A stretch of DNA of 64,000 bases from Chitinophagales bacterium (GTDB lineage Bacteria > Bacteroidota > Bacteroidia > Chitinophagales > Chitinophagaceae): NCBI GenBank assembly GCA_031375675.1, contig JANMIG010000014.1:15934-79933 (forward strand). The letters run 5' to 3'. The number at the start of each line of letters is the position of its first letter. Within the stretch, counting starts at the first letter, position 1. Below the pieces are notes generated by a model, which did no database searches, had not been told where the DNA came from, and saw nothing but the letters and a program-made list of their open reading frames with translations. A program made the translations under genes and the position numbers. Positions 1 to 64,000 of the stretch are shown in pieces.

Positions 1-1
1 A

Positions 2-187
2 TGGGAAAATCCACAAAACTGGAATGGCAACCAGCTGCCGGGTGCAAACAGCATCGTAATCATCCCATCACCGGTCACCCGCTATCCCAAAATAAACATC
101 AATACAGAAATTAAAAAGCTGGAATTAAAACCCGGCAGCACCATCACCATCGCCAGCGGCAAACAATTAAAACTGAATGGCTGGTAA
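2..187 (+). CDS. 3' end of a gene truncated by the window start; C-terminal WENPxNW module of a secreted protein
   Basis: Frame 2 reads WENPQNWNGNQLPGANSIVII...LELKPGSTITIASGKQLKLNGW* with the stop at 185-187. It resembles the C-terminus of the 50362-53613 protein. Confidence 0.75.
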   Translation, partial: WENPQNWNGNQLPGANSIVIIPSPVTRYPKININTEIKKLELKPGSTITIASGKQLKLNGW

Positions 188-909
188 ATGGTTTCTGCAG
201 CAGCAGTAGTTTTTTATGCATAAAAAAACGTCCAATCCAAAAATGCCCTGTAATTATCTATAAAGCACAGTCTGCCTCCTGCTGAGGGCTCCTGTTAATT
301 TCGCAAGCCACGATTGGTCTTTGACCATATGTGTTCGGAAGGTTTTATCATGCAGGAAACTGGCAAATGATAGTATTAGTTAAAAATATTTTAAATACCC
401 AATGCTTCCTATTCATAATAGATTTTCGAAGGATGGGCCTCGGAAAAAATTGCGTGAAGAAAATTTTCATGGCTGGGTAAAAAATGAAATTAATGTTACC
501 ACTGCCAGGCCATATTCTTGGCTGGTAAGTCGCACAATCGCTGGGTTTTATTCCACTGTTGCAACTGATTTCATTTTAGCCAGACAGGGAAATTTTTAGC
601 TTTTTTTTCCGCAGCCCTTGATTTTTGGTGCTTTTCATCAAGTGGCACATCCCGGCCGCAGCGTCGGGGGAAAAGCACAGAAAACAATCAGAAAAGCATT
701 CCGGATTAATTGCATAGCGATAAAACCTAAAGGGCAAATTAGCAATTCAAATCTTTAGGGCAGTTGTCATCTTTTACCAACGGTATGAAGATTCGCACTT
801 GCCGTCATTGCAACTGTTTTCCAGCCCGGCCGAATGCCAGGCGGAATTTGGGAAGCTCATTTTGCGCTAAACCGCATTCCCTTTCGTATATTTATCCCTA
901 CTTAAAACT

Positions 910-2400
910 ATGCACATGAAACTAATCAGCCTGCTTACACTGTGTCTTGGCTGCAGTATAGCTGTAAATGCCCAGGTAAAAATTGGTGACAACCCACTGG
1001 TTGCAGCCCACCCCTCTGCCATACTGGAGCTTAAAAGTACTGCCAAAGGATTACTGATACCCCGCTTAGACAGTGCCCAGCAGGAAGCCATCGCCAGCCC
1101 CGCCAACGGACTGATAGTGTACAATATCACCAGGAAAAACATGGAATATTACGACTCTGCCGCCAGCACCTGGCGGCAAGTGGCCCGCAGCGGCAATATA
1201 CTGGCTGAGCCGGAGCTCGACAGCCTGCACTGGCAAACAGATACCGCAGCCAAAAGGGTTTTTCTGCGCAGGGGCTATCCATTGGGCGACTCCATTTTTT
1301 ACAATTATAACAATGGCAGCTTTGTATTTGCCGATAAAATAAATTATACCAACAGCCTGGGCCAGGTTTTTCCCGTTACCAGCTTTGGCGGAAAATATTA
1401 TTTTAAATCCACGGCCTCCTCCCGCAGAGATACCAGCATATTTAACAATGTGTACATCAGCCTTAATGCCGTAATGGAAGCCGATGAGCAACGGGTAAGG
1501 GGCAACTCCTTTATAGGCATACAGGGCCTGGCCATTGCCAATAAAAACAATGCCCGCACCATTGGCAGGGTTGCCGGAGGATCTGCCATTGCCATACAGG
1601 CCGGGCAGGATACGGTACAGTTGCTCCGCGGGCAGGAAGTACAGGTAACACACAGCGGCACAGGCTATGTAAACACCACTACCGGTATCAATACCAGTAT
1701 CAGCATATCCGACACTTCACGCAGCAACCTGGGTATAGTGTACGGCACAAGGGTACAGGTTGTTAAAAGCAGCCCCTCGGCCTACAAAATAAATACCCTG
1801 TTTGGCTCGCAAATACAACTGATTAATGGCGACACCACTTTGTCCCCCGTCACATCAGGCGATGCCTACGGCTTGTACATCAACCCGGTAAACCTGGCCC
1901 CGCCCGGCCGCAACTATGGCATAAGAACCTTTAGTGGTGTAAATATATTCGGCGATTCCACCACCATTGGTTTTGGAGGTAAGCCCCGTGCCATACTGGA
2001 TGTAATCAGCTCCAGCTCCATGATTATCCCAACCGGCAATACCAGCCAGCGCCCTGCCACGGCCGTTGCAGGTATGCTGCGGGTAAATACCCAGCACAAT
2101 ACCATCGAGCATTTTGACGGTACCGAGTGGAAGGGCACCATACGCACCGCCCCCTTTATTGATGTACCGCTGCTGCCCATTGCCGGCGGGGCCAGTGTCA
2201 TCGTATCTGTACCCGGTGCAGTACCCGGTGGCACGGTTACCATATCCCCATCAGCTGCAGCAGTAATGCCTGCAGGCCTGTTCATCGCCTGGGCCCGGGT
2301 AATTTCAACTGACAATATTGAAGTACGGTTCGAAAACCGCTCCATCACCGCCACGCTGGATCCGGCAATAATACAGTATCATGTACGGGTGATTAATTAA
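910..2400 (+). CDS. Secreted fibre-like protein (Bacteroidota tail-fibre shoulder-type modules)
   Basis: Signal peptide ending AQ. Carries SAILELKSTAKGLLIPRL...SPANGLIVYN, and a related module near the C-terminus (IIPTGNTSQRP...AGMLRVNT...FDGTEW). No T9SS CTD. Confidence 0.6.
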   Translation: MHMKLISLLTLCLGCSIAVNAQVKIGDNPLVAAHPSAILELKSTAKGLLIPRLDSAQQEAIASPANGLIVYNITRKNMEYYDSAASTWRQVARSGNILAEPELDSLHWQTDTAAKRVFLRRGYPLGDSIFYNYNNGSFVFADKINYTNSLGQVFPVTSFGGKYYFKSTASSRRDTSIFNNVYISLNAVMEADEQRVRGNSFIGIQGLAIANKNNARTIGRVAGGSAIAIQAGQDTVQLLRGQEVQVTHSGTGYVNTTTGINTSISISDTSRSNLGIVYGTRVQVVKSSPSAYKINTLFGSQIQLINGDTTLSPVTSGDAYGLYINPVNLAPPGRNYGIRTFSGVNIFGDSTTIGFGGKPRAILDVISSSSMIIPTGNTSQRPATAVAGMLRVNTQHNTIEHFDGTEWKGTIRTAPFIDVPLLPIAGGASVIVSVPGAVPGGTVTISPSAAAVMPAGLFIAWARVISTDNIEVRFENRSITATLDPAIIQYHVRVIN

Positions 2401-2531
2401 AAAAGAGAGTTTTCTGATAAAAAACAGGATTTCTCAGCTAATCAACTGCGGTTCCAGGAAGACAGTTGAAAAATCCCACACCTGCCCAAAGCCGCCGACG
2501 TTAGTGGCAAGCCCTTATAAACACAATAAAA

Positions 2532-2990
2532 ATGAAACTAAGGTTTGAGAATGCAAATGGTTTGACTGAATCCCAGATTGAGCACATCGAAAAAAGAATT
2601 GGCAGAAGATTACCACACTCAATAAAAAATTATTATAAAAACTATGCCGGCTCAAGGCCTGCTGTAAATGGTAATAGTGCCAATATAACCATTTCCCAAA
2701 ATGACGGTTTAGCAAATACAAATATCTTCGAAGCAGTCGACTCTTTTGAAACACTTCAAAACCATCTCTCAAATATTGACTATTTGACCGAACTTGCTCA
2801 GCACTTTAATCTCAGTTCGCAATACGTAGAACCCGAAAATCTTTTTCCACTTGGGCTTTTACCAAACGGTGCCATTTACATTGCTATTGACGGACAAAAC
2901 AAAGGCAAAGTCTATACAGCTGACAATGGAGACTTTGGCATTATTTTTCACAGTAGCAACCTGGAAATGTTTTTGGAAAGCGTTTTTTAA
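2532..2990 (+). CDS. SMI1/KNR4 (SUKH) family immunity-type protein
   Basis: LTESQIEHIEKRIGRRLPHSIKNYYKNYAG N-terminal motif, plus FPLG..PNG..Y.. and GKVY motifs. AT-rich. Confidence 0.8.
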   Translation: MKLRFENANGLTESQIEHIEKRIGRRLPHSIKNYYKNYAGSRPAVNGNSANITISQNDGLANTNIFEAVDSFETLQNHLSNIDYLTELAQHFNLSSQYVEPENLFPLGLLPNGAIYIAIDGQNKGKVYTADNGDFGIIFHSSNLEMFLESVF

Positions 2991-3017
2991 TATAGCTGAC
3001 CCCATACTGGCCCATCT

Positions 3018-3105
3018 GGCGCAGGACTCTGTCCTGCTGCCTCACGTCACTAAACCATTAACACTAAAACAGTAACAAATGGCACCAGGGCCGGAACCCT
3101 GCGCC
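3018..3105. repeat. 88-bp REPIN-like element, copy 1 (two inverted REP-like hairpins around a 39-bp spacer)
   Basis: GGCGCAGGACTCTGTCCTGCTGCC ... GGCACCAGGGCCGGAACCCTGCGCC. Differs from 4930-5017 at 4 positions. Confidence 0.75.
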
Positions 3106-3560
3106 TGAAAAGCAGCAATAGCCAATAAGTTTCGCCGTAAAGATGCAATTAATTAACCCCACTTGAAAGGCAATTGTAAAACATCCGCAATGTCCTGCCG
3201 GTTACCTTATGCTGTATGTAATTTTATTATGGCAGAGACTTTGCGGAGAAGCAAAATATCAGATGGCAACAGACTGCTGCTATTCAGAAAAATTGTGGTT
3301 TTTTGAAATTATTACTACTCAAATACAACTAATTACTCATTATGCTGTTATGAGTAATTATTACTTAATATTTACTGCACATCATAAAGTACTGTAAGTG
3401 TAAACCGGTATAAAAAAGTATACCGGGGCAGCCGATAGCTTAAATGACCTGTGAATATTTTTTTGCAGTGCCCTTTTAAATGATGTAATTAAATACAATA
3501 AACATACAATATCCCACAGGGTCTTGTGCCATGGGAGCTTAACATTTTTAATACAATACA

Positions 3561-3743
3561 ATGTTCAAAAAATTCACTTTAACCGATAAGCTGCTGTTTG
3601 TGGCAGCATTACTTTCGCTTGTATTCTCTGAAATACTGTTTTTTAAAGGAGAACAGCTGTCTGCCATTTTTATTGGCATATGGGTTCCTTCTATACTGGC
3701 ATTCGGTATTTATTTAAAATTAATAAGCCAAAAAAATGACTGA
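3561..3743 (+). CDS. Small two-TM membrane protein (60 aa)
   Basis: Two hydrophobic segments, a GIWVPSILAFG motif and an A-rich translation initiation region. Confidence 0.75.
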   Translation: MFKKFTLTDKLLFVAALLSLVFSEILFFKGEQLSAIFIGIWVPSILAFGIYLKLISQKND

Positions 3744-3834
3744 TATAATACCGTATTTCGCAGGACTGATTACCTTATTATTCGGTTTGGCTTGCTTTCT
3801 TGCTTTAAAAGAAATGACCAAATCAAGAAAATAG
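3736..3834 (+). CDS. Putative 32-aa single-TM peptide MTDIIPYFAGLITLLFGLACFLALKEMTKSRK
   Basis: The ATG at 3736 overlaps the upstream stop (ATGACTGA). One hydrophobic helix with a basic tail; TAG at 3832-3834. Absent from the ORF track. Confidence 0.5.
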   Translation: MTDIIPYFAGLITLLFGLACFLALKEMTKSRK

Positions 3835-3972
3835 TTATTCCCTGAAAAAAAATACGGGCTGTGGTAAATACACATACCTGTTCAAAAGTTTTTCCTGGTA
3901 AATGACCATTTTTACTTTAAAACCGGAGCCTTAGTATTTATAATTTTCTTTCATCGTGAAGTATTAACCGGG

Positions 3973-4896
3973 ATGGCAAAAAATATGAAACTGAACTGGT
4001 TGTACGGCAAAATGCTGTCGGACAGTACAAAGGAAAAAAGTGAAAAACTCATCCTGGTCATAGCCATCATCAGTTTCATCATTCACCTGTTGCTGATATA
4101 TCTTGCCGGTTTTGGTATTATCAGTGCAGACCCTGGCTCAAAGCTGCTGAGCAACCCCATTGCGGCCATCTACACCCCTTTCTCATTCATCCTGGTATAT
4201 GAGGTTTACCTGCTTATTTATTATTTGCCCAAATCAATCACTATTTATATCGGCAAGCAATACGAAATCATGGCGCTTATCATCATCAGGCGGCTTTTTA
4301 AAGATCTCTCTGGCTTACAGTTCTCTGCCGACTGGTTCCGCAACAATGATGATCTTCAGTTTACCTATGACTTGATAGCTTCTATACTGCTGTTCTATCT
4401 CCTTTTTTTATTTTATGCACAAAGCAAAAAACGTTATTTAAAAAAGCAGGAAGAAGAACCGGCATTAATCAACATTCAAAAATTTATACATTTTAAAAAA
4501 ATAATTTCCGTTTGCCTGGTACCTATCCTGGTGGCTGTGGGTATCTATGCTTTCGTAAATTGGATCACGGGTACATTCTTCCCCTCCAATCATACAACCG
4601 TTTCATTTAAAAATATCAATAACATCTTCTTTGACCAGTTTTTTACAGTGCTCATCATCATAGATGTTGTTTTATTACTCCTGTCATTTTTTCACACGGA
4701 TGAATTCCATAAGGTTATAAGAAATTCTGGCTTTATTATTTCAACCATTCTCATCAGGCTGTCATTTTCCGTAACCGGCCTTACCAATACAGCACTGATT
4801 GTGGCTGCCATCATTTTCGGACTGCTTATACTGGTTATTCACAACAAATATGAAAAAATGTTAAGTATACAAGCTGACAAAGCTGGTGGCAGTTGA
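3973..4896 (+). CDS. Polytopic membrane protein of unknown function
   Basis: 307 aa with about 7 hydrophobic segments. Confidence 0.75.
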   Translation: MAKNMKLNWLYGKMLSDSTKEKSEKLILVIAIISFIIHLLLIYLAGFGIISADPGSKLLSNPIAAIYTPFSFILVYEVYLLIYYLPKSITIYIGKQYEIMALIIIRRLFKDLSGLQFSADWFRNNDDLQFTYDLIASILLFYLLFLFYAQSKKRYLKKQEEEPALINIQKFIHFKKIISVCLVPILVAVGIYAFVNWITGTFFPSNHTTVSFKNINNIFFDQFFTVLIIIDVVLLLLSFFHTDEFHKVIRNSGFIISTILIRLSFSVTGLTNTALIVAAIIFGLLILVIHNKYEKMLSIQADKAGGS

Positions 4897-4929
4897 AACC
4901 GCTCCGCTTTGCAGTAAATAATACCCCCT

Positions 4930-5017
4930 GGCGCAGGACTCTGTCCTCCTGCCCCACGTCACTAAACCATTAACACTAAAACAGTAACAAATGGCATCAG
5001 GGCCGGAGCCCTGCGCC
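4930..5017. repeat. 88-bp REPIN-like element, copy 2
   Basis: Direct-orientation copy of 3018-3105; 84/88 identical by manual alignment. Confidence 0.75.
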
Positions 5018-5024
5018 TGTAAAG

Positions 5025-5127
5025 CATCCCATCATCCCATCATCCCATCAGCAAATCAGCACATCATCCCATCAGCAAATCATCCCATCAGCAAATCATC
5101 AAATCATCAAATCAGCACATCATCCCA
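5025..5127. repeat. Degenerate octamer tract (CATCCCAT/CATCAGCA/AAATCAGC)
   Basis: Tandem low-complexity octamers. The same family occurs at 11791-11834 and, reversed, at 22684-22780. Confidence 0.8.
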
Positions 5128-5160
5128 GCTTTATCTATCTTTACAAGCAAATACAGCACA

Positions 5161-5673
5161 ATGAAATATTTACTGCCGGTACTTTTTATACTTTGCCTTT
5201 ACTGCCTGCCCGCTGCAGCACAAACCATTGAACCACCAAAGGAAGACACCGCCCTGTACCTGCGCTTCCCCGTGGTGCCGCCCTTCAGCATTACCAAAGT
5301 ACCCGACAGCAGCAGATTTGCCAAGGCCGACCTGAAGCAAAAGAAAAAAACACTGCTCATCATCTTCAGCCCCGATTGTGATCATTGCCAGCACGAAACA
5401 AAGGAATTGACAGCGTCAATTGACAAATTTAAAAAGATACAGATTGTAATGGCCAGCTGGCTCCCATACAATGAGGTACTAAAATTTTACAAAGATTACA
5501 ATATTGCAGCATATCCCAATATCACCATGGGCTGGGATAAATCATTTTTTCTGCCGCCATTTTATCAATTGAAGAGCCTGCCCTTTATGGCACTGTACGA
5601 TAAAAAAGGAAATTTAATAAGTGTGTTTGACGGTTCGGTATCGCTGGATAAAGTGGTGGAAGCGTTTAAGTAA
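5161..5673 (+). CDS. Thioredoxin-fold (redoxin/TlpA-like) periplasmic protein
   Basis: Signal peptide, FSPDCDHC CxxC motif and a SLPFMALYDKKG cis-Pro loop. Confidence 0.85.
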   Translation: MKYLLPVLFILCLYCLPAAAQTIEPPKEDTALYLRFPVVPPFSITKVPDSSRFAKADLKQKKKTLLIIFSPDCDHCQHETKELTASIDKFKKIQIVMASWLPYNEVLKFYKDYNIAAYPNITMGWDKSFFLPPFYQLKSLPFMALYDKKGNLISVFDGSVSLDKVVEAFK

Positions 5674-5684
5674 GGAATATCTCA

Positions 5685-5784
5685 GTTACGGGTTGTTTTT
5701 GTTGGAGTGTTACGGGTTGTTTTACCATCCGAAAGGTAAAACAACCCGTAACAAAAATAACCCGTAACAAAAACACCCTGTAAC
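5685..5784. repeat. Nested inverted repeat between convergent genes (probable bidirectional terminator/REP-like element)
   Basis: Perfect 18-bp arms GTTACGGGTTGTTTTACC (5709-5726) and GGTAAAACAACCCGTAAC (5735-5752), with extra outer copies of GTTACGGGTT/AACCCGTAAC. Confidence 0.8.
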
Positions 5785-6231
5785 TCACTCCACCTCCCAG
5801 GAATAATAATTGTGTTCACTATCCAGCGTAAACCCGGTACGGGGATAGAGTTGATTGCCAATGTCATTTGTTTTAGCCGTTTCCAGCAGCATGCCTGCGC
5901 TGCCCGTTTGCCTGCACAAGTCTTTCGCTGCATCAATCAGCATCACCGAAATACCCTTGCCCCGCTGTGCCGGGCTCACATACAAATCATTCAGCAGCCA
6001 GAGCCTTTTCATGCGGGTAGAAGAGAACAGCGGGTACAGCTGCACAAAGCCCACCAACTCACCCCGTTCATTTTCTGCCACAAAAATTTCTGATTCCCTG
6101 CCGGCAATTCTTTCCTGCAAAAAAACTACTGCCGCTTCGGGGTCAGGCGGCTGTTGATAAAACTCCCGGTATGCCTCAAACAGCAGCGCAAGCAATGGCA
6201 CATCATCGGTTAAAGCCTTACGTATTACCAT
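5785..6231 (-). CDS. GNAT family N-acetyltransferase
   Basis: LNDLYVSPAQRGKGIS acetyl-CoA binding motif and NQLYPRTGF. Confidence 0.9.
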   Translation of the reverse strand: MVIRKALTDDVPLLALLFEAYREFYQQPPDPEAAVVFLQERIAGRESEIFVAENERGELVGFVQLYPLFSSTRMKRLWLLNDLYVSPAQRGKGISVMLIDAAKDLCRQTGSAGMLLETAKTNDIGNQLYPRTGFTLDSEHNYYSWEVE

Positions 6232-6243
6232 ATAAAAATGATG

Positions 6244-7779
6244 CTAATCAGGTTTGTCGTAGGAGAAATAATCGTAGTTCAGTACCTTTTTACCCCTGGG
6301 TTCCACTTCCACTTCCCATTGAAGGCTGCTCATGGTTTCATATACGTCATCAGCATTCCTGGTAATTTTGGCTTTGCCGCCATCACTCATTTTTACAGCA
6401 ACACCCCCGATGGTTTTGCTGATGCGGATGGTGATTTTTTTATCATGATAATTGATAATATTAATGGTTCCTTTGTAATTCACTTTATCATAAAAGCTAT
6501 TGGAGGAGTTGCTGATAGTACTTTTTTCACGTTTTACCTCTGCCTCCTCGTTTCTCATCTGTATGTTCAATGCCCTCGACAGGCGTATTTCATTGCTGCC
6601 CTTAACCGGTGTGTATTGCAGCAGCGACTGTGCCACCGCCTGCTCAGCAGCATTCATTACCAGCACAGCACCTGCGGTAAAAGGTGCAGCGGTACTGTTT
6701 ACTATCCGGTAACTGTGCCAGGCTTCCAGCGGTTTTTTTTCATTGTCAACGGTGCTGAGTATATCCAGGTCGGCCGCATATACATCTTTATAAGCCACCG
6801 TAGTGGTAAGCACCGGTACAATCACCCTGGCATCTTTTTCAAGGTTAAGCGTACCCAGTTTGTAAAAGTACAGGTCTTCAAACTGCTCCCCAGTTTTATC
6901 CTCCTCGCCAAAATCAAAATTGTCGTACACTTTTACAATCCTGCCATTTTGCACAGCATTGCTGGTCATTTGCTGGAAATTGTCAATTCTGCCAGACATT
7001 AATCGCTCTGAGAAGTAAGATATACAGGCCGGGTCAAGCTGGTCGCCAAAAAACATTTCGGGGTTACCGATGATGATGTCAACCGGTGTATTCAGGTAAT
7101 CATCACTGTTGTTCACCAGGGTGGCCTTCATCTCCAGCCGGGCTTCCTTATCGTTAAGGATACGCAACTGGTAAGAGGGAAACCACTGGATGCCTTTTTG
7201 CAGGCTGAGGGTGGATGCCGTAGTACTGCTCACAGCTTTGCTAAGCGTAACTTTGGCAATTTCTGTAATGCTGTCGGTCATAAAAGTTTCGCCGGTATTG
7301 GCATCCAGTGCCAGTTCATCAAAATCATCCGCAGATACAATCAGCAGTTTTTTATCCTCAGTACGCAGCCTTGCCCATTTGCCCGCAGCATCATAGTACA
7401 GCAGCCTGCCGGTAATCTTTGGTGCCGTACCTGTTTCAATATGCCGGTACAGGGTAATATCTTTACCAATATTGGCCTGCAGAAAATCGTTGATTGATTT
7501 AGCCTGCTGCTCCTTGCGGAAGGTATCCGTTTTTATTACAATCGAGTTCAACCCGGCATCTTTGCCCACCCCCAGCCAGTAGGTACCCATCAGCACCTGC
7601 TTGGGTGCCGGAATATAAAAAGTTTGATTTTCCACACTTACTGCAGCTTCTTTTTTCACAAAAAAAGTACCATTCTTAAAAATTGAAAGCCGCACGGGTT
7701 GCAATGTCTGCACTTTTTTTTGTGCTAATGCACCACTTGCCGCCACCAGCAGCACCATAAGGGAGATGAAATGTTTCAT
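6244..7779 (-). CDS. DUF4139/DUF4140-type secreted protein
   Basis: Signal peptide, VRLSIFKNGTFFVKKE N-terminal motif, GIQWFPSYQL and C-terminal WEVEVEPRGKK. Confidence 0.75.
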   Translation of the reverse strand: MKHFISLMVLLVAASGALAQKKVQTLQPVRLSIFKNGTFFVKKEAAVSVENQTFYIPAPKQVLMGTYWLGVGKDAGLNSIVIKTDTFRKEQQAKSINDFLQANIGKDITLYRHIETGTAPKITGRLLYYDAAGKWARLRTEDKKLLIVSADDFDELALDANTGETFMTDSITEIAKVTLSKAVSSTTASTLSLQKGIQWFPSYQLRILNDKEARLEMKATLVNNSDDYLNTPVDIIIGNPEMFFGDQLDPACISYFSERLMSGRIDNFQQMTSNAVQNGRIVKVYDNFDFGEEDKTGEQFEDLYFYKLGTLNLEKDARVIVPVLTTTVAYKDVYAADLDILSTVDNEKKPLEAWHSYRIVNSTAAPFTAGAVLVMNAAEQAVAQSLLQYTPVKGSNEIRLSRALNIQMRNEEAEVKREKSTISNSSNSFYDKVNYKGTINIINYHDKKITIRISKTIGGVAVKMSDGGKAKITRNADDVYETMSSLQWEVEVEPRGKKVLNYDYFSYDKPD

Positions 7780-7904
7780 TGTTGTTTTTTTAACCAGATG
7801 CCATTACCGGCCCGATACCACAGCCACAGCAAATGCCCCACAAGCTACTGAAAAAATGCTAAAATAAAATAAGCCTGCTATTACCAAAATCACCCAATCA
7901 GCCC

Positions 7905-7912
7905 TACTTTTG
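7905..7912 (+). promoter_or_regulatory. Bacteroidota sigma-70 -7 box upstream of mdh
   Basis: TACTTTTG matches TAnnTTTG and lies 32 nt before the ATG. Confidence 0.6.
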
Positions 7913-7944
7913 CACATCATTTCATCCAAAAAATACATAGTATA

Positions 7945-8880
7945 ATGAAAGTTACCGTAGTAGGAGCTGGTGCAGTAGGTGCAACCTGTGCCGATAATAT
8001 TGCCCGCAAAGAGCTTTGTGAAGAATTAGTACTGTTAGATATTAAGGAAGGTGTAGCCGAAGGCAAGGCCATGGACCTGATGCAAACAGCCCAATTACTG
8101 GGTTTTGACACTAAAGTAATTGGCAGCACCAACGATTATGCAAAAACTGCCGGTACCGATGTAGCCGTTATCACCAGCGGTATACCACGTAAACCGGGCA
8201 TGACAAGGGAAGAACTCATCGGCATCAATGCCGGAATTGTAAAAGGTGTTACCGAAAACATTCTGAAGCATTCCCCCAATGCCATCATCATCATCATCAG
8301 CAACCCCATGGATACCATGACCTACCTGGCGCTCAAAAGCAGCGGCATACCCAAAAACAGGATCATTGGCATGGGCGGCATATTAGACAGTGCCCGTTTC
8401 CGCTACTACCTCAGCCAGGCCATCCCCTGCTCACCCAACGACCTGCAGGCTACTGTAATAGGCGGCCATGGCGATACTACCATGATACCATTAACAAGGC
8501 TGGCAACTTATTGCGGCACACCCGCAGCCAATTACTTAGATACTGAAACACTGGCAAAAGTAGCAGCCGATACCATGGTGGGTGGCGCTACACTTACCGG
8601 CCTGCTGGGCACATCCGCCTGGTATGCACCCGGTGCCGCTGGCGCAGCACTGGTAGAAGCCATTGTAAGAGACGAAAAGAAAATGATGCCCTGCTGCGTA
8701 AGCCTGGAGGGTGAATATGGCCAGAGCGATATTTGCCTTGGCGTACCGGTAATAATCGGTAAAAATGGCTGGGAGAAAATTGTTGATTATAAACTGACGG
8801 AAGACGAGCAGGCAGCATTTAACAAAAGTGCTGATGCGGTTAGGAATATGAACAGTGTGCTGGCAACACTGAATGTTTAA
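7945..8880 (+). CDS. mdh: Malate dehydrogenase (LDH-like)
   Basis: VVGAGAVG NAD motif, ITSGIPRKPGMTREEL, SNPMD, LDSARF, GGHGD and SAWYAP. Confidence 0.97.
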   Translation: MKVTVVGAGAVGATCADNIARKELCEELVLLDIKEGVAEGKAMDLMQTAQLLGFDTKVIGSTNDYAKTAGTDVAVITSGIPRKPGMTREELIGINAGIVKGVTENILKHSPNAIIIIISNPMDTMTYLALKSSGIPKNRIIGMGGILDSARFRYYLSQAIPCSPNDLQATVIGGHGDTTMIPLTRLATYCGTPAANYLDTETLAKVAADTMVGGATLTGLLGTSAWYAPGAAGAALVEAIVRDEKKMMPCCVSLEGEYGQSDICLGVPVIIGKNGWEKIVDYKLTEDEQAAFNKSADAVRNMNSVLATLNV

Positions 8881-8900
8881 CAAAAGAGAGTACAAAGGAG

Positions 8901-8928
8901 AGGGGAGTCTGCACAAGCTCCCCTTTTT
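8901..8928 (+). terminator. Intrinsic terminator after mdh
   Basis: AGGGGAG/CTCCCCT stem followed by a T run. Confidence 0.65.
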
Positions 8929-8985
8929 ATTGCCCAAAAACCGCATTGGGCATAGATTTTGATTAGCATATAAAAACTATAGTCT

Positions 8986-10698
8986 ATGCAGTTTTCTTTA
9001 CACCGGCCATTGCGCCATCTTTTAGCAGTAATTATTTTGCTGGCCTTTGGCAATACCGTAAAAGCGCAGCCACTGCTGGCATACAACCCTGTCATCAGCA
9101 GCGGCCTCAGCTCACCTGTTGATATTGTAAATGCAGGCGACGGCACCAACCGTATTTTTGTGGTGCAGCGTGGTGGCACCGTAAGGATTTACAATGGCAG
9201 CACTTTTGCATTTATCGGAACATTTTTAACCATGAGCGGCAATTTTACCACTGGCGGAGAAAGGGGCCTGCTGAGCATCGCTTTTCATCCTGATTACGAA
9301 AACAACCGGTACTTTTTTGTGTATTATACCAATGGTGCCGGTGGCGTAAATGTAGACAGGTTTCAAACACAACTGGCCAACCCCAATGCGGCTGACTTTG
9401 CCACCCGTACCAATATTATGAGTTTTACAAAACCAGTGGTGTACAATAACCACAATGGCGGTAAGCTGAATTTTGGCCCCGATGGAAATTTGTATTTTGG
9501 CCTTGGCGACAGCGGCAGCGGCGGTGACCCCGGAAACCTGGCACAAAACGGTAACAGCTACTGGGGTAAGATGATGCGCATCAATGTGAATAATTTTACC
9601 ACGCCACCCTATTACACAGTACCGGCCACTAATCCCTATATCAGCGACCCAAATGTGCTGGATGAGATATGGTGTATTGGCCTGCGCAACCCCTGGCGCT
9701 GGAGCTTCGACCGCCAAACGGGTGATATGTGGATAGCAGATGTGGGCCAGGACAACCGGGAAGAAGTAAATTATCAACCTGCAGCAAATACCGGAGGTAA
9801 AAACTATGGCTGGCGCTGCTATGAAGGCAATGCGGCTTATAATACGGCTTCCTGCCAGCCCCAAAGCAGTTATGTGTCACCCATTTTTGATTATCCGCAC
9901 AATAACACAACAGGTGGTTTCTCCATCACTGGTGGCCATGTGTACCGTGGTACTGAATTTGCTTTTTTAAACGGCTATTATATCTGTGCCGATTATGTAT
10001 CAGGCAATACCTGGTTAATAAAAGAGGCAGGTACTTCAGGCGGTTTTACCACCAGCATACAAACAGGGCTGCCGGGTAATATTGTAAGCTTTGGTGAAGC
10101 TGAAAATGGCGACTTATACACCATCAACCTGAGCGGCACATTGTTCAAAGTAAATGCCACAGCCCCCATACCCGTAACGCTTACCCGCTTTACGGCCCAA
10201 AACAACAATGGCAATGTGCTGGTAAAATGGCAAACCAGTTTTGAACAAAATACCAGCCGCTTTGAAGTGGAATACAATACTGATGGCAGTAACTGGCAAA
10301 ATGCGGGCAATGTAAATGCAAGCAGCCAGCCCAATGGCAGCAGCTACTCATTGATACACAATTTTACAGTAAGAGAAAATGTGCTGTACCGCCTTAAAAT
10401 AATTGACAATAACGGAAGCTATGCCTTTTCACCCACAGTGGCGCTGAATGCCATTCCACGTAAAAAAGCATTGGTATACCCAACACTTGTTCAGGATAAA
10501 ATATTACGCATTGCACTGGATGCACCTTTTGCCAGCCTGCAACTGCTGGATGCCAATGGCCGGGAAGTGTACAGGCAGAATATTACCGGCAGAACGGGTA
10601 CTATACAACTGAATGTACCGGCACTGGCTGCAGGCATATACACGGTGGTGGTAAAAAATGCACAGGAACTGGTGACGCAAAAAGTGGTAGTGGAGTAA
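8986..10698 (+). CDS. PQQ-dependent (glucose/sorbosone) dehydrogenase-family beta-propeller with a T9SS type A CTD
   Basis: GERGLLSIAFHPDY, NHNGG.LNFGPDGNLY, GLRNPWRWSFD, DVGQ..REE, then a PVTL..F linker and a CTD ending GIYTVVV...KVVVE. Confidence 0.9.
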   Translation: MQFSLHRPLRHLLAVIILLAFGNTVKAQPLLAYNPVISSGLSSPVDIVNAGDGTNRIFVVQRGGTVRIYNGSTFAFIGTFLTMSGNFTTGGERGLLSIAFHPDYENNRYFFVYYTNGAGGVNVDRFQTQLANPNAADFATRTNIMSFTKPVVYNNHNGGKLNFGPDGNLYFGLGDSGSGGDPGNLAQNGNSYWGKMMRINVNNFTTPPYYTVPATNPYISDPNVLDEIWCIGLRNPWRWSFDRQTGDMWIADVGQDNREEVNYQPAANTGGKNYGWRCYEGNAAYNTASCQPQSSYVSPIFDYPHNNTTGGFSITGGHVYRGTEFAFLNGYYICADYVSGNTWLIKEAGTSGGFTTSIQTGLPGNIVSFGEAENGDLYTINLSGTLFKVNATAPIPVTLTRFTAQNNNGNVLVKWQTSFEQNTSRFEVEYNTDGSNWQNAGNVNASSQPNGSSYSLIHNFTVRENVLYRLKIIDNNGSYAFSPTVALNAIPRKKALVYPTLVQDKILRIALDAPFASLQLLDANGREVYRQNITGRTGTIQLNVPALAAGIYTVVVKNAQELVTQKVVVE

Positions 10699-10717
10699 AA
10701 GTATTTTTGAGCTTATA

Positions 10718-10752
10718 AAGGCTGCCATAATAAATATGGCGGTCTTTTTTTA
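10718..10752 (+). terminator. Intrinsic terminator
   Basis: AAGGCTGCCATA/TATGGCGGTCTT stem followed by a T run. Confidence 0.75.
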
Positions 10753-10802
10753 TGCGCTGCAACCTGCAAACATGCCACCTTGAGGTCACATGGATGCACT
10801 TG

Positions 10803-11087
10803 CACTGTGCATGTATAGTCATGTGAGTTCACCTGTGCCTATGTACACTGTGCATATATGGTCATGTGAGTTCACCTGTGCCTATGTACACTGTGCATGT
10901 ATGGTCATGTGAGTTCACCTGTGCCTATGTACACTGTGCATGTATGGTCATGTGAGTTCACCTGTGCCTATGTACTCTATGCATGTATGGTTATGTGAGT
11001 TCACCTGTGCCTATGTACACTGTGCATGTATGGTCATGTGAGTTCACTTGTGCCTATATACACTGTGCATGTATGGTCATGTGAGTT
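10803..11087. repeat. 43-bp tandem repeat, 6 full copies plus 27 nt
   Basis: Consensus CACTGTGCATGTATGGTCATGTGAGTTCACCTGTGCCTATGTA. Units start at 10803, 10846, 10889, 10932, 10975, 11018 and 11061, with no spacers. Confidence 0.95.
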
Positions 11088-11253
11088 TTCTGGTATATTG
11101 ATGCAGTACATATACTTGTGCAGGGATGTTTATCAATACAAAGCAGCCGGTAACAGAATGAATTGAGCTATAATACCACCAGCCTTGTCATCTTTCCCGG
11201 GATTTCCGTTCACCCCCCTGCTTAACTGTACATTTCCTTGCGCTACAGTACTG

Positions 11254-11703
11254 CTACATACCACCCGCCTTCATTCTCGAAAAAGGAAAACCACCACAAC
11301 CTTTCCTTGGGTTTTGCCTGCCGGCAGCAGCAGCTTTTTCGGCTTCGGTGAATGTTTTAGCCTGGTAAACGGTGTAGCAAAAGCCCCAGGTATAAGGCGC
11401 CATGTTATCAAACTTCATTACATCTATACGGGCATACAAACCTGCTTCTTTAGAACCGGAAGTAATATTTTTTGCAATAAAATATTGCATCATGCTGTCA
11501 TACTTTAAGATAGTGTATTTTCCACCGGGTTCCTGCTCCCACACTGTATTTGTTATATTGTAGCTTATGCCATAATCATCTGTAAACTTCCCCAGCAGGT
11601 AAGCAGGCACAGTGTTCTTTTCAGCAGCAGTTAATCTTGCCGTACCGGTACAATTTGAAAAAACAATTACAGTTAGTAAGGCTATTACAAATAATTTGAG
11701 CAT
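11254..11703 (-). CDS. Hypothetical lipoprotein
   Basis: Lipobox-like FSNC. Conserved-looking FTDDYG..Y, YARID and WGFCY...A motifs. Confidence 0.7.
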   Translation of the reverse strand: MLKLFVIALLTVIVFSNCTGTARLTAAEKNTVPAYLLGKFTDDYGISYNITNTVWEQEPGGKYTILKYDSMMQYFIAKNITSGSKEAGLYARIDVMKFDNMAPYTWGFCYTVYQAKTFTEAEKAAAAGRQNPRKGCGGFPFSRMKAGGM

Positions 11704-11790
11704 GTAAATTCGGGTATTGTGTTATTGGGAATTGGGTATTTGTACATTCCTGTATCATCCTGCACCAGCATTGTTGCAGGCAGGAATTAT

Positions 11791-11834
11791 CACATCATCC
11801 CATCAGCACATCAGCAAATCAGCACATCAACAAC
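11791..11834. repeat. Degenerate octamer tract after rlmN
   Basis: CACATCATCCCATCAGCACATCAGCAAATCAGCACATCA; same family as 5025-5127. Confidence 0.75.
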
Positions 11835-12884
11835 TCACATCAGCTCCTTATTCGCCAGCTGGCCACAGGCAGCATCAATATCCTTTCCGCGGCTGCGGCG
11901 CAGGTGAACGTTTACCCTGTTTTTGCTGAGTATACCCATAAATTTGTCAACCGAATCATCATCCGGCTTTTCGTACTTTGCCATATCAATGGGGTTGTAC
12001 TCAATAATATTCACCATATGGGTGGGAATCTGCCGGGTAATTTTGGTAAGTTCCTCGGCATCCTTTGGGGAATCGTTAAAGTCTTTAAAGAGTATGTACT
12101 CCAGCGTTATTTCATTCCCGGTCTCTTTGTAAAAATAATTAAGCGATTCCACCAGGGTGGCCATGTTATTGGTTTCGTTGATGGGCATGATCTCATCCCT
12201 TTTTTTATCGTTGGGCGCATGCAGCGAAAGCGCCAAGTTAAACTTCACTTTATCATCACCCAATTGCCTGATCATTTTAGCTACACCCGCCGTGGATACT
12301 GTAATGCGCCGGTGGCTCATATTCATCCCGTTTACCGAATTGATCTTTTCAATGGCCTTCAGTACATTTTTGTAATTGAGCAGCGGCTCCCCCATGCCCA
12401 TAAAAACAATATTGCGCAGCTTCTGGCTGAACACCCTTTCACTCTGCTGGTTCAGCAGGGCCACCTGGTCGTAAATTTCGTCAAAGTTCAGGTTGCGTTT
12501 CCTGTCCATATACCCTGTGGCGCAGAATTTACAACTAAGGCTGCAACCCACCTGCGATGATACACAGGCCGTGTGGCGGGTATCAGTCGGTATCAGTACC
12601 CCCTCTATCAAATGACCATCGTGGGTTTTAAACCTCGATTTAATGGTACCATCACTGCTGTACTGCGTAGCATCAACCGTTAATGCGGGCAGCGAAAAGT
12701 TCTCTTCCAGCTTAGCTCTTAATTCCACAGACAGGTTGGTCATGGCATCAAAACCCTGCACCTGCTTTTTCCACAGCCATTCATATACCTGCTTTGCCCG
12801 GTACTTTTTTTCGCCCATTGTTTCAAAATAGGTCATCAGTTCCTCCTCGGAGAGATTGCGTATATTGGTTGCCACTGTATTCAT
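11835..12884 (-). CDS. rlmN: 23S rRNA m2A2503 / tRNA m2A37 radical SAM methyltransferase
   Basis: CVSSQVGCSLSCKFC radical-SAM motif, FMGMGEP and C-terminal DIDAACGQL. Start moved to MNTV (12884). Confidence 0.97.
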   Translation of the reverse strand: MNTVATNIRNLSEEELMTYFETMGEKKYRAKQVYEWLWKKQVQGFDAMTNLSVELRAKLEENFSLPALTVDATQYSSDGTIKSRFKTHDGHLIEGVLIPTDTRHTACVSSQVGCSLSCKFCATGYMDRKRNLNFDEIYDQVALLNQQSERVFSQKLRNIVFMGMGEPLLNYKNVLKAIEKINSVNGMNMSHRRITVSTAGVAKMIRQLGDDKVKFNLALSLHAPNDKKRDEIMPINETNNMATLVESLNYFYKETGNEITLEYILFKDFNDSPKDAEELTKITRQIPTHMVNIIEYNPIDMAKYEKPDDDSVDKFMGILSKNRVNVHLRRSRGKDIDAACGQLANKELM

Positions 12885-12888
12885 CCTG

Positions 12889-12896
12889 CAAAGGTA
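12889..12896 (-). promoter_or_regulatory. -7 box 4 nt before the rlmN ATG
   Basis: Minus strand reads TACCTTTG-CAGG-ATG. Confidence 0.65.
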
Positions 12897-13038
12897 GGCG
12901 TATAGCAGCCCGAAAAAAATGTTATATTTGATTTCTTTATACCCCGAAAAAGACATTTCGGGGCAAAAAAAAGGCGAAAATGCCAAAAAAAGGGCTCAAA
13001 ACTGACAATTTTGCTGCCTGAACGGTTAAAAAGCGAAT

Positions 13039-14232
13039 ATGAAACCAGTATATATAATTGATGCAGTACGTACACCCATTGGCAAATATGGCGGTGCCCT
13101 TAGTGCCACCAGGCCGGATGACCTGCTGGCATTGGTAATAAAAGCATTGCTCACCCGCAACAGTTCTGTGGATATTACCGCAATAGAAGATGTAATTGCC
13201 GGGGCCGCCAACCAAAGCGGAGAAGACAACAGGAATGTGGCCCGTATGGCTGCCCTGCTGGCCGGGCTGCCTGATACGGTAGCCGGTAATACGGTTAACC
13301 GCCTTTGTGCCAGTGGCTTACAGGCTGTAATGGATGCCAGCCGGGCCATTATGTGCGGTGAGGGAGATGTGTACATAGCCTGTGGTGTGGAAAGTATGAG
13401 CCGTGCCCCCTTTGTAATTGCAAAAAACAGCGAACCTTTTGGCCGCAAGGCTGAAATGTACGATACCACCCTGGGATGGCGCTTCATCAATAAAAAACTG
13501 GCCGAAATGTACCATCCCTACAGCATGGGTGAAACAGCAGAAAATGTGGCAAGAAAATGGAATATAAGCCGTCATGCGCAGGATGAATTTGCCCTGTCGA
13601 GCCAGGATAAATATTTTAATGCCCTTTACAATAATAAATTTAACAAAGAGATAATACCACTGCAGGTGCAGGTAGGCAAGGATGTATTTGCGTTTGATAA
13701 AGATGAGCATCCCCGTCAAACCTCATTGGAAAAACTGCAGCAGCTGAAACCTGCTTTTGCCAAAGACGGTACGGTAACAGCCGGTAATTCATCAGGCATC
13801 AATGATGGCGCTGCTGCCATGCTGCTGGTAAGTGAAGATGCAGTAAAAAAATACGGACTAAAGCCAATGGCCAAAATAAAATCCATGGCTGTAGCCGGTG
13901 TTGCCCCGGCTTTTATGGGAGTTGGGCCTGTACCGGCAGTAAAAAAAGCGCTGCTGCGGGCAGGTATTACAGCTGCCAACCTCGACCTGGTGGAACTGAA
14001 TGAGGCATTTGCTTCCCAGTCCATCGCCTGTGTACACGACCTGGGGCTCGACCTGGAGAAAGTAAATGTAAATGGTGGCGCTATTGCGCTGGGGCATCCA
14101 CTGGGGTGCAGCGGAGTACGCATTTCCACTACGTTACTGCACGAAATGAACAAACGCTCGGCCAGGTACGGACTTGCCTCCATGTGTGTAGGCGTGGGCC
14201 AGGGTGCGGCGGTTGTATATGAAGGCCTGTAA
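13039..14232 (+). CDS. Acetyl-CoA C-acyltransferase (thiolase, PcaF/PaaJ-like)
   Basis: NRLCASG catalytic Cys, NEAF, GGAIALGHPLG and SMCVGVGQG. Confidence 0.95.
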   Translation: MKPVYIIDAVRTPIGKYGGALSATRPDDLLALVIKALLTRNSSVDITAIEDVIAGAANQSGEDNRNVARMAALLAGLPDTVAGNTVNRLCASGLQAVMDASRAIMCGEGDVYIACGVESMSRAPFVIAKNSEPFGRKAEMYDTTLGWRFINKKLAEMYHPYSMGETAENVARKWNISRHAQDEFALSSQDKYFNALYNNKFNKEIIPLQVQVGKDVFAFDKDEHPRQTSLEKLQQLKPAFAKDGTVTAGNSSGINDGAAAMLLVSEDAVKKYGLKPMAKIKSMAVAGVAPAFMGVGPVPAVKKALLRAGITAANLDLVELNEAFASQSIACVHDLGLDLEKVNVNGGAIALGHPLGCSGVRISTTLLHEMNKRSARYGLASMCVGVGQGAAVVYEGL

Positions 14233-14272
14233 CAAAAAAAATATTGTTGCGTTATACTAAAAAAATATACTC

Positions 14273-14680
14273 ATGAAATTTATTACAACAATCTGCCTGT
14301 TCATTTTTTGCTTTGGTGCTGCATCTTTTGCACAAACCGATACCTTACAGCAGTATGCAGGCAAATACAAATTTCCTGAAGGCAGCGTGGTGGCCGAAGT
14401 GGAAGTAATGTACAAAGATGGCGCATTAACCATGACGTCATCTGCAGGTTCCTCAGTACTCAGGTTTGAAAAAGATGACCAGTTTACCATCGTAAGTTTT
14501 GATGGTATTGCAGTGTTTACCCGCAATGCTCAAAGAAAAGTTGCCGGTATCCACATAGAAGCCATGGGTTATTTACTGGATGGCACCAAGGATGAAATTA
14601 AAGAAGGCAAAATTGCAATACACAGCCCTGCCGCAATAAGCATGGCATTTAAAAGCCTGCACACGCAGTTACGAAAATAA
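14273..14680 (+). CDS. Secreted hypothetical protein (DUF3471-like beta domain)
   Basis: Signal peptide ending AQ and LQQYAGKYKF motif. Confidence 0.65.
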   Translation: MKFITTICLFIFCFGAASFAQTDTLQQYAGKYKFPEGSVVAEVEVMYKDGALTMTSSAGSSVLRFEKDDQFTIVSFDGIAVFTRNAQRKVAGIHIEAMGYLLDGTKDEIKEGKIAIHSPAAISMAFKSLHTQLRK

Positions 14681-14725
14681 AACCACTGCCTGTTAAACAA
14701 GGGGTTTCAGGCTCCTGTAATAATT

Positions 14726-16105
14726 TTATACTTGCAGCAATACCTCTGCCAGCTCACCCGGCAACACAGTTTGCTGTACGCCTGTAGCCAGGTTTTTTAC
14801 CACACAATTGCCCTGCTCCAGCTCCCTGCTGCCGATGATAATGGCAAAAGGAATATTTTTCTTTTCTGCATACTTGAACTGCTTGTCCATTTTTGTTTGT
14901 ACAGGGTACAGTTCGCAGGCTATACCCATGCTGCGCAGTGATTGCATCATAGTAAAAGCAAACCCGCTTTCCTTTTCTCCGAGGTTAAAAAAAAGCGCTT
15001 TTGTACTTACCTGCAGGTTTTCAGGAAACAGCTTCATTTCTTCCAGCACATCATATATCCTGTCTATCCCAAAGCTGATGCCCACACCGGGAATACCGGG
15101 TACACCAAACAAACCGGTAAGATCATCGTAGCGGCCACCGCCACCAATGCTGCCCATCGTTACTTCCGCAGGCGCTTTGGCTTCAAAAATAATCCCCGTA
15201 TAATAATTAAGCCCGCGGGCAAGGGTAAAATCGGCAGTGATATTACAGCCAACGCAATTTGCCATTACTGTTGCAAGCAGATATTCTATCTCAGCAATAC
15301 CTGCCTTGCCTGTTTCATTATCTCCCAGCAGCGTCTTTACCTGCTCAAGTTTTTCCTTATTGCTCCCTGTAATAGCTAAGTACTGTGCAATTACCTGTAT
15401 CTGCTCCTCCTCCAGCCCACGCTGCAGCAGTTCTTCCTTTACTTTATCAATGCCAATCTTATCCAATTTGTCAATAGCAATGGTAATGCTCATCATTTTA
15501 TCTGCGCCACCGCATAGTTCGGCCAATGCTGCCAGTATCTTCCGGCTGTTAATCCTCAATTCATAATCCTTCATTTTCAATTGTGTAAACACTTCATGGT
15601 ACATCAGTGCCAGCTCCACTTCATTCAGCAATGCTGTACTGCCCACCACATCTGCATCACACTGTGTAAACTCCCGGTAGCGTCCACGCTGGGGCTTGTC
15701 GGCACGCCATACGGGCTGCACCTGGTAGCGCTTAAAAGGAAAACTCAGTTGACCGTGGTTCATGGCCACATACCTGGCAAAAGGAATAGTGAGGTCATAT
15801 TTTAAGGCACGTTCAGTAATACCGCTGTTGTTTTTTCCGGCCAGTATCTTTTCAAAATCTTCTCTTGCCTTATCATGTTTTTCAATTCTTTCAAGGCCGT
15901 TATTCAATATTTTAAAAATCAGTTTATCCCCTTCCTCGCCATACTTGCCCATCAGGGTATCAAGATTTTCCATGGCAGGTGTTTCCAGTGGCGCAAAGCC
16001 ATATAATTCAAATACAGTTTTAATCGTATTGAGTATGTACTGCCGCTTTCTTACTGTAGCTGCGTCAAAATCCCTGGTACCCTGTGGTATTGCTGCTTTA
16101 GCCAT
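14726..16105 (-). CDS. hisS: Histidine--tRNA ligase
   Basis: IPQGTRDF, LKYDLTIPFARY, RADKPQRGRYREFTQCD, RGLNYYTG and GGGRYD. Confidence 0.98.
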   Translation of the reverse strand: MAKAAIPQGTRDFDAATVRKRQYILNTIKTVFELYGFAPLETPAMENLDTLMGKYGEEGDKLIFKILNNGLERIEKHDKAREDFEKILAGKNNSGITERALKYDLTIPFARYVAMNHGQLSFPFKRYQVQPVWRADKPQRGRYREFTQCDADVVGSTALLNEVELALMYHEVFTQLKMKDYELRINSRKILAALAELCGGADKMMSITIAIDKLDKIGIDKVKEELLQRGLEEEQIQVIAQYLAITGSNKEKLEQVKTLLGDNETGKAGIAEIEYLLATVMANCVGCNITADFTLARGLNYYTGIIFEAKAPAEVTMGSIGGGGRYDDLTGLFGVPGIPGVGISFGIDRIYDVLEEMKLFPENLQVSTKALFFNLGEKESGFAFTMMQSLRSMGIACELYPVQTKMDKQFKYAEKKNIPFAIIIGSRELEQGNCVVKNLATGVQQTVLPGELAEVLLQV

Positions 16106-16152
16106 TGTCTTTTATTATCCGGGATTTGCTCCCGTTTTAAAGTTATTTTTTT

Positions 16153-16270
16153 GTCATGTTGTGTTCGGTGAGGACACCGACCACGGCAGTTTCGTCATTT
16201 TGTGTTCGGTGAGGACACCGACCACGGCAGTTTCGTCATGTTGCTTTCGGTGAAGACACCTACCACGGCA
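16153..16270. repeat. Three tandem 41-bp REP-like units
   Basis: Units start at 16153, 16194 and 16235. Core hairpin TCGGTG-AGGA-CACCGA followed by CCACGGCA; the third unit is degenerate. Confidence 0.85.
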
Positions 16271-16295
16271 CTGGCAACTGCTTACCCGCTTCAAA

Positions 16296-16772
16296 TTATT
16301 TTGCTGCCGTATTACCAGCACTGTACCGTTCCACTATCTTTCCGCAAGCCTTATCAATCAGTTCAAACACTTCATGATACCCCGGTTCCGGTCCGTACCA
16401 GGGGTCGGGCACATCCCGCTGCTGGCCCGGGTACAGTTCATTCAGTAACAGATATGCTTTAGCCGCATCAAACTTTTTGCCTGCTATCCGCTGCATATCC
16501 TCCATTACATCAGCAGCCAGCGCATATATTTTATCGTATGCAAAAAAATCGTCCTGTATAAAGCGCCTGGCACGCTGTGTACTGATGTTGATACCATGCT
16601 GCAGCGCTACTTTCTGCGATAAATGGTGCGGTGCCTCCCCGATATGATACCCGTTGGTACCAGCACTGTGTACCACCCATTTTAACCCTGCTGCCGTTGC
16701 TTTCTGCTGCAATATCCCCTCTGCTAAAGGGCTGCGGCAGATATTACCCAGGCAAACCATCAATATTTTCAT
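16296..16772 (-). CDS. Low-molecular-weight protein-tyrosine phosphatase
   Basis: VCLGNICRS P-loop and DVPDPWYG. Confidence 0.95.
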   Translation of the reverse strand: MKILMVCLGNICRSPLAEGILQQKATAAGLKWVVHSAGTNGYHIGEAPHHLSQKVALQHGINISTQRARRFIQDDFFAYDKIYALAADVMEDMQRIAGKKFDAAKAYLLLNELYPGQQRDVPDPWYGPEPGYHEVFELIDKACGKIVERYSAGNTAAK

Positions 16773-16777
16773 CGCCG

Positions 16778-16785
16778 CAAAGGTA
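16778..16785 (-). promoter_or_regulatory. -7 box 5 nt before the LMW-PTP ATG
   Basis: Minus strand reads TACCTTTG-CGGCG-ATG. Confidence 0.6.
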
Positions 16786-17002
16786 ATACAGTTTGGTTAG
16801 TTGAGGAAGTTCATTAGCGTTGACAGGGAGCAGATAACAGTGAACATCCAGGTTAAAGTTAAAGGGGCCGGGCTTCGTCAATTTTTAATTCTTAACTTTT
16901 AATTCTCAATTGACCATTATGGAATTAGCCAGCTAATACATCTTAGTATCAAACGCGGCAGCCGGTTTTGAAACAATTTTCATCACTTCAAAACCAAACA
17001 AT

Positions 17003-17830
17003 ATGAACAGTGAACAAATAATGAAAAGTGAAGTCATTGACATCATTTTCGAAAACAAGAACAAAGCCTATGGTGCATACCACCTGCGGAAGTTTTATGA
17101 CAGGCGGCTGAACAAAGCGCTGCTGATTATGCTGGCAATGGTGGTTGTTTTATCAGCCTTTACTTTTTTGCCAGAAAAGCCAGCCAAAGAAAATATCCCT
17201 GATTATACGTACAAAATAATAACACTTGCAGACTCGGAAAAGAAACCGGAAGAAAAGCCTCAGGAAAAGCCCAGGCCCAAAACGCAGGCTGCTCCTCAGG
17301 CACAGTTTACAAGTACTATAAAGTTTACAAAAGGGCCTGACACAACCACAATAAAAACGCTTGACCCGTCAATAGCTATCGGCAGCACTACCATTAATCC
17401 TCCCGATCCGGGTACAGGAGAGCCGCTAACAGTTGGTGGTACACCCGGCGGCGGCGGTGGCGGAGAAGGTACTGAAAAACCCAAAGTGCCTGAGCAACCA
17501 GTTTTCAACCCGGAGATACCGGTTGACAATGCAGATGTGCAACCTGAGTTTCCCGGTGGGATGAACAAGTTGCGTACCTTTTTGCAGAATAACCTTACCA
17601 ACCCCAGGGATATGGAGGAAGGTGAAATGGTAAGCGTAAAGATAAAATTTGTGGTGGGTTATGATGGCAAACTGAAGTCATTTGAAACGATTGAAGACGG
17701 GGGCAGTGAGTATAACAGGGAAGTGATAAGGGTGTTGAAAAAAATGCCCGAATGGATACCCGGCAAGTCAAATGGCAGAAACGTATCAGTTTATTATACC
17801 ATACCTGTAAAATTCACCCCTGCTGAGTAA
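17003..17830 (+). CDS. tonB: Energy transducer TonB
   Basis: DIIFENKNKAYGAY.LR N-terminus, TM helix, Pro/Gly-rich linker and C-terminal PEFPGG...PEWIPG..NGRNVSV.YTIPVKF. Confidence 0.9.
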   Translation: MNSEQIMKSEVIDIIFENKNKAYGAYHLRKFYDRRLNKALLIMLAMVVVLSAFTFLPEKPAKENIPDYTYKIITLADSEKKPEEKPQEKPRPKTQAAPQAQFTSTIKFTKGPDTTTIKTLDPSIAIGSTTINPPDPGTGEPLTVGGTPGGGGGGEGTEKPKVPEQPVFNPEIPVDNADVQPEFPGGMNKLRTFLQNNLTNPRDMEEGEMVSVKIKFVVGYDGKLKSFETIEDGGSEYNREVIRVLKKMPEWIPGKSNGRNVSVYYTIPVKFTPAE

Positions 17831-17933
17831 AGATATGTGTTAGAGCCGGGCCGGATAGCAATTGATTAAAAGCCGTTGTTACCGCCCGGTTCAAACAATT
17901 TTTGTAAATTGCAATTTCATTAAAAATAAAACA

Positions 17934-18179
17934 ATGGCCCTCGAAGAATTTGAAAGAAAAGAACCCAGCCGCCGGGAAAAAGGCTATGCCGGGATGCGCA
18001 GTATCATGGATTACGGCATGGGTCTGCTGATTGCTGCCATGGGTGTTTTTTTTATGTTTTCCACTAAAATATCTCCCGAATTTCCGCAGTTTGACGACCC
18101 ATGGATTAAAGGATTGGGAGGTGTGGCTGTTATTTACGGTATCTTCAGGATTTACAGGGGCTACAAGAAAACCTATTAA
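17934..18179 (+). CDS. Small two-TM membrane protein
   Basis: MALEE start after an A-rich region; YG.FRIYRG motif. Confidence 0.7.
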   Translation: MALEEFERKEPSRREKGYAGMRSIMDYGMGLLIAAMGVFFMFSTKISPEFPQFDDPWIKGLGGVAVIYGIFRIYRGYKKTY

Positions 18180-18186
18180 TGCAAAA

Positions 18187-19128
18187 ATGAATACGAAAAT
18201 AACGGTTATAGCTTTTCTGGCAACATGGATACTCTGCGGAACCGGTTGTAATAATAAGCAAAAGGTTGAAACAGATACCCCCGGCAATGGCAGTATCAGC
18301 ATCAGCGTTGATGAATCATTCAAACCCATTATAGACGAGCAGATTAAAATGTATGAAGCCACATGGCCCAATGCAAAAATAAATGTGCAGTACAAACCGG
18401 AGGCAGACTGCCTTAAAGACCTGATAAGGGATACGGCTACCCGTATGGTAATTGTTACCCGGGGGCTCAACGAAAAAGAGGAGAAATACCTTACCGATAC
18501 ACTCAGCTACCGTCCCAAATGGGATGGTGTGGCTACAGATGCCATTGCCGTAATTGTACCTGTCAGCAGCAACGATACCCTTTTTACTGTGGAAGATTTG
18601 CGGAACCGCCTCACCGGCAAATCCAGCAACAGAAGCACCATTATTTTAGACGGCCTCAGTGCCACCAGTACTGTTCGCTTTGCCAGGGACAGTATCCTGC
18701 AGGGCAACATGCCATTCGACAGCAGCATGGTAAGGGCCGTAAAAAGCAGCAGCGAAGTGATTGATTATGTAGCTTCTACTCCGGGCAGTATTGGCATGGT
18801 GGGCATCAGCTGGATTGGCAACCCCGAAGACTCAGCCCAGGTGAAACTGTTAAAAAAAGTTAAAATTGCTTACCTGCGCTGCGACAGATGCGCTGGCACA
18901 CCCTATGTAAAGCCCACGCAGGCAAGCATTATGGAAAAACGTTACCCTTTGGTACGTGCTTTGTATTACATACTCAAGGAAAACTACAATGGCCTCGGTT
19001 CAGGTTTCACAGCCTTCCTGCAGTTTGAAAGGGGGCAGTTGATTTTCAGGAGGGCCTATCTTGCACCGGGCAAAATAGGGTTTGGCATAAGGCATGTTAA
19101 GATAAATGAAAAATTAAGAAAAGATTAG
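18187..19128 (+). CDS. PstS-like periplasmic substrate-binding lipoprotein
   Basis: Lipobox TGC, G.ISISVDESFKPI, ATDAIAVIV, YPL.R.LYYI and GF..F..ERGQ. Start moved to MNTK. Confidence 0.85.
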   Translation: MNTKITVIAFLATWILCGTGCNNKQKVETDTPGNGSISISVDESFKPIIDEQIKMYEATWPNAKINVQYKPEADCLKDLIRDTATRMVIVTRGLNEKEEKYLTDTLSYRPKWDGVATDAIAVIVPVSSNDTLFTVEDLRNRLTGKSSNRSTIILDGLSATSTVRFARDSILQGNMPFDSSMVRAVKSSSEVIDYVASTPGSIGMVGISWIGNPEDSAQVKLLKKVKIAYLRCDRCAGTPYVKPTQASIMEKRYPLVRALYYILKENYNGLGSGFTAFLQFERGQLIFRRAYLAPGKIGFGIRHVKINEKLRKD

Positions 19129-19194
19129 TAAGGCAGAATAGCAGATAAAGGATAAAAGATATAACATTGTAAAGTCTTAAAACGGTAAAATAAA

Positions 19195-20931
19195 ATGAAA
19201 CAAGCTAAAATTGGGTTCCTGTTTTTGATTACGGTATTGACAGGCGTAGTGGCAAAAGCCCAGAGCATAGACGAAGGAAAGAAGTTTTTATATTACGAAA
19301 GATATAAAAGTGCAAAAAATATTTTTGAGAAACTGATGGCGGCCAATCCCGCCAATGCTGACGCTGCTTACTGGCTGGGGCAAACGCACCTGGCAATGGA
19401 AGATGTGGCCGGGGCCAAATCCCTGTATCAAAAAGCATTGATGGCCAATAACAACAATCCCCTGCTGATTGCAGCCATCGGGCACATTGAATTGCTGGAA
19501 GGCAAAAACCAGGATGCCCGCAGCCGCTTTGAAACAGCCATCAGCCTGAGCCAGGCAAAAAATATTGCTGTATTAAATGCAGTTGGCCTGGCCAATGTGG
19601 ATGCCAAAGCCGGTGATGCATTGTATGCCATTGACAAATTAAAGGCTGCCACGATACAAAAAGGATTTAAAGACCCGGATGTGTACACAAATATGGGTGA
19701 TGCTTACCGCAAACTTTCAGATGGTGGCAGTGCACTCAGGGCTTACGAAAATGCGCTTGCCATCGTACCAAATTATGCCAAAGCCTCCTACAAAATTGGT
19801 AAAATTTACCAAACACAGGGAAGGCCGCAGGAAGAAATTTACATGCGTTACTACAACGATGCCGTAGCAAAAGATGCAGCTTACGCTCCCGTTTATTTTA
19901 ACCTGTACAATTATTTTTACGAAACCAATGTAACCAGGTCGGCCGAATACCTGGAGAAATACCTGGCCAATTCAGATGATGACCCCAAGAACTGTTATTA
20001 CAGGGCATCTATGAAGTTTGCACAGGGCCTTTTTGCCGAAACTGTAAGTAAAGCTGATGAGTGCATAACCGGGGGTGGCAACGAGCCTTACCCTAACCTC
20101 TATGGCTTAAAAGGATATGCCTATAACCGCCTTGGCGATTCAGTAAATGCTAAAAATAGTTTCGACCAGTACATCCAGAAACAAAAACCTGAAAAATTGG
20201 GGCCTAATGATTTTTCGTCTTATGCAAAAATTTTGCTGAAATTCCCCGATAATGATGTGCTCGCAGGTAATATGATGGACAAAGCCATTGCCGCCGACAC
20301 GCTGGAGAGTGGAAAAACTGACTATGTAAGAACCATGGCCACTTATTACATGGGGCAGAAAAAGTTTAACGAGGCGGCAGACTGGTACAAAAAACTGCTT
20401 TCGGTAAAAAAGAACATTACCAAAACAGATTTGTACAATGCCGGCTACAACTATTACAAGGCTGCCAATTATACCCCGGCCATTGAAATATTTAACCTGT
20501 ATACGCAAAAATTTCCCGAAGACATATTTGGATATTACATGATTGGCAAGGCAAATGCTGCTATAGACAGCACCATGGCGCTTGGCCTGGCCATACCCAG
20601 TTACGAAAAAGCGGCTGCCGTGGGTGAAGCCGCCCCTGATAAGAGTAAGGTGAAAGACCAGCTTTTGCCAACTTACAAATACCTTATTGCATATTATTTT
20701 AATATAAAGAAGGATAAAAAAACGGCACTGGCTTACTGCGAAAAATATTTGCTGGTAGATTCGCTTGATGCTGAGATGCTGGCCAATAAAGAGGCCATCA
20801 GCAAGGCAACATTTGCCCCTGCAAAGCCTGCAGCAGCGCCCAAACCAGCCAAGCCAGACCCCAAGACCCCGGCAAAACCGGCTGCAAAGCCTAAAGCCCC
20901 GGCAAAGCCAGCGCCAAAGAAAAAAGGATAG
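19195..20931 (+). CDS. Tetratricopeptide-repeat secreted protein with a PAK-rich tail
   Basis: Signal peptide, multiple A..YWLG / Y.N.GD.Y TPR patterns and a C-terminal PAKPAA low-complexity segment. Confidence 0.9.
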   Translation: MKQAKIGFLFLITVLTGVVAKAQSIDEGKKFLYYERYKSAKNIFEKLMAANPANADAAYWLGQTHLAMEDVAGAKSLYQKALMANNNNPLLIAAIGHIELLEGKNQDARSRFETAISLSQAKNIAVLNAVGLANVDAKAGDALYAIDKLKAATIQKGFKDPDVYTNMGDAYRKLSDGGSALRAYENALAIVPNYAKASYKIGKIYQTQGRPQEEIYMRYYNDAVAKDAAYAPVYFNLYNYFYETNVTRSAEYLEKYLANSDDDPKNCYYRASMKFAQGLFAETVSKADECITGGGNEPYPNLYGLKGYAYNRLGDSVNAKNSFDQYIQKQKPEKLGPNDFSSYAKILLKFPDNDVLAGNMMDKAIAADTLESGKTDYVRTMATYYMGQKKFNEAADWYKKLLSVKKNITKTDLYNAGYNYYKAANYTPAIEIFNLYTQKFPEDIFGYYMIGKANAAIDSTMALGLAIPSYEKAAAVGEAAPDKSKVKDQLLPTYKYLIAYYFNIKKDKKTALAYCEKYLLVDSLDAEMLANKEAISKATFAPAKPAAAPKPAKPDPKTPAKPAAKPKAPAKPAPKKKG

Positions 20932-20950
20932 TCATACGAACTTTATGCTT

Positions 20951-20990
20951 AAATCCCTGTTTACCATTGCGGTAACAGGGATTTTCGTTT
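20951..20990 (+). terminator. Intrinsic terminator
   Basis: AAATCCCTGT-T-TACC/GGTA-ACAGGGATTT stem followed by T-rich sequence. Confidence 0.75.
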
Positions 20991-21073
20991 TGTGCGGAAA
21001 TGCAAACTGTTTTTTCTTGGTTATTGCCCCTGCTGCCTTATTTTTGCCATGCAACATTAATTTGCACTATAAT

Positions 21074-21466
21074 ATGGATTTTTCGCTCTTACAAGCAGGC
21101 GTAAACAGTTCCTCCAACTATTTGCCAATAGGTATACAGCTCATTTTTGCCATTGGTTTTATTGCCACCATGATGTTTCTAACGCATAAAATGGGGCCAA
21201 AACGCAAAACCAGTGACAAATTAGAGAATTTTGAAAGCGGTATAGCCGTACAGGGGAATGCCAGGCAACCCATGGCCATCAAGTACTTCCTGGTAGCCAT
21301 CCTGTTTGTGTTATTTGACGTGGAAGTTATTTTCTTTTACCCCTATGCCGTAAATTTTAAAGAACTTGGATGGCAGGGCCTGGGGGCTGTAGCCATGTTT
21401 GTGGGCCTTTTTATAGCGGGGTTCATATACATAGTTAAAAAAGGTGCGCTGAAGTGGGAAGACTGA
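21074..21466 (+). CDS. nuoA: NADH-quinone oxidoreductase subunit A
   Basis: KLENFESG and YFLVAILFVLFDVEVIFFYPYA. Start moved to MDFS. Confidence 0.95.
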   Translation: MDFSLLQAGVNSSSNYLPIGIQLIFAIGFIATMMFLTHKMGPKRKTSDKLENFESGIAVQGNARQPMAIKYFLVAILFVLFDVEVIFFYPYAVNFKELGWQGLGAVAMFVGLFIAGFIYIVKKGALKWED

Positions 21467-21547
21467 GCTATTGTGCAAATGAAACAATAGGCAAATGTGC
21501 AAATTGAAGAATTAAGAAGAACAAACATTACAAATAAATTAAGGATT

Positions 21548-22108
21548 ATGCGTCCGGTACAATATAACAATAAAGTGAAGTTTGATGGTATTCCTGAGGG
21601 ATACATGGGAGAGGGTTTTATGGCTACTTCTTTTGAAAAAGTAGTAGGGCTTGCCCGCAAAAACTCTATCTGGCCGCTGCCTTTTGCCACCAGTTGCTGT
21701 GGTATTGAGTTTATGGCCACCATGGCCAGCCATTACGACCTGGCACGGTTTGGCAGCGAAAGGGTTGGCTTTTCGCCCAGGCAATGCGATTTGCTGATGG
21801 TGATGGGTACCATTGCTAAAAAAATGGGGCCGGTATTAAAACAGGTGTACTTGCAAATGGCCGAACCACGCTGGGTTTTGTCAGTAGGTGCCTGTGCCTG
21901 CAGCGGCGGTATTTTTGATACTTATTCTGTATTGCAGGGTATTGACCAGATAATTCCTGTAGACGTATATGTGCCCGGGTGTCCCCCAAGGCCAGAAGCC
22001 ATTTTAGATGGTTTTATGAAAATACAGGATCTGGTACATAATGAAAGCCTGAGAAGACGCCACAGCGACAGGTATAAGGATTTACTGGCAAGTTATGGAA
22101 TACAGTAA
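21548..22108 (+). CDS. nuoB: NADH-quinone oxidoreductase subunit B
   Basis: FATSCCGIEFM and DVYVPGCPPRPE. Start moved to MRPV. Confidence 0.97.
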   Translation: MRPVQYNNKVKFDGIPEGYMGEGFMATSFEKVVGLARKNSIWPLPFATSCCGIEFMATMASHYDLARFGSERVGFSPRQCDLLMVMGTIAKKMGPVLKQVYLQMAEPRWVLSVGACACSGGIFDTYSVLQGIDQIIPVDVYVPGCPPRPEAILDGFMKIQDLVHNESLRRRHSDRYKDLLASYGIQ

Positions 22109-22175
22109 TAATTTGCAAATATGACAATGGGCCAATTTGCAAATTAAAAAGACAAGAAAACGATAATATTTAATA

Positions 22176-22679
22176 ATGGCTTTATCTAACGAGCAGGTGC
22201 AGCAAAAGCTGACGGAGAAATTTGGTGACGAGTTAACCAATTGGGAGGAGCAGTATGGTCTGCTCACTTTTACTGCGCCCAAAGAGCTGAATCTTAAAGT
22301 ATTGCAGTACCTGTTTGACGAAGAATCGCTGAAATTCAGGTTTTTAACGGATATATGTGCCGTTCATTTCCCTGATAATAAGGGGGCTGAACTGGCAGTG
22401 GTATATCACCTGCACAATCTTACCGATAATATCAGGCTGCGTTTTAAGGTATTTACAGATATCAGCACCCCGGATGTATACAGCGCCACGGCCTTGTATG
22501 CCAGCGCCAACTGGATGGAAAGGGAAACCTACGATTTTTACGGGGTGAATTTTGTGGGCCATCCCAATTTAATACGGGTACTCAATGTAGATGAAATGGA
22601 TTATTTTCCGCTGCGCAAAGAGTTTCCGCTGGAAGACCAGACCAGGATTGACAAGGATGATGAGATGTTTGGCAGATAG
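22176..22679 (+). CDS. nuoC: NADH-quinone oxidoreductase subunit C
   Basis: ANWMERETYDFYG..FVGHPNL and FPLRKEFPL. Confidence 0.96.
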   Translation: MALSNEQVQQKLTEKFGDELTNWEEQYGLLTFTAPKELNLKVLQYLFDEESLKFRFLTDICAVHFPDNKGAELAVVYHLHNLTDNIRLRFKVFTDISTPDVYSATALYASANWMERETYDFYGVNFVGHPNLIRVLNVDEMDYFPLRKEFPLEDQTRIDKDDEMFGR

Positions 22680-22683
22680 GATT

Positions 22684-22800
22684 ATGTGCTGATGTGCTGA
22701 TTTGATAATGTGCTGATGGGATAATTAAGGAATGTGCAAATGGGCAAATGTGCAAATGAAATAATGTGCTGATGGGATAATCCCGGATATCCGGGACAAG
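22684..22800. repeat. Octamer tract plus a perfect 16-bp palindrome in the nuoC-nuoD spacer
   Basis: GTGCTGAT and GCAAATGG/GCAAATGT octamers; TCCCGGATATCCGGGA at 22781-22796. Confidence 0.8.
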
Positions 22801-22875
22801 TGGTGCTGATGGCCAACAAGCAACTAAAAACAACCCGTAACAAAAATAAAACAAAGCTCCGCAGGAGCAACAGGT

Positions 22876-24096
22876 ATGAGCGAACATATTTTATTACCGG
22901 AAGGCAGTATAGAAAAGCAAACGACCACATTGAACCTGGGGCCCACGCACCCGGCCACGCATGGCGTTTTTCAGAATATACTGGAAATGGATGGCGAACG
23001 CATTGTGGATGCAGTAAGCACTGTTGGCTATATTCACCGTGCTTTTGAAAAACTGGCTGAGCGCAGGCCGCTGTACCAGATCACTCCCATTACCGACAGG
23101 CTGAATTACTGCTCCTCCCCCATCAACAATATGGGCTGGCACCTCACATGCGAAAAACTGCTGCAGGTAAAAACGCCCAAAAGGGTGGATTACCTCCGCA
23201 TCATCATCATGGAACTGGCCCGCATCAGCGATCACCTTATCTGCAACAGTATTGTAGGGGTTGATACCGGTGCTTACAGCGGATTTTTGTACCTGATGCA
23301 ATACCGTGAACTTATTTATGAAATATATGAAGAAGTATGTGGCTCCCGTCTTACTACTAATATTGGGCGTATTGGCGGTTTTGAAAGGAATTTCACAAAT
23401 ACGGCGTTTGAAAAACTAGAGAAATTCCTCAAGGAATATCCGGGCGTGCTGAAGGAGTTTGAAAACCTTTTCAACCGCAGCCGTATTTTTATCGACCGTA
23501 CAGTGGGCGTAGGTGCCATCAGTGCCGAAAGAGCGCTGAGCTATGGCTACACAGGCCCTAACCTGCGCAGTGCTGGTGTGGACTATGATGTAAGGGTGCA
23601 TTCGCCCTACAGTTCTTACGAAGACCTTGACTTTACCATACCGCTGGGCAAAACCGGCGATTGTTATGATAAGTTTTTAGTTCGCAACGAAGAAATGTGG
23701 CAGAGCCTGAGCATCATCCGCCAGGCATACCAGAAGGTGCAGGAGTTTAAAGGTGCCGAAGCTGATGTGTTTCATGCTGACTCTCCGGCTTACTACCTGC
23801 CTGAGAAAAAAGATGTGTACACCAAGATGGAAGCCCTTATATACCATTTTAAAATCATCATGGGCGAAACGGATATACCTGCCGGTGAAGTGTACCAGAG
23901 TGTGGAAGGTGCTAATGGCGAACTGGGGTACTACCTCATCAGCGATGGCGGCAGAACGCCCTACAGGCTGCATTTCCGCAGGCCATGTTTTGTGTATTAC
24001 CAGAGTTACCCTGAACTGATAAAGGGCGGAATGCTGAGTGATGCCGTGGTGTGTATGAGCAGTTTGAATTTGATAGCAGGGGAATTGGATGCTTAA
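22876..24096 (+). CDS. nuoD: NADH-quinone oxidoreductase subunit D
   Basis: LNLGPTHPATHGV, GYIHRAFEK, DRLNY and GELDA end. Confidence 0.97.
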   Translation: MSEHILLPEGSIEKQTTTLNLGPTHPATHGVFQNILEMDGERIVDAVSTVGYIHRAFEKLAERRPLYQITPITDRLNYCSSPINNMGWHLTCEKLLQVKTPKRVDYLRIIIMELARISDHLICNSIVGVDTGAYSGFLYLMQYRELIYEIYEEVCGSRLTTNIGRIGGFERNFTNTAFEKLEKFLKEYPGVLKEFENLFNRSRIFIDRTVGVGAISAERALSYGYTGPNLRSAGVDYDVRVHSPYSSYEDLDFTIPLGKTGDCYDKFLVRNEEMWQSLSIIRQAYQKVQEFKGAEADVFHADSPAYYLPEKKDVYTKMEALIYHFKIIMGETDIPAGEVYQSVEGANGELGYYLISDGGRTPYRLHFRRPCFVYYQSYPELIKGGMLSDAVVCMSSLNLIAGELDA

Positions 24097-24100
24097 TTAA

Positions 24101-24227
24101 TTTGCAAATGGGCAAATGAAACAATATGCAAATGCCTTTGTGCTGAATGAGTAGCTGAGGAAATAGCCAAACATCTGATTGAACGGGGTTTATTTTGCAT
24201 ATTTGCCCATTGGCATATTTGCACATT
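24101..24227. repeat. Inverted GCAAAT-type octamer tracts in the nuoD-nuoE spacer
   Basis: AATGGGCAAAT (24107-24117) pairs with ATTTGCCCATT (24201-24211); AATATGCAAA pairs with TTTGCATATT. Confidence 0.7.
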
Positions 24228-24257
24228 ATAAGAAAAATTACAAACAAAATAAACTGC

Positions 24258-24752
24258 ATGAGTAAACAGTTTTCAGCAGAAAAATTAAATAAGGTAAGCG
24301 AAATCATCAGCCGCTACCCCGAGGGCAGGCAAAAAAGTGCGCTGCTGCCGGTACTGCATATGGCACAGGATGAGTTTGGTGGCTGGTTAAGTGCTGAAAC
24401 GATGGACTATGTGGCATCGTTGCTGCAGATAGAGCCGATAGAAGTATATGAAGTAGCTACTTTTTACAGCATGTACAACCTGCAGCCAGTGGGAAAGTAC
24501 ATGTTTGAGGTTTGCCACACTGGCCCCTGCATGGTGAGTGGCAGTGACAATATCATCAATTATATTACCGAGAAACTGGGCATTAAAGCCGGTGAAACTA
24601 CGGCGGATGGCCTGTTTACGCTAAAAACGGTGGAGTGCCTGGGTGCCTGCGGCTACGCACCTATGATGCAGCTGGGCAAAACATACCGGGAACATTTAAC
24701 AAAGGAAAGAGTGGATGAGATTATTGCGGAGTGCAGGGCAAAGGCGAATTAG
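24258..24752 (+). CDS. nuoE: NADH-quinone oxidoreductase subunit E
   Basis: EVATFYSMY and CHTGPC...ECLGAC 2Fe-2S ligands. Start moved to MSKQ. Confidence 0.96.
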   Translation: MSKQFSAEKLNKVSEIISRYPEGRQKSALLPVLHMAQDEFGGWLSAETMDYVASLLQIEPIEVYEVATFYSMYNLQPVGKYMFEVCHTGPCMVSGSDNIINYITEKLGIKAGETTADGLFTLKTVECLGACGYAPMMQLGKTYREHLTKERVDEIIAECRAKAN

Positions 24753-24789
24753 ATTTTACAAATTGATACGTGTAACTAAATAATATTTT

Positions 24790-25011
24790 ATGGCAAAAAA
24801 AATTCATTTACCAATACTGATTGAGCAGGATGAGGATAAAGTGTATATCGTTTCCTGCCCGCAGTTTAAGGGCTGTCATTCCTATGGTAATACTATTGAA
24901 GAAGCCATGCAGAATATTCATGAAGTTATAGAAATGTGCCTGGAGGAAGAAAAGATTGAAAACGTAAATGATTTTGTTGGATTCAGGGAAATGGAATTTG
25001 AACTGGCTTAA
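24790..25011 (+). CDS. hicB: HicB-like antitoxin (UPF0150 domain only)
   Basis: IEQDEDKVYIVSCPQFKGCHSYGNTIEEAMQNIHEVIEM. No DNA-binding domain (73 aa). Confidence 0.85.
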   Translation: MAKKIHLPILIEQDEDKVYIVSCPQFKGCHSYGNTIEEAMQNIHEVIEMCLEEEKIENVNDFVGFREMEFELA

Positions 25012-25019
25012 TGTGAGTT

Positions 25020-25262
25020 ATGGGAAACAAGCAGGTTGTATTAAGTGGTAAAGACTTGGTAAGGTTATTGGAAAAGATGGGATTTGTTGTTGTGAGGATA
25101 AATGGTTCTCATCATAGAATGCGGCATGAAGATGGAAGGGTAACAACTATACCAGTTCATAAAAATGATGACTTGCCAAAAGGATTGATGCGTAAGATAA
25201 TCAGGGAAGATTTGAAAATGGAATTGGAGGACTTTGAAAATAAATTAAAGGATTTAATCTAA
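25020..25262 (+). CDS. hicA: HicA family toxin (dsRBD-fold mRNA interferase)
   Basis: SGKDLVRLLEKMGF...GSHH...TTIPVH..DLPKG..RKI. Confidence 0.9.
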   Translation: MGNKQVVLSGKDLVRLLEKMGFVVVRINGSHHRMRHEDGRVTTIPVHKNDDLPKGLMRKIIREDLKMELEDFENKLKDLI

Positions 25263-25265
25263 AAC

Positions 25266-25673
25266 ATGGTATTAAACGCATACATACATTTCCCCGGCAA
25301 TGCACAGGAAGCATTGGATTTTTATACCTCAGCATTGGGTGGAGAAGTGGTGTTTATGCAGCGCTACGGCGACAGCCCCATGCCCGCTGATGAGGAGTAC
25401 AAAAACAAAGTGATGCATGCACGCCTTGCATTTGATGGAAACATATTCATGGTATCGGATGTGTTCAAAGGGCAGCCGGTTAATACCAACGGCAATATCC
25501 AACTGAGCGTAAATGTGGAAACGGTTGAGCGGCTCAATGAGGTATTTGAAAAGATGAGTGAAGGCGGTACAGTTTCCATGCCTTTGCAGGATGCGTTCTG
25601 GGGCTCAAGGTTTGGCATGCTGCAGGACAGGTTTGGCGTAAACTGGATGTTTAATTGTGAATTGAAAAAATAA
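25266..25673 (+). CDS. VOC family protein (PhnB-like)
   Basis: YIHFPGNAQEALDFY, KVMHARL and MPLQDAFWGSRFGMLQDRFGVNWM. Confidence 0.9.
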   Translation: MVLNAYIHFPGNAQEALDFYTSALGGEVVFMQRYGDSPMPADEEYKNKVMHARLAFDGNIFMVSDVFKGQPVNTNGNIQLSVNVETVERLNEVFEKMSEGGTVSMPLQDAFWGSRFGMLQDRFGVNWMFNCELKK

Positions 25674-25798
25674 GCGGGAAGGATAAGTGACGGGAAAGGT
25701 TCAGTAGCGATACGCTGTACAAGAGTGCGACGCCACTGAAGCAGGGAAAAGAACAAATGTTAGTAACAAAAGTAAAAATTTGCTAAAAGCAAATCAAT

Positions 25799-27151
25799 AT
25801 GGCTAAAAAATTATTATTAGCAAACGCACATGTACCGGGTATCCGCAGCTACGAAGTGTACCGCCGCGAAGGTGGCTACCGCAGCGTGGAAAAAGCATTA
25901 AAGATGCAACCGGCCGATATTGTGGAAGAAGTGAAGAAAAGCGGGCTGCGTGGCCGTGGCGGTGCAGGCTTTCCTGCGGGTATGAAGTGGAGTTTTATTG
26001 CCAAACCCGAAGGCGTTCCCCGTCACCTGGTATGCAATGCCGACGAAAGTGAGCCGGGTACTTTTAAAGACAGGTACCTGATGGAATTTATTCCGCACCT
26101 GCTGGTAGAAGGAATGATTGTGTCTTCTTTTGCGCTGGGCAGCAATGTGAGTTATATCTACATCCGTGGCGAGTATGCCTGGATAGTGGACATACTGGAA
26201 ACAGCCATAAGTGAAGCAAAGGCCAACGGCTTTTTGGGTAAAAATATACAGGGCAGTGGCTTTGATTGCGAAATATATGTACATCGTGGAGCCGGTGCCT
26301 ATATCTGCGGAGAAGAAACCGCACTGATTGAAAGCCTGGAGGGCAAACGTGGTAATCCACGGATAAAGCCGCCCTTCCCTGCTGTAAAAGGTGTGTGGGA
26401 CAGGCCAACAGTAGTGAACAATGTGGAAACCCTGGCTGCAGTAGTGCCCATCATCAACGATGGTGGCGAGGAATATGCAAAAATCGGCGTTGGCCGCTCC
26501 ACGGGTACCAAACTGATGTCGGCCTGCGGTAATATCAATAAGCCGGGTGTGTATGAAATTGATATGACCATCAGCGTGGAGGAATTTATCTTCAGCGATG
26601 AATATTGTGGCGGTATTGCCAATGGAAAAAGGTTGAAAGCCTGTATCCCGGGTGGTTCTTCTGTGCCCATTTTACCTGCCAACCTGCTGCTGAAAACGGC
26701 TAAGGGTGAGCCAAGGCTGATGAATTACGAGAGCCTTTCGGATGGTGGTTTTGCTACCGGCAGTATGATGGGCAGCGGTGGTTTTGAAGTGCTGGATGAA
26801 GACCAGTGTATTGTGCGCCATACCTATTCGCTGGCCAGGTTTTACCACCACGAAAGCTGCGGCCAATGCAGCCCCTGCCGTGAGGGTACCGGCTGGATGA
26901 AAAAGATACTGCACAATATCGAATACGGCAAAGGCAAAATGAGCGATATTGAATTGTTGTGGGATATACAGCGCAAGATAGAGGGTAATACCATTTGCCC
27001 GCTGGGTGATGCAGCAGCATGGCCCGTAGCAGCGGCCATCCGCCATTTCAGGGATGAGTTTGAATGGCATGTGCTGAACCCGGAGGAATGTTTGACAAGA
27101 AATTACGGGCTGGCGCATTATGCCGACCCATTGGAACTGGCAAAAGCATAA
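25799..27151 (+). CDS. nuoF: NADH-quinone oxidoreductase subunit F
   Basis: SGLRGRGGAGFP, NADESEPGTFKD, GAGAYICGEETAL and CGQCSPCREG. Confidence 0.98.
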   Translation: MAKKLLLANAHVPGIRSYEVYRREGGYRSVEKALKMQPADIVEEVKKSGLRGRGGAGFPAGMKWSFIAKPEGVPRHLVCNADESEPGTFKDRYLMEFIPHLLVEGMIVSSFALGSNVSYIYIRGEYAWIVDILETAISEAKANGFLGKNIQGSGFDCEIYVHRGAGAYICGEETALIESLEGKRGNPRIKPPFPAVKGVWDRPTVVNNVETLAAVVPIINDGGEEYAKIGVGRSTGTKLMSACGNINKPGVYEIDMTISVEEFIFSDEYCGGIANGKRLKACIPGGSSVPILPANLLLKTAKGEPRLMNYESLSDGGFATGSMMGSGGFEVLDEDQCIVRHTYSLARFYHHESCGQCSPCREGTGWMKKILHNIEYGKGKMSDIELLWDIQRKIEGNTICPLGDAAAWPVAAAIRHFRDEFEWHVLNPEECLTRNYGLAHYADPLELAKA

Positions 27152-27183
27152 AGGAGATAAACGATAAACAGGAATTGTACTTT

Positions 27184-28017
27184 ATGAAAATCATCGGAGC
27201 GGCGTTGTTGCTTTTGTTGGCAGCAACAACGGCAAGGGCGCAGGATATAAAAAAATATGATCCCCTGAAAAAGGGTCAGTTTTATGTATATTGGGGCTGG
27301 AACAGGGAGTGTTACTCAAGGAGTGATATAACACTGAAAGGGGCAGATTATGATATTAAATTGCTGAATGTAAGGGCAAAAGACAAGCCTACTAAGTTAT
27401 CCTATCATAATTACCTCCAGCCCGACAGGGTAACCATACCGCAAACAAATGTGCGGATTGGTTATTTTATCAAGCCAGGGTTGGCAGTGAGTGTTGGGGT
27501 TGATCACATGAAGTATGTTGTAAGTAATAATCAGACTGTAACGGCATTGGGAACGATAAACAGACCAGGGCAGTTTGAAAGAGTATTTGGAGGCCCGGAA
27601 CAGCTCACAACAGATTTTTTGACATTTGAGCATACTGACGGGTTGAATTATGTACATTTTGCCGTGGAGAAATACAAAGAGTTGTACCACTCCAAAACGG
27701 AGAAATGTATTGTAAACTGGTATTATGGAGCAGGAGCAGGTGTGCTGGTGCCAAAAACAAATGTGAAGTTCCTGGATTATGAACGCAACGACAGGTTTCA
27801 TGTATCAGGTTACGGAATAAGTGGGGTTGCGGGTATGCAGGGTGTATTTTTTAAGCATTTTATTATGCGGTTAGAAACAAAGGGTGGTTACATCAATATG
27901 CCGGACATTATCCTGCATAAAAAAGGTGTTGAAGGAAGGGGCAGGCAGCATTTCTTTTTTGGAGAGGCATTTTGGGCGCTGGGAGCAACATACAATTTGA
28001 ATAGGAAAAGAAAGTAA
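27184..28017 (+). CDS. Secreted hypothetical protein, probable outer-membrane beta-barrel
   Basis: Signal peptide ending AQ, amphipathic aromatic strands (FYVYWGWNR, GYFI, WYYGAGAG) and C-terminal LGATYNL. Start moved to MKII. Confidence 0.7.
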   Translation: MKIIGAALLLLLAATTARAQDIKKYDPLKKGQFYVYWGWNRECYSRSDITLKGADYDIKLLNVRAKDKPTKLSYHNYLQPDRVTIPQTNVRIGYFIKPGLAVSVGVDHMKYVVSNNQTVTALGTINRPGQFERVFGGPEQLTTDFLTFEHTDGLNYVHFAVEKYKELYHSKTEKCIVNWYYGAGAGVLVPKTNVKFLDYERNDRFHVSGYGISGVAGMQGVFFKHFIMRLETKGGYINMPDIILHKKGVEGRGRQHFFFGEAFWALGATYNLNRKRK

Positions 28018-28035
28018 ACGTATTAAAAAAGATTT

Positions 28036-29094
28036 TTGGAGAATATACACAACATAGAAATTAAAAACTTTAAGTCCATTCGGCACGCATCAATTGATGA
28101 ATGCAAGCGGATTAATGTTTTTGTGGGGCCGCCAAATGTCGGGAAGAGTAACATATTGGAAGCGTTAGGGTTGTTTAGTATGTTAGATCCTTCATTCGGC
28201 ACCTCTTTGAGTCTTCAAAAGCTAACTCGGATAACGAAAGCATCGCAACTTTTTTTTGATGGTTTAATAACCGAACATGGAGTGGTTTCATTAAATCGGA
28301 AACTTACAATGTCCATAGAGGCTATTCCCGGAATAGAAATAGCATTTAATATAGCAAGTGAAGATAATACAGGCATACTTGAAGCCAAAGGCCAAGTCAA
28401 GGCCATTAGTTATAAAAATCATATTGATAGGGCTACCAGTATTTCCTCTCACTCGACCAACTATAAATACAATGAAATAAAACCAATTCGTAAATATGTT
28501 TTCGACAAACAATCATTGCGGTCCAATTTTGAAACTAACTCTAAATATCTTATTACTCCATTTGGCGAAAACATGACAGATATTATTTTCTCAATACCAG
28601 AAGTGAAAAATAAGGTGTTGGGCATATTAAATACTTTTAAACTTAAAACATCTCGTCCTGAGAGCTCAGGCATTTTTTCCATATTGAAAGAGTTAAGTGA
28701 TGGTTCTTTTCTAATTTTGGATTTTGACCTACTTGCAGAAACCTTACAAAGGCTTATTTTTCATCATACAGCAATACTGAGCAATAATGATGCTATATTA
28801 TTGTTTGAAGAGCCTGAATCGCATTTATATGAGCCATATATATTGGATATTACCAATGCAATAAAGTATGACAAAAACAATAATCAATATTTTATCGTTA
28901 CGCATAATCAGTATTTTATAGATGAATTATTGCGTGATGAGGAAAGCAGGAATGAAACCAATATTTATATGGTAGGGCTGGAAAATGGAGAAACTGCTGT
29001 GAGATGGTTAAGTCCAGAAAAAAGTGAAGATGTATTTAATAACGGCTTAAACATATTTTTTAACTACGAAAACCTTTGGAAAGAAAACGCCTGA
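28036..29094 (+). CDS. ABC/SMC-type ATPase of the AAA_15/AAA_21 (OLD/AbiEii-like) group
   Basis: IEIKNFKSI, Walker A GPPNVGKS, Walker B LLFEEPESHL and H-loop VTHN. TTG start; AT-rich. Confidence 0.9.
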   Translation: MENIHNIEIKNFKSIRHASIDECKRINVFVGPPNVGKSNILEALGLFSMLDPSFGTSLSLQKLTRITKASQLFFDGLITEHGVVSLNRKLTMSIEAIPGIEIAFNIASEDNTGILEAKGQVKAISYKNHIDRATSISSHSTNYKYNEIKPIRKYVFDKQSLRSNFETNSKYLITPFGENMTDIIFSIPEVKNKVLGILNTFKLKTSRPESSGIFSILKELSDGSFLILDFDLLAETLQRLIFHHTAILSNNDAILLFEEPESHLYEPYILDITNAIKYDKNNNQYFIVTHNQYFIDELLRDEESRNETNIYMVGLENGETAVRWLSPEKSEDVFNNGLNIFFNYENLWKENA

Positions 29095-29095
29095 T

Positions 29096-29650
29096 ATGCA
29101 GAAAGTAATTGGTGTGGAGTGCTGGGCAGATTATTATTTTTTTGGCCGGTTACTAAACGACAGTAAGATAATAAGGAAGGAAAAAAACAAGAATGAAGTA
29201 CTTAAGAGTATCACAGAGCGGGCAAAAGGAAGTTTTTCAGTTGGTGTGGTGGATCATGACAAAAAAGAGCTTACTGTCTACCTGAAAGAGACCGAAATTG
29301 AAGGAATGGTTACAATTGGAGAGTACATACATGTAAGTAAGTTTGCAGGAAGTATTCAGTTTGTAATTGAACTGAAACCAGTTGAGTTTGAAATATGGAT
29401 AAATGAATTTTTAAAAACTGAAGGTAAATCAGTAGCAGATTTTGGATATGAGAGTTTAAAAGAATTTATTGAGGAGTCGAAATCAATCTATGAGGTGCTT
29501 TTAAGTAAGCCAAGATTTATTAAACTGATGGATTTTATTTTTGAGCATTATAAAAATTCTGATAACCATATCAGGAAAATAAAACTAATTTTAGAATACC
29601 TGTTAAAAAACAGGTATCAAGCAGATATAAACGAATTAATCAATGTCTGA
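29096..29650 (+). CDS. TOPRIM-like partner protein of the ATPase
   Basis: N-terminal strand plus Glu (VIGVECWAD) and a strand plus DxD (VGVVDHD). AT-rich; lies 1 nt after the ATPase stop. Confidence 0.55.
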   Translation: MQKVIGVECWADYYFFGRLLNDSKIIRKEKNKNEVLKSITERAKGSFSVGVVDHDKKELTVYLKETEIEGMVTIGEYIHVSKFAGSIQFVIELKPVEFEIWINEFLKTEGKSVADFGYESLKEFIEESKSIYEVLLSKPRFIKLMDFIFEHYKNSDNHIRKIKLILEYLLKNRYQADINELINV

Positions 29651-30695
29651 ACAGAAACAATTATTTAAGGTAACAATCGACAACATTACCATTGAGGTGG
29701 AACCGGGTACTACGGTACTCAACGCAGCCCGTCAAATTGGTGGCGATGTTACCCCGCCTGCCATGTGCTATTACAGCAAGCTGGCGGGCAGCGGGGGCAA
29801 GTGCCGTACCTGCCTGGTGGAAGTAGCCGCCGGCTCCACTGCCGACCCACGCCCTATGCCCAAGCTGGTGGCAAGCTGCCGCACTACGGTAATGGATGGC
29901 ATGGTTGTAAAAAATTGCACCAGCGACAGGGTGACGGATGCCCGCAATGGCGTAGTGGAGTTTCTCCTTATGAACCATCCGCTGGACTGCCCCATCTGCG
30001 ACCAGGCTGGTGAATGCCACCTGCAGGATCTGGGCTACTCCCACGGTAAGGAAGGTACCCGCTATGAATTTGACAGAAGAACATTCGAAAAAATTGATAT
30101 TGGCGATAAGATACAACTGCACATGACCCGCTGCATCCTTTGCTACAGGTGCACCTACGTGGCCGACCAGCTGACGGACAAAAGGGTGCATGGCATCCTC
30201 AGCCGTGGCGACCATGCAGAGATAAGCACTTACATCGAAAAAGCTGTTGACAACGATTTCAGCGGCAATATGATTGATGTATGCCCGGTAGGTGCCTTAA
30301 CGGATAAAACTTTCCGCTTTAAAAACAGGGTATGGTTTACCAAACCGGTAGATGCACACCGTAACTGCGATACACCCGGCTGCTGCGGTAAAACTACGCT
30401 GTGGCTGCGTGGTGACGAAGTGTACAGGGTTACCAGCCGTAAAGATCAATGGGGCGAAGTGCAGAGTTTCGATGGTAAACCCGGATGGATATGCAATACC
30501 TGCCGCTTTGATAAAAAGAAAACAGGCGACTGGGAGGTTGAAGGACCAACAAAAGTAAACAGGCATTCAGTAATATCTCAGGGGCATTATGAAAATGGAG
30601 TGAAACCAGGCGAAACGATGCAGAAAGTGATGGATGGCAGGGCCCCTAAATTGCTGATGAATATACACAGTGTGAGTGAGGTGAATAAAAAGTAG
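29643..30695 (+). CDS. nuoG: NADH-quinone oxidoreductase subunit G (short, Fe-S domain form)
   Basis: CYYSKL...CRTC, HPLDCPICDQAGEC, CILCYRC and CPVGAL. 350 aa. Confidence 0.95.
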   Translation: MSEQKQLFKVTIDNITIEVEPGTTVLNAARQIGGDVTPPAMCYYSKLAGSGGKCRTCLVEVAAGSTADPRPMPKLVASCRTTVMDGMVVKNCTSDRVTDARNGVVEFLLMNHPLDCPICDQAGECHLQDLGYSHGKEGTRYEFDRRTFEKIDIGDKIQLHMTRCILCYRCTYVADQLTDKRVHGILSRGDHAEISTYIEKAVDNDFSGNMIDVCPVGALTDKTFRFKNRVWFTKPVDAHRNCDTPGCCGKTTLWLRGDEVYRVTSRKDQWGEVQSFDGKPGWICNTCRFDKKKTGDWEVEGPTKVNRHSVISQGHYENGVKPGETMQKVMDGRAPKLLMNIHSVSEVNKK

Positions 30696-30872
30696 GTATT
30701 GGGGAGCTTATGCTGAGGGAAGCAAGTTGACAGGTTGATTTGTTGATAAGTAATGTACAGAATGGTGTGTGGGGGGCGTTCATCTGTCAACGATACATAA
30801 ATTCGTGTAATCAGTGTAATTCCTGGTAAGTAGTGATAAAAAAGTTGAACAATTAATAAAAGATTTTGAATA

Positions 30873-31925
30873 ATGTTATTATCAATTGAATGGCCTGTAG
30901 TTATTGAGAAACTCATACTTATTGTGGTGGTGGTTTCTGCCTCACTAATAATCGCCATGTATGCTACATTTGCCGAACGCAAAGTGGCTGCAATTATACA
31001 GGACAGGCGGGGCCCCAACCGTGCCGGACCTTTTGGATTGCTGCAGCCGCTGGCAGATGGCCTCAAGCTTTTCTTTAAGGAAGAGATCATCCCTGCTTTT
31101 TCCACAAAGTTTCTTTTTATACTTGGCCCCTGCTTAGCCATGCTTACAGCGATGATGACGAGTGCCGTAATCCCCTGGGGTGATACGCTGCATCTTTTCG
31201 GTCGTGATATCAGCCTGCAGATAACTGACGTAAACATCGGTATCCTGTTTGTTTTTGGTGTGGTGAGTATGGGCGTTTACGGTATTATGATCGGCGGCTG
31301 GGCCAGTAATAATAAATTCTCCCTGATTGGTGCCTTACGGGCTGCTTCTCAAATCATCAGTTACGAGCTGCCCATGGGCATTGCCCTTATTGCTCTGCTG
31401 ATGGTAACAGGTACCCTCAGCCTTAAAGAAATGGTGGTGCAGCAGCAGTCAGGATGGTGGAACATCCTTTACCAGCCACTGGGTTTTCTCATTTTCCTCA
31501 TTTGCTCTTTTGCAGAATGTAACCGTACACCTTTTGACCTGCCCGAGGCAGAAAATGAACTGATAGGCGGGTACCATACAGAATACTCAAGTATGAAACT
31601 TGGCTTCTTCCTGTTTGCAGAATACATCAATATGTTTGTAAGCAGCGCCATAATGGCCACCCTGTTTTTTGGTGGTTATGATATGCCATTCGTAAATGAA
31701 GCCAATTTTTCACCCAATATTGCAGCATTAATAGGTACTTCGGCATTGTTACTTAAAACAGCCTTCTTTCTTTTCCTGTTCATGTGGGTACGGTGGACCA
31801 TCCCCCGTTTCCGTTACGACCAGTTGATGAACCTTGGCTGGAGGATATTAATACCTTTAGCGCTGCTGAACATGCTGGGTACAGGTGCTTTTATACTGTT
31901 TAAAGAAAAGGGATGGCCCTTTTAA
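30873..31925 (+). CDS. nuoH: NADH-quinone oxidoreductase subunit H
   Basis: ERKV..IQDRRGPNRAGPFGLLQPLADG.K and NRTPFDLPEAENEL. Confidence 0.97.
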   Translation: MLLSIEWPVVIEKLILIVVVVSASLIIAMYATFAERKVAAIIQDRRGPNRAGPFGLLQPLADGLKLFFKEEIIPAFSTKFLFILGPCLAMLTAMMTSAVIPWGDTLHLFGRDISLQITDVNIGILFVFGVVSMGVYGIMIGGWASNNKFSLIGALRAASQIISYELPMGIALIALLMVTGTLSLKEMVVQQQSGWWNILYQPLGFLIFLICSFAECNRTPFDLPEAENELIGGYHTEYSSMKLGFFLFAEYINMFVSSAIMATLFFGGYDMPFVNEANFSPNIAALIGTSALLLKTAFFLFLFMWVRWTIPRFRYDQLMNLGWRILIPLALLNMLGTGAFILFKEKGWPF

Positions 31926-31974
31926 AGTTAAAAAATATATTTGCGCTGCAATTGGCGCACAGAATAAATAAAAT

Positions 31975-32538
31975 ATGCAAACGACATTAACCAACAGGGG
32001 CAAATTTGTAGAGCGTAAACCGATGAGTTTCCTGGAGCGTATGTACCTCCCTGCCATTGTAAAAGGTATGTTTATCACTTTTAAACATATCTTTAAAAAG
32101 AAGGCAACCATCAATTATCCTGAAAAAAAGCGCCCCTTCAGCCCGGTATTCCGGGGCCTGCATGTACTTAACAGGGATGAGGCCGGCAGAGAAAACTGTA
32201 CAGCCTGTGGCCTTTGCGCCGTAGCCTGCCCGGCAGAAGCCATAACCATGGAAGCTGCCGAAAGGAAAAAAGGTGAAGAAAACCTGTACCGGGAAGAAAA
32301 ATATGCAGCTAAATACGAGATCAATATGCTGCGCTGCATCTTTTGCGGCCTTTGCGAAGAAGCTTGCCCCAAAGATGCTATCTATTTAAGTGAAACTTTT
32401 GCCCCGGCCAATTACGAACGGAAAGGGTTTATCTACGGTAAGGATGACTTACTCATTCCCCACCCGGTAGAAGAGGCGGAAGCATACCAAAAAGCGCTGG
32501 GCAACAGGGCGCAGCAAAAAACAACGGCCAATAATTAA
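31975..32538 (+). CDS. nuoI: NADH-quinone oxidoreductase subunit I
   Basis: CTACGLCAVAC and CIFCGLCEEAC 4Fe-4S motifs. Confidence 0.97.
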   Translation: MQTTLTNRGKFVERKPMSFLERMYLPAIVKGMFITFKHIFKKKATINYPEKKRPFSPVFRGLHVLNRDEAGRENCTACGLCAVACPAEAITMEAAERKKGEENLYREEKYAAKYEINMLRCIFCGLCEEACPKDAIYLSETFAPANYERKGFIYGKDDLLIPHPVEEAEAYQKALGNRAQQKTTANN

Positions 32539-32559
32539 CAGTACAACGGTACAAGCATC

Positions 32560-33069
32560 ATGAGTATAACAACCATACTATTTATTTTTCTCAGTGCAAT
32601 GGCATTAACAGGTGCCTGCGCTGTGGTTACCAGCAAAAACCCGGTACACAGCGTGCTTTGGCTCATCGTGGTATTTTTTGCCATCTCGGGGCATTATATC
32701 CTTTTAAATGCCCAGTTTCTGGCAGTGGTAAACATCATCGTATATGCCGGGGCCATCATGGTACTATTCCTGTTTGTGGTGATGCTGATGAACCTGAATG
32801 CCGACAGCGAACCCCCAAGACGTAACAATATCTTCATCGCTTCATTGGTTTCAGGGCTGTCGCTGATGCTGGTAATCATTGCAGCACTCCGCAACTCAGA
32901 GCAATTTCTGCACCAGCAGCAGGTACAGATGGGCACAGGGGATGTGGGATTGATAAAAGTACTGGGCAAAACATTGTTTACAGATTATGTAATTCCATTC
33001 GAAATAAGCAGTGTGCTGTTTTTAAGCGCCATCATTGGTGCAGTAGTAATCGCAAAAAAAGAACAATAG
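32560..33069 (+). CDS. nuoJ: NADH-quinone oxidoreductase subunit J
   Basis: KNPVHSVLWL and YAGAIMVLFLFVVML. Confidence 0.96.
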   Translation: MSITTILFIFLSAMALTGACAVVTSKNPVHSVLWLIVVFFAISGHYILLNAQFLAVVNIIVYAGAIMVLFLFVVMLMNLNADSEPPRRNNIFIASLVSGLSLMLVIIAALRNSEQFLHQQQVQMGTGDVGLIKVLGKTLFTDYVIPFEISSVLFLSAIIGAVVIAKKEQ

Positions 33070-33092
33070 ACAGATCAATAAAACAATAAATT

Positions 33093-33623
33093 ATGAAGAA
33101 AATTCTGGTGGTAGCATTTTTCACAGCAGCCTGCATCGGTAAAAGCCAGGCACAGATTGACCTTAAAAAAATATTTGACCTGGATGATATTGTAGGCAAG
33201 GTATTGAATGTGAAAAAAGGTTTTGCACCTAAATTTTCGCTGGGAAATCAGCCCATTACCAAAATTTTTAAGGTGGGCGAAATACTGGGATTGAAAAAGA
33301 ACGACCAGGTGGATAAATATTTCAGGATGTTTAAAACCGGCAGGACCATTTACAAGATTGCCGCTTATGCGGGTACCGCTATATCAGTATATGGTGCTGT
33401 AAAGGGTATTGACAAAGCCGCTGCAAAAAAAGATTACCAGGGTGCCATCATTGGTGGTTTAAGCACCATTGGTACCGGTCTGATAACAAAATTTTTAACC
33501 AAGTCTGCCTCTTACAAAGCTGTTGATATTTTCAATGGAGTGGTAAAAAGGAAGCTTGGCGACATATTGGGTGTGGCCCCGGCCTCATCAACGATAGGTG
33601 TAGGTGTTTATGTAAAATTATAA
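33093..33623 (+). CDS. Secreted Lys-rich hypothetical protein with Gly-rich hydrophobic helices
   Basis: Signal peptide ending [15 protein letters not shown] segment and C-terminal IGVGVYVKL. Sits between nuoJ and nuoK. Confidence 0.75.
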
Positions 33624-33627
33624 GAGT

Positions 33628-33960
33628 ATGGAAATCAAATGGTATATAGGACTGGCAGTGGCACTTTTTTGTATAGGTGTGGCTGGTGTGCTTACCCGCC
33701 GCAATGCCATCATAGTGTTTATGTGTATTGAGCTGATGCTGAATGCCGTAAACCTGCTGCTGGTAGCATTCAGTAAAATGCATGCTATGGCCCCGTCCAC
33801 GGCGGCTTATCCCAGCCTGGCCAGCGATGCCCAGGTATTTGTATTCTTCATCATGGTAGTGGCTGCTGCAGAAGTGAGTGTGGGACTGGCCATTATCGTA
33901 ATGCTTTACCGAAATACACATTCGGTAGACATTAATTTCCTGAACAGGCTGAAGAATTAA
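33628..33960 (+). CDS. nuoK: NADH-quinone oxidoreductase subunit K
   Basis: RRNAI...IELMLNAVN and [12 protein letters not shown]. Confidence 0.96.
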
Positions 33961-34070
33961 CCATCCCTGTTTCTCCGGAAACACTGATGGCAGCAATAAT
34001 GAAATAATTTTTAACATGCCCCGCAGTTTTTACAATTGCGGGGGTAAAAGCCCAAGGGGGTTTTGGCTTT

Positions 34071-35960
34071 ATGAGTAAAATTTTTGAACTGGCCTGGCTT
34101 ATTCCTGTTTTGCCGCTTGTTGGTTTTTTGATCAACGGGCTGTGCAGAAAGCAGTTGTCAAGAGGCCTTGCAGGTATTACCGGCAGTGGTGTTGTACTGG
34201 CATCTTTTGTAATCAGTCTCCTGGTTTTTATGGAGGTCAAAGCCGGTAACACGGCTACGGTACAATTGTTTGAGTTTATCAGCATCCCCTCGCTGCACAT
34301 CAGCTTTGCTTTTCAGCTGGATGCCTTGTCATCGCTGTTCCTGCTCATCATTACCGGTGTGGGCTTTCTTATACATGTGTACTCCACCGCCTACATGCAC
34401 AGCGAGGAACCCAAAGATTTTGCAAAATATTTTGCCTACCTCAACCTCTTTGTATTTTCCATGCTGCTGCTGGTAATGGGCTCCGGCTTTGTTACCATGT
34501 TCATCGGCTGGGAAGGCGTTGGCCTCTGTTCTTACCTGCTCATCGGCTTCTGGTTTAAAAATAACAATTACAATGCCGCTGCTAAAAAAGCATTTGTGAT
34601 GAACCGCATTGGCGACCTGGGTTTCCTGCTGGCCATCTTCTGGCTCATTGCCAAAACGGGCAGTGCGGAATACAGCCAGGTTTTTACAGCCGCATCACTG
34701 GCTAAACTTACTGCCACCGATATTACCGGCATTACCCTGCTGCTCTTTGTGGGTGCCACGGGTAAAAGTGCCCAGATACCCCTGTTTACCTGGCTGCCCG
34801 ATGCCATGGCCGGCCCCACACCCGTATCGGCACTGATACATGCTGCTACCATGGTTACAGCCGGTGTGTACATGATTGCCCGCAGCAATCTATTGTTTTC
34901 AATGGCCGAAACCACCCAGCACATCATTGCAGTTATTGGCCTTGCCACAGCATTACTGGCTGCCACCATTGCCCTCAAACAAAACGATATTAAAAAGGTA
35001 CTTGCCTACAGTACAGTAAGCCAGCTGGGCTATATGTTCCTGGCACTGGGTATGGGCGCCTATACCGCTGCTGTTTTTCATGTAATGACGCATGCATTCT
35101 TTAAAGCATTGTTATTCCTTGGCTCGGGCAGTGTGATACATGCCATGGGCGGTGAACAGGATATTACCAAAATGGGCGGTTTAAAGGGGAAATTAAAAAT
35201 CACTTACATAACTTTTTTAATTGGATGCCTGGCCATTGCAGGTTTCCCTCCCCTTTCTGGTTTCTTTAGTAAAGATGCCATACTCATCAGCGCATTTGAA
35301 CACAATAAGATTTTATATGCCGGTGCTTTAATTGGTGCCATACTTACCGCTTTTTACATGTTCAGGTTGCTGTTCCTTACTTTTAACGGCAGTTTCCGTG
35401 GTACAGAAGAACAAAAACATCACCTGCACGAAAGCCCCCCGGCCATGACGGTACCGCTGGTGATACTGGCCATATTGTCAATCATTGGTGGCTTTGTGGG
35501 CATTCCCGAAGTATTCAAAGCAGGTGGCGACCAGCTGCATGCCTTCCTGGCTCCTGTATTAAGCAGCGAAAAATCAGCACATGAATTATCCCATTCCACT
35601 GAGCTGATGCTGATGGGGCTTGCCATCGCACTGGTGATTGCAGCCGTTATTTTTGCTTTTATCAAAACAAAAAAAGTGGACAATACCGAAGCAACAGGCT
35701 TTGGCAAAGTGCTGCAAAACAAATGGTATGTGGATGAACTGTACGCAGCCATTATTACAAAACCTTTACAAAAACTGTCGGCCCTGTTTAACAATGTGAT
35801 AGAAAAAAGAGGCATTGATGGCTTTGTAAATGGCATTGGCAAAAGCATCAATTATGGCAGCAGGCAGATAAGGCTTTTGCAGAACGGAAATGTGGGCAAT
35901 TATGTACTGATGATGGTCATCGGGATAATTGTGTTTTTAATTGTACAATTGTTTATTTAG
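34071..35960 (+). CDS. nuoL: NADH-quinone oxidoreductase subunit L
   Basis: GWEGVGLCSYLLIGFW and GKSAQIPLFTWLPDAMAGPTPVSALIHAATMV. Confidence 0.98.
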   Translation: MSKIFELAWLIPVLPLVGFLINGLCRKQLSRGLAGITGSGVVLASFVISLLVFMEVKAGNTATVQLFEFISIPSLHISFAFQLDALSSLFLLIITGVGFLIHVYSTAYMHSEEPKDFAKYFAYLNLFVFSMLLLVMGSGFVTMFIGWEGVGLCSYLLIGFWFKNNNYNAAAKKAFVMNRIGDLGFLLAIFWLIAKTGSAEYSQVFTAASLAKLTATDITGITLLLFVGATGKSAQIPLFTWLPDAMAGPTPVSALIHAATMVTAGVYMIARSNLLFSMAETTQHIIAVIGLATALLAATIALKQNDIKKVLAYSTVSQLGYMFLALGMGAYTAAVFHVMTHAFFKALLFLGSGSVIHAMGGEQDITKMGGLKGKLKITYITFLIGCLAIAGFPPLSGFFSKDAILISAFEHNKILYAGALIGAILTAFYMFRLLFLTFNGSFRGTEEQKHHLHESPPAMTVPLVILAILSIIGGFVGIPEVFKAGGDQLHAFLAPVLSSEKSAHELSHSTELMLMGLAIALVIAAVIFAFIKTKKVDNTEATGFGKVLQNKWYVDELYAAIITKPLQKLSALFNNVIEKRGIDGFVNGIGKSINYGSRQIRLLQNGNVGNYVLMMVIGIIVFLIVQLFI

Positions 35961-36002
35961 AAAATAGAATTGGTAATACATTAACCAGGATCAACTGTTA
36001 AT

Positions 36003-37502
36003 ATGAATTGTGAAACTATCATTATAACCTTTCCCGAATTGCTCATCTGGTTACCCATACTGGCAGGATTGGTAACTTTTATGCTGGGCAATAAAAATAT
36101 GGCAAAGGGATGGGCGTTGTTTGCCTCCATCCTTACACTGTGCGTATCACTTACAAGCCTGCTGTATACAGATACCTCTGAAAAGAATTTCTGCCTTAAC
36201 AACGTAAGCTATGAATGGCTGAAGTATATCGGCAGCAGCTTTGCCGTGGGGCTGGATGGCACCGGGCGCATACTCACTTTGCTAACAGCCATCGCTTTCC
36301 CTATAATTTTTACAGCTACCTATAAAACTGAATACAAAAATACCAATGCCTTTTACGGACTGATGCTGCTGGCTCAGGGCGGACTAATGGGTGTGTTTAC
36401 TGCAATGGATGCACTTGTATTTTACATGTTCTGGGAGCTGGCCCTGATTCCTGTTTATTTTTTGTGCAGCCGCTGGGGTGGAGAAAAAAGGATACAGGCC
36501 ACATTCAAATTTTTTGTGTACACTTTTGCAGGATCATTGCTTTTACTTGCCGGCATTTTATATGTGTACCAGCATACATTACCGGTTGCAGGCTATTCCG
36601 ACCACTCTTTTTCTTTAAAGAATTTCCAGAACGTACAATTATCTGCAGCTGATCAAAAATGGATGTTCTGGCTTTTCTTTATCGCCTTTGCCATCAAAAT
36701 GCCCATATTCCCCTTTCATACCTGGCAGCCCGATACTTATGAGCAGTCGCCCACGGCAACTACCATGGTACTCAGCGGCATCATGGTTAAAATGGGATTG
36801 CTGGCTGTTATCCGCTGGCTGATACCCGTATTTCCGGCTGCAACTGCCTTGTTTGATACGGCCATCATCGCCTTTGCAGTGGCGGGCATGATCTATGCAA
36901 GTTGTATTGCCATTGTGCAGGACGACCTCAAACGGCTGGCAGCTTACTCGTCCATTGCCCACATAGGGCTGATGTGCGCATCCCTTTTTGCCAATAAAGA
37001 AATGGCATTCCAGGGTGTAATGATACAGATGTTCAGCCACGGTATCAACATCATTGGCCTGTGGATAGTGATTGACCTGTTAGAAAAGCAACTGGGTGTT
37101 CGCAAAATGTCGCAATTGGGCGGTGTGGCGCACAAAGCACCTGTGCTTACCATCATGCTGGTAATCATTGCTTTTGCCAATATCGCCCTGCCGCTTACCA
37201 ATGCCTTTGTGGGTGAGTTCATGATGTTCAGCGGGCTGTACCAGTTCAATGTATGGTTAACGGCACTGGCAGGCATCAGCATCATACTGGCGGCAGTGTA
37301 CACCCTTAATATGGTGCAGAAGGTTTTCCTGGGCGAAGCCAACAGCCTTACACAGATGGTAAGGGATATCAGCACCAGCCAGAAGATAATACTCAGCGTG
37401 GTGGTGGTAGCCATCTTCATAACCGGTGTATTTCCACAGCCGCTGATAGACCTTACAAAGGACTCAGTACAGGCCTTAATTTCAAAATTGAACAACGGGT
37501 AA
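36003..37502 (+). CDS. nuoM: NADH-quinone oxidoreductase subunit M
   Basis: FWELALIP, IKMPIFPFHTW and YSSIAH. Confidence 0.97.
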   Translation: MNCETIIITFPELLIWLPILAGLVTFMLGNKNMAKGWALFASILTLCVSLTSLLYTDTSEKNFCLNNVSYEWLKYIGSSFAVGLDGTGRILTLLTAIAFPIIFTATYKTEYKNTNAFYGLMLLAQGGLMGVFTAMDALVFYMFWELALIPVYFLCSRWGGEKRIQATFKFFVYTFAGSLLLLAGILYVYQHTLPVAGYSDHSFSLKNFQNVQLSAADQKWMFWLFFIAFAIKMPIFPFHTWQPDTYEQSPTATTMVLSGIMVKMGLLAVIRWLIPVFPAATALFDTAIIAFAVAGMIYASCIAIVQDDLKRLAAYSSIAHIGLMCASLFANKEMAFQGVMIQMFSHGINIIGLWIVIDLLEKQLGVRKMSQLGGVAHKAPVLTIMLVIIAFANIALPLTNAFVGEFMMFSGLYQFNVWLTALAGISIILAAVYTLNMVQKVFLGEANSLTQMVRDISTSQKIILSVVVVAIFITGVFPQPLIDLTKDSVQALISKLNNG

Positions 37503-37529
37503 ATGCCCGGCACAGAATACTGATAAGAT

Positions 37530-38921
37530 ATGAGCGCAATTATAATAACAGCAATCTGGGGAGTGGTACTAATGTTTGGTGGTGTATTTATCAAAAGTAA
37601 ATCCACCCCAAAATACCTTGCAATGGCAGGAGCAGTACTGGCATTGATAGTGAATTGCATGGAACTGATGGGCAGTCCCATCTTTACATTTGATACAAGG
37701 GGGATGTTTGATTTCAAACCCTTTGGCCTGATGTTTAATAATATCGCTCTTATCTGCTCGTTGCTGTATTTTATGCTCAACGGCAGGGATATTGAAAAAG
37801 TGGGCAGTAATGTATCAGAGTACTTTGCATTGATATTTTTTGTGCTTTGCGGCGTATCTATCGCCTCCTCTTACAACACACTGCTGATGCTGTTTGTTGG
37901 TATTGAGATTATCTCTATTCCCCTGTACATTTTAACCGGCAGCGATAAGCGCAACCTCAAGAGCAATGAAGCAGCTTTGAAATATTTCCTCATGGGGGCT
38001 TTTTCAACAGGTATCATGCTCATGGGTATTGCCTTCATTTACGGTGGTAATGAGCTGGCTTCTTTTACACTGGGCAACCTCAACCTTGGTGGCGGTAAGA
38101 TGGCCCCTATGCTGGCAGTGGGTATGGTACTGCTGCTGGTGGCCATGTCTTTCAAGGTTTCTGCGGCGCCCTTCCATTTCTGGACACCCGATGTGTACGA
38201 CGGTGCTCCTGCAGTTTTCACCTCCTTCATGGCCACCATCGTTAAAGCTGCGGGCTTTATCGCCTTTATCCGCCTGTTCGAAAAATCATTCGGTACCATG
38301 CAGCCCGCATGGCAAAAACTGATTGTTATCATCACGGCTGCCACCCTGATTACCGGTAACCTTACCGCCGTATTTCAGCAGAGTGTAAAACGCATGCTGG
38401 CTTATTCCAGCATCGCCCAGGCCGGATTTATGCTTTTTGGCCTTTTTGCATTGAATGATGAAGCAAAAGATGGCATCATACTGTATAGTGCCGCTTACAG
38501 CCTGGCCACCATCGGTATTTTTGCCGTGCTGATAAAAATGAACGACTATACTGTAGACGGTTTTAACGGCCTCGCAAAAAAGCAGCCGCTGCTGGCAGTA
38601 ACTGCAACTGTTTTTTTATTGTCGCTTACCGGCATACCGCTAACAGCAGGCTTTATCAGTAAGTTTTACATGCTGATGGCAGCTGCAAAAGACGGTCATC
38701 ATATCTGGCTCATCATACTGGCGGTATTGTGTGCTGCCATCAGCGCTTATTATTATTTCAGGGTTATACAAGCCATGTTTTTTAAGGATGAAGCTGCCAA
38801 TGCACAGCAGGAATGGGACATCACTCCCGGCTTTAAGGCGTTACTGGTATTTACTGCCATCCTGATTATACTCATAGGCATTTATCCTGAAATGATACTG
38901 TACTGGTTGCACAGCCTTTAA
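37530..38921 (+). CDS. nuoN: NADH-quinone oxidoreductase subunit N
   Basis: EAALKYF, FKVSAAPFHFWTPDVY and KRMLAYSSIAQAG. Confidence 0.97.
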   Translation: MSAIIITAIWGVVLMFGGVFIKSKSTPKYLAMAGAVLALIVNCMELMGSPIFTFDTRGMFDFKPFGLMFNNIALICSLLYFMLNGRDIEKVGSNVSEYFALIFFVLCGVSIASSYNTLLMLFVGIEIISIPLYILTGSDKRNLKSNEAALKYFLMGAFSTGIMLMGIAFIYGGNELASFTLGNLNLGGGKMAPMLAVGMVLLLVAMSFKVSAAPFHFWTPDVYDGAPAVFTSFMATIVKAAGFIAFIRLFEKSFGTMQPAWQKLIVIITAATLITGNLTAVFQQSVKRMLAYSSIAQAGFMLFGLFALNDEAKDGIILYSAAYSLATIGIFAVLIKMNDYTVDGFNGLAKKQPLLAVTATVFLLSLTGIPLTAGFISKFYMLMAAAKDGHHIWLIILAVLCAAISAYYYFRVIQAMFFKDEAANAQQEWDITPGFKALLVFTAILIILIGIYPEMILYWLHSL

Positions 38922-38993
38922 CCAGATCAGCCTCCTGCAAAACTTTTCGGCCATGTATGTTATTTTGGCGCTAACTTAGTGTAACAAATTACC

Positions 38994-40271
38994 ATGGAGT
39001 TCAAGGATATACTGGCACTTTCTTACCGCACTATCAAAAGCAACAAGCTGCGTACAGGTATTACTGTAGCTATTATTGCGATGGGTATAGGTGCGCTCAT
39101 ACTCATCATCACCAGCATTGAAGCTGCCAGTAAGAGCCTTACCACCACTTTTTCCACCATGGGTGCCAATTCATTCAGCCTGCGCTTCAAAGAACGTACC
39201 ATCCGGTTTGGAGGTGGCAACAGGGATACAAAAAAAGTAAGCAAGGCTTCGCTGAAAGAAAAAAAATCAAATACCGGCAAACTGATTACTTATGATGAGG
39301 CAAGAACCTTTAAGGAAAATTATACTTTTCCTGCAGCAGTGAGCATTGCCATTGGCGGCCCCAATAATGCCGTGGTAAATACAACACAGAAAAAAACGAA
39401 CCCCGATGTAAGAGTGGTGGGTGCAGATGAAGACTACCTGCTCATTAACGGATACAAACTGGCTTTTGGGCGCAATATCTCCAAAACAGAAGTGGAAACC
39501 GGCAGAAGCGTATGTGTACTGGGCAGCGTTGTTGCCGATAAATTGTACCCCGGCAATACCAAAAAAGCGGTTGACCAGGTTATCAAGGTTAACCATAACA
39601 GCTACAGGGTGATTGGTGTACTGGAAGACAAAGGCTCCAGTGCTTTTGCCAATCCTGATAAGGTGGTCATTACTTCCTGCAATAATATCCGCAGGTTATA
39701 CGAAATACAAAACCAGTCATTTAACATCGCAGTAATGGTGAATGACCTCAAAATGATGGAAGCAGCCATTGGTGAAGCGCAGGGTACCTTCAGGCCCATA
39801 CGCAAGCTGGATGTAAAGGAGGATAATAATTTTTATGTGGACAAGAGCGACAGCATTGCAGCTAAAGTGATTACCAATCTTGGATTTTTGAAATATGCCA
39901 CCATTGCCATAGCTTTTATCACCCTTATCGGCGCTGCTATCGGCCTGATGAATATCATGCTGGTAGCAGTAAATGAGCGCACCAAAGAAGTTGGGCTAAT
40001 CAAGGCCCTGGGTGGTAAAGGCAGCGATGTGCGTGCCCAGTTCCTGTGGGAGTCTGTACTCATCAGCCTTATTGGTGCAGCAGCAGGCATTACAGCAGGG
40101 CTGGTTTTGGGAAACCTGGTGGGTATTTACCTTAAATCAGGCTTTGTATTTCCACTCGGCTGGGTGATTGCCGCCATTTTTATGTGTTCAGTAGTGGGCA
40201 TACTGGCAGGCCTCTACCCTGCTCACAAGGCAGCGAAGCTCAATCCAATTGAGGCGCTTAGGCATGAGTAA
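38994..40271 (+). CDS. MacB/FtsX-family ABC transporter permease
   Basis: N-terminal TM, periplasmic core, LMNIMLVAVNERTKEVG..KALG and YPA.KAAKLNPIEALR. Confidence 0.92.
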   Translation: MEFKDILALSYRTIKSNKLRTGITVAIIAMGIGALILIITSIEAASKSLTTTFSTMGANSFSLRFKERTIRFGGGNRDTKKVSKASLKEKKSNTGKLITYDEARTFKENYTFPAAVSIAIGGPNNAVVNTTQKKTNPDVRVVGADEDYLLINGYKLAFGRNISKTEVETGRSVCVLGSVVADKLYPGNTKKAVDQVIKVNHNSYRVIGVLEDKGSSAFANPDKVVITSCNNIRRLYEIQNQSFNIAVMVNDLKMMEAAIGEAQGTFRPIRKLDVKEDNNFYVDKSDSIAAKVITNLGFLKYATIAIAFITLIGAAIGLMNIMLVAVNERTKEVGLIKALGGKGSDVRAQFLWESVLISLIGAAAGITAGLVLGNLVGIYLKSGFVFPLGWVIAAIFMCSVVGILAGLYPAHKAAKLNPIEALRHE

Positions 40272-40303
40272 GAAATGTTTTCCGGGTTGTACCGCATTTG
40301 CTT

Positions 40304-40855
40304 CTATTCCAGTATGATATACTCTTCCTGTTCCATATTCGCATAAAATGCCGCTACATCAGTACCAAAATGCGAACAATACATTTCAAGGGTGTCAAAA
40401 TCAAATGTAATACCAGTTTCTTCGGGGTCATCCGGCAAAAGCGGGTCCTGTTCAAAAGGATATTTTTCTCCATCATCGGTCAATACCAATCCATCACAAG
40501 CCAGCACATCAATCTCTCTGCGCAATGCTCCATTGTTATACTGAAGAAAATAATAAGCATCCGACGTGGTTTGCCCCATCAGTTGTATGAAGGTTGTGTG
40601 CATGCTGCGTGAAATAAATTCACCCCAAAAATGCAGCTTCCCAAAGTTGTTGTAAAGCACATGTATCCAGCCATTCTCCGGCTTACTGATCAGCAGCCAA
40701 TCGGGTTGGGCATCGGTGCTGTTACTGATGCGTTCATAATATTCAGCCGTTAAGTGTCCGCTGTCTTTTTGTGTAAGCCCCGACAGTTCACTCAGCAGTA
40801 CACACAGGTTTTGCCTGTCGCTTGTTTTAACATGAAAACTTAAAAAGGTACTCAT
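40304..40855 (-). CDS. Hypothetical acidic protein
   Basis: 183-aa ORF filling the gap between the permease and the RidA gene; no family recognised. Confidence 0.7.
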   Translation of the reverse strand: MSTFLSFHVKTSDRQNLCVLLSELSGLTQKDSGHLTAEYYERISNSTDAQPDWLLISKPENGWIHVLYNNFGKLHFWGEFISRSMHTTFIQLMGQTTSDAYYFLQYNNGALRREIDVLACDGLVLTDDGEKYPFEQDPLLPDDPEETGITFDFDTLEMYCSHFGTDVAAFYANMEQEEYIILE

Positions 40856-40896
40856 CCTGTTTACATCTATTTGCAGCCCGGTAAATGTTTTTCCTT

Positions 40897-41256
40897 TTAC
40901 ACAGCAGCTACAATCATTATCTCAATCAAATATTCATCCCGGGCAAGCTTTGCGCCAACGGTGGCCCTTGCAGGTGTTTGCCCCGGCACCACCCAATTAT
41001 CCCACAACGCATTCATCCTGCTGAAATAACCAATATCCGGCAGGTAAATCACCGCCGACAGCATTTTAGTCTTATCACTGCCCAATTCAGCCAGCAGGTT
41101 GTCAATCTTATCCAGCACTTCCTTCATTTGGACTTCAAAATCACCGGTAAGATTATCGGGAACAAGGCCTGAGAAATAAGCAGTTCCATTGTGTACCACC
41201 ACACGTGACATGCGGTCGCCGGGCAATATTCGTTTTATTGATTCATTTGCAGACAT
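40897..41256 (-). CDS. RidA/YjgF/UK114 family protein (YoaB-like)
   Basis: RMSRVVVHNGTAYFSG, MNALWDNW...PARATV.A.L and IEIMIVAA. Start moved to MSAN. Confidence 0.9.
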   Translation of the reverse strand: MSANESIKRILPGDRMSRVVVHNGTAYFSGLVPDNLTGDFEVQMKEVLDKIDNLLAELGSDKTKMLSAVIYLPDIGYFSRMNALWDNWVVPGQTPARATVGAKLARDEYLIEIMIVAAV

Positions 41257-41407
41257 CCGTTGATATTTTTTTGTAAATGAAGATACAAAATACCGGACAA
41301 TAAACACCGCTTTTAACAGCAGCCGGATGATTGTCCGGATGCATTCCGGCGGTCTTTATTACAGCCACATCACATACCGGCATAACAATAAATTAATTTT
41401 TAAATTA

Positions 41408-41438
41408 TTTGCTTTTTTATTTTTATTATATATATTTA
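41408..41438 (+). promoter_or_regulatory. Candidate -33/-7 promoter for the fibre-gene array
   Basis: TTTG (41408-41411), a 19-nt spacer, then TATATTTA (41431-41438; one mismatch to TAnnTTTG). Confidence 0.45.
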
Positions 41439-41730
41439 CACAAGCATACCAGTGAGGGCAAACCGGATTAACTGTGAAGAATTTTACCCAAAATCAGCCA
41501 TCATATATTAACATCAATAACTGCTTTTGAATCAGGAGGCCCAGGAAGAAATACGCAGTAATTGGCAAAAATCTAAACTTTTCAATTTTGAGAAGCATGC
41601 ATTTTTTTGCCTGAATTAATATACCATTTATTTATCCTTAACCAGCTTACCCCTGTATGCCGGTATACCAGCCAAACGCCTTTTGCCGAAAAGCGATATG
41701 AGTAGGCATTAATAACTAAACTATTACAAC

Positions 41731-42615
41731 ATGAAACATGTACTGTTAACAACAGTGACTGTGCTCTGCTTACATGCAGTTGCTTCAGCACAATTCGTAC
41801 AGGGCACCCAGGCCCTTTTCTCAAGAGATCAGGCAGGTGAATGCTGCTCCGGTGGCAATTATACATTGGCACTGGCAGAAAATACCGTGGGTACCGGAAG
41901 AAAAGCCGGCATCTCATTTCACAACGCAGGCTTTGACGAAGGCAAGCTGGAACTCTCCAGGGACGCAGGTTTCAGAAGTATCAAATTTTTTGACAACCAG
42001 GGGCTGGGGCTGGGCATACATGTTGTGGGCCAGGCATTGTTCTCCAGGGATAATGCCGGAGAGTGCTGCTCAGGTGTGGCCCAGTTTACTGTAGCACTGG
42101 CAGAAAATACTGCTGCAAGCGGCAGAAGGGCTTCCATTTCTTTTCACAACGGCGGGCAGGATGAAGGCCGTATAGAATTGTCGAATGATGGCGGATTCCG
42201 CAATCTGAAGTTTGTTGACAACCAGTCGCAAAACCTGGGCCTTAATGTAACAGGTAAAGTGCTTATTGGTAATACCACCATGCCGGCAGGATATAAACTA
42301 TATGTAGAGCAGGGCATCCTTACCGAAAAAGTAAAAGTAGCATTAAAAACAAGCGCTAACTGGGCCGACCATGTATTTGCACCCGGCTACAAACTGAAAC
42401 CATTATCTGAAGTGGAGACATTCATCCAACAATACAGTCATCTCCCCGGCATTCCTTCTGCTGAAGCGTTGGTAAAAGAAGGTGGCATTGACATGAACCA
42501 GATGTTTGCCAGGCAAATGGAAAAGATTGAAGAGCTCACATTGTATATGATTGAACTGAACAAAGAGAATGAACAACTGAAAAAAGAAGTGCAGGCACTG
42601 AAAAAGCGGCGCTGA
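41731..42615 (+). CDS. Secreted tail-fibre-like protein 1 (C-terminal chaperone/S74-like domain)
   Basis: Signal peptide, two 74-aa repeats (QALFSRD.AGECCSG...), then YKLYVEQGILTEKVKV...WADHVF...HLPGIPSA...KIEELTLY and a coiled coil. Confidence 0.75.
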   Translation: MKHVLLTTVTVLCLHAVASAQFVQGTQALFSRDQAGECCSGGNYTLALAENTVGTGRKAGISFHNAGFDEGKLELSRDAGFRSIKFFDNQGLGLGIHVVGQALFSRDNAGECCSGVAQFTVALAENTAASGRRASISFHNGGQDEGRIELSNDGGFRNLKFVDNQSQNLGLNVTGKVLIGNTTMPAGYKLYVEQGILTEKVKVALKTSANWADHVFAPGYKLKPLSEVETFIQQYSHLPGIPSAEALVKEGGIDMNQMFARQMEKIEELTLYMIELNKENEQLKKEVQALKKRR

Positions 42616-42688
42616 AATATAACTGCTGAAGCAGTAAAGCAGTCAGCGGCTAATCGATTGCATCAGAATCAATTAAAAAACTAAAATA

Positions 42689-43651
42689 ATGAAGAAATTT
42701 TTTATTCCGGCTTGCTTACTGGTATTGGGTACAGGTAGTAAGGCGCAGCTTTTTTCTAGCGGTAATAATGTAATCAGCAGTACCAATGTGGGTATTGGCA
42801 CGGCTGCACCCAATGCCAAATTGCAGGTGTTTGGTGGAGGCAGTGGTAGTGTAGACCTGAGAATAAACGGACGCATAGCCACAGGTGATGCAGGCGGATA
42901 CGGTGGTGTATGGCTGAATGGAGAAGGCAACGATTGCTTTGTAGGCAATAATGGCACCAATGTAGGGTTCTGGACAGGCAGCCAGGGTTGGGCTGCTTTC
43001 CAGATTAACAAAACAACGGGCAATACAGGTATCGGCACAGGTTCACCAGCGTCAAAGCTGGATGTTTTTGGTGGCGGTGGCGGCAATGTTGATATCCGCA
43101 CCAATGGCCGTATACTTACCGGTGATGCTTCCGGCAACGGCGGCATATGGCTGAATGGCAACAGCAACGACTGCTTTGTGGGCAATAACGGAACCAATGT
43201 TTCCTTCTGGACAAGCTCAGTTGGATGGTCGGCTTTGCAGATAGAAAAAACCACCGGCAAAGTAATGATTGGTAACGTTACCTCTCCCAATGGCTACAAG
43301 CTTTTTGTAGAACAGGGCATACTTACCGAAAAAGTGAAGGTAGCCGTTAAAACTTCTGCCAACTGGGCCGACTATGTATTTGACAAAAAATATGAGCTGC
43401 CTGCCCTTAAGCAGGTAGAGCAGTACATTCAGCAGCACCAGCACCTTCCGGGCATACCAGCGGCCGGCGAAGTGGTGAAAGAAGGGCTTGACCTGGGAGA
43501 CATGGATGCCAGGTTGCTGGCCAAAATAGAAGAACTCACCCTGTACATCATCGCCATAGATAAAGAAGCTGCACTGCAAAAACAACGCAACGATGCCATG
43601 CAGAAAGAAATAGCCGGGTTAAGGCTCCAATTAAAACAAATCAATCACTAA
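42689..43651 (+). CDS. Secreted tail-fibre-like protein 2
   Basis: Signal peptide, two 79-aa repeats starting N.GIGT..P..KL.V, and the same C-terminal domain (WADYVF). Confidence 0.75.
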   Translation: MKKFFIPACLLVLGTGSKAQLFSSGNNVISSTNVGIGTAAPNAKLQVFGGGSGSVDLRINGRIATGDAGGYGGVWLNGEGNDCFVGNNGTNVGFWTGSQGWAAFQINKTTGNTGIGTGSPASKLDVFGGGGGNVDIRTNGRILTGDASGNGGIWLNGNSNDCFVGNNGTNVSFWTSSVGWSALQIEKTTGKVMIGNVTSPNGYKLFVEQGILTEKVKVAVKTSANWADYVFDKKYELPALKQVEQYIQQHQHLPGIPAAGEVVKEGLDLGDMDARLLAKIEELTLYIIAIDKEAALQKQRNDAMQKEIAGLRLQLKQINH

Positions 43652-43705
43652 GCATCTCATCACCAGCATTTATGGCTGCATCCATAAATGCACAAAACAC
43701 ATACA

Positions 43706-44539
43706 ATGAAAAAAATCATTTTTACAAGCCTGGCCTGCCTGGGCATTTCAGCAGTACTAAGTGCACAAACCAACAATTTCCCCAATGGAATTTATGTAAA
43801 CAAGGGAAACAGTGCCGGTGGCTCGGCAATACTTGTGGGTTCTACCTATGCCAGTCATTTTCATTACTCCACAGAAGAAGATACCTATATCCGTGGCGGC
43901 TTAGGCACATCAAGGGTAATAATAGGCGATGTTGGATCATCCGTTATACTGGGTAATGCAGGAAGCCCCACCATTTCGCAGGGATTGCTGCAGGCACAAA
44001 ACGGGCTGGTGGGTGTAAAAGGAAATTCATCCGGGGGATCCGCCATTTTTGTTGGCTCCACCTATGCCTCTCACTTCAACTTTTCCACTACAGAAGACAC
44101 GTATATCAGGGGCGGAAAAGCCACGTCCAATTTAATCCTGAGCGATGTTGGTAATGCCGTTGTTGTAGGCAATGTGCCTTCGCTGCCGGCCGGGTATAAA
44201 TTATTTGTAGAGCGTGGCATACTAACCGAAAAAGTAAAAGTAGCGCTGAGAGGTACTGCCAACTGGAGTGACTATGTATTTGATAAAAAGTACAAACTGC
44301 AGCCGCTTGCACAGGTGGAAAAATTTATTCTGAAAAACAAGCATCTTCCCGGCATACCATCCGCACAGCAACTGGTTGATGAAGGCGGTGTGGATGTAAG
44401 CGCAATGCTGGCAAAGCAGATGGAAAAAATAGAAGAACTCACTTTGCACCTGATTGCCATGAATAAACAACTCACTGAATTGCAGCAGGAAAACAAAATG
44501 CAGCAGCAGGAGATACAAACTTTAAAAAAGAAAAAATAA
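43706..44539 (+). CDS. Secreted tail-fibre-like protein 3
   Basis: Start MKKII, two repeats at 72-aa spacing (KGNS.GGSAI.VGSTYASHF..ST.EDTYIRGG), and the same C-terminal domain (WSDYVF). Confidence 0.75.
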   Translation: MKKIIFTSLACLGISAVLSAQTNNFPNGIYVNKGNSAGGSAILVGSTYASHFHYSTEEDTYIRGGLGTSRVIIGDVGSSVILGNAGSPTISQGLLQAQNGLVGVKGNSSGGSAIFVGSTYASHFNFSTTEDTYIRGGKATSNLILSDVGNAVVVGNVPSLPAGYKLFVERGILTEKVKVALRGTANWSDYVFDKKYKLQPLAQVEKFILKNKHLPGIPSAQQLVDEGGVDVSAMLAKQMEKIEELTLHLIAMNKQLTELQQENKMQQQEIQTLKKKK

Positions 44540-44591
44540 TAAGCATGGGCTGCCATATGCTTATGCATTTAACTAGCTAAAAACATACAAC

Positions 44592-45557
44592 ATGAAAAAA
44601 ATAATTACCCCGCCGTTGCTGCTGCTGTGCATCCTCGGCGCAGGTTTAACCAATGCACAGCAATTGGTTTCTTCAATTGCTACAAATGAGGGGGGAAGTG
44701 TGTCATTACAAAACCCGTTAAAAACACATCCCAATGCCAATAACTGGATCATTTATAATATGACGGGGGCGTATGGCAACAGTTTGCAATTCTGGGCATA
44801 TACCAACACAACCAACCTGGGGCCAAAACTAACCATTACCGATGCCGGAAATATGGGAGTAGGCACCCAAACGCCTGTGGCAAAACTGGATGTGAATGGC
44901 AGCCTGAATGTGAATGGAGTGGCCAATGCAAGCAGCTATATTTCGTCAACTATTTCCAGCAGTGAAGGTGGCGGATTTGGGTTAATCAATCCGCTGAAGA
45001 CGGCACCGGATGCTGCCAGCCTGTGGCGGATCTATAATATGACCAGCGCATATGGCAGCAACAGCCTGCAATTCTGGGCATACAGCAATACCACTAACCT
45101 CGGCTCAAAACTCACCATTACTGATGCAGGCAATATGGGTATTGGCATTGCTGCCCCTGCGGCTAAGCTGGATGTGGCCGGAAATGTACGCATCGGTTCA
45201 GTAACAATGCCGGCCGGCTACAGGCTTTATGTAGAGCAGGGTATTCTTACCGAAAAAGTAAAAGTGGCCATTAAAACAAGTGCCAACTGGGCTGATCATG
45301 TATTTGCACCGGGCTATCAATTAAAGGCTTTGCATGAAGTGGAAGCATTTATAAAAGATAAGCAGCATCTACCGGGCATCCCCTCAGCAGAGCAACTGGT
45401 GCAGGATGGCGGTATTGACATGACTATGATGTTTGCAAAGCAGATGGAAAAAATTGAAGAGCTCACCCTGTATCTCATAGAAATGAAAAAAGAAATAAAG
45501 CAGTTGCAGCATGAAAACAGCCTGTTAAAGACAAATAATTTACAACCAAAAAAATAA
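44592..45557 (+). CDS. Secreted tail-fibre-like protein 4
   Basis: Signal peptide, two repeats at 92-aa spacing (EGG...NPLKT.P.A..W.IYNMT.AYG.SLQFWAY), and the same C-terminal domain. Confidence 0.75.
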   Translation: MKKIITPPLLLLCILGAGLTNAQQLVSSIATNEGGSVSLQNPLKTHPNANNWIIYNMTGAYGNSLQFWAYTNTTNLGPKLTITDAGNMGVGTQTPVAKLDVNGSLNVNGVANASSYISSTISSSEGGGFGLINPLKTAPDAASLWRIYNMTSAYGSNSLQFWAYSNTTNLGSKLTITDAGNMGIGIAAPAAKLDVAGNVRIGSVTMPAGYRLYVEQGILTEKVKVAIKTSANWADHVFAPGYQLKALHEVEAFIKDKQHLPGIPSAEQLVQDGGIDMTMMFAKQMEKIEELTLYLIEMKKEIKQLQHENSLLKTNNLQPKK

Positions 45558-45565
45558 TTACAGTT

Positions 45566-47620
45566 ATGAAAAAAATAATAACCATCATATGCACCGGCCT
45601 GCTTTTTAGCACAGCCGCCCACAGCCAGGAAGTGCAAACCTTCCGCTATGCTGAAACCAAAGGTATCCTGGCCAAGCCTTCTCCCGGCGAAATAAGCGCA
45701 GAGAAAAGAACTGGCGAAAAACTGTCAGAACACAAGCTGCCTGAATTTAAAGGGAAGGTGCCCGCAGGTATCACTGTATACAAAACTGCTTATGCTGAAA
45801 ATCTAAAACCAGTTGAAGCGGGTATTGTGCCGGATGCTCCTGCTTCCTGCCTCAATTACCAGGGATTAAATGACAGTGAAACAGGCGTAGGACTGACACC
45901 GCCTGATGTGAATGGCTCTGTAGGACCTGCCAATGTACTCGTATCCATCAACAATGGTATCAAAATACAAAACCTGGCCAATGGGGCCAACCAGTTCACA
46001 GGTTCGCTGGCCACTTTTTTCGCACCGCTCAGTCCTGTATTTCCGTTTGACCCCAAAACATTGTATGACCCCTATGAAAACAGGTGGATTGTAACCTGCC
46101 CCGATGCTACCAATGCATCACAGTCACGTTTACTGCTGGCAGTATCACAAACAGCCAACCCGAATGGTGCCTGGTTTTTTTATGCAATAGATGTGGATCC
46201 TGCCAACACCTCCTGGTTTGATTATCCAAGCATCGGCTTTAACCGCAACTGGATTGTGATTACTGGAAACATGTTTGGTGCCGGTGTATACAGTGCCGTA
46301 TTTGCCATTAATAAACTGGCAGCTTACGGCGGCACGGCCAATGTTACCAGGTTTGCACTTGCCAGCTCACTTGGCTTTACACTACAGCCAGCGCTTACTT
46401 ATAACAACACTGAAAATACAGAGTGGCTCTGCAACGACTGGAACGGTAATTCCGGCGGCAATGGTTTTATCCGCCTGTTTAATATTACCGGCACACCTGC
46501 AGCTCCTGTTTTTAATACACCCAACCTGCTTCCATCTGTAAATACAACATGGAGCTCTGCCGACCAGAACATCAGCACATTTGGCTGTGCCAGTGTGCGT
46601 GCCATCGATGCCAGGATGCGCTCATTGGTTCTTCAGGGTGGCAGCCTGTGGGCAGTTCATAAAATCGGTTTACCAACGGCAGCTCCTACCAGGGCTTCCA
46701 GCCAGTGGTGGGAAATAAACCCCGCCACAGGTGCTGTAAACCAGTTTGGCCGTATTGATGATGCCACCGGTGCAAATATGTACTTCAACCCCTCCCTTTC
46801 AGTGAATGCCAACAGGGATGTGCTCATCGGCTTCTCTCATTTTTCAAATACAGCTTTTCCAAGGGCAAGCTATACATACAGGGCCGCCACCGACCCGCTG
46901 AATACATTACAGCCGATACTTGACTATCAAACCAGCAGCAGGATGGAATGCACAGGCCGCTGGGGCGATTACAGCAGCACCATTACTGACCCCAATGGCG
47001 TTAACATGTGGACGCTGCAGCAGTATGTGCCTGCAGGAACGGGATCCGGTACCTGGTGGTCAATGGTATGCCCACCTGTCAGCTGCCCGGCCACACTTAC
47101 CATCAGTACGCCTTCAGCCACAGCCAATACCAAATTTGAAGTATCAGTGAACATCGTTGGTACGTCAACTGTAAATCCACCAAGCGGCTTTGTAAAGTTT
47201 GATGCAGGCCAGGAAGTGCTGATGAGCCCCGGCTTTGAAACCAGCATTGCCGCCGGCGCAGAATTTTCAGCTTACATTGATGGCTGCGGTGGTTTGCGTA
47301 TAGCCAATAACGAAATAACAAGGACGGAACCGGTAGAAATAACAACGACTACCAGGGAAGCATCCGTAATTGATGAAACAGCGGCAGCATTCAGTGTTTA
47401 TCCCAATCCTGCTGAAAATGTACTGAATATAAGCCTGCCTTCAAAAGCAGAAAGAATTGTAAGCGTGGAAGTGTTTGATGCGCAGGGAAGAAAAATGAAG
47501 CTGGGCTCCCGGTTAATCAGCCAGTCTGCAGCAGATATCAGCAGACTGCCAAAGGGCAGCTATTTCATTAAAGTACGCACCGCAAACGGCGAATATCAGT
47601 CAAAGTTCATAAAAGAATAA
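45566..47620 (+). CDS. T9SS type A cargo protein of unknown function
   Basis: Signal peptide; PPD..GSVGP, FDPK.LYD, WFDYPSIG and RWGDYSS motifs; a DAGQEVLMSPGF...GAEFSAYI.GC module; CTD FSVYPNPA...GSYFIKV...KFIKE. Confidence 0.85.
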   Translation: MKKIITIICTGLLFSTAAHSQEVQTFRYAETKGILAKPSPGEISAEKRTGEKLSEHKLPEFKGKVPAGITVYKTAYAENLKPVEAGIVPDAPASCLNYQGLNDSETGVGLTPPDVNGSVGPANVLVSINNGIKIQNLANGANQFTGSLATFFAPLSPVFPFDPKTLYDPYENRWIVTCPDATNASQSRLLLAVSQTANPNGAWFFYAIDVDPANTSWFDYPSIGFNRNWIVITGNMFGAGVYSAVFAINKLAAYGGTANVTRFALASSLGFTLQPALTYNNTENTEWLCNDWNGNSGGNGFIRLFNITGTPAAPVFNTPNLLPSVNTTWSSADQNISTFGCASVRAIDARMRSLVLQGGSLWAVHKIGLPTAAPTRASSQWWEINPATGAVNQFGRIDDATGANMYFNPSLSVNANRDVLIGFSHFSNTAFPRASYTYRAATDPLNTLQPILDYQTSSRMECTGRWGDYSSTITDPNGVNMWTLQQYVPAGTGSGTWWSMVCPPVSCPATLTISTPSATANTKFEVSVNIVGTSTVNPPSGFVKFDAGQEVLMSPGFETSIAAGAEFSAYIDGCGGLRIANNEITRTEPVEITTTTREASVIDETAAAFSVYPNPAENVLNISLPSKAERIVSVEVFDAQGRKMKLGSRLISQSAADISRLPKGSYFIKVRTANGEYQSKFIKE

Positions 47621-47693
47621 ATATTAGCAGCAGCTTGTATGTTTCCCGGGCAAAACATACAAGCTGCTTTATCCTCATTTTTAAAATAATTAC

Positions 47694-48692
47694 ATGAAAA
47701 AAATACAATTCTCCATCATCGCCGCAGTAATACTGCTTACAGGTAACTATACACAGGCACAGCAAACATTTACGAGGAATGATGCGGGCCTGCAGGGCAA
47801 TGCCGGTGCACAAAGCGGCTTTTTTGAAACCGTAGCACCGGTAAATTATCCTGCTGGTGCATCCAGCTGGTGGCACCTGCTGGATATAAGGCATACCAAT
47901 ACAGGAAATAATTATGCGATGCAGCTTTCAGGCAGTTTTTTCGACCAGGATATTTACTTCCGTAAAACCAACGGGACAGCCAATACAGCATGGAATAAAT
48001 TTGTGTACACCACACCACAGGGTAATGCAGGAATAGGAATAGCGGCAGATGCTGCAACCCGGCTGTTTGTGTACCAGGGCAACGGGCTTGCCTCAGCAGC
48101 AGGAAGCAAACAGCACATCTCCAAAATGGGAGGTGTGGCAGGTAATTACTGCGAATTAAGTACCCAGTTGTACAGGCATACAGCAGGCACTGACTGGACC
48201 ACCGCAGCTACCCGGCTCCAGGCAAGAACAGATGTGACCGACCAGGCATATATAGACTTCAACCCTGCCGGTGCTCCATACGGGCTGGCGCTTGGAATAA
48301 CAGGCAGCGGCTCAGCACTTACCGTAAACAGTTCTTCGCAGGTTGTTATTGGCAACACTACCACACCCGGTAGTTATAAATTATATGTGGAAACAGGCAT
48401 CCTTACTGAAAAAGTAAAAGTAGCTGTTAAAACAAGTGCCAACTGGGCTGACCATGTATTTGCACCGGGCTACAAGCTAAAATCTATTACTGAAGTAGAT
48501 GCATTTATAAAAGCCAACAAGCACCTGCCCGGCGTACCATCTGCCACCACCATGGTAAAGGAAGGACTGGATGTTGCTGCCATGGATGCTAAGCTGCTGG
48601 AGAAAGTGGAAGAACTCACACTGTATGTGATAGAACTCAACAAAAGGCTGCAACTGCTCGAAAAGGAAAACAAGGCATTGAGAAAAAAATAA
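47694..48692 (+). CDS. Secreted tail-fibre-like protein 5
   Basis: Signal peptide, a NYP...WWHLLDIRH.N..NNYAMQ.SGSFFDQ..YFRKT module, a second unrelated module and the same C-terminal domain. Confidence 0.75.
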   Translation: MKKIQFSIIAAVILLTGNYTQAQQTFTRNDAGLQGNAGAQSGFFETVAPVNYPAGASSWWHLLDIRHTNTGNNYAMQLSGSFFDQDIYFRKTNGTANTAWNKFVYTTPQGNAGIGIAADAATRLFVYQGNGLASAAGSKQHISKMGGVAGNYCELSTQLYRHTAGTDWTTAATRLQARTDVTDQAYIDFNPAGAPYGLALGITGSGSALTVNSSSQVVIGNTTTPGSYKLYVETGILTEKVKVAVKTSANWADHVFAPGYKLKSITEVDAFIKANKHLPGVPSATTMVKEGLDVAAMDAKLLEKVEELTLYVIELNKRLQLLEKENKALRKK

Positions 48693-48800
48693 AGGCTCTG
48701 TTAAAAGGACAACAGCCTGCTGATTAAATTTTGAAAAACTCCCATACAATTTACAGCCGGGTGATACCATATCAATATCATCCGGCTGTTGTTGTTACTG

Positions 48801-49397
48801 TCACCCTGCCAACTCTTTCAAAAAATCCTCCGCCTTTCGCAATGAATGATTATAGTATTTATATACCCCTTTCGAGTAAAATAATAAAAATAAATACCCG
48901 GCAGAAAATGCAAAAGTCAGAAAATATTTGCTGCCTGCAATAGCCCTCTTGCTGAAAAAGCCGGTAATTAAAATAATAACAGTCACCATCAGCAGGTGAG
49001 AAAGAACAAGATTCAGGCGCTGGAATTGATGGAACCTGATTTTTTTGAGTGCAAATGCTTTTAGTGCATCAGCATAAGGCAGGTTCATATCCTGTGATGT
49101 ATAAAACTGCCGGATGCTCAACAGGCTGACCACCGAAACGGTGATTAAAACGATTATAGCAACTACAGCTATGCCCTGTAAAAAAAGGGTGTTTAACCGG
49201 TTGAATTGTATACCAACAAAAAATGCACCTGCAATGCAGATCAATATGCCGGCAATCTCCGGATAAGCAATTTTGTTCATGACCGACCTGTACCTGGCCC
49301 GGGTAACCTGTTCTGTCATTTCATGGATCAGTTGCTGCTGCTTTTCTGCCTGCTTACCTGCATCCTGCCAGGAGTTTTTTAAATCATCAAGTTCCAT
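48801..49397 (-). CDS. Membrane protein, probable anti-sigma factor
   Basis: MELDDLKNSWQ N-terminus and four TM segments. Overlaps the ECF sigma stop region. Confidence 0.75.
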   Translation of the reverse strand: MELDDLKNSWQDAGKQAEKQQQLIHEMTEQVTRARYRSVMNKIAYPEIAGILICIAGAFFVGIQFNRLNTLFLQGIAVVAIIVLITVSVVSLLSIRQFYTSQDMNLPYADALKAFALKKIRFHQFQRLNLVLSHLLMVTVIILITGFFSKRAIAGSKYFLTFAFSAGYLFLLFYSKGVYKYYNHSLRKAEDFLKELAG

Positions 49398-49890
49398 AAT
49401 CATATGTTTTTTTAATTTGTGTTCTTAATTTTTCTTTTATCCTGCCAATTTTTGTACCCACATTGGATTCAGAAATACCAACAATCTGTGCTATTTCCTT
49501 GTGGCTTTTGTTTTCCAGGTACAGCATTACGATTCCCTTTTCCAGCAGGTTGAGATTACCCGTGTGCTGCCGTAAAATTTGTAATTGTTCTTCAAAAGGG
49601 TCATGACCATCTTCCCGGATATTAGCCACTTCACTGCCCAGGGGAATGGTAGTGATTTTTCTCTCTAAAGATTTAAGTTGATAAATAGCCACATTCATAG
49701 CCACCCTGTACATCCATGTACTTAACCCTGCTAATTGATGGTAGCTGTCAAATGATTTCCAGAGCTGGTAAATAATCTCCTGCACAAGATCATTCCGGTC
49801 TTCTGCAGTATTGGTATACATAGAAGCTATTTTATAAATCAGTCCCCCGTTATCACTTACAGCAGTTATAAATCTTTCCTTTTTGTCCAA
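49387..49890 (-). CDS. ECF RNA polymerase sigma factor
   Basis: DRNDLVQEIIYQLWKS, STWMYRVAMN, and region 4 SHKEIAQIVGISESNVGTKIGRIK. TTG start. Confidence 0.93.
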   Translation of the reverse strand: MDKKERFITAVSDNGGLIYKIASMYTNTAEDRNDLVQEIIYQLWKSFDSYHQLAGLSTWMYRVAMNVAIYQLKSLERKITTIPLGSEVANIREDGHDPFEEQLQILRQHTGNLNLLEKGIVMLYLENKSHKEIAQIVGISESNVGTKIGRIKEKLRTQIKKTYDYGT

Positions 49891-50361
49891 AACAGTTTAA
49901 ATTATGTTTCCAATGCTATATTAGTGTATTGGCTGGCAAAAAAATCACAGTTGTCACAAAAATATTTTATCATAACCTGTTTTACACAGTGAACTATTGA
50001 ACAAAGTAATTGTAACCCGGTTGCATTACCAATGAATATTGTTCAGTGTGTTGCAATAATAACGGACATTAGACCAGGCATATAAGTTCACCGGCTTTAC
50101 AGTAATTGGTTGACTGTATTCATGAGTTTTTTTCGGGATACATTTTCCATCAATGCTGGCAGCTTTCATGCTGAGATTGTCTAAAAGCATATCCGGGTCA
50201 ATCTCATTAAAGGAACAATTTTCACCTTTTATCCGGGATGCCGGGATAAGCAGCAAGCATTTAAAGCAAATACGATGGGCAGGTCTATCCTGGCTAGTGT
50301 TGTATTTTTTTGGAAACATCAATTTTGTGAGTATTTTTATTGTATTAATCTGAATTGTATA

Positions 50362-53300
50362 ATGAAAACAGTATTGTTCAACCGGGCGTTTTCCCTGATT
50401 ATTTTGTTTATTGCTTTTTTCAGCACTGCTGAAGAGCTATCGGCTACTACCATTCCTTCGCCAGCCGAACCGGGTATTGATGCAGGTAAAAATAATGCTG
50501 CAATACCAGCGGTTACCGGGTCAGTACAAAAAAGTAATAAGGCTGCGGCCAGCTCATTTATGCCTGCTCCAGGAGATACCTTACTGGTAGGCAACGGCAA
50601 TACCTACACCTCCCTTACCAAAGCCGGCGGATTGTTTCAGGCATTGAACAACAGTTCGCTTATATTAAACAGAAATATAACTGTACTGATTACCTCTGAC
50701 CTAACCGAAGACGGAACCAATATGTTAACCAATACCAATCTCAATGGTTTCAGGCTTACGATTAAACCTTCGGCAGACACATTGCGGAATATCAGCAATA
50801 CGGCCAACTTGGGCAACAGTATGATTACTGTAACTGGTGCAAAAAAAATTGTATTTGATGGCAATTACAATGGCAGCGGCAGGTACCTGCGTTTTGTAAA
50901 TACACACACTGTGTCCAACCAGTGTAAACCGGCTTTTTATATACTGGGCAATGCAGACAGTGTTGTCCTCAGCAACATCATCGCTGAGTGCAATTACAAA
51001 ACTGACTTTAATAATTCTCAGGGACCAGGTGCCACCATTTTTATTAATACAGGCAATAATAAAAACATCATCATCCGTGAATCCGTTTTGAGAGATGCTG
51101 CTACAGGCACACCGGGTACACCAGATAATGCCATACTATCCATGAGTGCCGGCAATAAACTGATCATTACCGGTAATGATATTTACAATTTTAAATTCAA
51201 TGGTGTGAATTTAGAAAGTGCTGCCGATGGCGCCATCATCAGCAATAATCATTTTTACTACAATATGCCTTCGCCGGCCGGCACATCGCAAACAGCCATC
51301 AAAATCATCAATGGCAGCAAACACAGGGTGGAAAATAACTTTATTGGCGGCAGCAGCCGCAATTGTGGCGGTGCTGTTTGGCTCAACAACGGCAATCTTG
51401 TTGACCCCATCAATGGCAGCCTCAGCTTTGCAGCCATTGATATAAGTGTATCTGCGACTGATACATGCTTTATCAGGAACAATACGATACAGAATATCAG
51501 CATCAATGCCATACCGGGTGCATTTACCGGCATTGTTGGCTATGGTATGCTGATGGTTACGGGCAACCTTATCGGCCACCCCTCTGCTGCAAACAGCATC
51601 ATTAATTCGGGTAATAATTTCAGCACTTACACCAGGGCTATGAACCTGGGTGGCGGTGCGCCGATGGAAATAAGCAACAACGTCATTGCCAATATTACAT
51701 CTACAGGAACCGGCAGCCCCGTAAGCGTGGCACTGCATGGCATATTTATTGGCACCAATGGGTTTGCAAAAGTGCTGAACAATACTGTTTACAACCTGCA
51801 AAGCAGCTCTGGTAATGGCTACCTTTCACCCAATGCAGCTGTAACGGGCATTTACCTCTGGAGCAGCTTCAACGGCTATTTGTGTGAAGGAAACGACATA
51901 CACAGTTTAAAAGCAGTTAATACCGACATTAACATGGAGGTGATGGGTATAAGGATATTTGCCAGCACTACAGGCAATTTTAACCGCAACAGAATTTATG
52001 ACCTGCAATGTCTCTCTGCACGCAGTGGAAGCATTACCGGCATTTATGTCGAATCTCTTGGCAGTTACAGGTTTACCAATAACCAGTTATCAATTACGAA
52101 CGGAACCAACACCAATAAACTTACCATCAGGGGCATTAACAACAATGCGGGCAATAATTCCGGAAGCTATTATTACAATACGATTTATATCGGGGGAGCA
52201 ACGCCGGACACTTCTTACTCATACGGATTATCCGTTTATGGCGGTAACATTACAACAAAATGCTTCAACAATATTATTTACAATGAACGTACCAGCGGCA
52301 CAGGAGATCATTATGCGGTGAGCGCCTTACCGGGAAATTTAAGCGCCAACTGGAGTACCCGTACATCAAACTACAACTTGTTTGTTACCAGGGACACAGC
52401 CCGGGTGAATGAGTGGGGACAATGCTGTACCGGGCTTCCCCAATCAATGCGTCAGTGGAAGGCGGCAACAGGGGGTGATACAAGCAGCTATGCTGCACTC
52501 AATACAAAAATACCTGCTGCTGCACTATTTGTAAATGCTGCTGCCGGCAACCTGAATATCAACAGCAATGATTCCATCTGCTGGTTCGTAAATGGCAAAG
52601 GCATGCCGGCAACAGGCATCAGTGCCGATTATGACAATGCAGCCAATGTAAGATCAGTAATACCGGCAACAGGGCCAACTGATATAGGCTCTGATGAATT
52701 TACAACAAGTACCGGCACTTTTGCGCTGGACCGCTCCGGCAATCACCAGCCGGGTGGTGCAGATACCCTGAGCTTTAACGGACGCATCATGGCCATCATT
52801 AAATGGGGTGCCGGAGGAACGCTGCCGGTAATGGGCAATTCAAAATGGTTTAGTGGAGTGTGGCCAAATGACACTACCAACAATGGTACTGTAACCAATG
52901 CCCGGTTTATGAGTGGTTATCTGGATATACCTGTTAGTGGCGGAAGCAATTACACCTATTCTCTTACCATGTATTATGATTCGGCAATGGCAGGCAAAGT
53001 AACAAATATTGCTTCCATGTTGCTGCACAAGCGGCAGGCCAATACACCGGGAAGCTGGGTAAACTTTCCTTCGTCAGTAATAAATACAACGGCAAAAACA
53101 ATTACAGTAAACAATATCAATTCATTTTCTGAGTTTACCGCAGCCGATGCCAATGCGTCTCTATCAACTGGTAAACTGCCGTTTTGCCCGGGCGCAAGCA
53201 CTATCCTCGTATCGCCCTTATCAGGTACCGTGTATCAATGGCAGCTTGATGCAGGTTTGGGATATGCAAATATTACCGACAATAGCAACTTTACAGGTTC

Positions 53301-53613
53301 AAATACGGCAAGCCTGCAAGTAAGCAATATCCCTTCGGCTTGGTATGGCTACAAACTGCGCTGTGTGGTGAATAGTGCCAGCACCGCTCCTACCGTTATC
53401 CAGATTGCCAACAACTGGACAGGAACTGCTGACAATGCCTGGGAAAATCCGGCCAACTGGTCTTGCGGAACTGTTCCTGACACTTTCACTGATGTTGTTA
53501 TCAGCAGCGGAACGATAGTATTGAATTCAAACGCTGTTATCAGGACTTTAAAGCTTGGCCCGGGAGTAAACTTTACAATACAACCGGGCTTTCAGCTGAC
53601 AATAACTAATTAA
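50362..53613 (+). CDS. Large secreted Asn/Gly-rich right-handed beta-helix protein (adhesin or pectin-lyase-like fold)
   Basis: Signal peptide, repeated I.NN.I / I.GN.I patterns, a YQWQ Ig-like module and a C-terminal WTG...WENPANW module. Start moved to MKTV. Confidence 0.8.
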   Translation: MKTVLFNRAFSLIILFIAFFSTAEELSATTIPSPAEPGIDAGKNNAAIPAVTGSVQKSNKAAASSFMPAPGDTLLVGNGNTYTSLTKAGGLFQALNNSSLILNRNITVLITSDLTEDGTNMLTNTNLNGFRLTIKPSADTLRNISNTANLGNSMITVTGAKKIVFDGNYNGSGRYLRFVNTHTVSNQCKPAFYILGNADSVVLSNIIAECNYKTDFNNSQGPGATIFINTGNNKNIIIRESVLRDAATGTPGTPDNAILSMSAGNKLIITGNDIYNFKFNGVNLESAADGAIISNNHFYYNMPSPAGTSQTAIKIINGSKHRVENNFIGGSSRNCGGAVWLNNGNLVDPINGSLSFAAIDISVSATDTCFIRNNTIQNISINAIPGAFTGIVGYGMLMVTGNLIGHPSAANSIINSGNNFSTYTRAMNLGGGAPMEISNNVIANITSTGTGSPVSVALHGIFIGTNGFAKVLNNTVYNLQSSSGNGYLSPNAAVTGIYLWSSFNGYLCEGNDIHSLKAVNTDINMEVMGIRIFASTTGNFNRNRIYDLQCLSARSGSITGIYVESLGSYRFTNNQLSITNGTNTNKLTIRGINNNAGNNSGSYYYNTIYIGGATPDTSYSYGLSVYGGNITTKCFNNIIYNERTSGTGDHYAVSALPGNLSANWSTRTSNYNLFVTRDTARVNEWGQCCTGLPQSMRQWKAATGGDTSSYAALNTKIPAAALFVNAAAGNLNINSNDSICWFVNGKGMPATGISADYDNAANVRSVIPATGPTDIGSDEFTTSTGTFALDRSGNHQPGGADTLSFNGRIMAIIKWGAGGTLPVMGNSKWFSGVWPNDTTNNGTVTNARFMSGYLDIPVSGGSNYTYSLTMYYDSAMAGKVTNIASMLLHKRQANTPGSWVNFPSSVINTTAKTITVNNINSFSEFTAADANASLSTGKLPFCPGASTILVSPLSGTVYQWQLDAGLGYANITDNSNFTGSNTASLQVSNIPSAWYGYKLRCVVNSASTAPTVIQIANNWTGTADNAWENPANWSCGTVPDTFTDVVISSGTIVLNSNAVIRTLKLGPGVNFTIQPGFQLTITN

Positions 53614-53825
53614 AGTTGGGCAGTCGTTGGGCAGGCAGTTGGGGTAGGTACACAATATAATCAAAAGTGGTGCCGCCGATTACAAATATTTTTGCACATA
53701 TTTTTTAAAACCCGAAAATAAAGATTCGTGCGGTAATGCAGTACTTATTTATTGCGACTGCAGCGCAACAGAGCAGAGACGCTTACAATTTGCATCCCTG
53801 CCTTACGCAACTCCCCGCAAAACCC

Positions 53826-53833
53826 TAACTTTG
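53826..53833 (+). promoter_or_regulatory. -7 box 4 nt before the thyA ATG
   Basis: TAACTTTG-CCGG-ATG. Confidence 0.65.
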
Positions 53834-53837
53834 CCGG

Positions 53838-54647
53838 ATGCAACAGTACTTACAATTAGTGAAGCATATCATTGACACGGGTACAGATAAAAACGACCGC
53901 ACCGGTACCGGTACCCGAAGCGTTTTTGGCTACCAGATGCGGTTTGACCTGGCAGAAGGCTTTCCATTGGTCACCACCAAAAAGTGCCATGTAAAAAGTA
54001 TCATTCATGAGCTGCTCTGGTTTTTAAAGGGCGATACCAATATTGCTTATTTAAAAGAAAACGGCGTACGCATCTGGGACGAATGGGCTGATGAAAAGGG
54101 CGACCTTGGCCCTGTATATGGCAAGCAATGGCGCAGCTGGGCCGGTGCTGATGGTAAGGTAGTGGACCAGGTTGCAGATTTAATTCAACAGCTAAAAACC
54201 AACCCCGACAGCCGCAGGCTCATCATCAGTGCATGGAATGTGGCCGACCTGCCTGATATGAAACTGATGCCCTGCCATTGCCTCTTTCAGTTTTATACCG
54301 CTGTGGGCAGTAATGGCAAAAGAAAACTGAGCTGCCAGTTGTACCAGCGCTCGGCTGATGTATTTTTGGGTGTGCCTTTTAACATAGCATCCTACGCCAT
54401 GCTTACACTGATGATAGCGCAGGTATGTGGTATGGAACCCGGCGAATTCATTCATTCATTTGGCGATGTACATTTATACAATAATCATTTTGAACAGGCG
54501 GCACTGCAACTAAGCCGTGAGCCATTTCCCCTGCCGCAATTAAAGCTAAACCCTGCTGTTACTGATATCTTCGGCTTTCAGTTTTCAGATTTTGAATTAG
54601 AAAATTATCAATGTCACCCTGCTATTAAAGCACCGGTAGCGGTATAA
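53838..54647 (+). CDS. thyA: Thymidylate synthase
   Basis: [44 protein letters not shown] and HLY.NH. Confidence 0.98.
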
Positions 54648-54657
54648 ATTTACACAC

Positions 54658-55161
54658 ATGAGCATAGCATTAGTAGTAGCAGCAGCAGAAAACAATGCCA
54701 TTGGCAAAGATGGCAAACTGCTCTGGCACCTGCCCAACGATTTAAAGTTTTTTAAAAATACCACATGGGGCATGGTGGTGATAATGGGCCGCAAAACTTT
54801 TGAGGAAGTGAACAAACCCCTGCCTGGCAGGGTAAATATTGTAATTACCACCAATACAGAATGGAAGGCGGAGGATACCATTACTGCAGCCAGCCTGGCT
54901 GATGCGCTGGAAAAAGCTGCACTTACCAATTGCAAAGAAATTTTCATTATCGGCGGCGGCGAAATTTACAGGCAGAGTATGGATATTGCCGACACCATTT
55001 ACATTACCCGTGTACATGCCACACTGGAAGGCGATACTTTTTTTCCGGCAATTGATGAAACAAAGTGGCAATTGATAAGCAATGAAGATTTTACGGCTGA
55101 TGATAAACATGCGTATGCATACAGTTTCCAGGTTTGGAAAACCAAAACAGCCGCTGCATAA
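54658..55161 (+). CDS. folA: Dihydrofolate reductase
   Basis: AIGKDGKLLWHLPNDLKFFK, IMGRKTF, PLPGRVN, IIGGGEIY and GDTFFP. Confidence 0.97.
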   Translation: MSIALVVAAAENNAIGKDGKLLWHLPNDLKFFKNTTWGMVVIMGRKTFEEVNKPLPGRVNIVITTNTEWKAEDTITAASLADALEKAALTNCKEIFIIGGGEIYRQSMDIADTIYITRVHATLEGDTFFPAIDETKWQLISNEDFTADDKHAYAYSFQVWKTKTAAA

Positions 55162-55163
55162 TC

Positions 55164-55961
55164 ATGTACAGCAAATTTACCCTCGCAAAAAAATTTGCCC
55201 GCTATTATCTTACCGCTGCTAATGGCCGTGGGCATGGAATCCATTCACCCTTTGTATTTGACTTTATAAAAAATGTACTGCGGGACAAAAAAAACTACTA
55301 CTGCTACAGCAGCATTGAACAACTGCGCAGCCAGCTTTTAAAAGATGATACAATTATTGAGGTGGCAGACTTCGGCGCCGGATCAGCTGTGATAAAATCC
55401 AGCAGCAGGGTGGTTAAAGCCATTGCAGCCTCTTCACTTAAGCCACGCAAATTTGCACAACTCCTTTTCAGGATGGTGAGCTATTACCAGCCCCAAAATA
55501 TAGTGGAGCTGGGCACTTCATTGGGCATTACTTCTGCCTATCTTGCTTCGGGCAACAGCAATGCCCCTGTATACACCTGCGAGGGGGCTCAGCGTATTGC
55601 TGCCATTGCACAGCGAAATTTCAATCACCTGGGGCTGAACAACACCATTTTACTACAGGGTGATTTTGCCAAAACATTGCCGGTATTAACCGAAAGCCTT
55701 AACCGGGTTGATTTTGCCTTTATTGATGGCAACCATAGCCAGGTGCCAACCCAGTACTACTTTGAGCAGTTATTACAAAAAACACACAGTGGCTCCATCC
55801 TTATTTTTGATGATATTCACTGGAGCGCCGGAATGGAAGCTGCCTGGACAACTATTAAAAATCACCCTTCGGTAACGCTCAGCATCGACCTCTTTTTTAT
55901 TGGTATCGTTTTTTTTGACCCTTCGTTTACGGTAAAGCAGCATTTTACCATACGGTTTTAA
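55164..55961 (+). CDS. Class I SAM-dependent methyltransferase (Methyltransf_24-like)
   Basis: GHGIHSPFV, VELGTSLG, FIDGNH and FDDIHWS. Start moved to MYSK. Confidence 0.88.
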   Translation: MYSKFTLAKKFARYYLTAANGRGHGIHSPFVFDFIKNVLRDKKNYYCYSSIEQLRSQLLKDDTIIEVADFGAGSAVIKSSSRVVKAIAASSLKPRKFAQLLFRMVSYYQPQNIVELGTSLGITSAYLASGNSNAPVYTCEGAQRIAAIAQRNFNHLGLNNTILLQGDFAKTLPVLTESLNRVDFAFIDGNHSQVPTQYYFEQLLQKTHSGSILIFDDIHWSAGMEAAWTTIKNHPSVTLSIDLFFIGIVFFDPSFTVKQHFTIRF

Positions 55962-56040
55962 GTCCAACGGTTAAAAATATCCTGCCATTGCTCCTGTCTT
56001 TTTTTGTGACCACAGAATTTTCACTATCTTAGAACCCATA

Positions 56041-57180
56041 ATGACTAATATGACGATTGGAGTACTGAAAGAACCAGGTACTGAAACCAGGGTTTCTGTT
56101 TTACCGGAACATATTGCCACCTATAAGAAATGGAATGTTGATGTTTGTACAGAAACGGGTGCAGGTGCTGCCGCTTTTGCTACAGACGAACAATATACTG
56201 CCGCCGGGGCCACTACTGCCAGCCGCAGTGAAGTACTGCAGAAAGCTGACATTATTTTGTCGCTGAGCACACTCACTACCGGGGATATTGCCTTGTTGAA
56301 ACCGGGTGCTGTGCTGCTGGGAGTGTACCAGCCGCTATTCAATTTTGCATTGATGGCGGAATGGGCTGCAAAAGGCTTCACCGTTTTCAGTATTGATATG
56401 CTGCCCCGCACCACCCGTGCCCAAAGCATGGATGTGCTGAGCAGCCAGGCTAATATTGCAGGATACAAAGCGGTGCTGCTGGCTGCCAATCTTTTCCCCA
56501 GGTATTTCCCTATGTTTATGACAGCGGCAGGAAGCATACCGCCGGCAAAAATGCTGATACTGGGAGCTGGTGTGGCCGGACTGCAGGCCATTGCAACTGC
56601 CAAAAGGCTCGGTGCGGTAGTGGAAGTATTTGATACAAGACCGGCAGTAAAAGAAGAAGTGATGAGTCTCGGGGCAAAATTTGTGGAAGTGGAAGGCGCT
56701 GCCGATGCCAGTAAGGCAGGTGGTTATGCAGTAGAGCAAACGGAGGATTTTATGCAGCGTCAGAAAGCAAAAATTGCTGAAAGCGTTGCTAAAGCAGATA
56801 TTGTTATTACTACTGCTCAAATCCCCGGAAAAAAAGCACCCATTTTGATAGAAACCAGCATGATAGAGCAGATGAAAAACGGATCTGTGATTATTGACCT
56901 GGCAGCAGCTACCGGTGGAAATACCAATATCACTAAAAACGACGAAACGGTGGTGCATAACGGCGTGAGCATTGTAGGTACATCCAGGCTGGCGGCCACC
57001 ATGCCTTTTGATGCCAGTAAAATGTACGGAAAGAATATCCTTAATTTTTTACAACTGATTATTACCAAAGAAGGAGCCCTGAATTTGAACTTTGAAGATG
57101 ACCTGGTAAAAGGAAGTTGTATTGCAAATGGCGGCAATGTTGTGAATGAAAGAGTGAAGGAATTGGGAATTGGGAATTAA
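56041..57180 (+). CDS. pntA: NAD(P) transhydrogenase subunit alpha, soluble domain I
   Basis: ETRV, RAQSMDVLSSQANIAGYKAV, GAGVAGLQA and IDLAA..GGN. Confidence 0.96.
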   Translation: MTNMTIGVLKEPGTETRVSVLPEHIATYKKWNVDVCTETGAGAAAFATDEQYTAAGATTASRSEVLQKADIILSLSTLTTGDIALLKPGAVLLGVYQPLFNFALMAEWAAKGFTVFSIDMLPRTTRAQSMDVLSSQANIAGYKAVLLAANLFPRYFPMFMTAAGSIPPAKMLILGAGVAGLQAIATAKRLGAVVEVFDTRPAVKEEVMSLGAKFVEVEGAADASKAGGYAVEQTEDFMQRQKAKIAESVAKADIVITTAQIPGKKAPILIETSMIEQMKNGSVIIDLAAATGGNTNITKNDETVVHNGVSIVGTSRLAATMPFDASKMYGKNILNFLQLIITKEGALNLNFEDDLVKGSCIANGGNVVNERVKELGIGN

Positions 57181-57240
57181 AAATTGAAAGTGGAGAGTTG
57201 AAAATTGAGAATTAGGAATAACGAATGCGGGGTTTCTGCT

Positions 57241-57324
57241 CAACGATCAACGGTCATCGATCAACGATCAACGGTCATCGATCAACGCTCAACGACCAAC
57301 GATCATCCAACAACGATCAACGAA
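57241..57324. repeat. CAACGAT heptamer tract including a 21-bp tandem duplication
   Basis: CAACGATCAACGGTCATCGAT twice (57241-57282), then degenerate CAACGAN units. Preceded by AATTGGG/AATTGA heptamers at about 57160-57220. Confidence 0.85.
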
Positions 57325-57344
57325 CAAAAAAGAACTATTAAAAA

Positions 57345-57668
57345 ATGCAAAATATATTAAACTGGATCTCTTCCAATCAGGAAATCATATACATCGTGAT
57401 ACTGATGATTTTTTTAGGTATTGAAGTAATTGGCCGTGTACCTGCCGTATTGCATACCCCGCTGATGAGCGGAGCCAATGCCATACATGGAGTAGTGATT
57501 ATTGGGGCTATCATTGTAATGGGCAAAGCTAAAACGGATGATTACCTGGCACTTTCGCTGGGATTTATAGCAGTTGTGCTTGGTACGCTGAATGTTGTGG
57601 GTGGCTTTGTGGTTACCGACAGGATGCTGGAAATGTTTAAAAAGAAAAAAGCACCAAAAAGCAGTTAA
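57345..57668 (+). CDS. pntA: NAD(P) transhydrogenase subunit alpha, membrane part
   Basis: VPAVLHTPLMSGANAIHG and NVVGGFVVTDRMLEMF. Confidence 0.95.
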   Translation: MQNILNWISSNQEIIYIVILMIFLGIEVIGRVPAVLHTPLMSGANAIHGVVIIGAIIVMGKAKTDDYLALSLGFIAVVLGTLNVVGGFVVTDRMLEMFKKKKAPKSS

Positions 57669-57768
57669 TGCTGCTATAAAAACTGAACGCAGCCGGGCTG
57701 TGTCTGCCGGCCACTTTGGGCAAAATAATCGTCCACAAAAAATGACCGGTTCAAAAAAATAAAAAACT

Positions 57769-59283
57769 ATGACTTTGAATCTCGATATTCTGACTATTTG
57801 TTACCTGGTTGCTTCAGTAACCTTTATTCTCGGTCTTAAAATGCTGTCGCATCCGGAAAGTGCAAGAAAGGGCAACCTGATTGCCGCCGCTGGCATGACC
57901 ATTGGTATTGCAGGTACCATCTTCCTGTACGAAGACCACCAGGTAAATTACCTCGGCAATAAGCTGCTGATATTCGGTGCGCTGATACTGGGTACCATTA
58001 CAGGCGTTTTTTCTGCCAAAAAAGTAAAGATGACAGCCATGCCCGAAATGGTGAGTCTCTTTAACGGTATGGGCGGTGCCTGCGCCATGCTGATATCCAT
58101 CATTGAATTCAATTACCAGAAATCGCTTTCGTTCGACCTAGGAGTGGGCAATGTTTTTTCAGAACACATTTCAAAAGGTGAGATTGTAGTGATTACACTT
58201 GGCCTCATCATCGGTTCTATTTCTTTTGCAGGCAGCGTGGTAGCATGGGGCAAACTCAATGGCAGGTTCAAAGACAAAGTTTTTCCGGGCCAGCGCATCA
58301 TCAACTTTGCTATACTGGCCATTTTGCTGATAGCAGCCGGAGTATTCATTTACATCACACCTGCATATGCCAAAGACTTTGATGGCACTGTAATGGCTTT
58401 TACGGATGGCACAGCCGGCGATTCAGCCATCACACACATTCATTTATACATTTTTTACGGTATACTGGCGCTTTCCTTACTGTACGGTGTATTTTTTGTA
58501 ATGCCTATCGGCGGTGCAGATATGCCGGTGGTAATATCACTCCTCAACTCATTTACCGGTGTGGCTGCTGCCTGCGGTGGTTTTATGTACAGCAACAAAG
58601 CCATGCTTACCGGTGGTATACTGGTAGGTGCAGCGGGCACACTGCTCACCATACTCATGTGCAAGGCGATGAACCGCAGCCTGCTGAACGTAATTGTAGG
58701 AGCATTTGGTGGTAGTGCCGGTGCAGCTGCTGCCGGCGGCAAGGAGCAGGGGGCCTATAAAGAAATAAGCCTGAGCGACAGTGCCATGATCATGAGCTAT
58801 GCCAATAAAGTAATGATTGTACCGGGTTACGGACTTGCCGTGGCACAGGCCCAGCATATATGCCATGAGCTGGAAAAAATACTGAGCGACAAAGGGGTGG
58901 AAGTAAAATATGCCATACACCCGGTAGCGGGCCGCATGCCAGGGCATATGAATGTGCTGCTGGCAGAAGCGGATGTGAGCTATGAAAAACTGCTGGAAAT
59001 GGAAAATGCCAACGATGAATTTAAAACCTGCGACGTGGTACTGATACTGGGAGCCAACGATGTGGTGAACCCGGCTGCCAAAAACGACCCTGCCTCCCCC
59101 ATTTACGGTATGCCCATACTGGAAGTGGAGCTGGCAAAAAATGTGATTGTAAACAAGCGCAGTATGAAGCCGGGCTATGCCGGTATCGAAAACGACCTGT
59201 TCTTTCAGCCTAAAACAAGCATGCTCTTTGGAGATGCCAAAAAAGTGCTGCAGGATTTGGTTGCGGAGATAAAAAGCAGTTAA
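57769..59283 (+). CDS. pntB: NAD(P) transhydrogenase subunit beta
   Basis: MTAMPEMVSLFNGMGG, GGADMPVVISLLNS, VPGYGLAVAQAQ and HPVAGRMPGHMNVLLAEA. Confidence 0.97.
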   Translation: MTLNLDILTICYLVASVTFILGLKMLSHPESARKGNLIAAAGMTIGIAGTIFLYEDHQVNYLGNKLLIFGALILGTITGVFSAKKVKMTAMPEMVSLFNGMGGACAMLISIIEFNYQKSLSFDLGVGNVFSEHISKGEIVVITLGLIIGSISFAGSVVAWGKLNGRFKDKVFPGQRIINFAILAILLIAAGVFIYITPAYAKDFDGTVMAFTDGTAGDSAITHIHLYIFYGILALSLLYGVFFVMPIGGADMPVVISLLNSFTGVAAACGGFMYSNKAMLTGGILVGAAGTLLTILMCKAMNRSLLNVIVGAFGGSAGAAAAGGKEQGAYKEISLSDSAMIMSYANKVMIVPGYGLAVAQAQHICHELEKILSDKGVEVKYAIHPVAGRMPGHMNVLLAEADVSYEKLLEMENANDEFKTCDVVLILGANDVVNPAAKNDPASPIYGMPILEVELAKNVIVNKRSMKPGYAGIENDLFFQPKTSMLFGDAKKVLQDLVAEIKSS

Positions 59284-59319
59284 GTAACCGACATTATAAA
59301 TCATGCTGAAAGTTGTCCA

Positions 59320-59967
59320 ATGTTAAGGTTGAAGCTATTCATCCTGCTGATTACGGCTATGTTATTGTCATCTCCAGGCATTTGTTTTTGCCAGCAATTT
59401 TTTCTTATCACCTATGGTTATCTTGATACCGACAGCGTAACAGCAAAAGAATTCCGGGCCCAAAAAGAGCTGAAATTGCACAACAATATGCAGCTTGACA
59501 GTGCTGTTGTTTATTTTCACATACCTGGAAAAAAGATGAAAATTGTTGCTTACAGGCCTGTTTTTGATGCTGCTAATTTTAAGAAATGCCTTTTGCAACT
59601 TGTACCGGGCAGTGTAATTGGTTTTGAAAACATTGTGCTCATCGACAGCAATCACCATCGCTTCCGGCCACACAATTTAGTCCGCTATCATATTGTGCAG
59701 GATGACTTTATCAGTACCAGTCCGGCAAAATCAGGTATTGAAATTAGCCGCCTGGGCGGATTTGCTTACACCAGTGGCAAAATCTATTTTAAAATACCAG
59801 GGCAAAGGCCCGAAGTGTTAAGCCTTGACGGTGTTAAAAGCACAGCTTTCCGGAACTTGTTTAACAGCTGCACGCCCGGATCAATACTGGTATTTGAAAA
59901 TGTATATTACAAAAACGAAAAGGACAGGGTAACAGGCCCACTGAATTTTACCTGCAGGCTGCAGTAG
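59320..59967 (+). CDS. Secreted hypothetical protein with two GldM C-terminal-like domains
   Basis: Signal peptide and two related segments, VYFHIPG...LVPGSVIGFENIV and IYFKIPG...CTPGSILVFENVY. Confidence 0.55.
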   Translation: MLRLKLFILLITAMLLSSPGICFCQQFFLITYGYLDTDSVTAKEFRAQKELKLHNNMQLDSAVVYFHIPGKKMKIVAYRPVFDAANFKKCLLQLVPGSVIGFENIVLIDSNHHRFRPHNLVRYHIVQDDFISTSPAKSGIEISRLGGFAYTSGKIYFKIPGQRPEVLSLDGVKSTAFRNLFNSCTPGSILVFENVYYKNEKDRVTGPLNFTCRLQ

Positions 59968-60029
59968 TGCTGCCAGCTGGCCGGGCATTTTGCGTGTTTA
60001 TAACAAAGGAATAAGGTTATGACCTGCAT

Positions 60030-60060
60030 CAAAACCCCCGGCAACAATACCGGGGCTTTG
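60030..60060. terminator. Hairpin between convergent genes (probable terminator)
   Basis: CAAA-A-CCCCCGG/CCGGGG-C-TTTG. Confidence 0.6.
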
Positions 60061-60094
60061 TAGCAATCAATCGTTGTTTAATAAAAAATACTCA

Positions 60095-61699
60095 CTAAAC
60101 GGTTGGTGCGGCTGCCAGGGTTTCGGGCCCGGCGCCACTGGCATATTTATCAAAATTTTTAATGAATTGGCCGGCAAGGTTTTTGGCCATTGCGTCATAA
60201 GCATCTTTGTCGGCCCATGTATTGCGTGGGTTCAGTATTTCCGATGGTACATCCGGGCAGCTTACAGGCATCTGCATACCAAATACGGGATGCACTTCAT
60301 ACTCCACGTTGTCCAGTGCACCTTCCAGTGCGGCTGTAATCATGGCACGGGTATAAGCCAGCTTCATACGGCTGCCGGTACCATAAGCTCCACCACTCCA
60401 CCCGGTATTGATCATCCATACATTGGTTTTATGCTCCCTTATCTTTTTCCCCAGCATCTGGGCGTACTGCCCGGGATGCAGTGGAAGAAAGGGTGCGCCA
60501 AAGCAGGCACTGAAAGTTGATTTCGGCTCTGTAACACCAGCTTCTGTGCCGGCTACTTTGGCCGTATAGCCGCTTACAAACTGGTACATAGCCTGGCCGG
60601 TACTGAGGCGGCTGATGGGTGGCAGTACACCATAAGCATCACAAGTTAAAAAGAAAATATTTTTGGGCGTGTTACCAATGGCAGGTTCCAGGGCATTACT
60701 GATAAAATTCAGCGGGTAACTTACCCGTGTATTTTCTGTAATAGCTTTGCTCGAAAAATCGATGATATTGGTTCCTTCTTTAAAAGTTACATTTTCTACC
60801 AGCGCACCCGGCTTTATGGCATGATAAATCTCCGGTTCTTTTTCTTCGCTCAGGTCAATTGTTTTGGCATAGCAGCCACCTTCAAAGTTAAATACAGTTT
60901 CAGCTGTCCATCCATGTTCATCATCACCAATCAGTTTGCGGTGCGGGTCGGCACTCAATGTGGTTTTACCCGTGCCACTCAGGCCAAAAAATATGGCCGT
61001 ATCTCCGGCTGCTCCCATATTGGCTGAGCAATGCATGCTTAAAACTCCCTTATCATGCGGAAGTATATAATTCAGAATGGTAAAAATTCCTTTTTTCATT
61101 TCACCGGTGTAGCCGGTGCCTCCAATCAGTATGGTACGCCTCGTAAAACTCACCATGGCAAAATTGTGCTGGCGTGTGCCATCCACTGCAGGGTCGGCTT
61201 TAAAACCCGGTGCCTGGATGATATGCCAGTCAGGCTTAAAACCTTCCAGCTCCTCTTCCTGTGGCCTCAAAAACATATTACAGGCAAAAAGGTTGCTCCA
61301 GGGGTTCTCATTTACCACCCTGATATTCAGCCGGTAACCGGGATCAGCGCAGGCATAGCAATCACGTACCCACATTTCCTTGTCACCAAGATAATCCATC
61401 ATTTTTTTGTACAACTGGTCAAAATGCTGAGGCTCTGCCGGGATGTTAAAATCATTCCAGTTCACCGTACCGGCAGTAAGTTCATCTTTTACGATAAACT
61501 TGTCTTTAGGGCTGCGGCCGGTAAACTCCCCGGTTTTTATCACCAAAGCCCCGGTATCATTTAAAACACCCTGGCCCTTAGCTACTGTTTGTGCACTTAG
61601 CTCTTCTGGTGTTAACTGGTAATGTATATTTTCACCCACCCTTAAGCCCATATTCACCAATTCATTTTTGGGTATGGCTAACATTGTTGGAACTGACAT
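60095..61699 (-). CDS. pckA: Phosphoenolpyruvate carboxykinase (ATP)
   Basis: TGRSPKDKF, YTGEMKKGIF, MHCSAN, GLSGTGKTTLS, IGDDEHGW and NFEGGCYAK. Start moved to MSVP. Confidence 0.98.
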   Translation of the reverse strand: MSVPTMLAIPKNELVNMGLRVGENIHYQLTPEELSAQTVAKGQGVLNDTGALVIKTGEFTGRSPKDKFIVKDELTAGTVNWNDFNIPAEPQHFDQLYKKMMDYLGDKEMWVRDCYACADPGYRLNIRVVNENPWSNLFACNMFLRPQEEELEGFKPDWHIIQAPGFKADPAVDGTRQHNFAMVSFTRRTILIGGTGYTGEMKKGIFTILNYILPHDKGVLSMHCSANMGAAGDTAIFFGLSGTGKTTLSADPHRKLIGDDEHGWTAETVFNFEGGCYAKTIDLSEEKEPEIYHAIKPGALVENVTFKEGTNIIDFSSKAITENTRVSYPLNFISNALEPAIGNTPKNIFFLTCDAYGVLPPISRLSTGQAMYQFVSGYTAKVAGTEAGVTEPKSTFSACFGAPFLPLHPGQYAQMLGKKIREHKTNVWMINTGWSGGAYGTGSRMKLAYTRAMITAALEGALDNVEYEVHPVFGMQMPVSCPDVPSEILNPRNTWADKDAYDAMAKNLAGQFIKNFDKYASGAGPETLAAAPTV

Positions 61700-61737
61700 A
61701 AATAGCAATCGTTGAATTAAAAAATCGTAAAGTTTTG

Positions 61738-61745
61738 CAAAGTTA
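61738..61745 (-). promoter_or_regulatory. -7 box upstream of pckA
   Basis: Minus strand reads TAACTTTG, 38 nt before the ATG. Confidence 0.6.
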
Positions 61746-61964
61746 TACCTTGTTCTGTTTAAAAAAATTTGAACAGAAGTCGAAAAATTCAACACAATCC
61801 ACCTTTTCATGCAGTTTGTTCAATATTCCGCAAACGTTCCCGGTTTTATTAAACAGGATTAAACAATGTAGTGAAATGATTAAAGGAAGTGAATTTTTTA
61901 AAAATCTTTTGTGTAGGCTGTACACATTACTGCTGGTTAAAAACCTCCGGCAACAGATAAGCAT

Positions 61965-61996
61965 AAAAAAACAGGGCTTCAAATGAAGCCCCGTTG
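61965..61996 (-). terminator. Intrinsic terminator after rplQ
   Basis: Minus strand reads CAACGGGGCTTC-ATTT-GAAGCCCTGTTTTTTT. Confidence 0.85.
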
Positions 61997-62022
61997 ATAC
62001 TTATTATTGAAAACTCAATTGA

Positions 62023-62562
62023 TTATTCGCCTGCTTTTTCTTCAGTTGCAGGAGCATCGGCAGCCGGTGTTTCAGCAGCAGCAGTTGCTTCAGCAACGTC
62101 AGCAGCTTTCTTTTTACCACCACCAGCACGGCGTGTTTTCTTAACCGGCTCAGCAGCTGCAGTTGTTTCAACACCTTTACCGTATATTTCGTTAAAGTCA
62201 ACCAACTCTATCATTGCCAGTTCAGCATTATCACCCACACGCTTACCCAATTTAATGATGCGTGTATAACCACCCGGGCGGCTGGCTACTTTTGGTGCAA
62301 CCACAGTAAACAGCTCTTTTACCGAAACCTTATCATTCAGGTAGCTGAAAACGATACGGTGATTGTGCATGATAGCCTCTTTGGTATCAGTTTTTTTGGT
62401 TTTGGTAACCAGCGGCTCAATATAGGTTCTCAAAGCCTTTGCCTTGGCAAGGGTGGTTGTGATCCTTTTGTGCATAATCAGCTGGCTGGCAAGGTTGCTC
62501 AGCAAAGCCCTTCTGTGACTTGCTGTTCTGCTTAAATTGTTCTGTTTGTCTCCGTGACGCAT
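62023..62562 (-). CDS. rplQ: 50S ribosomal protein L17 with an Ala/Glu/Lys-rich tail
   Basis: MRHG...[23 protein letters not shown] and [10 protein letters not shown]. Confidence 0.98.
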
Positions 62563-62662
62563 GACATTTTGTTTTAGATTCCCTCACACCGTGTCAGGAA
62601 TTGTGAGGTACTTGTTATAAAAAATCGTGTAATTAGTGCTATCCTTTAAAATCCGTGACTAA

Positions 62663-63661
62663 TTAATCTCCATCTTCAATCTTGAGCTTGCTCAGGTCCA
62701 TACCAAAACCAAGCCCTCTTTCGTTCAGCACCTGCTCAATTTCGCTCAGTGATTTCTGGCCGAAATTCCGGAACTTCATCAGGTCTTCCTGCTCGTACTG
62801 TACCAGTTCGCTGAGTGAGTTGATTTTAGCTGCTTTAAGGCAGTTGAAGGCACGTACAGAAAGATCCAGGTCTTCCAGCGGTGTTTTAAGCACTTTGCGT
62901 AACTGCAATGTTTGCTCATCCACCAGGTCTTCCTTCTTCTCTTCCTTATTGTCAAAAGTGATATTCTCGTCTGTGATGATCATCAGGTGCTGTATCAGGA
63001 TACGGCTTGCCTGCTTTACGGCTTCTTCCGGGTGAATAGTACCATCGGTAACCACTTCCATTACCAGTTTCTCGAAATCCGTCCTTTGCTCCACACGGGT
63101 ATTTTCGATATTGTATTTAACATTCTTGATGGGCGTGTAAATAGCATCTACCGGAATGTATCCAAAAGTGGAATTTTTTTCCTTATGCTCATCAGCCGGT
63201 ACGTAACCACGGCCCTTGCCGATTGAAATTTCAATATCCAGTTTTGCGCTGCTGTCCAGTGTGCAAATCAGCAGTTCAGGATTCATTACTTCAAAAGAAA
63301 CTGAAGCCTCACCAATCATGGCTGCGGTAAATTCAGTTTTATTTTTTATAGAAAGTGAAATCTTTTCAGCGGGTACTTCACCTTCAATCTTCTTTTTAAA
63401 TCTTACCTGCTTCAGGTTTAGGATGATTTCGGTTACGTCTTCCGTAATACCTTTTATAGTGGCAAATTCATGATCGGCACCAGCAACACTGATACCTATG
63501 ATGGCATATCCCTCCAGTGAATTCAGCAACACCCTGCGCAGGGCATTGCCAATAGTTACACCATATCCGGGTTCTAAAGGACGGAAATCAAACTGTGCTT
63601 CAAAATCAGTTGCTTTCTGAAGTACAATCTTATCGGGTTTAACAAAATTTAAAATGCCCAT
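62663..63661 (-). CDS. rpoA: RNA polymerase alpha subunit
   Basis: PLEPGYGVTIGNALRRVLL, GRGYVPA and LSVRAFNCLK...NFGQKSL. Confidence 0.98.
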   Translation of the reverse strand: MGILNFVKPDKIVLQKATDFEAQFDFRPLEPGYGVTIGNALRRVLLNSLEGYAIIGISVAGADHEFATIKGITEDVTEIILNLKQVRFKKKIEGEVPAEKISLSIKNKTEFTAAMIGEASVSFEVMNPELLICTLDSSAKLDIEISIGKGRGYVPADEHKEKNSTFGYIPVDAIYTPIKNVKYNIENTRVEQRTDFEKLVMEVVTDGTIHPEEAVKQASRILIQHLMIITDENITFDNKEEKKEDLVDEQTLQLRKVLKTPLEDLDLSVRAFNCLKAAKINSLSELVQYEQEDLMKFRNFGQKSLSEIEQVLNERGLGFGMDLSKLKIEDGD

Positions 63662-63744
63662 TTGTATTTTGTTGTTTTAATTTTTAATATTTAATTACCA
63701 GAAGGCGATGCGATAAGCCGGAGCTTCAGGCACCACCAGCAGCA

Positions 63745-63999
63745 TTACTTGCTGTACAATTCCACAATCAGTTGCTCCTTGATGTTCTCAGGAACACTTT
63801 CCCTTTCGGGGTAAGCGATAAATGTACCCTTTTGCTCTGCTTCGTTCCAGTCAAGCCAGTTGAACTTGGGATTTTTACCACGCAGGTTAGCAGTGATGCT
63901 TGTATTACCTGCACTTTTGGGTTTTAATCCTACAACATCACCAGCTTTCATTGAATAAGAAGGAATATTGAGTACTTCACCATTTACAGTGATGTGCTT
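63745..63999 (-). CDS. rpsD: 30S ribosomal protein S4, 3' part (truncated by the window end)
   Basis: KHITVNGEVLNIPSYS.K.GD ... EQLIVELYSK*. Confidence 0.96.
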   Translation of the reverse strand, partial: KHITVNGEVLNIPSYSMKAGDVVGLKPKSAGNTSITANLRGKNPKFNWLDWNEAEQKGTFIAYPERESVPENIKEQLIVELYSK

Positions 64000-64000
64000 G

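Follow-up and report, generated by a model that had tools for sequence, protein, structure and literature searches.

The nuo operon and its seven inserted genes

The window, a stretch of 64,000 nucleotides from a soil-type Chitinophagaceae bacterium, carries a respiratory complex I (nuo) operon with seven extra same-strand genes in three gaps (all features below lie on the + strand). Using Pfam, NCBIfam, start codons and tblastn maps, we assigned nuoA (21074-21466), nuoB (21548-22108), nuoC (22176-22679), nuoD (22876-24096) and nuoE (24258-24752). Pfam, NCBIfam and a tblastn map identified nuoG (29643-30695, a short 350-aa form), nuoH (30873-31925), nuoI (31975-32538) and nuoJ (32560-33069), and the tblastn map also placed nuoF (25799-27151), nuoK (33628-33960), nuoL (34071-35960), nuoM (36003-37502) and nuoN (37530-38921). 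A previous sequence-only reading had put the nuo subunits and the seven inserts, co-directional and tightly packed, at these places and had noted that integrases and transposases were absent. Both observations held, the latter for all ORFs of 21-39 kb.

The E/F gap contains hicB (73 aa, 24790-25011; PF15919 at 1e-12), hicA (80 aa, 25020-25262; PF07927 at 9e-22) and a gene for a VOC/YjdN-like glyoxalase-fold protein (135 aa, 25266-25673; PF06983/PF00903, NCBIfam). The spacers are 37 nt (nuoE-hicB), 8 nt (hicB-hicA), 3 nt (hicA-VOC) and 125 nt (VOC-nuoF). HicB consists of the N-terminal HicB fold only; at 73 aa it has no room for a DNA-binding domain (Pfam), and hicBA therefore has no autoregulated promoter here. 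The VOC/nuoF spacer (25674-25798) folds into a conserved hairpin motif with the loop GTACAAGAGTGCGAC; an A-rich leader comes after the hairpin. The genome contains 21 copies of this motif, including 17 in intergenic DNA, and it is present also in relatives' spacers; a search of Rfam gave no match for it.

In the F/G gap, nuoF is followed by an outer-membrane beta-barrel protein with a signal peptide (277 aa, 27184-28017). Its AF2 model (pLDDT 85) matched OmpA/OmpW/OprG/OmpX barrels in Foldseek with a probability of 1.0. Next are an ABC/SMC-type ATPase with a TTG start (352 aa, 28036-29094; Pfam AAA_15/AAA_21) and its 184-aa partner (29096-29650). The spacers are 32 nt (nuoF-barrel), 18 nt (barrel-ATPase), 1 nt (ATPase-partner) and -8 nt, the partner gene overlapping the nuoG start. 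In PADLOC, the ATPase matched PDC-M38A (2e-20) and AbiLi (3e-18), both over the full length. The partner gave no PADLOC, Pfam or PDB match, and Foldseek found no PDB neighbour for its model (pLDDT 90.6). Alignment to a TOPRIM-type partner by hhalign yielded a probability of 0.7%, and the invariant E...DxD motif of the partner no more than hints at TOPRIM.

The J/K gap holds a single gene for a 176-aa protein with a signal peptide (33093-33623), 23 nt after nuoJ and 4 nt before nuoK. The C-terminal part of the protein contains Gly/Ala-rich hydrophobic segments. It has no Pfam family; its 694 homologues are uniform in length, with a mean column identity of 71%.

A pattern scan for Bacteroidota-type promoters (TTG-N19-TAnnTTTG) found only one complete intergenic site, TTG-N19-TATTTTTG at 21017-21046, which we presume to be the promoter of the whole operon; its -7 box begins at 21039, 35 nt upstream of nuoA. 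None was found in the spacers before the inserted genes, and promoter-like and terminator-like sites occurred at chance level. The inserts had been called promoter-less, and indeed none has its own Bacteroidota-type promoter or an above-chance terminator. The absence of consensus signals, a weak argument in Bacteroidota, suggests that read-through from the one promoter before nuoA accounts for transcription of the passengers. Their translation would occur by close coupling across spacers of -8 to 37 nt. The inserts differ in composition: GC3 is 0.36 for hicBA, 0.31 for the ATPase-partner pair and 0.54 for VOC, and 0.47-0.57 for the nuo genes.

Occupancy of nuo gaps among relatives

We found gene-sized inserts at 43/241 nuo junctions in 22 congeneric operons, all same-strand. 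Occupancy was 19/22 at E/F, 13/21 at F/G, 7/19 at J/K and 2/20 at D/E, and zero at A/B, B/C and C/D in 17-19 congeners. All ≈ 54 inserts backed by Pfam or a conserved cluster were co-directional. In the same genomes, the ribosomal-protein cluster had inserts at 0/241 junctions (Fisher 3e-14 versus nuo), and 0/109 junctions of the dcw cluster contained an ORF. Thus, the "landing pad" of the sequence-only reading is a real junction-specific hotspot with variable content among the 22 congeners, special by comparison with two control operons, which may be under stronger constraint than nuo. The generalization that housekeeping operons hold tract-flanked inserts failed in both controls.

On a Nuo-protein tree, the occupants showed clade structure as well as patchiness. 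One clade is dominated by VOC and another by DUF4440, and in three species the gaps are empty. Contig L063, with ≈ 88-90% DNA identity to the window, differs from it by whole-gene indels with clean edges; its D/E gap has a toxin-antitoxin pair where the window has an ORF-less hairpin element. The same gap can hold unrelated families in different relatives, among them VOC, DUF4440, an NlpE-like protein, a retropepsin-like protein and toxin-antitoxin pairs.

Most passengers are gap-faithful residents, not freely trafficking cassettes (outside the genus, 3 to 6 places were sampled per family). The barrel protein has 5130 homologues; 3/3 sampled lie directly after nuoF, one of them from Niabella, and the gene is also in L008, L012 and L063. 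It is a family-wide resident right behind nuoF. The J/K protein is a conserved resident of its gap: it is present in five congeners, and homologues lie between nuoJ and nuoK in 4/4 sampled places. VOC resides at E/F in six congeners, a Segetibacter MAG (L053) and L063.

A function linked to complex I would account just as well for the gap-fidelity of the barrel and the J/K protein. Some passengers would then have lineage-specific roles in complex I biology, for instance as protectants, assembly factors or accessory subunits, and their place in the operon would serve co-expression. Candidates are the membrane/secreted J/K protein, which is strictly gap-faithful and strongly conserved, and VOC or DUF4440 beside the NADH-oxidising module, which recur at E/F in many species with native composition; the spacers suggest tight translational coupling. 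However, a gene-sized insert is absent at J/K in 12/19 and at E/F in 3/22 congeners with intact operons, and unrelated families are swapped at one gap. In addition, a barrel in the outer membrane is in the wrong compartment for complex I, and no respiratory role is plausible for HicBA or the ATPase pairs. We therefore consider this explanation improbable.

The two AT-rich pairs also have relatives in nuo gaps of other genomes. Five of six sampled HicA homologues occupy nuo gaps, three at E/F and two at C/D, and the sixth is part of a gltX gene string. No conserved flanks surround the hicBA unit; homology between copies starts at about the ATG and stops at the stop codon. Relatives of the ATPase partner were searched by peptide patterns, which find close relatives only; among GTDB species representatives, 6/6 lie between nuoF and nuoG, with the ATPase upstream each time, and the pair is AT-rich in all six hosts. 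One of these is a Flavobacterium; no Chitinophagaceae-like mosaic is visible in its NuoF and NuoG. Flank-mediated recombination explains this case poorly, and it hints at targeting of, or selection for, the exact F/G site.

These data allow a reading in which embedding is adaptive for conflict systems, or in which the ATPase-partner pair homes to the nuoF/G junction. Toxin-antitoxin and ATPase-nuclease-type modules wired to a constitutive operon would sense phage shut-off of transcription: the antitoxin supply would stop and the toxin would be triggered. The near restriction of both lineages to nuo gaps, a HicB devoid of the DNA-binding domain needed for autoregulation and the arrival of the pair at the same junction in a different bacterial class are in line with this. 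On the other hand, every operon with steady transcription would do as a sentinel, but both controls are empty; one HicBA relative sits in another housekeeping gene string, and the partner is only a putative nuclease by the hhalign and Foldseek results above. On balance, we find this reading unlikely.

Repeat tracts and hairpin elements

The sequence-only reading had described 7-8-mer tracts at A/B, B/C, C/D, D/E and G/H. To score them, each spacer was compared with 100 dinucleotide shuffles. The B/C spacer (22109-22175) contains the palindromic 12-mer TAATTTGCAAAT twice (TRF period 8; 0/100 shuffles as good for inverted and for direct repeats). The C/D spacer (22680-22875) has tandem GTGCTGAT and GTGCAAAT/GGCAAATG octamer arrays, with a direct-repeat score of 44 versus 17.9 ± 2.4 (0/100). 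Its TRF arrays (22692-22725 and 22731-22781) are one-sided, without an inverted partner, and the array of L063 at this site differs from that of the window. Inverted GCAAATG-type arrays in the D/E spacer (24097-24257) scored 30 versus 17.1 ± 2.3 (0/100). They form a 35-nt imperfect inverted repeat with arms at ≈ 24098-24132 and ≈ 24195-24229 and a loop of ≈ 60 nt, and this spacer is an ORF-less hairpin element. The two arms pair in its minimum-energy fold, but z is only -0.68. The tracts were thus confirmed at B/C, C/D and D/E. Support was weak at A/B (21467-21547; GCAAATG-type units, direct-repeat score 19 versus 14.8 ± 2.3, 9/100), and no significant tract was obtained at G/H (30696-30872), where GTTGAC...GTCAAC accompanies one dispersed copy of ATTCGTGTAATCAGTGTAAT (26/100 shuffles as good for inverted and 89/100 for direct repeats). 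The dispersed motif ATTCGTGTAATC has one copy in the G/H spacer, and ATTCGTGT shows a 12.8-fold enrichment in intergenic over coding DNA. RNA fold energies of the junctions were mostly no better than those of shuffles (z from -0.1 to -1.4; G/H -1.43), with B/C at -2.8.

Genome-wide, we counted 572 intergenic arrays with periods of 7, 8 and multiples. Nine of the 12 PF05635/PF13366 genes of this genome have a left flank that pairs best with their own right flank (28-37 versus 18.1 ± 2.8 for cross-pairs), with a unit that differs per copy. The GCAAATG-type unit family of D/E also flanks a PF05635 gene (G000:C97:8897), and the dispersed motif ATTCGTGTAATCAGTGTAAT also adjoins PF05635/PF13366 genes. 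At F/G in relatives, such genes are bracketed by tract arms, and decayed and ORF-less versions occur too. The tracts are thus the arm type of a different element, a hairpin-flanked PF05635/PF13366 cassette that resembles rRNA intervening sequences (IVSs).

The tracts had been interpreted as footprints or substrates of insertion and loss of the seven genes. We reject this interpretation because the tracts do not bracket these genes (no tract or repeat was found to flank any of the seven), lie at gaps seldom or never occupied in the genus (A/B, B/C, C/D and D/E) and occur genome-wide, including the insert-free ribosomal-protein operon. The mapping bears equally on the proposal that a dedicated system traffics promoter-less cassettes at operon junctions, with the tracts as recombination substrates. 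Junction content does vary, close relatives do differ by clean whole-gene indels, and for the PF05635/PF13366 class at F/G the tracts do mark an insertable unit. However, the operon is devoid of integrase and transposase, we found neither a recombinase nor an att-like repeat, and the homology of hicBA ends at the ORF limits. Furthermore, tract units vary between junctions, even at one junction of two ≈ 90% identical relatives. A dedicated traffic system is accordingly very unlikely.

Passengers of nuo and known systems

The best explanation, to which we assign a probability of about 60%, is that nuo is a permissive, long-used harbour for same-strand passengers, rather than a place served by dedicated machinery for integrating cassettes. 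It builds on anatomy, variability, gap-fidelity and controls, which are directly established, and comprises three layers. The first contains old gap-faithful Chitinophagaceae residents: the barrel after nuoF, the 176-aa J/K protein and VOC before nuoF, all of native or intermediate composition and from large, conserved families. The second consists of AT-rich selfish or defence-type pairs, HicB-HicA and the ATPase with its 184-aa partner, whose relatives are almost always in nuo gaps. The third is non-coding: the 7-8-mer tracts, as arms of hairpin cassettes built like rRNA IVSs.

Such a harbour could be filled by rare illegitimate insertions, of which only same-strand, terminator-free ones would be kept because polar inserts cut off the downstream nuo genes. 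A lineage adapted to promoter-less life would then persist, helped by toxin-antitoxin addiction and by the cost of imprecise deletion. Once adapted, it may move between related operons by recombination via the conserved nuo flanks.

The E/F pair resembles HicAB type II toxin-antitoxin systems in having adjacent genes for a HicA toxin domain and an antitoxin with the N-terminal HicB fold. Here, however, hicB precedes hicA, and the two genes sit within a housekeeping operon. Similarly, the ATPase-partner pair is, like AbiL, PARIS AriA/AriB, the OLD/Gabija family and PDC-M38, a two-gene module, AT-rich and with an ATPase that aligns over its full length to AbiLi/PDC-M38A. In contrast to these split ABC-ATPase anti-phage modules, it is located within nuo, and its stop codon overlaps the start of nuoG. 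A defence role for the pair is putative.

The hairpin cassettes share with 23S rRNA IVSs that carry an ORF (the Coxiella burnetii S23p ORF; Leptospira, Salmonella; PMC4990558) a small PF05635-family ORF, complementary termini able to form a long stem, a sporadic, selfish-looking distribution and ORF-less versions. The elements described here, however, are located between protein-coding genes of operons and not in rRNA helices, their arms consist of tandem units of 7-8 nt that vary among copies, a PF13366 nuclease-fold gene takes the place of the PF05635 gene in some, and the nuo operon of the window has ORF-less arms only.

As in integrons, the inserted genes are promoter-less, same-strand and tightly packed and would depend on an upstream promoter, and the content of the array varies between relatives. 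Unlike integron gene cassettes, they have no IntI integrase, attI/attC sites or common cassette boundary, they occupy several gaps within one housekeeping operon, and their lineages are faithful to one gap.

Extra ORFs within complex I operons have a precedent: same-strand unidentified reading frames (URFs), co-transcribed with the complex I genes, were reportedly described in the 1990s from Paracoccus denitrificans and Rhodobacter capsulatus (nqo/nuo clusters). Common to both cases are extra same-strand ORFs of unrelated or unknown function between complex I genes. The present operon is from another phylum, and toxin-antitoxin pairs, defence-type pairs and an outer-membrane barrel are among its occupants; content varies between species of the genus, whereas lineages keep their gaps across genera.

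Finally, in chromosomal hotspots and defence islands, accessory and defence-like genes gather at a few positions flanked by core genes and turn over between relatives. The nuo harbour differs in that it lies inside a single essential-type operon, is one to three genes deep and imposes a same-strand, terminator-free architecture on its occupants.

Genes lodged in the nuo operon

The window carries a complete 14-gene nuo operon on the forward strand, from the nuoA start at 21074 to the nuoN end at 38921. Seven other genes, all on that strand, lie inside it. The nuoE/F gap holds hicB (24790-25011), hicA (25020-25262) and a VOC/YjdN-like gene (25266-25673). The nuoF/G gap holds genes for a 277-aa signal-peptide protein (the "barrel"; 27184-28017), an AAA_15/AAA_21 ATPase (28036-29094) and a 184-aa partner (29096-29650), the stop codon of which overlaps the nuoG start. 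A 176-aa signal-peptide protein is encoded in the nuoJ/K gap (33093-33623). The inserts are bordered by spacers of -8 to 37 nt, apart from one of 125 nt ahead of nuoF, and each gene is single-copy in the genome. By composition the inserts fall into groups: hicBA and the ATPase-partner pair have a GC3 of 0.31-0.36, the barrel and the J/K protein one of 0.41-0.44, and VOC one of 0.54; that of the nuo genes is 0.47-0.57. All ORFs of 21-39 kb were assigned, and no recombinase, integrase or transposase was among them. A search for repeats in the spacers around the seven genes found none. As a separate observation, NuoG (29643-30695) is a short, 350-aa form that matches positions 1-260 of a 606-position NuoG model. 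The large molybdopterin-like domain at the C-terminus is missing, and every relative examined has the short form.

Just one intergenic site fits the Bacteroidota promoter pattern TTG-N19-TAnnTTTG, 35 nt upstream of nuoA, and sigma-70-like promoters and terminator-like sites occurred at chance level in our scan. The inserts would, on these signals, be transcribed by read-through from the nuoA promoter. The partner ORF itself contains a second full match (TTG-N19-TAAGTTTG; 29310-29345), some 300 nt upstream of nuoG. This could be a chance occurrence, or else a promoter within the operon by which nuoG-N expression is restored beyond the AT-rich insert. Rfam gave no match in the operon. A conserved hairpin at 25695-25745, likewise without an Rfam match, has the loop GTACAAG-N-G-N-G-Y-GAC followed by an A-rich leader. 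It has 21 copies in the genome, 17 of them intergenic (contigs C3, C4, C8, C14, C17, C20 and others), and relatives also have it in nuo and dcw spacers, ahead of nuoF and nuoD. It might serve in cis-regulation or mark a place where RNA is processed. The nuoK/nuoL spacer (33961-34070) packs three GC-rich hairpins into 110 nt (z = -3.38; 0 of 200 shuffles as good). Their folding is unlike that of the tract-type spacers, and they may represent an attenuator, a stabiliser or a REP-like element.

To survey the gaps, we mapped every junction in nuo loci from 21 species representatives of the same genus and a few other families. Among the congeneric operons, the window included, 43 of 241 junctions were gene-sized. 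These were concentrated at E/F (19/22), F/G (13/21) and J/K (7/19), with a few at D/E (2/20), G/H (1/19) and H/I (1/19) and none at any other junction. The occupants belong to at least 20 unrelated families and include DUF4440, VOC, a retropepsin-like protein, NlpE-like lipoproteins, DUF4160 with DUF2442, MNT with HepT, an AbiEii-like nucleotidyltransferase, an M48 peptidase, PF05635 four-helix-bundle proteins and PF13366 PD-(D/E)XK proteins. All of the ~54 supported inserts were co-directional with nuo.

Two other long clusters of the same genomes served as controls. The S10-spc-alpha ribosomal-protein cluster had no junction of at least 250 nt (0/241; Fisher 3e-14 against nuo), and the dcw cluster had nine (9/109; 6e-8), none of which contained an ORF. 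Large dcw gaps at mraY/murD were considered as gene inserts and rejected, their content being non-coding repeats. This spacer (congeners L030, L031 and L034; C27:9130-9312 in the window's own genome) contains 2-5 copies of a ~60-nt repeat (…gtcctgtaatcatcaataccattgaagaaccaa…) without an ORF, that is, a conserved non-coding repeat in another core operon. The absence of gene inserts from both controls, against 43 of 241 nuo junctions, shows that the hotspot is real and is not shared by long operons generally in these genomes. The proposal of the sequence-only reading that nuo junctions act as a landing pad is thereby upheld.

Tabulation of insert content per junction across the congeners pointed the same way, as contents differed and were patchy on a Nuo-protein tree. 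Clade-wise inheritance was seen on the tree as well: VOC prevails in one clade and DUF4440 in another, and the gaps are empty in three species. A metagenome contig of a close relative (L063; 88-90% DNA identity to window 22400-28100) differs from the window by whole-gene indels with clean edges. At nuoD/E, where the window has tracts of short repeats, it has a UPF0175/DUF3368 (PIN-like) pair absent from the window. It also has an extra AT-rich gene for a 195-aa lipoprotein between hicA and VOC, again absent from the window. In a locus from another family of the order (L022), the nuoE/F gap holds a different AAA ATPase with a DUF3226/OLD-like TOPRIM partner, and nuoE and nuoF are detached from the remaining nuo operon.

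Residents faithful to their gaps

The name "barrel" for the product of 27184-28017 proved correct. The N-terminus, MKIIGAALLLLLAATTARAQ, is a signal peptide, and the AlphaFold model (pLDDT 85) is all-beta. Foldseek matched it to OmpA, OmpW, OprG and OmpX (E about 1e-6, probability 1.0, modest TM-scores). Judged by this model, the 277-aa protein is a predicted outer-membrane beta-barrel. Its family has 5130 homologues, and in all three genomes sampled outside the genus, including a Niabella, the gene lies directly 3' of nuoF. For the J/K protein there are 694 homologues, uniformly 176 aa long (71% mean column identity), and in each of the four places sampled the gene was in the nuoJ/K gap. Some residents might have true accessory functions in complex I, for which the operon position and the conservation of the J/K protein speak; we regard this as improbable.

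HicA matches PF07927 (8.7e-22) and HicB matches PF15919 (1.1e-12), the genes being separated by 8 nt. At 73 aa, HicB covers no more of the 123-position profile than positions 2-47, the N-terminal antitoxin fold, so it cannot hold a DNA-binding domain. HicA homologues of 70-89% identity were found in nuo gaps in five of six sampled genomes (three at E/F, two at C/D); in the sixth, the gene lies same-strand in a gltX gene string. The hicBA copies have no common flanks, their similarity extending from about the hicB ATG to the hicA stop.

The ATPase matched Pfam AAA_15 (1.9e-13) and AAA_21 (8e-11) and two PADLOC profiles, AbiLi (2.9e-18; residues 4-339 on profile positions 2-338 of 340) and PDC-M38A (2e-20, full profile length). 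It is an ABC/SMC-type ATPase of the AAA_15/AAA_21 kind. A 31%-identical paralogue lies elsewhere in the genome (C8:73356-76475), two genes from a hairpin-flanked PF05635 cassette. The partner had no match in Pfam, NCBIfam or PADLOC. Its model (pLDDT 90.6) had no PDB neighbour by Foldseek, and hhalign gave a probability of 0.7% against a DUF3226/TOPRIM-type partner; the label "TOPRIM nuclease" was dropped on these three grounds. Residues E8 and D53-x-D55 are invariant in six homologues, and this E...DxD motif may be taken as a hint at TOPRIM, but only a hint.

Six relatives of the partner turned up in a pattern and tblastn scan that took one genome per GTDB species. Each of them sits in the nuoF/G gap with the ATPase gene upstream, and in all hosts the pair has a higher AT content than its flanks. 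One host is a Flavobacterium, of a different class, in which the nuo operon is otherwise compact. A search of its NuoF and NuoG for a recombination mosaic found no donor-like stretch beside the insert. The pair of this Flavobacterium, at nuoF/G with flanks free of mosaic, hints at an adaptive coupling, or active targeting, of conflict modules to the operon, which we nevertheless hold to be improbable. Somewhat less doubtful, though still tentative, is the proposal that the ATPase-partner pair (at nuoF/G in 7/7 genomes from two classes) and the HicBA lineage lacking the DNA-binding domain are complex I gap specialists, which would arrive at one junction in distant hosts through homing-like targeting or because the gap is the sole transcriptional context that sustains them. 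If so, nuo transcription may signal restraint of a toxin or nuclease. On their genomic distribution, most of the passengers are residents, with no free cassette pool behind them.

Tracts and hairpin cassettes

The spacers A/B, B/C, C/D, D/E and G/H of the window have no gene, and the sequence-only reading saw degenerate 7-8-mer tracts in them. Scoring against dinucleotide shuffles confirmed the repeats at B/C, C/D and D/E; those at A/B were weak, and G/H gave no significant repeat. The D/E spacer contains a 35-nt inverted repeat (0 of 100 shuffles as good), the two arms of which enclose a loop of about 60 nt; the B/C repeats form a palindromic pair, and C/D and A/B are one-sided arrays. The tracts change quickly: the GCAAATG units of the window have GTGCTGAT units in their place in the 90%-identical L063.

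The tracts are genome-wide and not nuo-specific. Relaxed TRF detected 572 intergenic arrays of period 7, 8, 14, 16, 21, 22 or 24 with many unit families, and the ribosomal-protein operon of this genome has inverted GCTGAT arrays in two spacers. Single octamers were enriched 1- to 3-fold in intergenic DNA, with the exception of ATTCGTGT (12.8-fold); the signal resides in the arrays rather than in words. A genome-wide k-mer search for inverted partner arrays was too noisy because the array units are A/T-rich. Minimum-energy z-scores of the window's junctions were mostly unremarkable, and genome-wide, array-bearing spacers fold no better than array-less spacers. Folding energies being uninformative, we used tests of arm-to-arm complementarity instead. 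Since these energies do not single out the tracts, their action as RNA stems is something we infer.

The genome has ten PF05635 and two PF13366 genes. For nine of these 12, the left flank was best complementary to the gene's own right flank (score 28-37 against 18.1 +/- 2.8 for cross-pairs), and nine of the 12 have same-strand neighbours on both sides. The unit differs in each copy (GACAGTT, GGGTATT, GAACTTT, GATAGTT and others); that of the copy at C97:8897 belongs to the GCAAATG/GCACATT family of the nuo A/B to D/E tracts. PF05635 or PF13366 genes with the same complementary-flank build occur at F/G in relatives (PF05635 in L002, L005 and L010), together with decayed and arm-only versions at that site. 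The window's operon has arms only, with no internal PF05635 ORF.

The tracts had been read as scars or substrates of cassette insertion and loss. They flank none of the seven genes and sit mostly at junctions seldom or never gene-occupied in the genus; this reading therefore fails for the seven genes, and the genome-wide map of the arrays speaks against it as well. A dedicated cassette system trafficking through the operon, which has neither integrase nor transposase, is accordingly very unlikely. The tracts mark a separate class of insertable element, one that is genome-wide and related to rRNA intervening sequences (IVS).

A proposed permissive harbour and its known counterparts

We favour, with a probability of roughly 0.6, a model in which the nuo operon is a permissive harbour with three layers. 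The first would be formed by old, gap-faithful residents, the second by selfish or defence-type pairs that are AT-rich and have adapted to doing without a promoter, and the third by IVS-like hairpin elements. Selection against polar insertions would produce the same-strand, terminator-free pattern, and passengers would spread partly by recombination through the conserved nuo flanks.

Alphaproteobacteria are known to have additional ORFs within their nuo clusters (the URFs of Paracoccus and Rhodobacter), and IVS elements are known from rRNA. In the literature searched, no account of toxin-antitoxin or defence genes within nuo operons came up. To the extent of that search, three things are new: gap-specific resident lineages in Bacteroidota nuo, toxin-antitoxin and defence-type pairs nearly confined to nuo gaps, and IVS-like cassettes with arm-only relics in operon spacers. 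A core energy operon is usually regarded as fixed. Here it takes passengers at a few set gaps; some of these passengers predate genus splits, and others are AT-rich and, by their look, recently acquired. Tracts and passenger genes look linked by eye, but the analysis separates them. The operon offers a natural system for studying how promoter-less genes enter and survive in operons, why toxin-antitoxin or defence-type modules settle there, and whether the J/K resident and similar small proteins are unrecognised partners of bacterial complex I. For annotation, "hypothetical" genes within Bacteroidota nuo operons are real, conserved families.

An integron or cassette array has an IntI tyrosine recombinase beside it and attC-type imperfect inverted repeats at each cassette boundary; the former is absent from the window's nuo operon and the latter from around the seven genes. 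The hicBA pair matches HicAB toxin-antitoxin systems in that neighbouring genes encode the HicA toxin domain and the HicB antitoxin fold, but it lacks the C-terminal DNA-binding domain by which HicB normally autoregulates the hicAB promoter. With AbiL/PARIS/OLD-type ATPase-nuclease pairs, the window's pair has the ABC/SMC-type ATPase in common. ORF-bearing IVS of 23S rRNA consist of an S23p-family ORF between complementary termini cut by RNase III (PMC4990558). Complementary termini able to form a long stem are shared by nine of the 12 ORF-bearing copies of this genome and by the D/E spacer of the window, and the PF05635 (S23p-type) ORF recurs in the 10 PF05635 copies elsewhere in it; whereas the IVS is sited in 23S rRNA, the elements described here lie between protein-coding genes.

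Follow-up and report, generated by a model that had tools for sequence, protein, structure and literature searches.

Inside the complex I (nuo) operon of the window, the whole stretch of 64,000 nucleotides analysed here, two low-GC genes lie in tandem between nuoF and nuoG. We read this pair as a module of a sensor ATPase and a Toprim-like putative nuclease, of the OLD/PARIS/AbiL/Mad3-Mad4 kind, which probably acts in defence or abortive infection (probability about 0.6). This reading is favoured by the class of the ATPase, the ATPase-first gene order, the residues E8, D53 and D55 invariant in the partner protein, the constraint on both genes, the block exchange within the ATPase and the patchy occupancy of the slot. 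It is also favoured by a profile link between the partner and DUF4276 (P 8.5e-5) and by the toxin-antitoxin (TA) type neighbours in nuo slots.

Position, packing and base composition of the gene pair

The cassette and its surroundings comprise the following features, all on the + strand:

25799–27151, +: nuoF, upstream flank of the slot (ORF and homologous loci)
27184–28017, +: "barrel" gene, encoding an exported protein of 277 aa without Pfam match, between nuoF and the cassette and separate from the pair
28036–29094, +: ABC ATPase gene, 352 aa, TTG start, Rad50/SMC/OLD class (ORF call)
ATPase residues 1–50 and 221–352, +: conserved core of the ATPase (homologue comparison)
28186–28545, +: hypervariable central domain of the ATPase, residues ~51–170, beta-rich, with a disordered loop at 124–142 (identity per block, dN/dS)
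29096–29650, +: partner gene, 184 aa, unnamed Toprim-like/DUF4276-like family, proposed metal-dependent nuclease effector (invariant residues, AF2, hhalign)
29643–29650, +: 8-nt overlap ATGTCTGA of the partner stop and the nuoG start (sequence)
29643–30695, +: nuoG, downstream flank of the slot (ORF and homologous loci)

The layout agreed with a previous sequence-only reading, which had described an ORF pair between nuoF (plus barrel gene) and nuoG with gaps of 18 and 1 nt, an overlap with nuoG and a low GC content. The 18 nt separate the stop of the barrel gene (28017) from the ATPase gene, and the single nucleotide separates the ATPase gene from the partner gene. That reading had also seen no room for a dedicated promoter, and indeed the tight packing and the nuoG overlap leave no obvious promoter space. 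Sigma-70-type promoters and terminators inside the pair were not above shuffled expectation, in a scan that models sigma-70 and not Bacteroidota promoters. The TTG start of the ATPase gene is supported by its homologues, which begin M-x-x-I-x-N-I-E-I-K-N-F-K-S-I with an ATG at the same residue. The 8-nt overlap with nuoG was found also in most Chitinophagaceae copies, including those of divergent cassette lineages. Flavobacteriales copies had no 8-nt overlap, and their partner and nuoG genes were 5–42 nt apart.

The G + C content of the pair was 0.32–0.36, versus 0.49–0.55 for nuoF and nuoG in the window. For 43 related loci the values were 0.28/0.26 for the pair and 0.42/0.43 for the flanks, giving the same offset of ~15 points. 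Cassette GC thus tracked host GC with a constant deficit of ~15 points, which would fit a long residence more than a recent arrival. There was no integrase at the cassette, and the search for direct or inverted flanking repeats and target duplications gave only short, chance-level matches. The sequence runs containing the cassette were all DNA metagenome runs, and the source genome comes from a sediment metagenome.

A Rad50/SMC/OLD-class ABC ATPase

The first gene encodes an ABC ATPase of the Rad50/SMC/OLD class. It matched Pfam AAA_15 (1.9e-13, 51.2 bits, cut-off 32.1) and AAA_21 (8.2e-11, 42.9 bits, cut-off 27). Among the PADLOC models, the best matches were PDC-M38A (2e-20) and AbiLi (2.9e-18), both over the full length, followed by AriA models (8e-16 and 2e-12) and then by HEC-01A, GajA and Old. 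The family profile matched retron and OLD ATPases, RecF and Rad50 in the PDB. With the AF2 model (pLDDT 87), Foldseek gave E-values of 1e-12 to 1e-11 to the heads of Rad50, SMC, PtuA, retron ATPases, GajA and OLD. Pfam, PADLOC and Foldseek therefore agree with the OLD/PARIS-type assignment made from the sequence alone, placing the protein in the OLD/PARIS/AbiL class. ABC ATPases of this kind are used by known defence systems.

The motifs first noticed by eye (Walker A, the signature-like LAETLQR, Walker B and the H-loop) were present and conserved in the homologues. Across 33 homologues, the Walker A residues G31, P33, N34, G36, K37 and S38 were invariant, as were T236 and R239 of LAETLQR and the stretch E258-E259-P260-E261; H290 of the H-loop was conserved in at least 90%. 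In the window's ATPase, Walker A, Walker B (including the catalytic Glu) and the H-loop are all intact.

A hypervariable block in a constrained ATPase

Mean pairwise identity, calculated per block of 10 residues, was 0.08–0.5 and mostly below 0.3 over residues ~51–170 (average 0.25–0.30), and ~0.5–0.86 in the core. The core was as conserved as NuoG, with identities of 0.86 vs 0.88 in Flavobacterium and 0.89 vs 0.92 in Weeksellaceae. Many pairs of ATPases shared 90–96% of the core and only 12–30% of the middle, for example 96% and 21%. Nucleotide comparison of two hosts whose NuoG proteins are 99% identical gave 85–97% identity over nuo, the ATPase ends and the partner, interrupted by a sharply bounded 550-nt block of the ATPase gene at 36–58%. 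For three hosts with near-identical NuoG, a single clade of their ATPases was rejected by the AU test (p 6e-70).

The dN/dS ratio was 0.02–0.05 in the core and 0.14–0.38 in the variable block, the dS of the block being discordant from that of the core. In some other pairs the block had the lower dS (0.23, against 0.97 in the core), and therefore the block has been exchanged in both directions. The middle domain thus behaves like the specificity module of a conflict system, apparently swapped as a block between alleles, and we propose that residues ~51–170 are a specificity or sensor module. A comparable case is HsdS of the type I restriction systems, whose target-recognition domains are swapped between alleles by recombination. 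The likeness lies in a hypervariable block of ~100–150 aa, with conserved flanks, that is exchanged between alleles; HsdS is a protein family unrelated to the ATPase, so that the analogy extends to the evolutionary mode only.

In the ATPase tree, the main nuo clade split into Chitinophagaceae and Flavobacterium plus Weeksellaceae, and therefore follows host taxonomy. Divergent nuo-resident lineages and the non-nuo lineages fell outside this clade. The comparison of the window with its closest nuo relative (L001) is not usable as proof of an allele replacement: their NuoG dS is already ~1.5, and the AU test for this case was borderline (p 0.043) for a hypothesis named after seeing the tree.

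An unnamed family of putative Toprim-like partners

The partner protein had no match in Pfam, PADLOC (E ≤ 1), NCBIfam, PHROGs or the PDB sequences, and profile searches of the PDB gave only spurious helical matches. A word-index search returned 40 close relatives, and an exhaustive profile search of 1.84 billion representatives returned 257 clusters (50% identity), with members nearly all 160–190 aa long. This family of 257 clusters is without a Pfam, PADLOC or NCBIfam model and was unnamed before. No partner homologues were found in phage and plasmid collections.

E8, D12, D53 and D55 were invariant in the 40 close homologues. Among 95 distant members only E8, D53 and D55 remained invariant, D12 was kept in at least 90%, and C9, D12, G50, E99 and K129 were nearly invariant. 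E8 is the Glu of the motif VECWAD, and D53 and D55 are the Asp residues of VVDHD; both motifs had been pointed out from the sequence and proved to be conserved. In the AF2 model (pLDDT 91.7), strand 1 spans residues 5–7 with E8 directly after it, strand 3 spans residues 48–53 with D53xD55 after it, and the C-terminal half is helical. Toprim domains are three-layer alpha/beta folds with sheet order 2-1-3-4, and the order of the secondary-structure elements, taken as elements only, fits such a fold. DUF4276 and RloB are Toprim families with a Glu after strand 1 and an acidic motif after strand 3 (PMC12065111).

Foldseek of the partner model against the PDB and BFVD returned no Toprim or other structure at E < 0.05. 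For profile comparison, a DUF4276 alignment was built from 20 genomic loci, each with an ABC ATPase gene upstream. With hhalign the partner gave a weak match to DUF4276 (Prob 60%, P 8.5e-5), in which the Glu, Asp and E-x-W motifs were aligned, and a Prob of 3% to the DUF3226-like family. As controls, the reversed sequence gave P 0.27, and DUF4276 against DUF3226-like gave P 4.5e-5, a similar strength. Two of the 95 members reached Pfam DUF4276 and one reached PADLOC AriB (8.6e-4), all weakly. Of the TOPRIM-like partner proposed from the sequence, the Glu and DxD thus stood up, being at the topologically right places, whereas the fold is only partly supported, because Foldseek finds no Toprim structure and the DUF4276 match stays at Prob 60%. 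We refer to the partner as Toprim-like or DUF4276-like, and not as a proven member of the superfamily.

The partner had a dN/dS of 0.06–0.20. With ω of 0.02–0.2 for the ATPase core and the partner, purifying selection acts on both genes, which are therefore far beyond chance.

Comparison with known systems

PARIS consists of the ABC ATPase AriA and the DUF4435 Toprim nuclease AriB, and acts in defence (PMC11464382). The pair shares with it the order of an ABC ATPase gene and then a small Toprim-type effector gene, the match of the ATPase to the PADLOC AriA models, and an insertion in the ATPase head as the proposed trigger-recognition region. In contrast to PARIS, the partner has no DUF4435/AriB match (1/95 members reaches AriB, 8.6e-4), the window's ATPase is ~100 aa shorter, its insert is beta-rich and not helical, and the pair lies inside an operon and without a P4 or phage context. 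AbiL has the same gene order and an ATPase model, AbiLi, matching over the full length (2.9e-18), but no PADLOC partner model (AbiLii-type) matches the partner. PDC-M38 provided the best full-length ATPase match (2e-20), has the same gene order and also occurs in nuo operons (nuoE|nuoF), but the partners observed here beside PDC-M38A-type ATPases are DUF3226-like, a family to which the window's partner has no match (hhalign Prob 3%).

DUF4276 proteins are Mad4 of MADS and the NsnC-C domains of Menshen, and have been assigned to the Toprim superfamily (PMC12065111). They resemble the partner in size, in the upstream ABC ATPase, in the Glu after strand 1 and the acidic motif after strand 3, and in a conserved E-x-W/A motif. 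The window protein is, however, below the Pfam DUF4276 model, which 2/95 members reach weakly, and the MADS and Menshen genes and a methylase are absent. OLD class 1 and Gabija GajA have a structurally similar Rad50-like ABC head (Foldseek 1.6e-11 to 6p74 and 1.2e-11 to 8sm3, respectively), but those proteins carry the Toprim domain on the same chain as the ATPase, and here the two would be separate proteins; GajB helicase is absent from the slot. Since its partner differs from the one that marks each of PARIS, AbiL, PDC-M38, OLD and Gabija, the pair falls into none of these families.

Distribution and slot fidelity

The scan of species representatives gave 34 loci, and all of them (34/34) lay between nuoF, or nuoF plus the barrel gene, and nuoG. 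The hosts were Segetibacter, Ferruginibacter, other Chitinophagaceae, Flavobacterium, Chryseobacterium, Bergeyella and Frigoriflavimonas, and one MAG had two tandem copies. The contigs of three close homologues, from a metagenome, a Chitinophagaceae MAG and Flavobacterium soyangense, likewise carried the pair at nuoF|nuoG.

The partner was detected in 15 of 201 genomes from the window's family: eight times at nuoF|nuoG, once at nuoG|nuoH, four times elsewhere (distant relatives, 24–28% identity) and twice on short contigs. Nine of the 13 placeable matches were therefore inside the nuo operon. The window's own genus (~17 genomes) had the pair in three, all at nuoF|nuoG. Where it was missing from this junction, congeners had a GxxExxY-type small gene, a four-helix-bundle gene (frameshifted in one case), the barrel gene alone or a clean gap of 44–80 nt. 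These clean empty sites weaken the suggestion, made from the sequence, that the position protects the pair from deletion. Across the phylum (401 genomes), nine partners were found, two in nuo, six at other loci with an upstream ATPase and one as a degraded fragment.

The 30 Chryseobacterium loci all had the nuoF-barrel arrangement (30/30), and the cassette was present in 3 (at most 4), with the ATPase gene directly after the barrel gene. Chryseobacterium NuoF was 83% identical to that of the window, versus 72% for Flavobacterium, and we considered that the cassette had moved into Chryseobacterium together with nuoF. This was ruled out: among 61 genomes searched, 60 had NuoF at 81–83% and one had no NuoF match, and of the 30 in which the downstream region was read at most four carried the cassette.

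The ATPase gene was directly upstream of the partner gene in every readable locus of the partner family, and DUF4276 and DUF3226 relatives also had an upstream ATPase. Relatives outside nuo were located between mnmE, UvrD-type helicase, FTCD and methylmalonyl-CoA mutase genes, or next to a YhcG nuclease and two XRE regulators. These non-nuo relatives had no association with defence islands, their neighbours being housekeeping genes.

The sequence-only reading had named a housekeeping module conserved at this site as the case that would speak against defence. Conservation at the site was indeed found, in three families, but overall occupancy was ~2–10% of genomes. This low occupancy, the hypervariable domain, the pseudogenised copies and the alternative occupants of the slot together argue against a housekeeping role. 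The pair is site-faithful yet rare, and not a housekeeping part of complex I.

Other cassettes in nuo junctions

The nuo junctions in these lineages hold many TA-type cassettes. In 43 surveyed nuo loci, the gaps contained 12 MNT-type genes with eight HepT-like and three HEPN partners, DUF4160/DUF2442 pairs, HicAB and UPF0175/DUF3368, as well as Uma2, ORF6N, VOC and DUF4440 genes, a methyltransferase and an M48 peptidase. The promoter-less TA cassettes (MNT/HepT, HicAB, DUF4160/DUF2442) resemble our pair in their slots, orientation, tight packing and low GC, but they are small classical TA pairs, whereas the cassette here spans 1.6 kb and combines an ATPase, with its sensor-like variable domain, and an effector.

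At the nuoE|nuoF junction, a related PDC-M38-type ATPase was paired with a DUF3226/DUF4435 Toprim protein. A search with PDC-M38A added one pair of this type at nuoE|nuoF, from a different family, and another between genes resembling gyrB and gyrA by eye. The partners in these PDC-M38A-type pairs are DUF3226/DUF4435-like and 206–224 aa long, and hmmsearch with our partner family finds none of them. A literature search on cassettes inside nuo operons gave nothing.

Proposed function and alternative readings

We infer the following course of action. The Rad50-like head of the ATPase would carry the central hypervariable domain as the sensor of a trigger, e.g., a phage protein, and the ATPase would hold the small partner in a complex or otherwise regulate it. 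Once the trigger is recognised, the Glu and DxD cluster of the partner would coordinate metal for the cleavage of nucleic acid (tRNA, mRNA or DNA), and this putative nuclease activity would stop the infection or growth. The module would be co-transcribed with nuo, having no evident promoter of its own, and be translationally coupled to nuoG. One sub-lineage would have stayed in the nuoF|nuoG slot of Chitinophagaceae, Flavobacterium and Weeksellaceae, being patchily kept and having its sensor block exchanged.

Several results count against this proposal. On the side of the nuclease, these are the Foldseek null for a confidently modelled partner and the DUF4276 match at only Prob 60%. On the side of defence, no phage or plasmid copies were found, and guilt by association is missing for the non-nuo relatives, which sit between housekeeping genes. 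The ATPase core is conserved as NuoG is and its tree follows the hosts, which would also fit a host-beneficial, non-immune role. The average dN/dS of the variable domain is below 1.

Many TA modules also defend, and for this reason a defence reading overlaps with one of pure addiction, by which a toxic nuclease partner is restrained by the ATPase and gives no phage protection. Such a passenger would harm the cell when lost or imbalanced, and would rely on the expression of the host operon. The wealth of classical TA pairs in nuo junctions suits it, and so do the seamless fit of the partner family among housekeeping genes, in many cases with an overlap into the gene that follows, the missing defence-island context and the lack of phage or plasmid copies in our searches. 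We nevertheless consider pure addiction unlikely: a hypervariable, block-exchanged domain in a constrained core points to a diversifying outside target, the clean empty sites and the pseudogenes mean that hosts tolerate its loss, and defence is the role of characterised ABC-Toprim pairs like PARIS (PMC11464382).

A more speculative and rather improbable variant of the immune reading is that the module has become established in the complex I operon over the long term, with its activity wired to this respiratory operon. It might then sense a shut-off of host transcription or translation via the nuo message, or cut nuo mRNA and so halt respiration upon infection. The nuo, gyrB|gyrA and upstream-of-mnmE junctions would by this account be sites within operons, so far unrecognised as a class, where defence and TA cassettes of Bacteroidota settle.

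We regard it as very unlikely that the pair serves complex I as an accessory, housekeeping or regulatory, confined to these lineages, e.g., for nuo mRNA processing or assembly. Its occurrence at the same position in three families, an ATPase core as conserved as NuoG, a cassette tree mirroring host taxonomy and the translational coupling of the pair to nuoG would all be expected of such an accessory. A presence in only 15/201 genomes of the family and 3/30 Chryseobacterium would not, nor would congeners whose slot is empty or holds GxxExxY-type or four-helix-bundle genes, related pairs at unrelated loci and one copy between nuoG and nuoH. The hypervariable domain is also ill-suited to a fixed partner such as complex I. 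Least probable of all is a homing-type selfish element, whose nuclease would cut the empty nuoF|nuoG junction and have the cassette copied in by repair: strong site fidelity beside very conserved flanks, an encoded putative nuclease and the absence of integrase and repeats agree with it, but unrelated cassettes without nucleases use the same slot, relatives occur at other sites, occupancy is low, and the tree follows host families instead of spreading across them.

If the pair is a defence module of sensor ATPase and nuclease, as we favour, the partner would be a new effector family among the ABC-ATPase/Toprim defence systems. Alleles with a core >90% identical and a middle of ~20% would amount to a natural specificity experiment, accessible through domain swaps. 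Promoter-less, defence-type modules would then reside inside a core respiratory operon, where discovery based on defence islands would miss them. Cultured carriers of the pair include Flavobacterium antarcticum DSM 19726, F. soyangense, Chryseobacterium limigenitum and C. profundimaris.

Cassette relatives outside the nuo operon

In a distant relative (locus L161, 7036-9960), the partner gene runs into the start of mnmE (trmE), and thus the seamless, in-line insertion habit extends beyond nuo. At another compared locus (L147, 1477-3295), a PDC-M38-type ATPase + Toprim pair was found between gyrB/gyrA-like (or parE/parC-like) genes. The flanks were judged by eye; on this assignment, conserved genes are tightly joined at this site too.

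The window's own genome (G000) encoded two further pairs. A second, distant ATPase-partner pair (contig C8, 72833-73288; L165, 8834-10340) adjoined a formiminotransferase-cyclodeaminase gene, and its partner had an internal TAA. A separate ATPase + DUF4276 pair was found on contig C27 (66700-67227; L050).

Cassette variants and other occupants of the nuo junctions

Several cassette variants were recognized within nuo operons. A Segetibacter MAG had two tandem ATPase-partner cassettes at nuoF-nuoG (L053, 3976-7178), with identical first 25 residues and bodies from different clades. In genome G016 (contig C39, 15353-15856; L026, 9333-9857), a TGA broke the nuoF-nuoG partner gene into pieces of 56 and 100 aa, and the ATPase beside it was still open. 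The same operon held a PDC-M38-like pair at nuoE-nuoF. One cassette copy (L009, contig C60 of genome G018) was located at nuoG-nuoH, and not at nuoF-nuoG.

At nuoF-nuoG in congeners of the window (L118, L122, L126 and L130; L123, L125 and L127), AT-rich single genes were found in place of the pair. They were of two types, labeled from their translations by eye: a GxxExxY-type protein and a four-helix-bundle protein. One copy of the latter gene was frameshifted.

The nuoE-nuoF junction carried a second cassette type in four genomes, consisting of an ABC ATPase similar to PDC-M38A, a PADLOC candidate-system model, and a Toprim protein (DUF3226/DUF4435, 206-221 aa).

PDC-M38A-like cassettes at nuoE-nuoF
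L026, 12457-14400, minus strand
L067, ~800-2607
L084, ~900-2644
L150, 1477-3295

Other small genes in the nuo operons

Other small genes were seen between or directly after the nuo genes of the window.

Small genes in the window's nuo operon
24790-25011, hicB, between nuoE and nuoF
25020-25262, hicA, between nuoE and nuoF
25266-25673, VOC/glyoxalase-fold gene, between nuoE and nuoF
27184-28017, gene for an exported 277-aa protein, directly after nuoF
33093-33623, gene for a signal-peptide-bearing protein of 176 aa, between nuoJ and nuoK

VOC homologues were also found at nuoE-nuoF in several related operons. The exported 277-aa protein gave no match in a Pfam search. Its homologue followed nuoF in all Chryseobacterium loci (30/30) and in some Chitinophagaceae, and the gene may therefore belong permanently to the nuo operons of these groups, as a component so far undescribed. 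Homologues of the 176-aa protein occupied the nuoJ-nuoK junction in L064 and in L001, the closest nuo relative of the window.

Follow-up and report, generated by a model that had tools for sequence, protein, structure and literature searches.

The array and its surroundings

The window, that is, the whole stretch of 64,000 nucleotides that was analysed, contains an array of five fibre genes and one cargo gene, all of them on the forward strand. The genome that carries it is a sediment MAG. The open reading frames of the five fibre genes were confirmed, and, as the first-pass annotation had proposed, these genes are co-directional and encode a common C-terminal domain, whose quoted motif corresponds to the invariant columns of the alignment. 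Fibre gene 1 (41731 to 42615; 294 aa) encodes a duplicated Cys-rich N-terminal unit followed by the constant module (approximately 42259 to 42612). In fibre gene 2 (42689 to 43651; 320 aa), the duplicated unit has the motifs GIGT..P..KL.V/NGRI.TGDA and the module occupies approximately 43268 to 43648, while in fibre gene 3 (43706 to 44539, with an alternative start at 43688; 277 aa) the duplicated unit is YASHFHY..EDTYIRGG and the module lies at approximately 44168 to 44536. Fibre gene 4 (44592 to 45557; 321 aa) has a duplicated beta-rich unit with a collar motif at its end, and its module extends over approximately 45192 to 45554.

The start codon of the cargo or effector gene (45566 to 47620; 684 aa) is found 8 nt past the stop codon of fibre gene 4. 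[quoted passage not shown] Directly 3′ of the cargo stop codon there is a hairpin with a perfect 17-bp stem (47629 to 47668), which is probably a terminator or attenuator that parts genes 1 to 4 and the cargo gene from fibre gene 5 (47694 to 48692; 332 aa). The latter encodes an N-terminal part without internal duplication, followed by the constant module (approximately 48348 to 48689). A scan for sigma-70 promoters, which is not meaningful for Bacteroidota, gave matches at chance level. The array is flanked by housekeeping genes, namely those for NuoL/M/N, a MacB/FtsX permease, RidA, an ECF sigma factor and ThyA. No phage genes were found among these flanks, in agreement with the earlier annotation, and the locus is neither a prophage nor an eCIS.

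All five fibres carry signal peptides. These had been described as Sec signal peptides ending in AQ; the Sec assignment holds, whereas cleavage is predicted between Ala and Gln, so that the mature protein begins with Gln (residue +1). The signal peptide of the cargo is cleaved between Ser and Gln. A Gln at mature residue +1 corresponds to the Q-rule of Bacteroidetes (PMC5837995).

The constant C-terminal module

The constant module comprises about 115 aa in all five fibres, with a mean column identity of 69% and 46 invariant columns; across 107 sequences, 11 positions are invariant and 22 nearly so. It combines a strand segment with a small helical domain, in which the motif W.D.VF...Y.L...HLP..PS...G.D is invariant, and with a long coiled coil. 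The AlphaFold2 model of the module (pLDDT 89.5) ends in a helix of 39 residues, consistent with the heptad coiled coil noted earlier at the C-terminus. Searches with the module against Pfam, NCBIfam and PHROGs gave no match, and neither the profile search of PDB sequences (best E 0.25) nor Foldseek of the model against the PDB (best E 2.8) returned a significant one. In BFVD, Foldseek found one borderline environmental "Megaviridae" protein, which is probably a misbinned homolog. The family as a whole amounts to 36,131 clusters at 50% identity, mostly cellular and unannotated, and is very common in Bacteroidota. The module is almost always C-terminal, and exactly three copies are present in tandem in one chain in 7 of the 11 proteins with several modules. 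Among 246 module proteins there was no "Rosetta stone" fusion that joins the module to a CTD, a coathanger domain or an S74 domain.

The C-terminus had initially been regarded as an S74-like chaperone domain, a view that the comparison does not sustain. The Peptidase_S74 profile (PF13884) has no match in the five fibres at E ≤ 1, while it scores 31–69 bits in 13 genuine S74 proteins of the same genome. HHalign places the module motif W-[ASP]-D-[HY]-V-F over the S74 motif S-D-x-x-x-K; here, the position of the catalytic Ser is usually Ala or Pro and that of the Lys is Val or Phe, so the catalytic residues are absent. HHalign gives the pair a probability of 85.6% when the last 47 columns are aligned and of 77% for an alignment of 110 columns, scores that the coiled coil may inflate, and the similarity is strongest over the G.D..helix and coiled-coil part. 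Foldseek of the module model found no S74 chaperone among solved structures, and in BFVD an S74 protein appeared only at E 8.1; as the model represents a single chain of what is probably a trimer, this result is not decisive by itself. The module resembles the S74 chaperone that phage tail spikes and fibres carry (such as endosialidase and T5 pb1) in its C-terminal position behind a fibre shaft, its coiled-coil end, a weak profile similarity and the fact that the same N-terminal modules are fused to either of the two in this genome. It differs in having no Pfam match, in the replaced catalytic Ser and Lys, in the missing Foldseek match and in being essentially absent from phages. Unlike S74, the module is probably not cleaved off. 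Moreover, a CTD is present in cis in 4 of the 13 S74-type fibres of this genome, as against 0 of the 246 module proteins.

N-terminal parts and fibre fold

The five N-termini differ from each other, as first reported, but they are not all mutually unrelated: those of genes 2 and 4 (E 1e-9), genes 4 and 5 (E 4e-4) and genes 2 and 5 (E 0.002) can be aligned, their likeness running through a common collar motif, GN.GIGT..P..KL.V. Each of genes 1 to 4 contains an internal two-fold duplication (64–73% identity, z 34–50), which was not found in gene 5. The YASHFHY..EDTYIRGG unit of gene 3 is also present in an S74-type paralog of the same genome. Tail-fibre matches in PHROGs were obtained for genes 2 and 4, both to PHROG 18345 (E 7.8e-5 and 1.9e-12, respectively).

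[quoted passage not shown] 2024, PMC10769870; PDB 8OND, 8OML, 8ONC, 8ONF). In Foldseek, 8OND, 8OML and 8ONC were found at E 8e-9 to 1e-6, with probability 1.00 and 20–31% identity, while T4 gp34 and T5 pb1 appeared at marginal E-values. Together with the signal peptides and the PHROG matches, this agrees with the earlier proposal of exported proteins with a fibre fold, and the five fibres may be, judging from the model, broadly akin to the MAT fibres. In both cases, the fibres are chromosomal, signal-peptide-bearing and encoded by several paralogs, and they are mosaics of swappable modules. The repertoire also consists of S74 and non-S74 members in both, 13 and 8 in Bdellovibrio and 13 and 12 here, the latter being the module-type fibres of this genome. 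By contrast, MAT fibres have a constant N-terminal anchor of about 130 aa and variable C-terminal tips, so that the polarity is reversed in the array, where the C-terminus is constant. The constant module also has no counterpart in solved MAT structures, the phylum is a different one, and neither a coathanger partner nor a link to the T9SS has been described for MATs.

The cargo protein and its coathanger domain

The 684-aa protein is a type-A cargo of the T9SS: it has a signal peptide and a Por_Secre_tail domain, and GldM is present in the genome (G000), which has 105 CTD matches. Its CTD covers residues 611–684 (approximately 47396 to 47617; PF18962 E 6.6e-14; TIGR04183 E 1.6e-15, 56.8 bits). 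The five fibres have no CTD match to PF18962, TIGR04183 or TIGR04131, and thus the earlier distinction between a sixth gene with a CTD and fibres that lack one was correct. Just N-terminal to the CTD sits a domain of the NCBIfam family NF045639 (GCX_COOH, "3-coathanger stack"; residues 527–574, approximately 47144 to 47287), with 39.3 bits against a curated cut-off of 26, which counterparts of the cargo also exceed; the scan of the genome recovered this match as well.

The partner domains of the coathanger are diverse, and include Peptidase_S8, Reprolysin (M12B), BNR and Peptidase_M23, as well as RHS proteins with Ntox23 or Cytotoxic domains. Coathanger partners are, in other words, T9SS-tailed hydrolases or RHS toxins. 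Those of the RHS type have no CTD; therefore, T9SS export through the partner cannot be general. Co-occurrence with GldM was considered as a measure of T9SS dependence and is uninformative, as GldM is found in every genome of the same class, and the GldM model misses other classes, which hold 47–97 CTD proteins each. In the literature searched, no paper that was found mentions the coathanger domain, and searches on the coathanger, on T9SS with tail fibres and on T9SS with Rhs found no description of its pairing with the module.

Linkage between module and coathanger genes

In this genome, all six NF045639 matches belong to the first or second gene downstream from a module gene, as do 7 of 7 matches of an HMM built here for the coathanger, one of them from outside the seed set. 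At 4 of the 8 module loci of this genome, the directly adjacent gene on the same strand encodes a CTD protein, compared with a background of 1.5% (P 3e-6). Among 300 other genomes of the same phylum, 31 of 42 coathanger matches are located no more than 10 kb downstream of a module on the same strand, and mostly adjacent to it; at the level of genomes, module and coathanger co-occur with an odds ratio of 70 (p 5e-20). A cassette of one to four fibres followed by a coathanger protein recurs at loci L011, L012 and L038–L044, and the gap between the last fibre and the cargo in relatives is 7–10 nt. The linkage of the fibre array to a T9SS cargo gene that had been noticed at the outset is thus real and conserved, although the specific partner is the coathanger domain and not the RWGDY domain for which co-occurrence had been suggested as a check. 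Indeed, the pairing reaches beyond T9SS cargo to RHS toxins.

Fibre gene 5 has no downstream partner here, although one is present in relatives (L011 and L012), and the partner is also missing at another locus of this genome (C99) and from the module-rich genomes G135 (13 copies), G259 (8) and G096 (8). Since no coathanger partner could be detected for many module genes, the module cannot depend strictly on the coathanger. The position of module genes upstream of coathanger effectors suggests a two-part system in which fibres are coupled to secreted effectors, and the near-obligate placement of the coathanger after a fibre gene with the module seems not to have been described before.

Some similarity exists to known T9SS cargo with co-encoded partners. 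Type-B CTD proteins occur with PorP/SprF, and TANFOR polymorphic toxins are encoded beside T9SS substrates (PMC7073777). As in those systems, a protein without a type-A CTD of its own adjoins a T9SS-related gene, polymorphic toxins are involved and export in trans is hypothesised. Here, however, the pair consists of a fibre module and a coathanger, and there is no TANFOR domain. PorP/SprF was rejected as a general partner, as it adjoins one module locus only; another locus adjoins a secretin.

Models for the fibre-effector pair

The best reading, to which we give about an even chance, is that the array encodes trimeric, MAT-like fibres that dock, by their constant tail, to the coathanger of a co-encoded effector, which would provide the T9SS signal in trans. 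The variable, mostly duplicated, beta-rich N-terminal part would be the binding part of each fibre. The module may act as a trimerising cap in place of an S74 chaperone and, additionally, as the docking element for the GCX_COOH coathanger of the protein encoded directly downstream. Because the fibres have no CTD of their own and the coathanger sits just before that of the cargo, they would obtain a signal for export, surface anchoring or both in trans from the 684-aa protein. Four alternative fibres, plus a separately transcribed fifth, could then give one effector several targeting specificities, and the pair might function in adhesion or antagonism. This reading is supported by the linkage, the CTD in trans rather than in cis, the MAT fold matches, the three tandem modules, the identities of the partners and the presence of GldM. 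No precedent was found for T9SS co-export of non-covalent complexes.

Against the docking model, co-duplication or co-regulation of surface-protein genes could yield adjacency without physical contact. The fibres would in that case be independent surface adhesins that use another export route, the module being only a cap for folding and trimerisation (a degenerate, non-cleaving relative of S74 or an analogue of NS74 caps) and its neighbourhood reflecting the co-regulation or co-inheritance of an island of surface and antagonism genes. The HHalign values of 77–86% agree with such a cap, as does its place, where S74 otherwise stands, behind the same N-terminal modules; in the MAT family, unrelated caps substitute for S74 in some members (PMC10769870), and many module genes have no coathanger neighbour. 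We nonetheless consider this rather unlikely, as the adjacency is near-exclusive (6/6 coathanger genes here, 31/42 elsewhere), the intergenic gaps are so short, the conservation of the module is far above what a mere folding cap needs, and nothing in this model accounts for how the fibres are exported.

It is quite improbable that the five proteins are not displayed fibres at all, but periplasmic factors, or factors at the inner face of the outer membrane, for the assembly, chaperoning or tethering of the downstream effector, in the manner of tail-fibre assembly proteins or secretion adaptors. Such a role would suit proteins that have no outer-membrane export signal, that are encoded tightly upstream, with possible translational coupling, and whose very different partners have the coathanger as their sole common part, and also the loci beside PorP/SprF and a secretin. 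Nevertheless, the highly variable, duplicated and fibre-like N-terminal parts fit binding tips rather than chaperones, one to four different fibres per effector are hard to square with a dedicated chaperone, and the structural relatives are surface fibres.

Finally, that the array is a prophage or tailocin remnant, encoding true tail fibres with a phage chaperone as their C-terminal module, is largely refuted and extremely improbable: although genes 2 and 4 have tail-fibre matches and, at one of the only four IMG/VR loci with the module (L014), its protein comes after terminase and tape-measure genes, a search of 50,697 phage genomes gave no match to the module, its 36,131 clusters are mostly cellular, all copies bear signal peptides even on "viral" contigs, and arrays in relatives, like the housekeeping flanks here, contain no phage genes. 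The original proposal of domesticated phage fibres was thus not borne out.

Implications

Returning to the docking model, a broader version of it can be put forward tentatively, with somewhat less than even confidence: the module and the coathanger may form an unrecognised two-part docking system, widespread in Bacteroidota, that couples interchangeable, trimeric targeting fibres to secreted proteins and so makes fibre-guided effectors for interbacterial antagonism or predation, in which the CTD of the effector would take the fibre in trans through the T9SS or onto it. The effectors would be T9SS-tailed proteases, peptidoglycan hydrolases, sialidase-like enzymes and RHS polymorphic toxins.

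The module is a domain without annotation in more than 36,000 protein clusters, and its pairing with the equally unstudied coathanger gives both of them a testable function. A constant docking tail combined with swappable binding heads could also serve in the engineering of surface display. Should the two domains indeed bind each other, this would account for the arrival of CTD-less fibres at the surface in Bacteroidota, and would mean that T9SS cargo can take partners with it in trans. Receptor-targeted antagonism would then also be tied to both the T9SS and RHS toxins, and the concept of predatory fibres of the MAT type would no longer be confined to Bdellovibrio.

Layout of the fibre array

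The five co-directional fibre genes named in the first-pass annotation are present on the forward strand at 41731-42615, 42689-43651, 43706-44539, 44592-45557 and 47694-48692 (genes 1 to 5), with a sixth gene, encoding the 684-aa cargo or effector (45566-47620, +), between the fourth and the fifth. The gaps between genes are 52-73 nt long, and that ahead of the cargo is 8 nt. This layout is operon-like and fits an arrangement of four fibres and one effector. A perfect palindromic hairpin with a 17-bp stem (47629-47668), located 9 nt past the cargo stop codon and 26 nt ahead of gene 5, is likely a terminator or attenuator between two transcription units. The array is flanked by genes for NuoL/M/N, a MacB/FtsX permease, RidA, an ECF sigma factor and thymidylate synthase, and by no phage or eCIS genes. 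Gene 5 precedes convergent genes and no second cargo, unlike the post-cargo fibres of two relatives (L011:13227-16920 and L012:4453-8740), which are followed by a second cargo with a coathanger domain (the '3-coathanger stack', NF045639) and a T9SS C-terminal domain (CTD); this cargo is a Reprolysin in L011 and a BNR-like protein in L012. Thus, a second cargo was apparently lost or never acquired in the window.

All five fibres have a classic Sec signal peptide, as had been claimed, and so does the cargo. Rather than ending in AQ, however, those of the fibres are predicted to be cleaved at A|Q, and that of the cargo at S|Q, which puts Gln at position +1 of the mature protein, as in the Q-rule of Bacteroidetes (PMC5837995, PMC10653852). 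A signal-peptide-like N-terminus is found in 203 of 232 sampled homologs, 190 of which carry [ASGT]Q at the expected site.

In an alignment of the five fibres, divergent N-terminal parts precede a constant C-terminal stretch that, aligned in isolation, reproduces the motif first reported, with 46 invariant positions and a mean column identity of 69%. The description of the N-terminal halves as mutually unrelated stands only in part, as genes 2 and 4 match (E 1e-9) and weaker matches link gene 4 with 5 and gene 2 with 5. An internal two-fold duplication is present in each of genes 1-4 (64-73% identity, z 34-50) but absent from gene 5; each of the four has recently duplicated a different unit of ~55-80 aa (41809-45180). 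These duplications suggest rapid evolution of the number of repeats in the shaft or head of the fibre.

A constant module distinct from Peptidase_S74

The constant ~115-aa domain, here called the module, is not recognised by Pfam, NCBIfam or PHROGs, and a profile search of PDB sequences gave no match. Among 1.84 billion cluster representatives, a profile search detected a family of 36,131 proteins at E<=1e-3, including 32,879 at E<=1e-10, with lengths from about 120 to 1,975 aa. Nearly all are labelled 'hypothetical', and named sources include Pedobacter, Flavobacterium, Chryseobacterium, Paludibacter and Chitinophagaceae. Of 246 sampled proteins, about 97% carry the module at their very C-terminus. 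An even sampling of the phylum places it in 49 of 301 genomes and 36 of 143 genera, at 1-14 copies per module-bearing genome, with 48 of the 149 copies in tandem arrays; the window's own genome, a 6.1-Mb MAG from freshwater sediment, has 12. In a confident AlphaFold2 model of the module (pLDDT 89.5), an extended N-terminal segment is followed by two short helices, and a helix of 39 residues forms the end.

Two or three tandem modules per chain are found in 11 family members, with exactly three in seven of them, which argues for a three-fold assembly; these seven may be single-chain pseudo-trimers. In these metagenomic proteins (P0121, P0122, P0123, P0124-P0126 and P0128), the modules stand behind a non-fibre N-terminal domain, which is lectin-like in P0122 and LRR-like in P0123. 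On inspection, both of these proved to be genuine single chains, and read-through fusion was excluded.

The C-terminal domain had been proposed to be S74-like, that is, akin to the intramolecular chaperone Peptidase_S74 (PF13884), but membership fails on three tests. None of the five fibres matches Pfam S74 at E<=1; the catalytic S-D-x-x-x-K is aligned by HHalign to W-[ASP]-D-[HY]-V-F in the module, i.e., it is replaced; and a Foldseek search of the domain returned no S74 structure from the PDB (best E 2.8) and an S74 protein from BFVD only at E 8.1. Between module and S74, HHalign gives a probability of 77-86%, with the strongest score over the tail of G.D-helix and coiled coil, a part whose composition may raise the score. 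The module may be a distant, non-catalytic relative of S74. Thirteen genuine S74 proteins (31-69 bits) are encoded in the same genome, none of which carries the module. Module and S74 proteins are built alike, with a signal peptide followed by GN.GIGT..P..KL.V collar repeats, variable modules and a C-terminal domain that finishes as a coiled coil, and some N-terminal modules occur in both: a YASHFHY..EDTYIRGG unit is common to gene 3, a module protein on contig C74 and an S74 protein on C65. Thus, the module is a positional alternative to S74.

Four of the 13 S74-type fibres, all outside the window (C98:41176-42681, C64:261-2225, C89:13894-15687 and C74:8594-10555), carry a type-A CTD in cis, C-terminal to the S74 domain and its coiled coil. 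The usual self-cleavage of S74, if it takes place here, would cut the fibre off from its export signal, in which case it would matter whether cleavage precedes or follows T9SS transit.

Relation to MAT fibres and to phages

The fibre fold that had been predicted is borne out by a full-length model of gene 4 (pLDDT 83.3), which matches the Bdellovibrio bacteriovorus fibre structures Bd2133, Bd1334, Bd3182 and Bd2439 (E 8e-9 to 1e-2, probability up to 1.00, 20-31% identity); the T4 gp34 and T5 pb1 tail fibres come next, at marginal E-values. [quoted passage not shown] The window's genome is similarly split, with 13 S74 and 12 new-module proteins. The polarity, however, is reversed: MAT fibres are anchored by a constant N-terminus and vary at their C-terminal tips, whereas the window's fibres have a constant C-terminus and a variable N-terminus. 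On the modelled fold, they are predicted to be exported MAT-like trimeric fibres with an undescribed constant domain.

The view that these are domesticated phage fibres is not supported. The module has no tblastn match in 50,697 phage genomes, and a pattern-limited scan of 2.9 million IMG/VR contigs found it at only four loci. At one of these, L014, a module protein lies downstream of terminase and tape-measure genes, and it and others in the IMG/VR module contigs keep Sec signal peptides. L014 is an odd phage-like element (L014:1741-9736; UViG_2911172825_000003) in which the 590-aa module protein comes directly after genes for the small and large terminase and for a tape measure of 1,206 aa, uninterrupted by capsid or portal genes. 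The PHROG tail-fibre matches of genes 2 and 4 fall in the collar-repeat region; the fibre shaft is thus shared with phages. The module itself is essentially cellular.

Linkage of the module to coathanger effectors

The T9SS CTD ascribed to the cargo is present and of type A, directly preceded by a coathanger domain (39.3 bits, cut-off 26); the five fibres match neither model. Residues 20-520 of the cargo (45566-47100) form a ~500-aa N-terminal domain with the RWGDY motif and no Pfam match. Its hundreds of homologs, in Acidobacteriota, Latescibacteria, Armatimonadetes, Zixibacteria, Chlorobi and Bacteroidota, are fused to PKD, P-domain, Fn3, dockerin, MYXO-CTERM or T9SS tails, and it is a widespread secreted domain without annotation. 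Further downstream, a 1,112-aa signal-peptide protein without a Pfam match (50275-53613) ends in '...LKLGPGVNFTIQPGFQLTITN', which resembles the PGF core of the coathanger motif; neither coathanger model detects it.

The array and its proposed link to the T9SS gene are conserved in two related contigs, where a Por_Secre_tail gene of 677-686 aa starts 7-10 nt after the gene 4 ortholog and a second 'fibres then cargo' unit is present. When the genes of the window's genome were roughly mapped (5,192 ORFs), four of eight independent module loci had a CTD gene immediately downstream on the same strand, and two more had one at +2, against a background of 1.5% (P 3e-6). The functional domains of these cargos differ (Peptidase_S8, BNR, Reprolysin and one unannotated), and the coathanger is common to all. 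An HMM seeded from six of them detects exactly seven coathanger proteins in the genome, all at +1 or +2 of a module gene, including the one outside the seed set; the independent, curated NF045639 finds six of these seven and no others. Among the other 300 sampled genomes, 31 of 42 NF045639 matches lie within 10 kb downstream of a same-strand module match, mostly adjacent, and the module is also present in 26 of 30 coathanger-bearing genomes (odds ratio 70, p 5e-20).

In distant lineages, the cassette recurs as three fibres with a 2,923-aa DUF6443/Ntox23 toxin that has a coathanger after them, two fibres and then RHS proteins (2,028 aa and 2,160 aa), a single fibre and then a Peptidase_M23 with a coathanger, or a single fibre and then small proteins that have both a coathanger and a CTD. 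Many module genes have no detectable coathanger neighbour, so the module must also work without a coathanger or with partners that the models miss; the next gene at such loci often encodes a CTD cargo or a toxin of the RHS or 'Cytotoxic' kind, and once each PorP/SprF and a secretin. PorP/SprF was discarded as a general partner, as this adjacency did not recur. In genome G096, a GspD-type secretin comes after one module gene (L030:3090-5093), and a 2,099-aa RHS/DUF6443 protein with a colicin-type 'Cytotoxic' nuclease domain at its end comes after two others (L030:11627-17923).

As read from gene order, this putative partner relationship is statistically very strong and undescribed; co-duplication can also produce gene adjacency. 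Literature searches found no description of the module, of the role of the coathanger domain or of their pairing. Among known systems, the array comes closest to the MAT fibres and to the proposal that TANFOR toxins exit through the T9SS beside neighbours that bear a CTD (PMC7073777).

A proposed docking model

From the genetics and fold class established here, we infer binding, stoichiometry, export route and biological role as follows. Sec would export the fibres, which would trimerise through the module and coiled coil. The module would then dock onto the coathanger domain of the co-encoded effector, whose type-A CTD, in the window, would carry the whole complex through the T9SS and/or anchor it to A-LPS. 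Four alternative fibres would serve a single effector, the fifth being separately transcribed, and the variable, duplicated N-terminal heads would bind the target. As stated, the docking model has about an even chance of being correct. None of the 246 module proteins carries a CTD in cis, in contrast to four of the 13 S74-type fibres of the window's genome. Co-occurrence with GldM had no power, as its model detects GldM in every genome of the same class and misses other classes; dozens of CTD proteins occur in every lineage checked. RHS-type coathanger partners lack a CTD; thus, supplying the CTD in trans is no universal logic. The partners are proteases, a lysostaphin-family peptidase, sialidase-like propellers and RHS nucleases, a repertoire that would suit antagonism, predation or the breakdown of polymers on a target surface.
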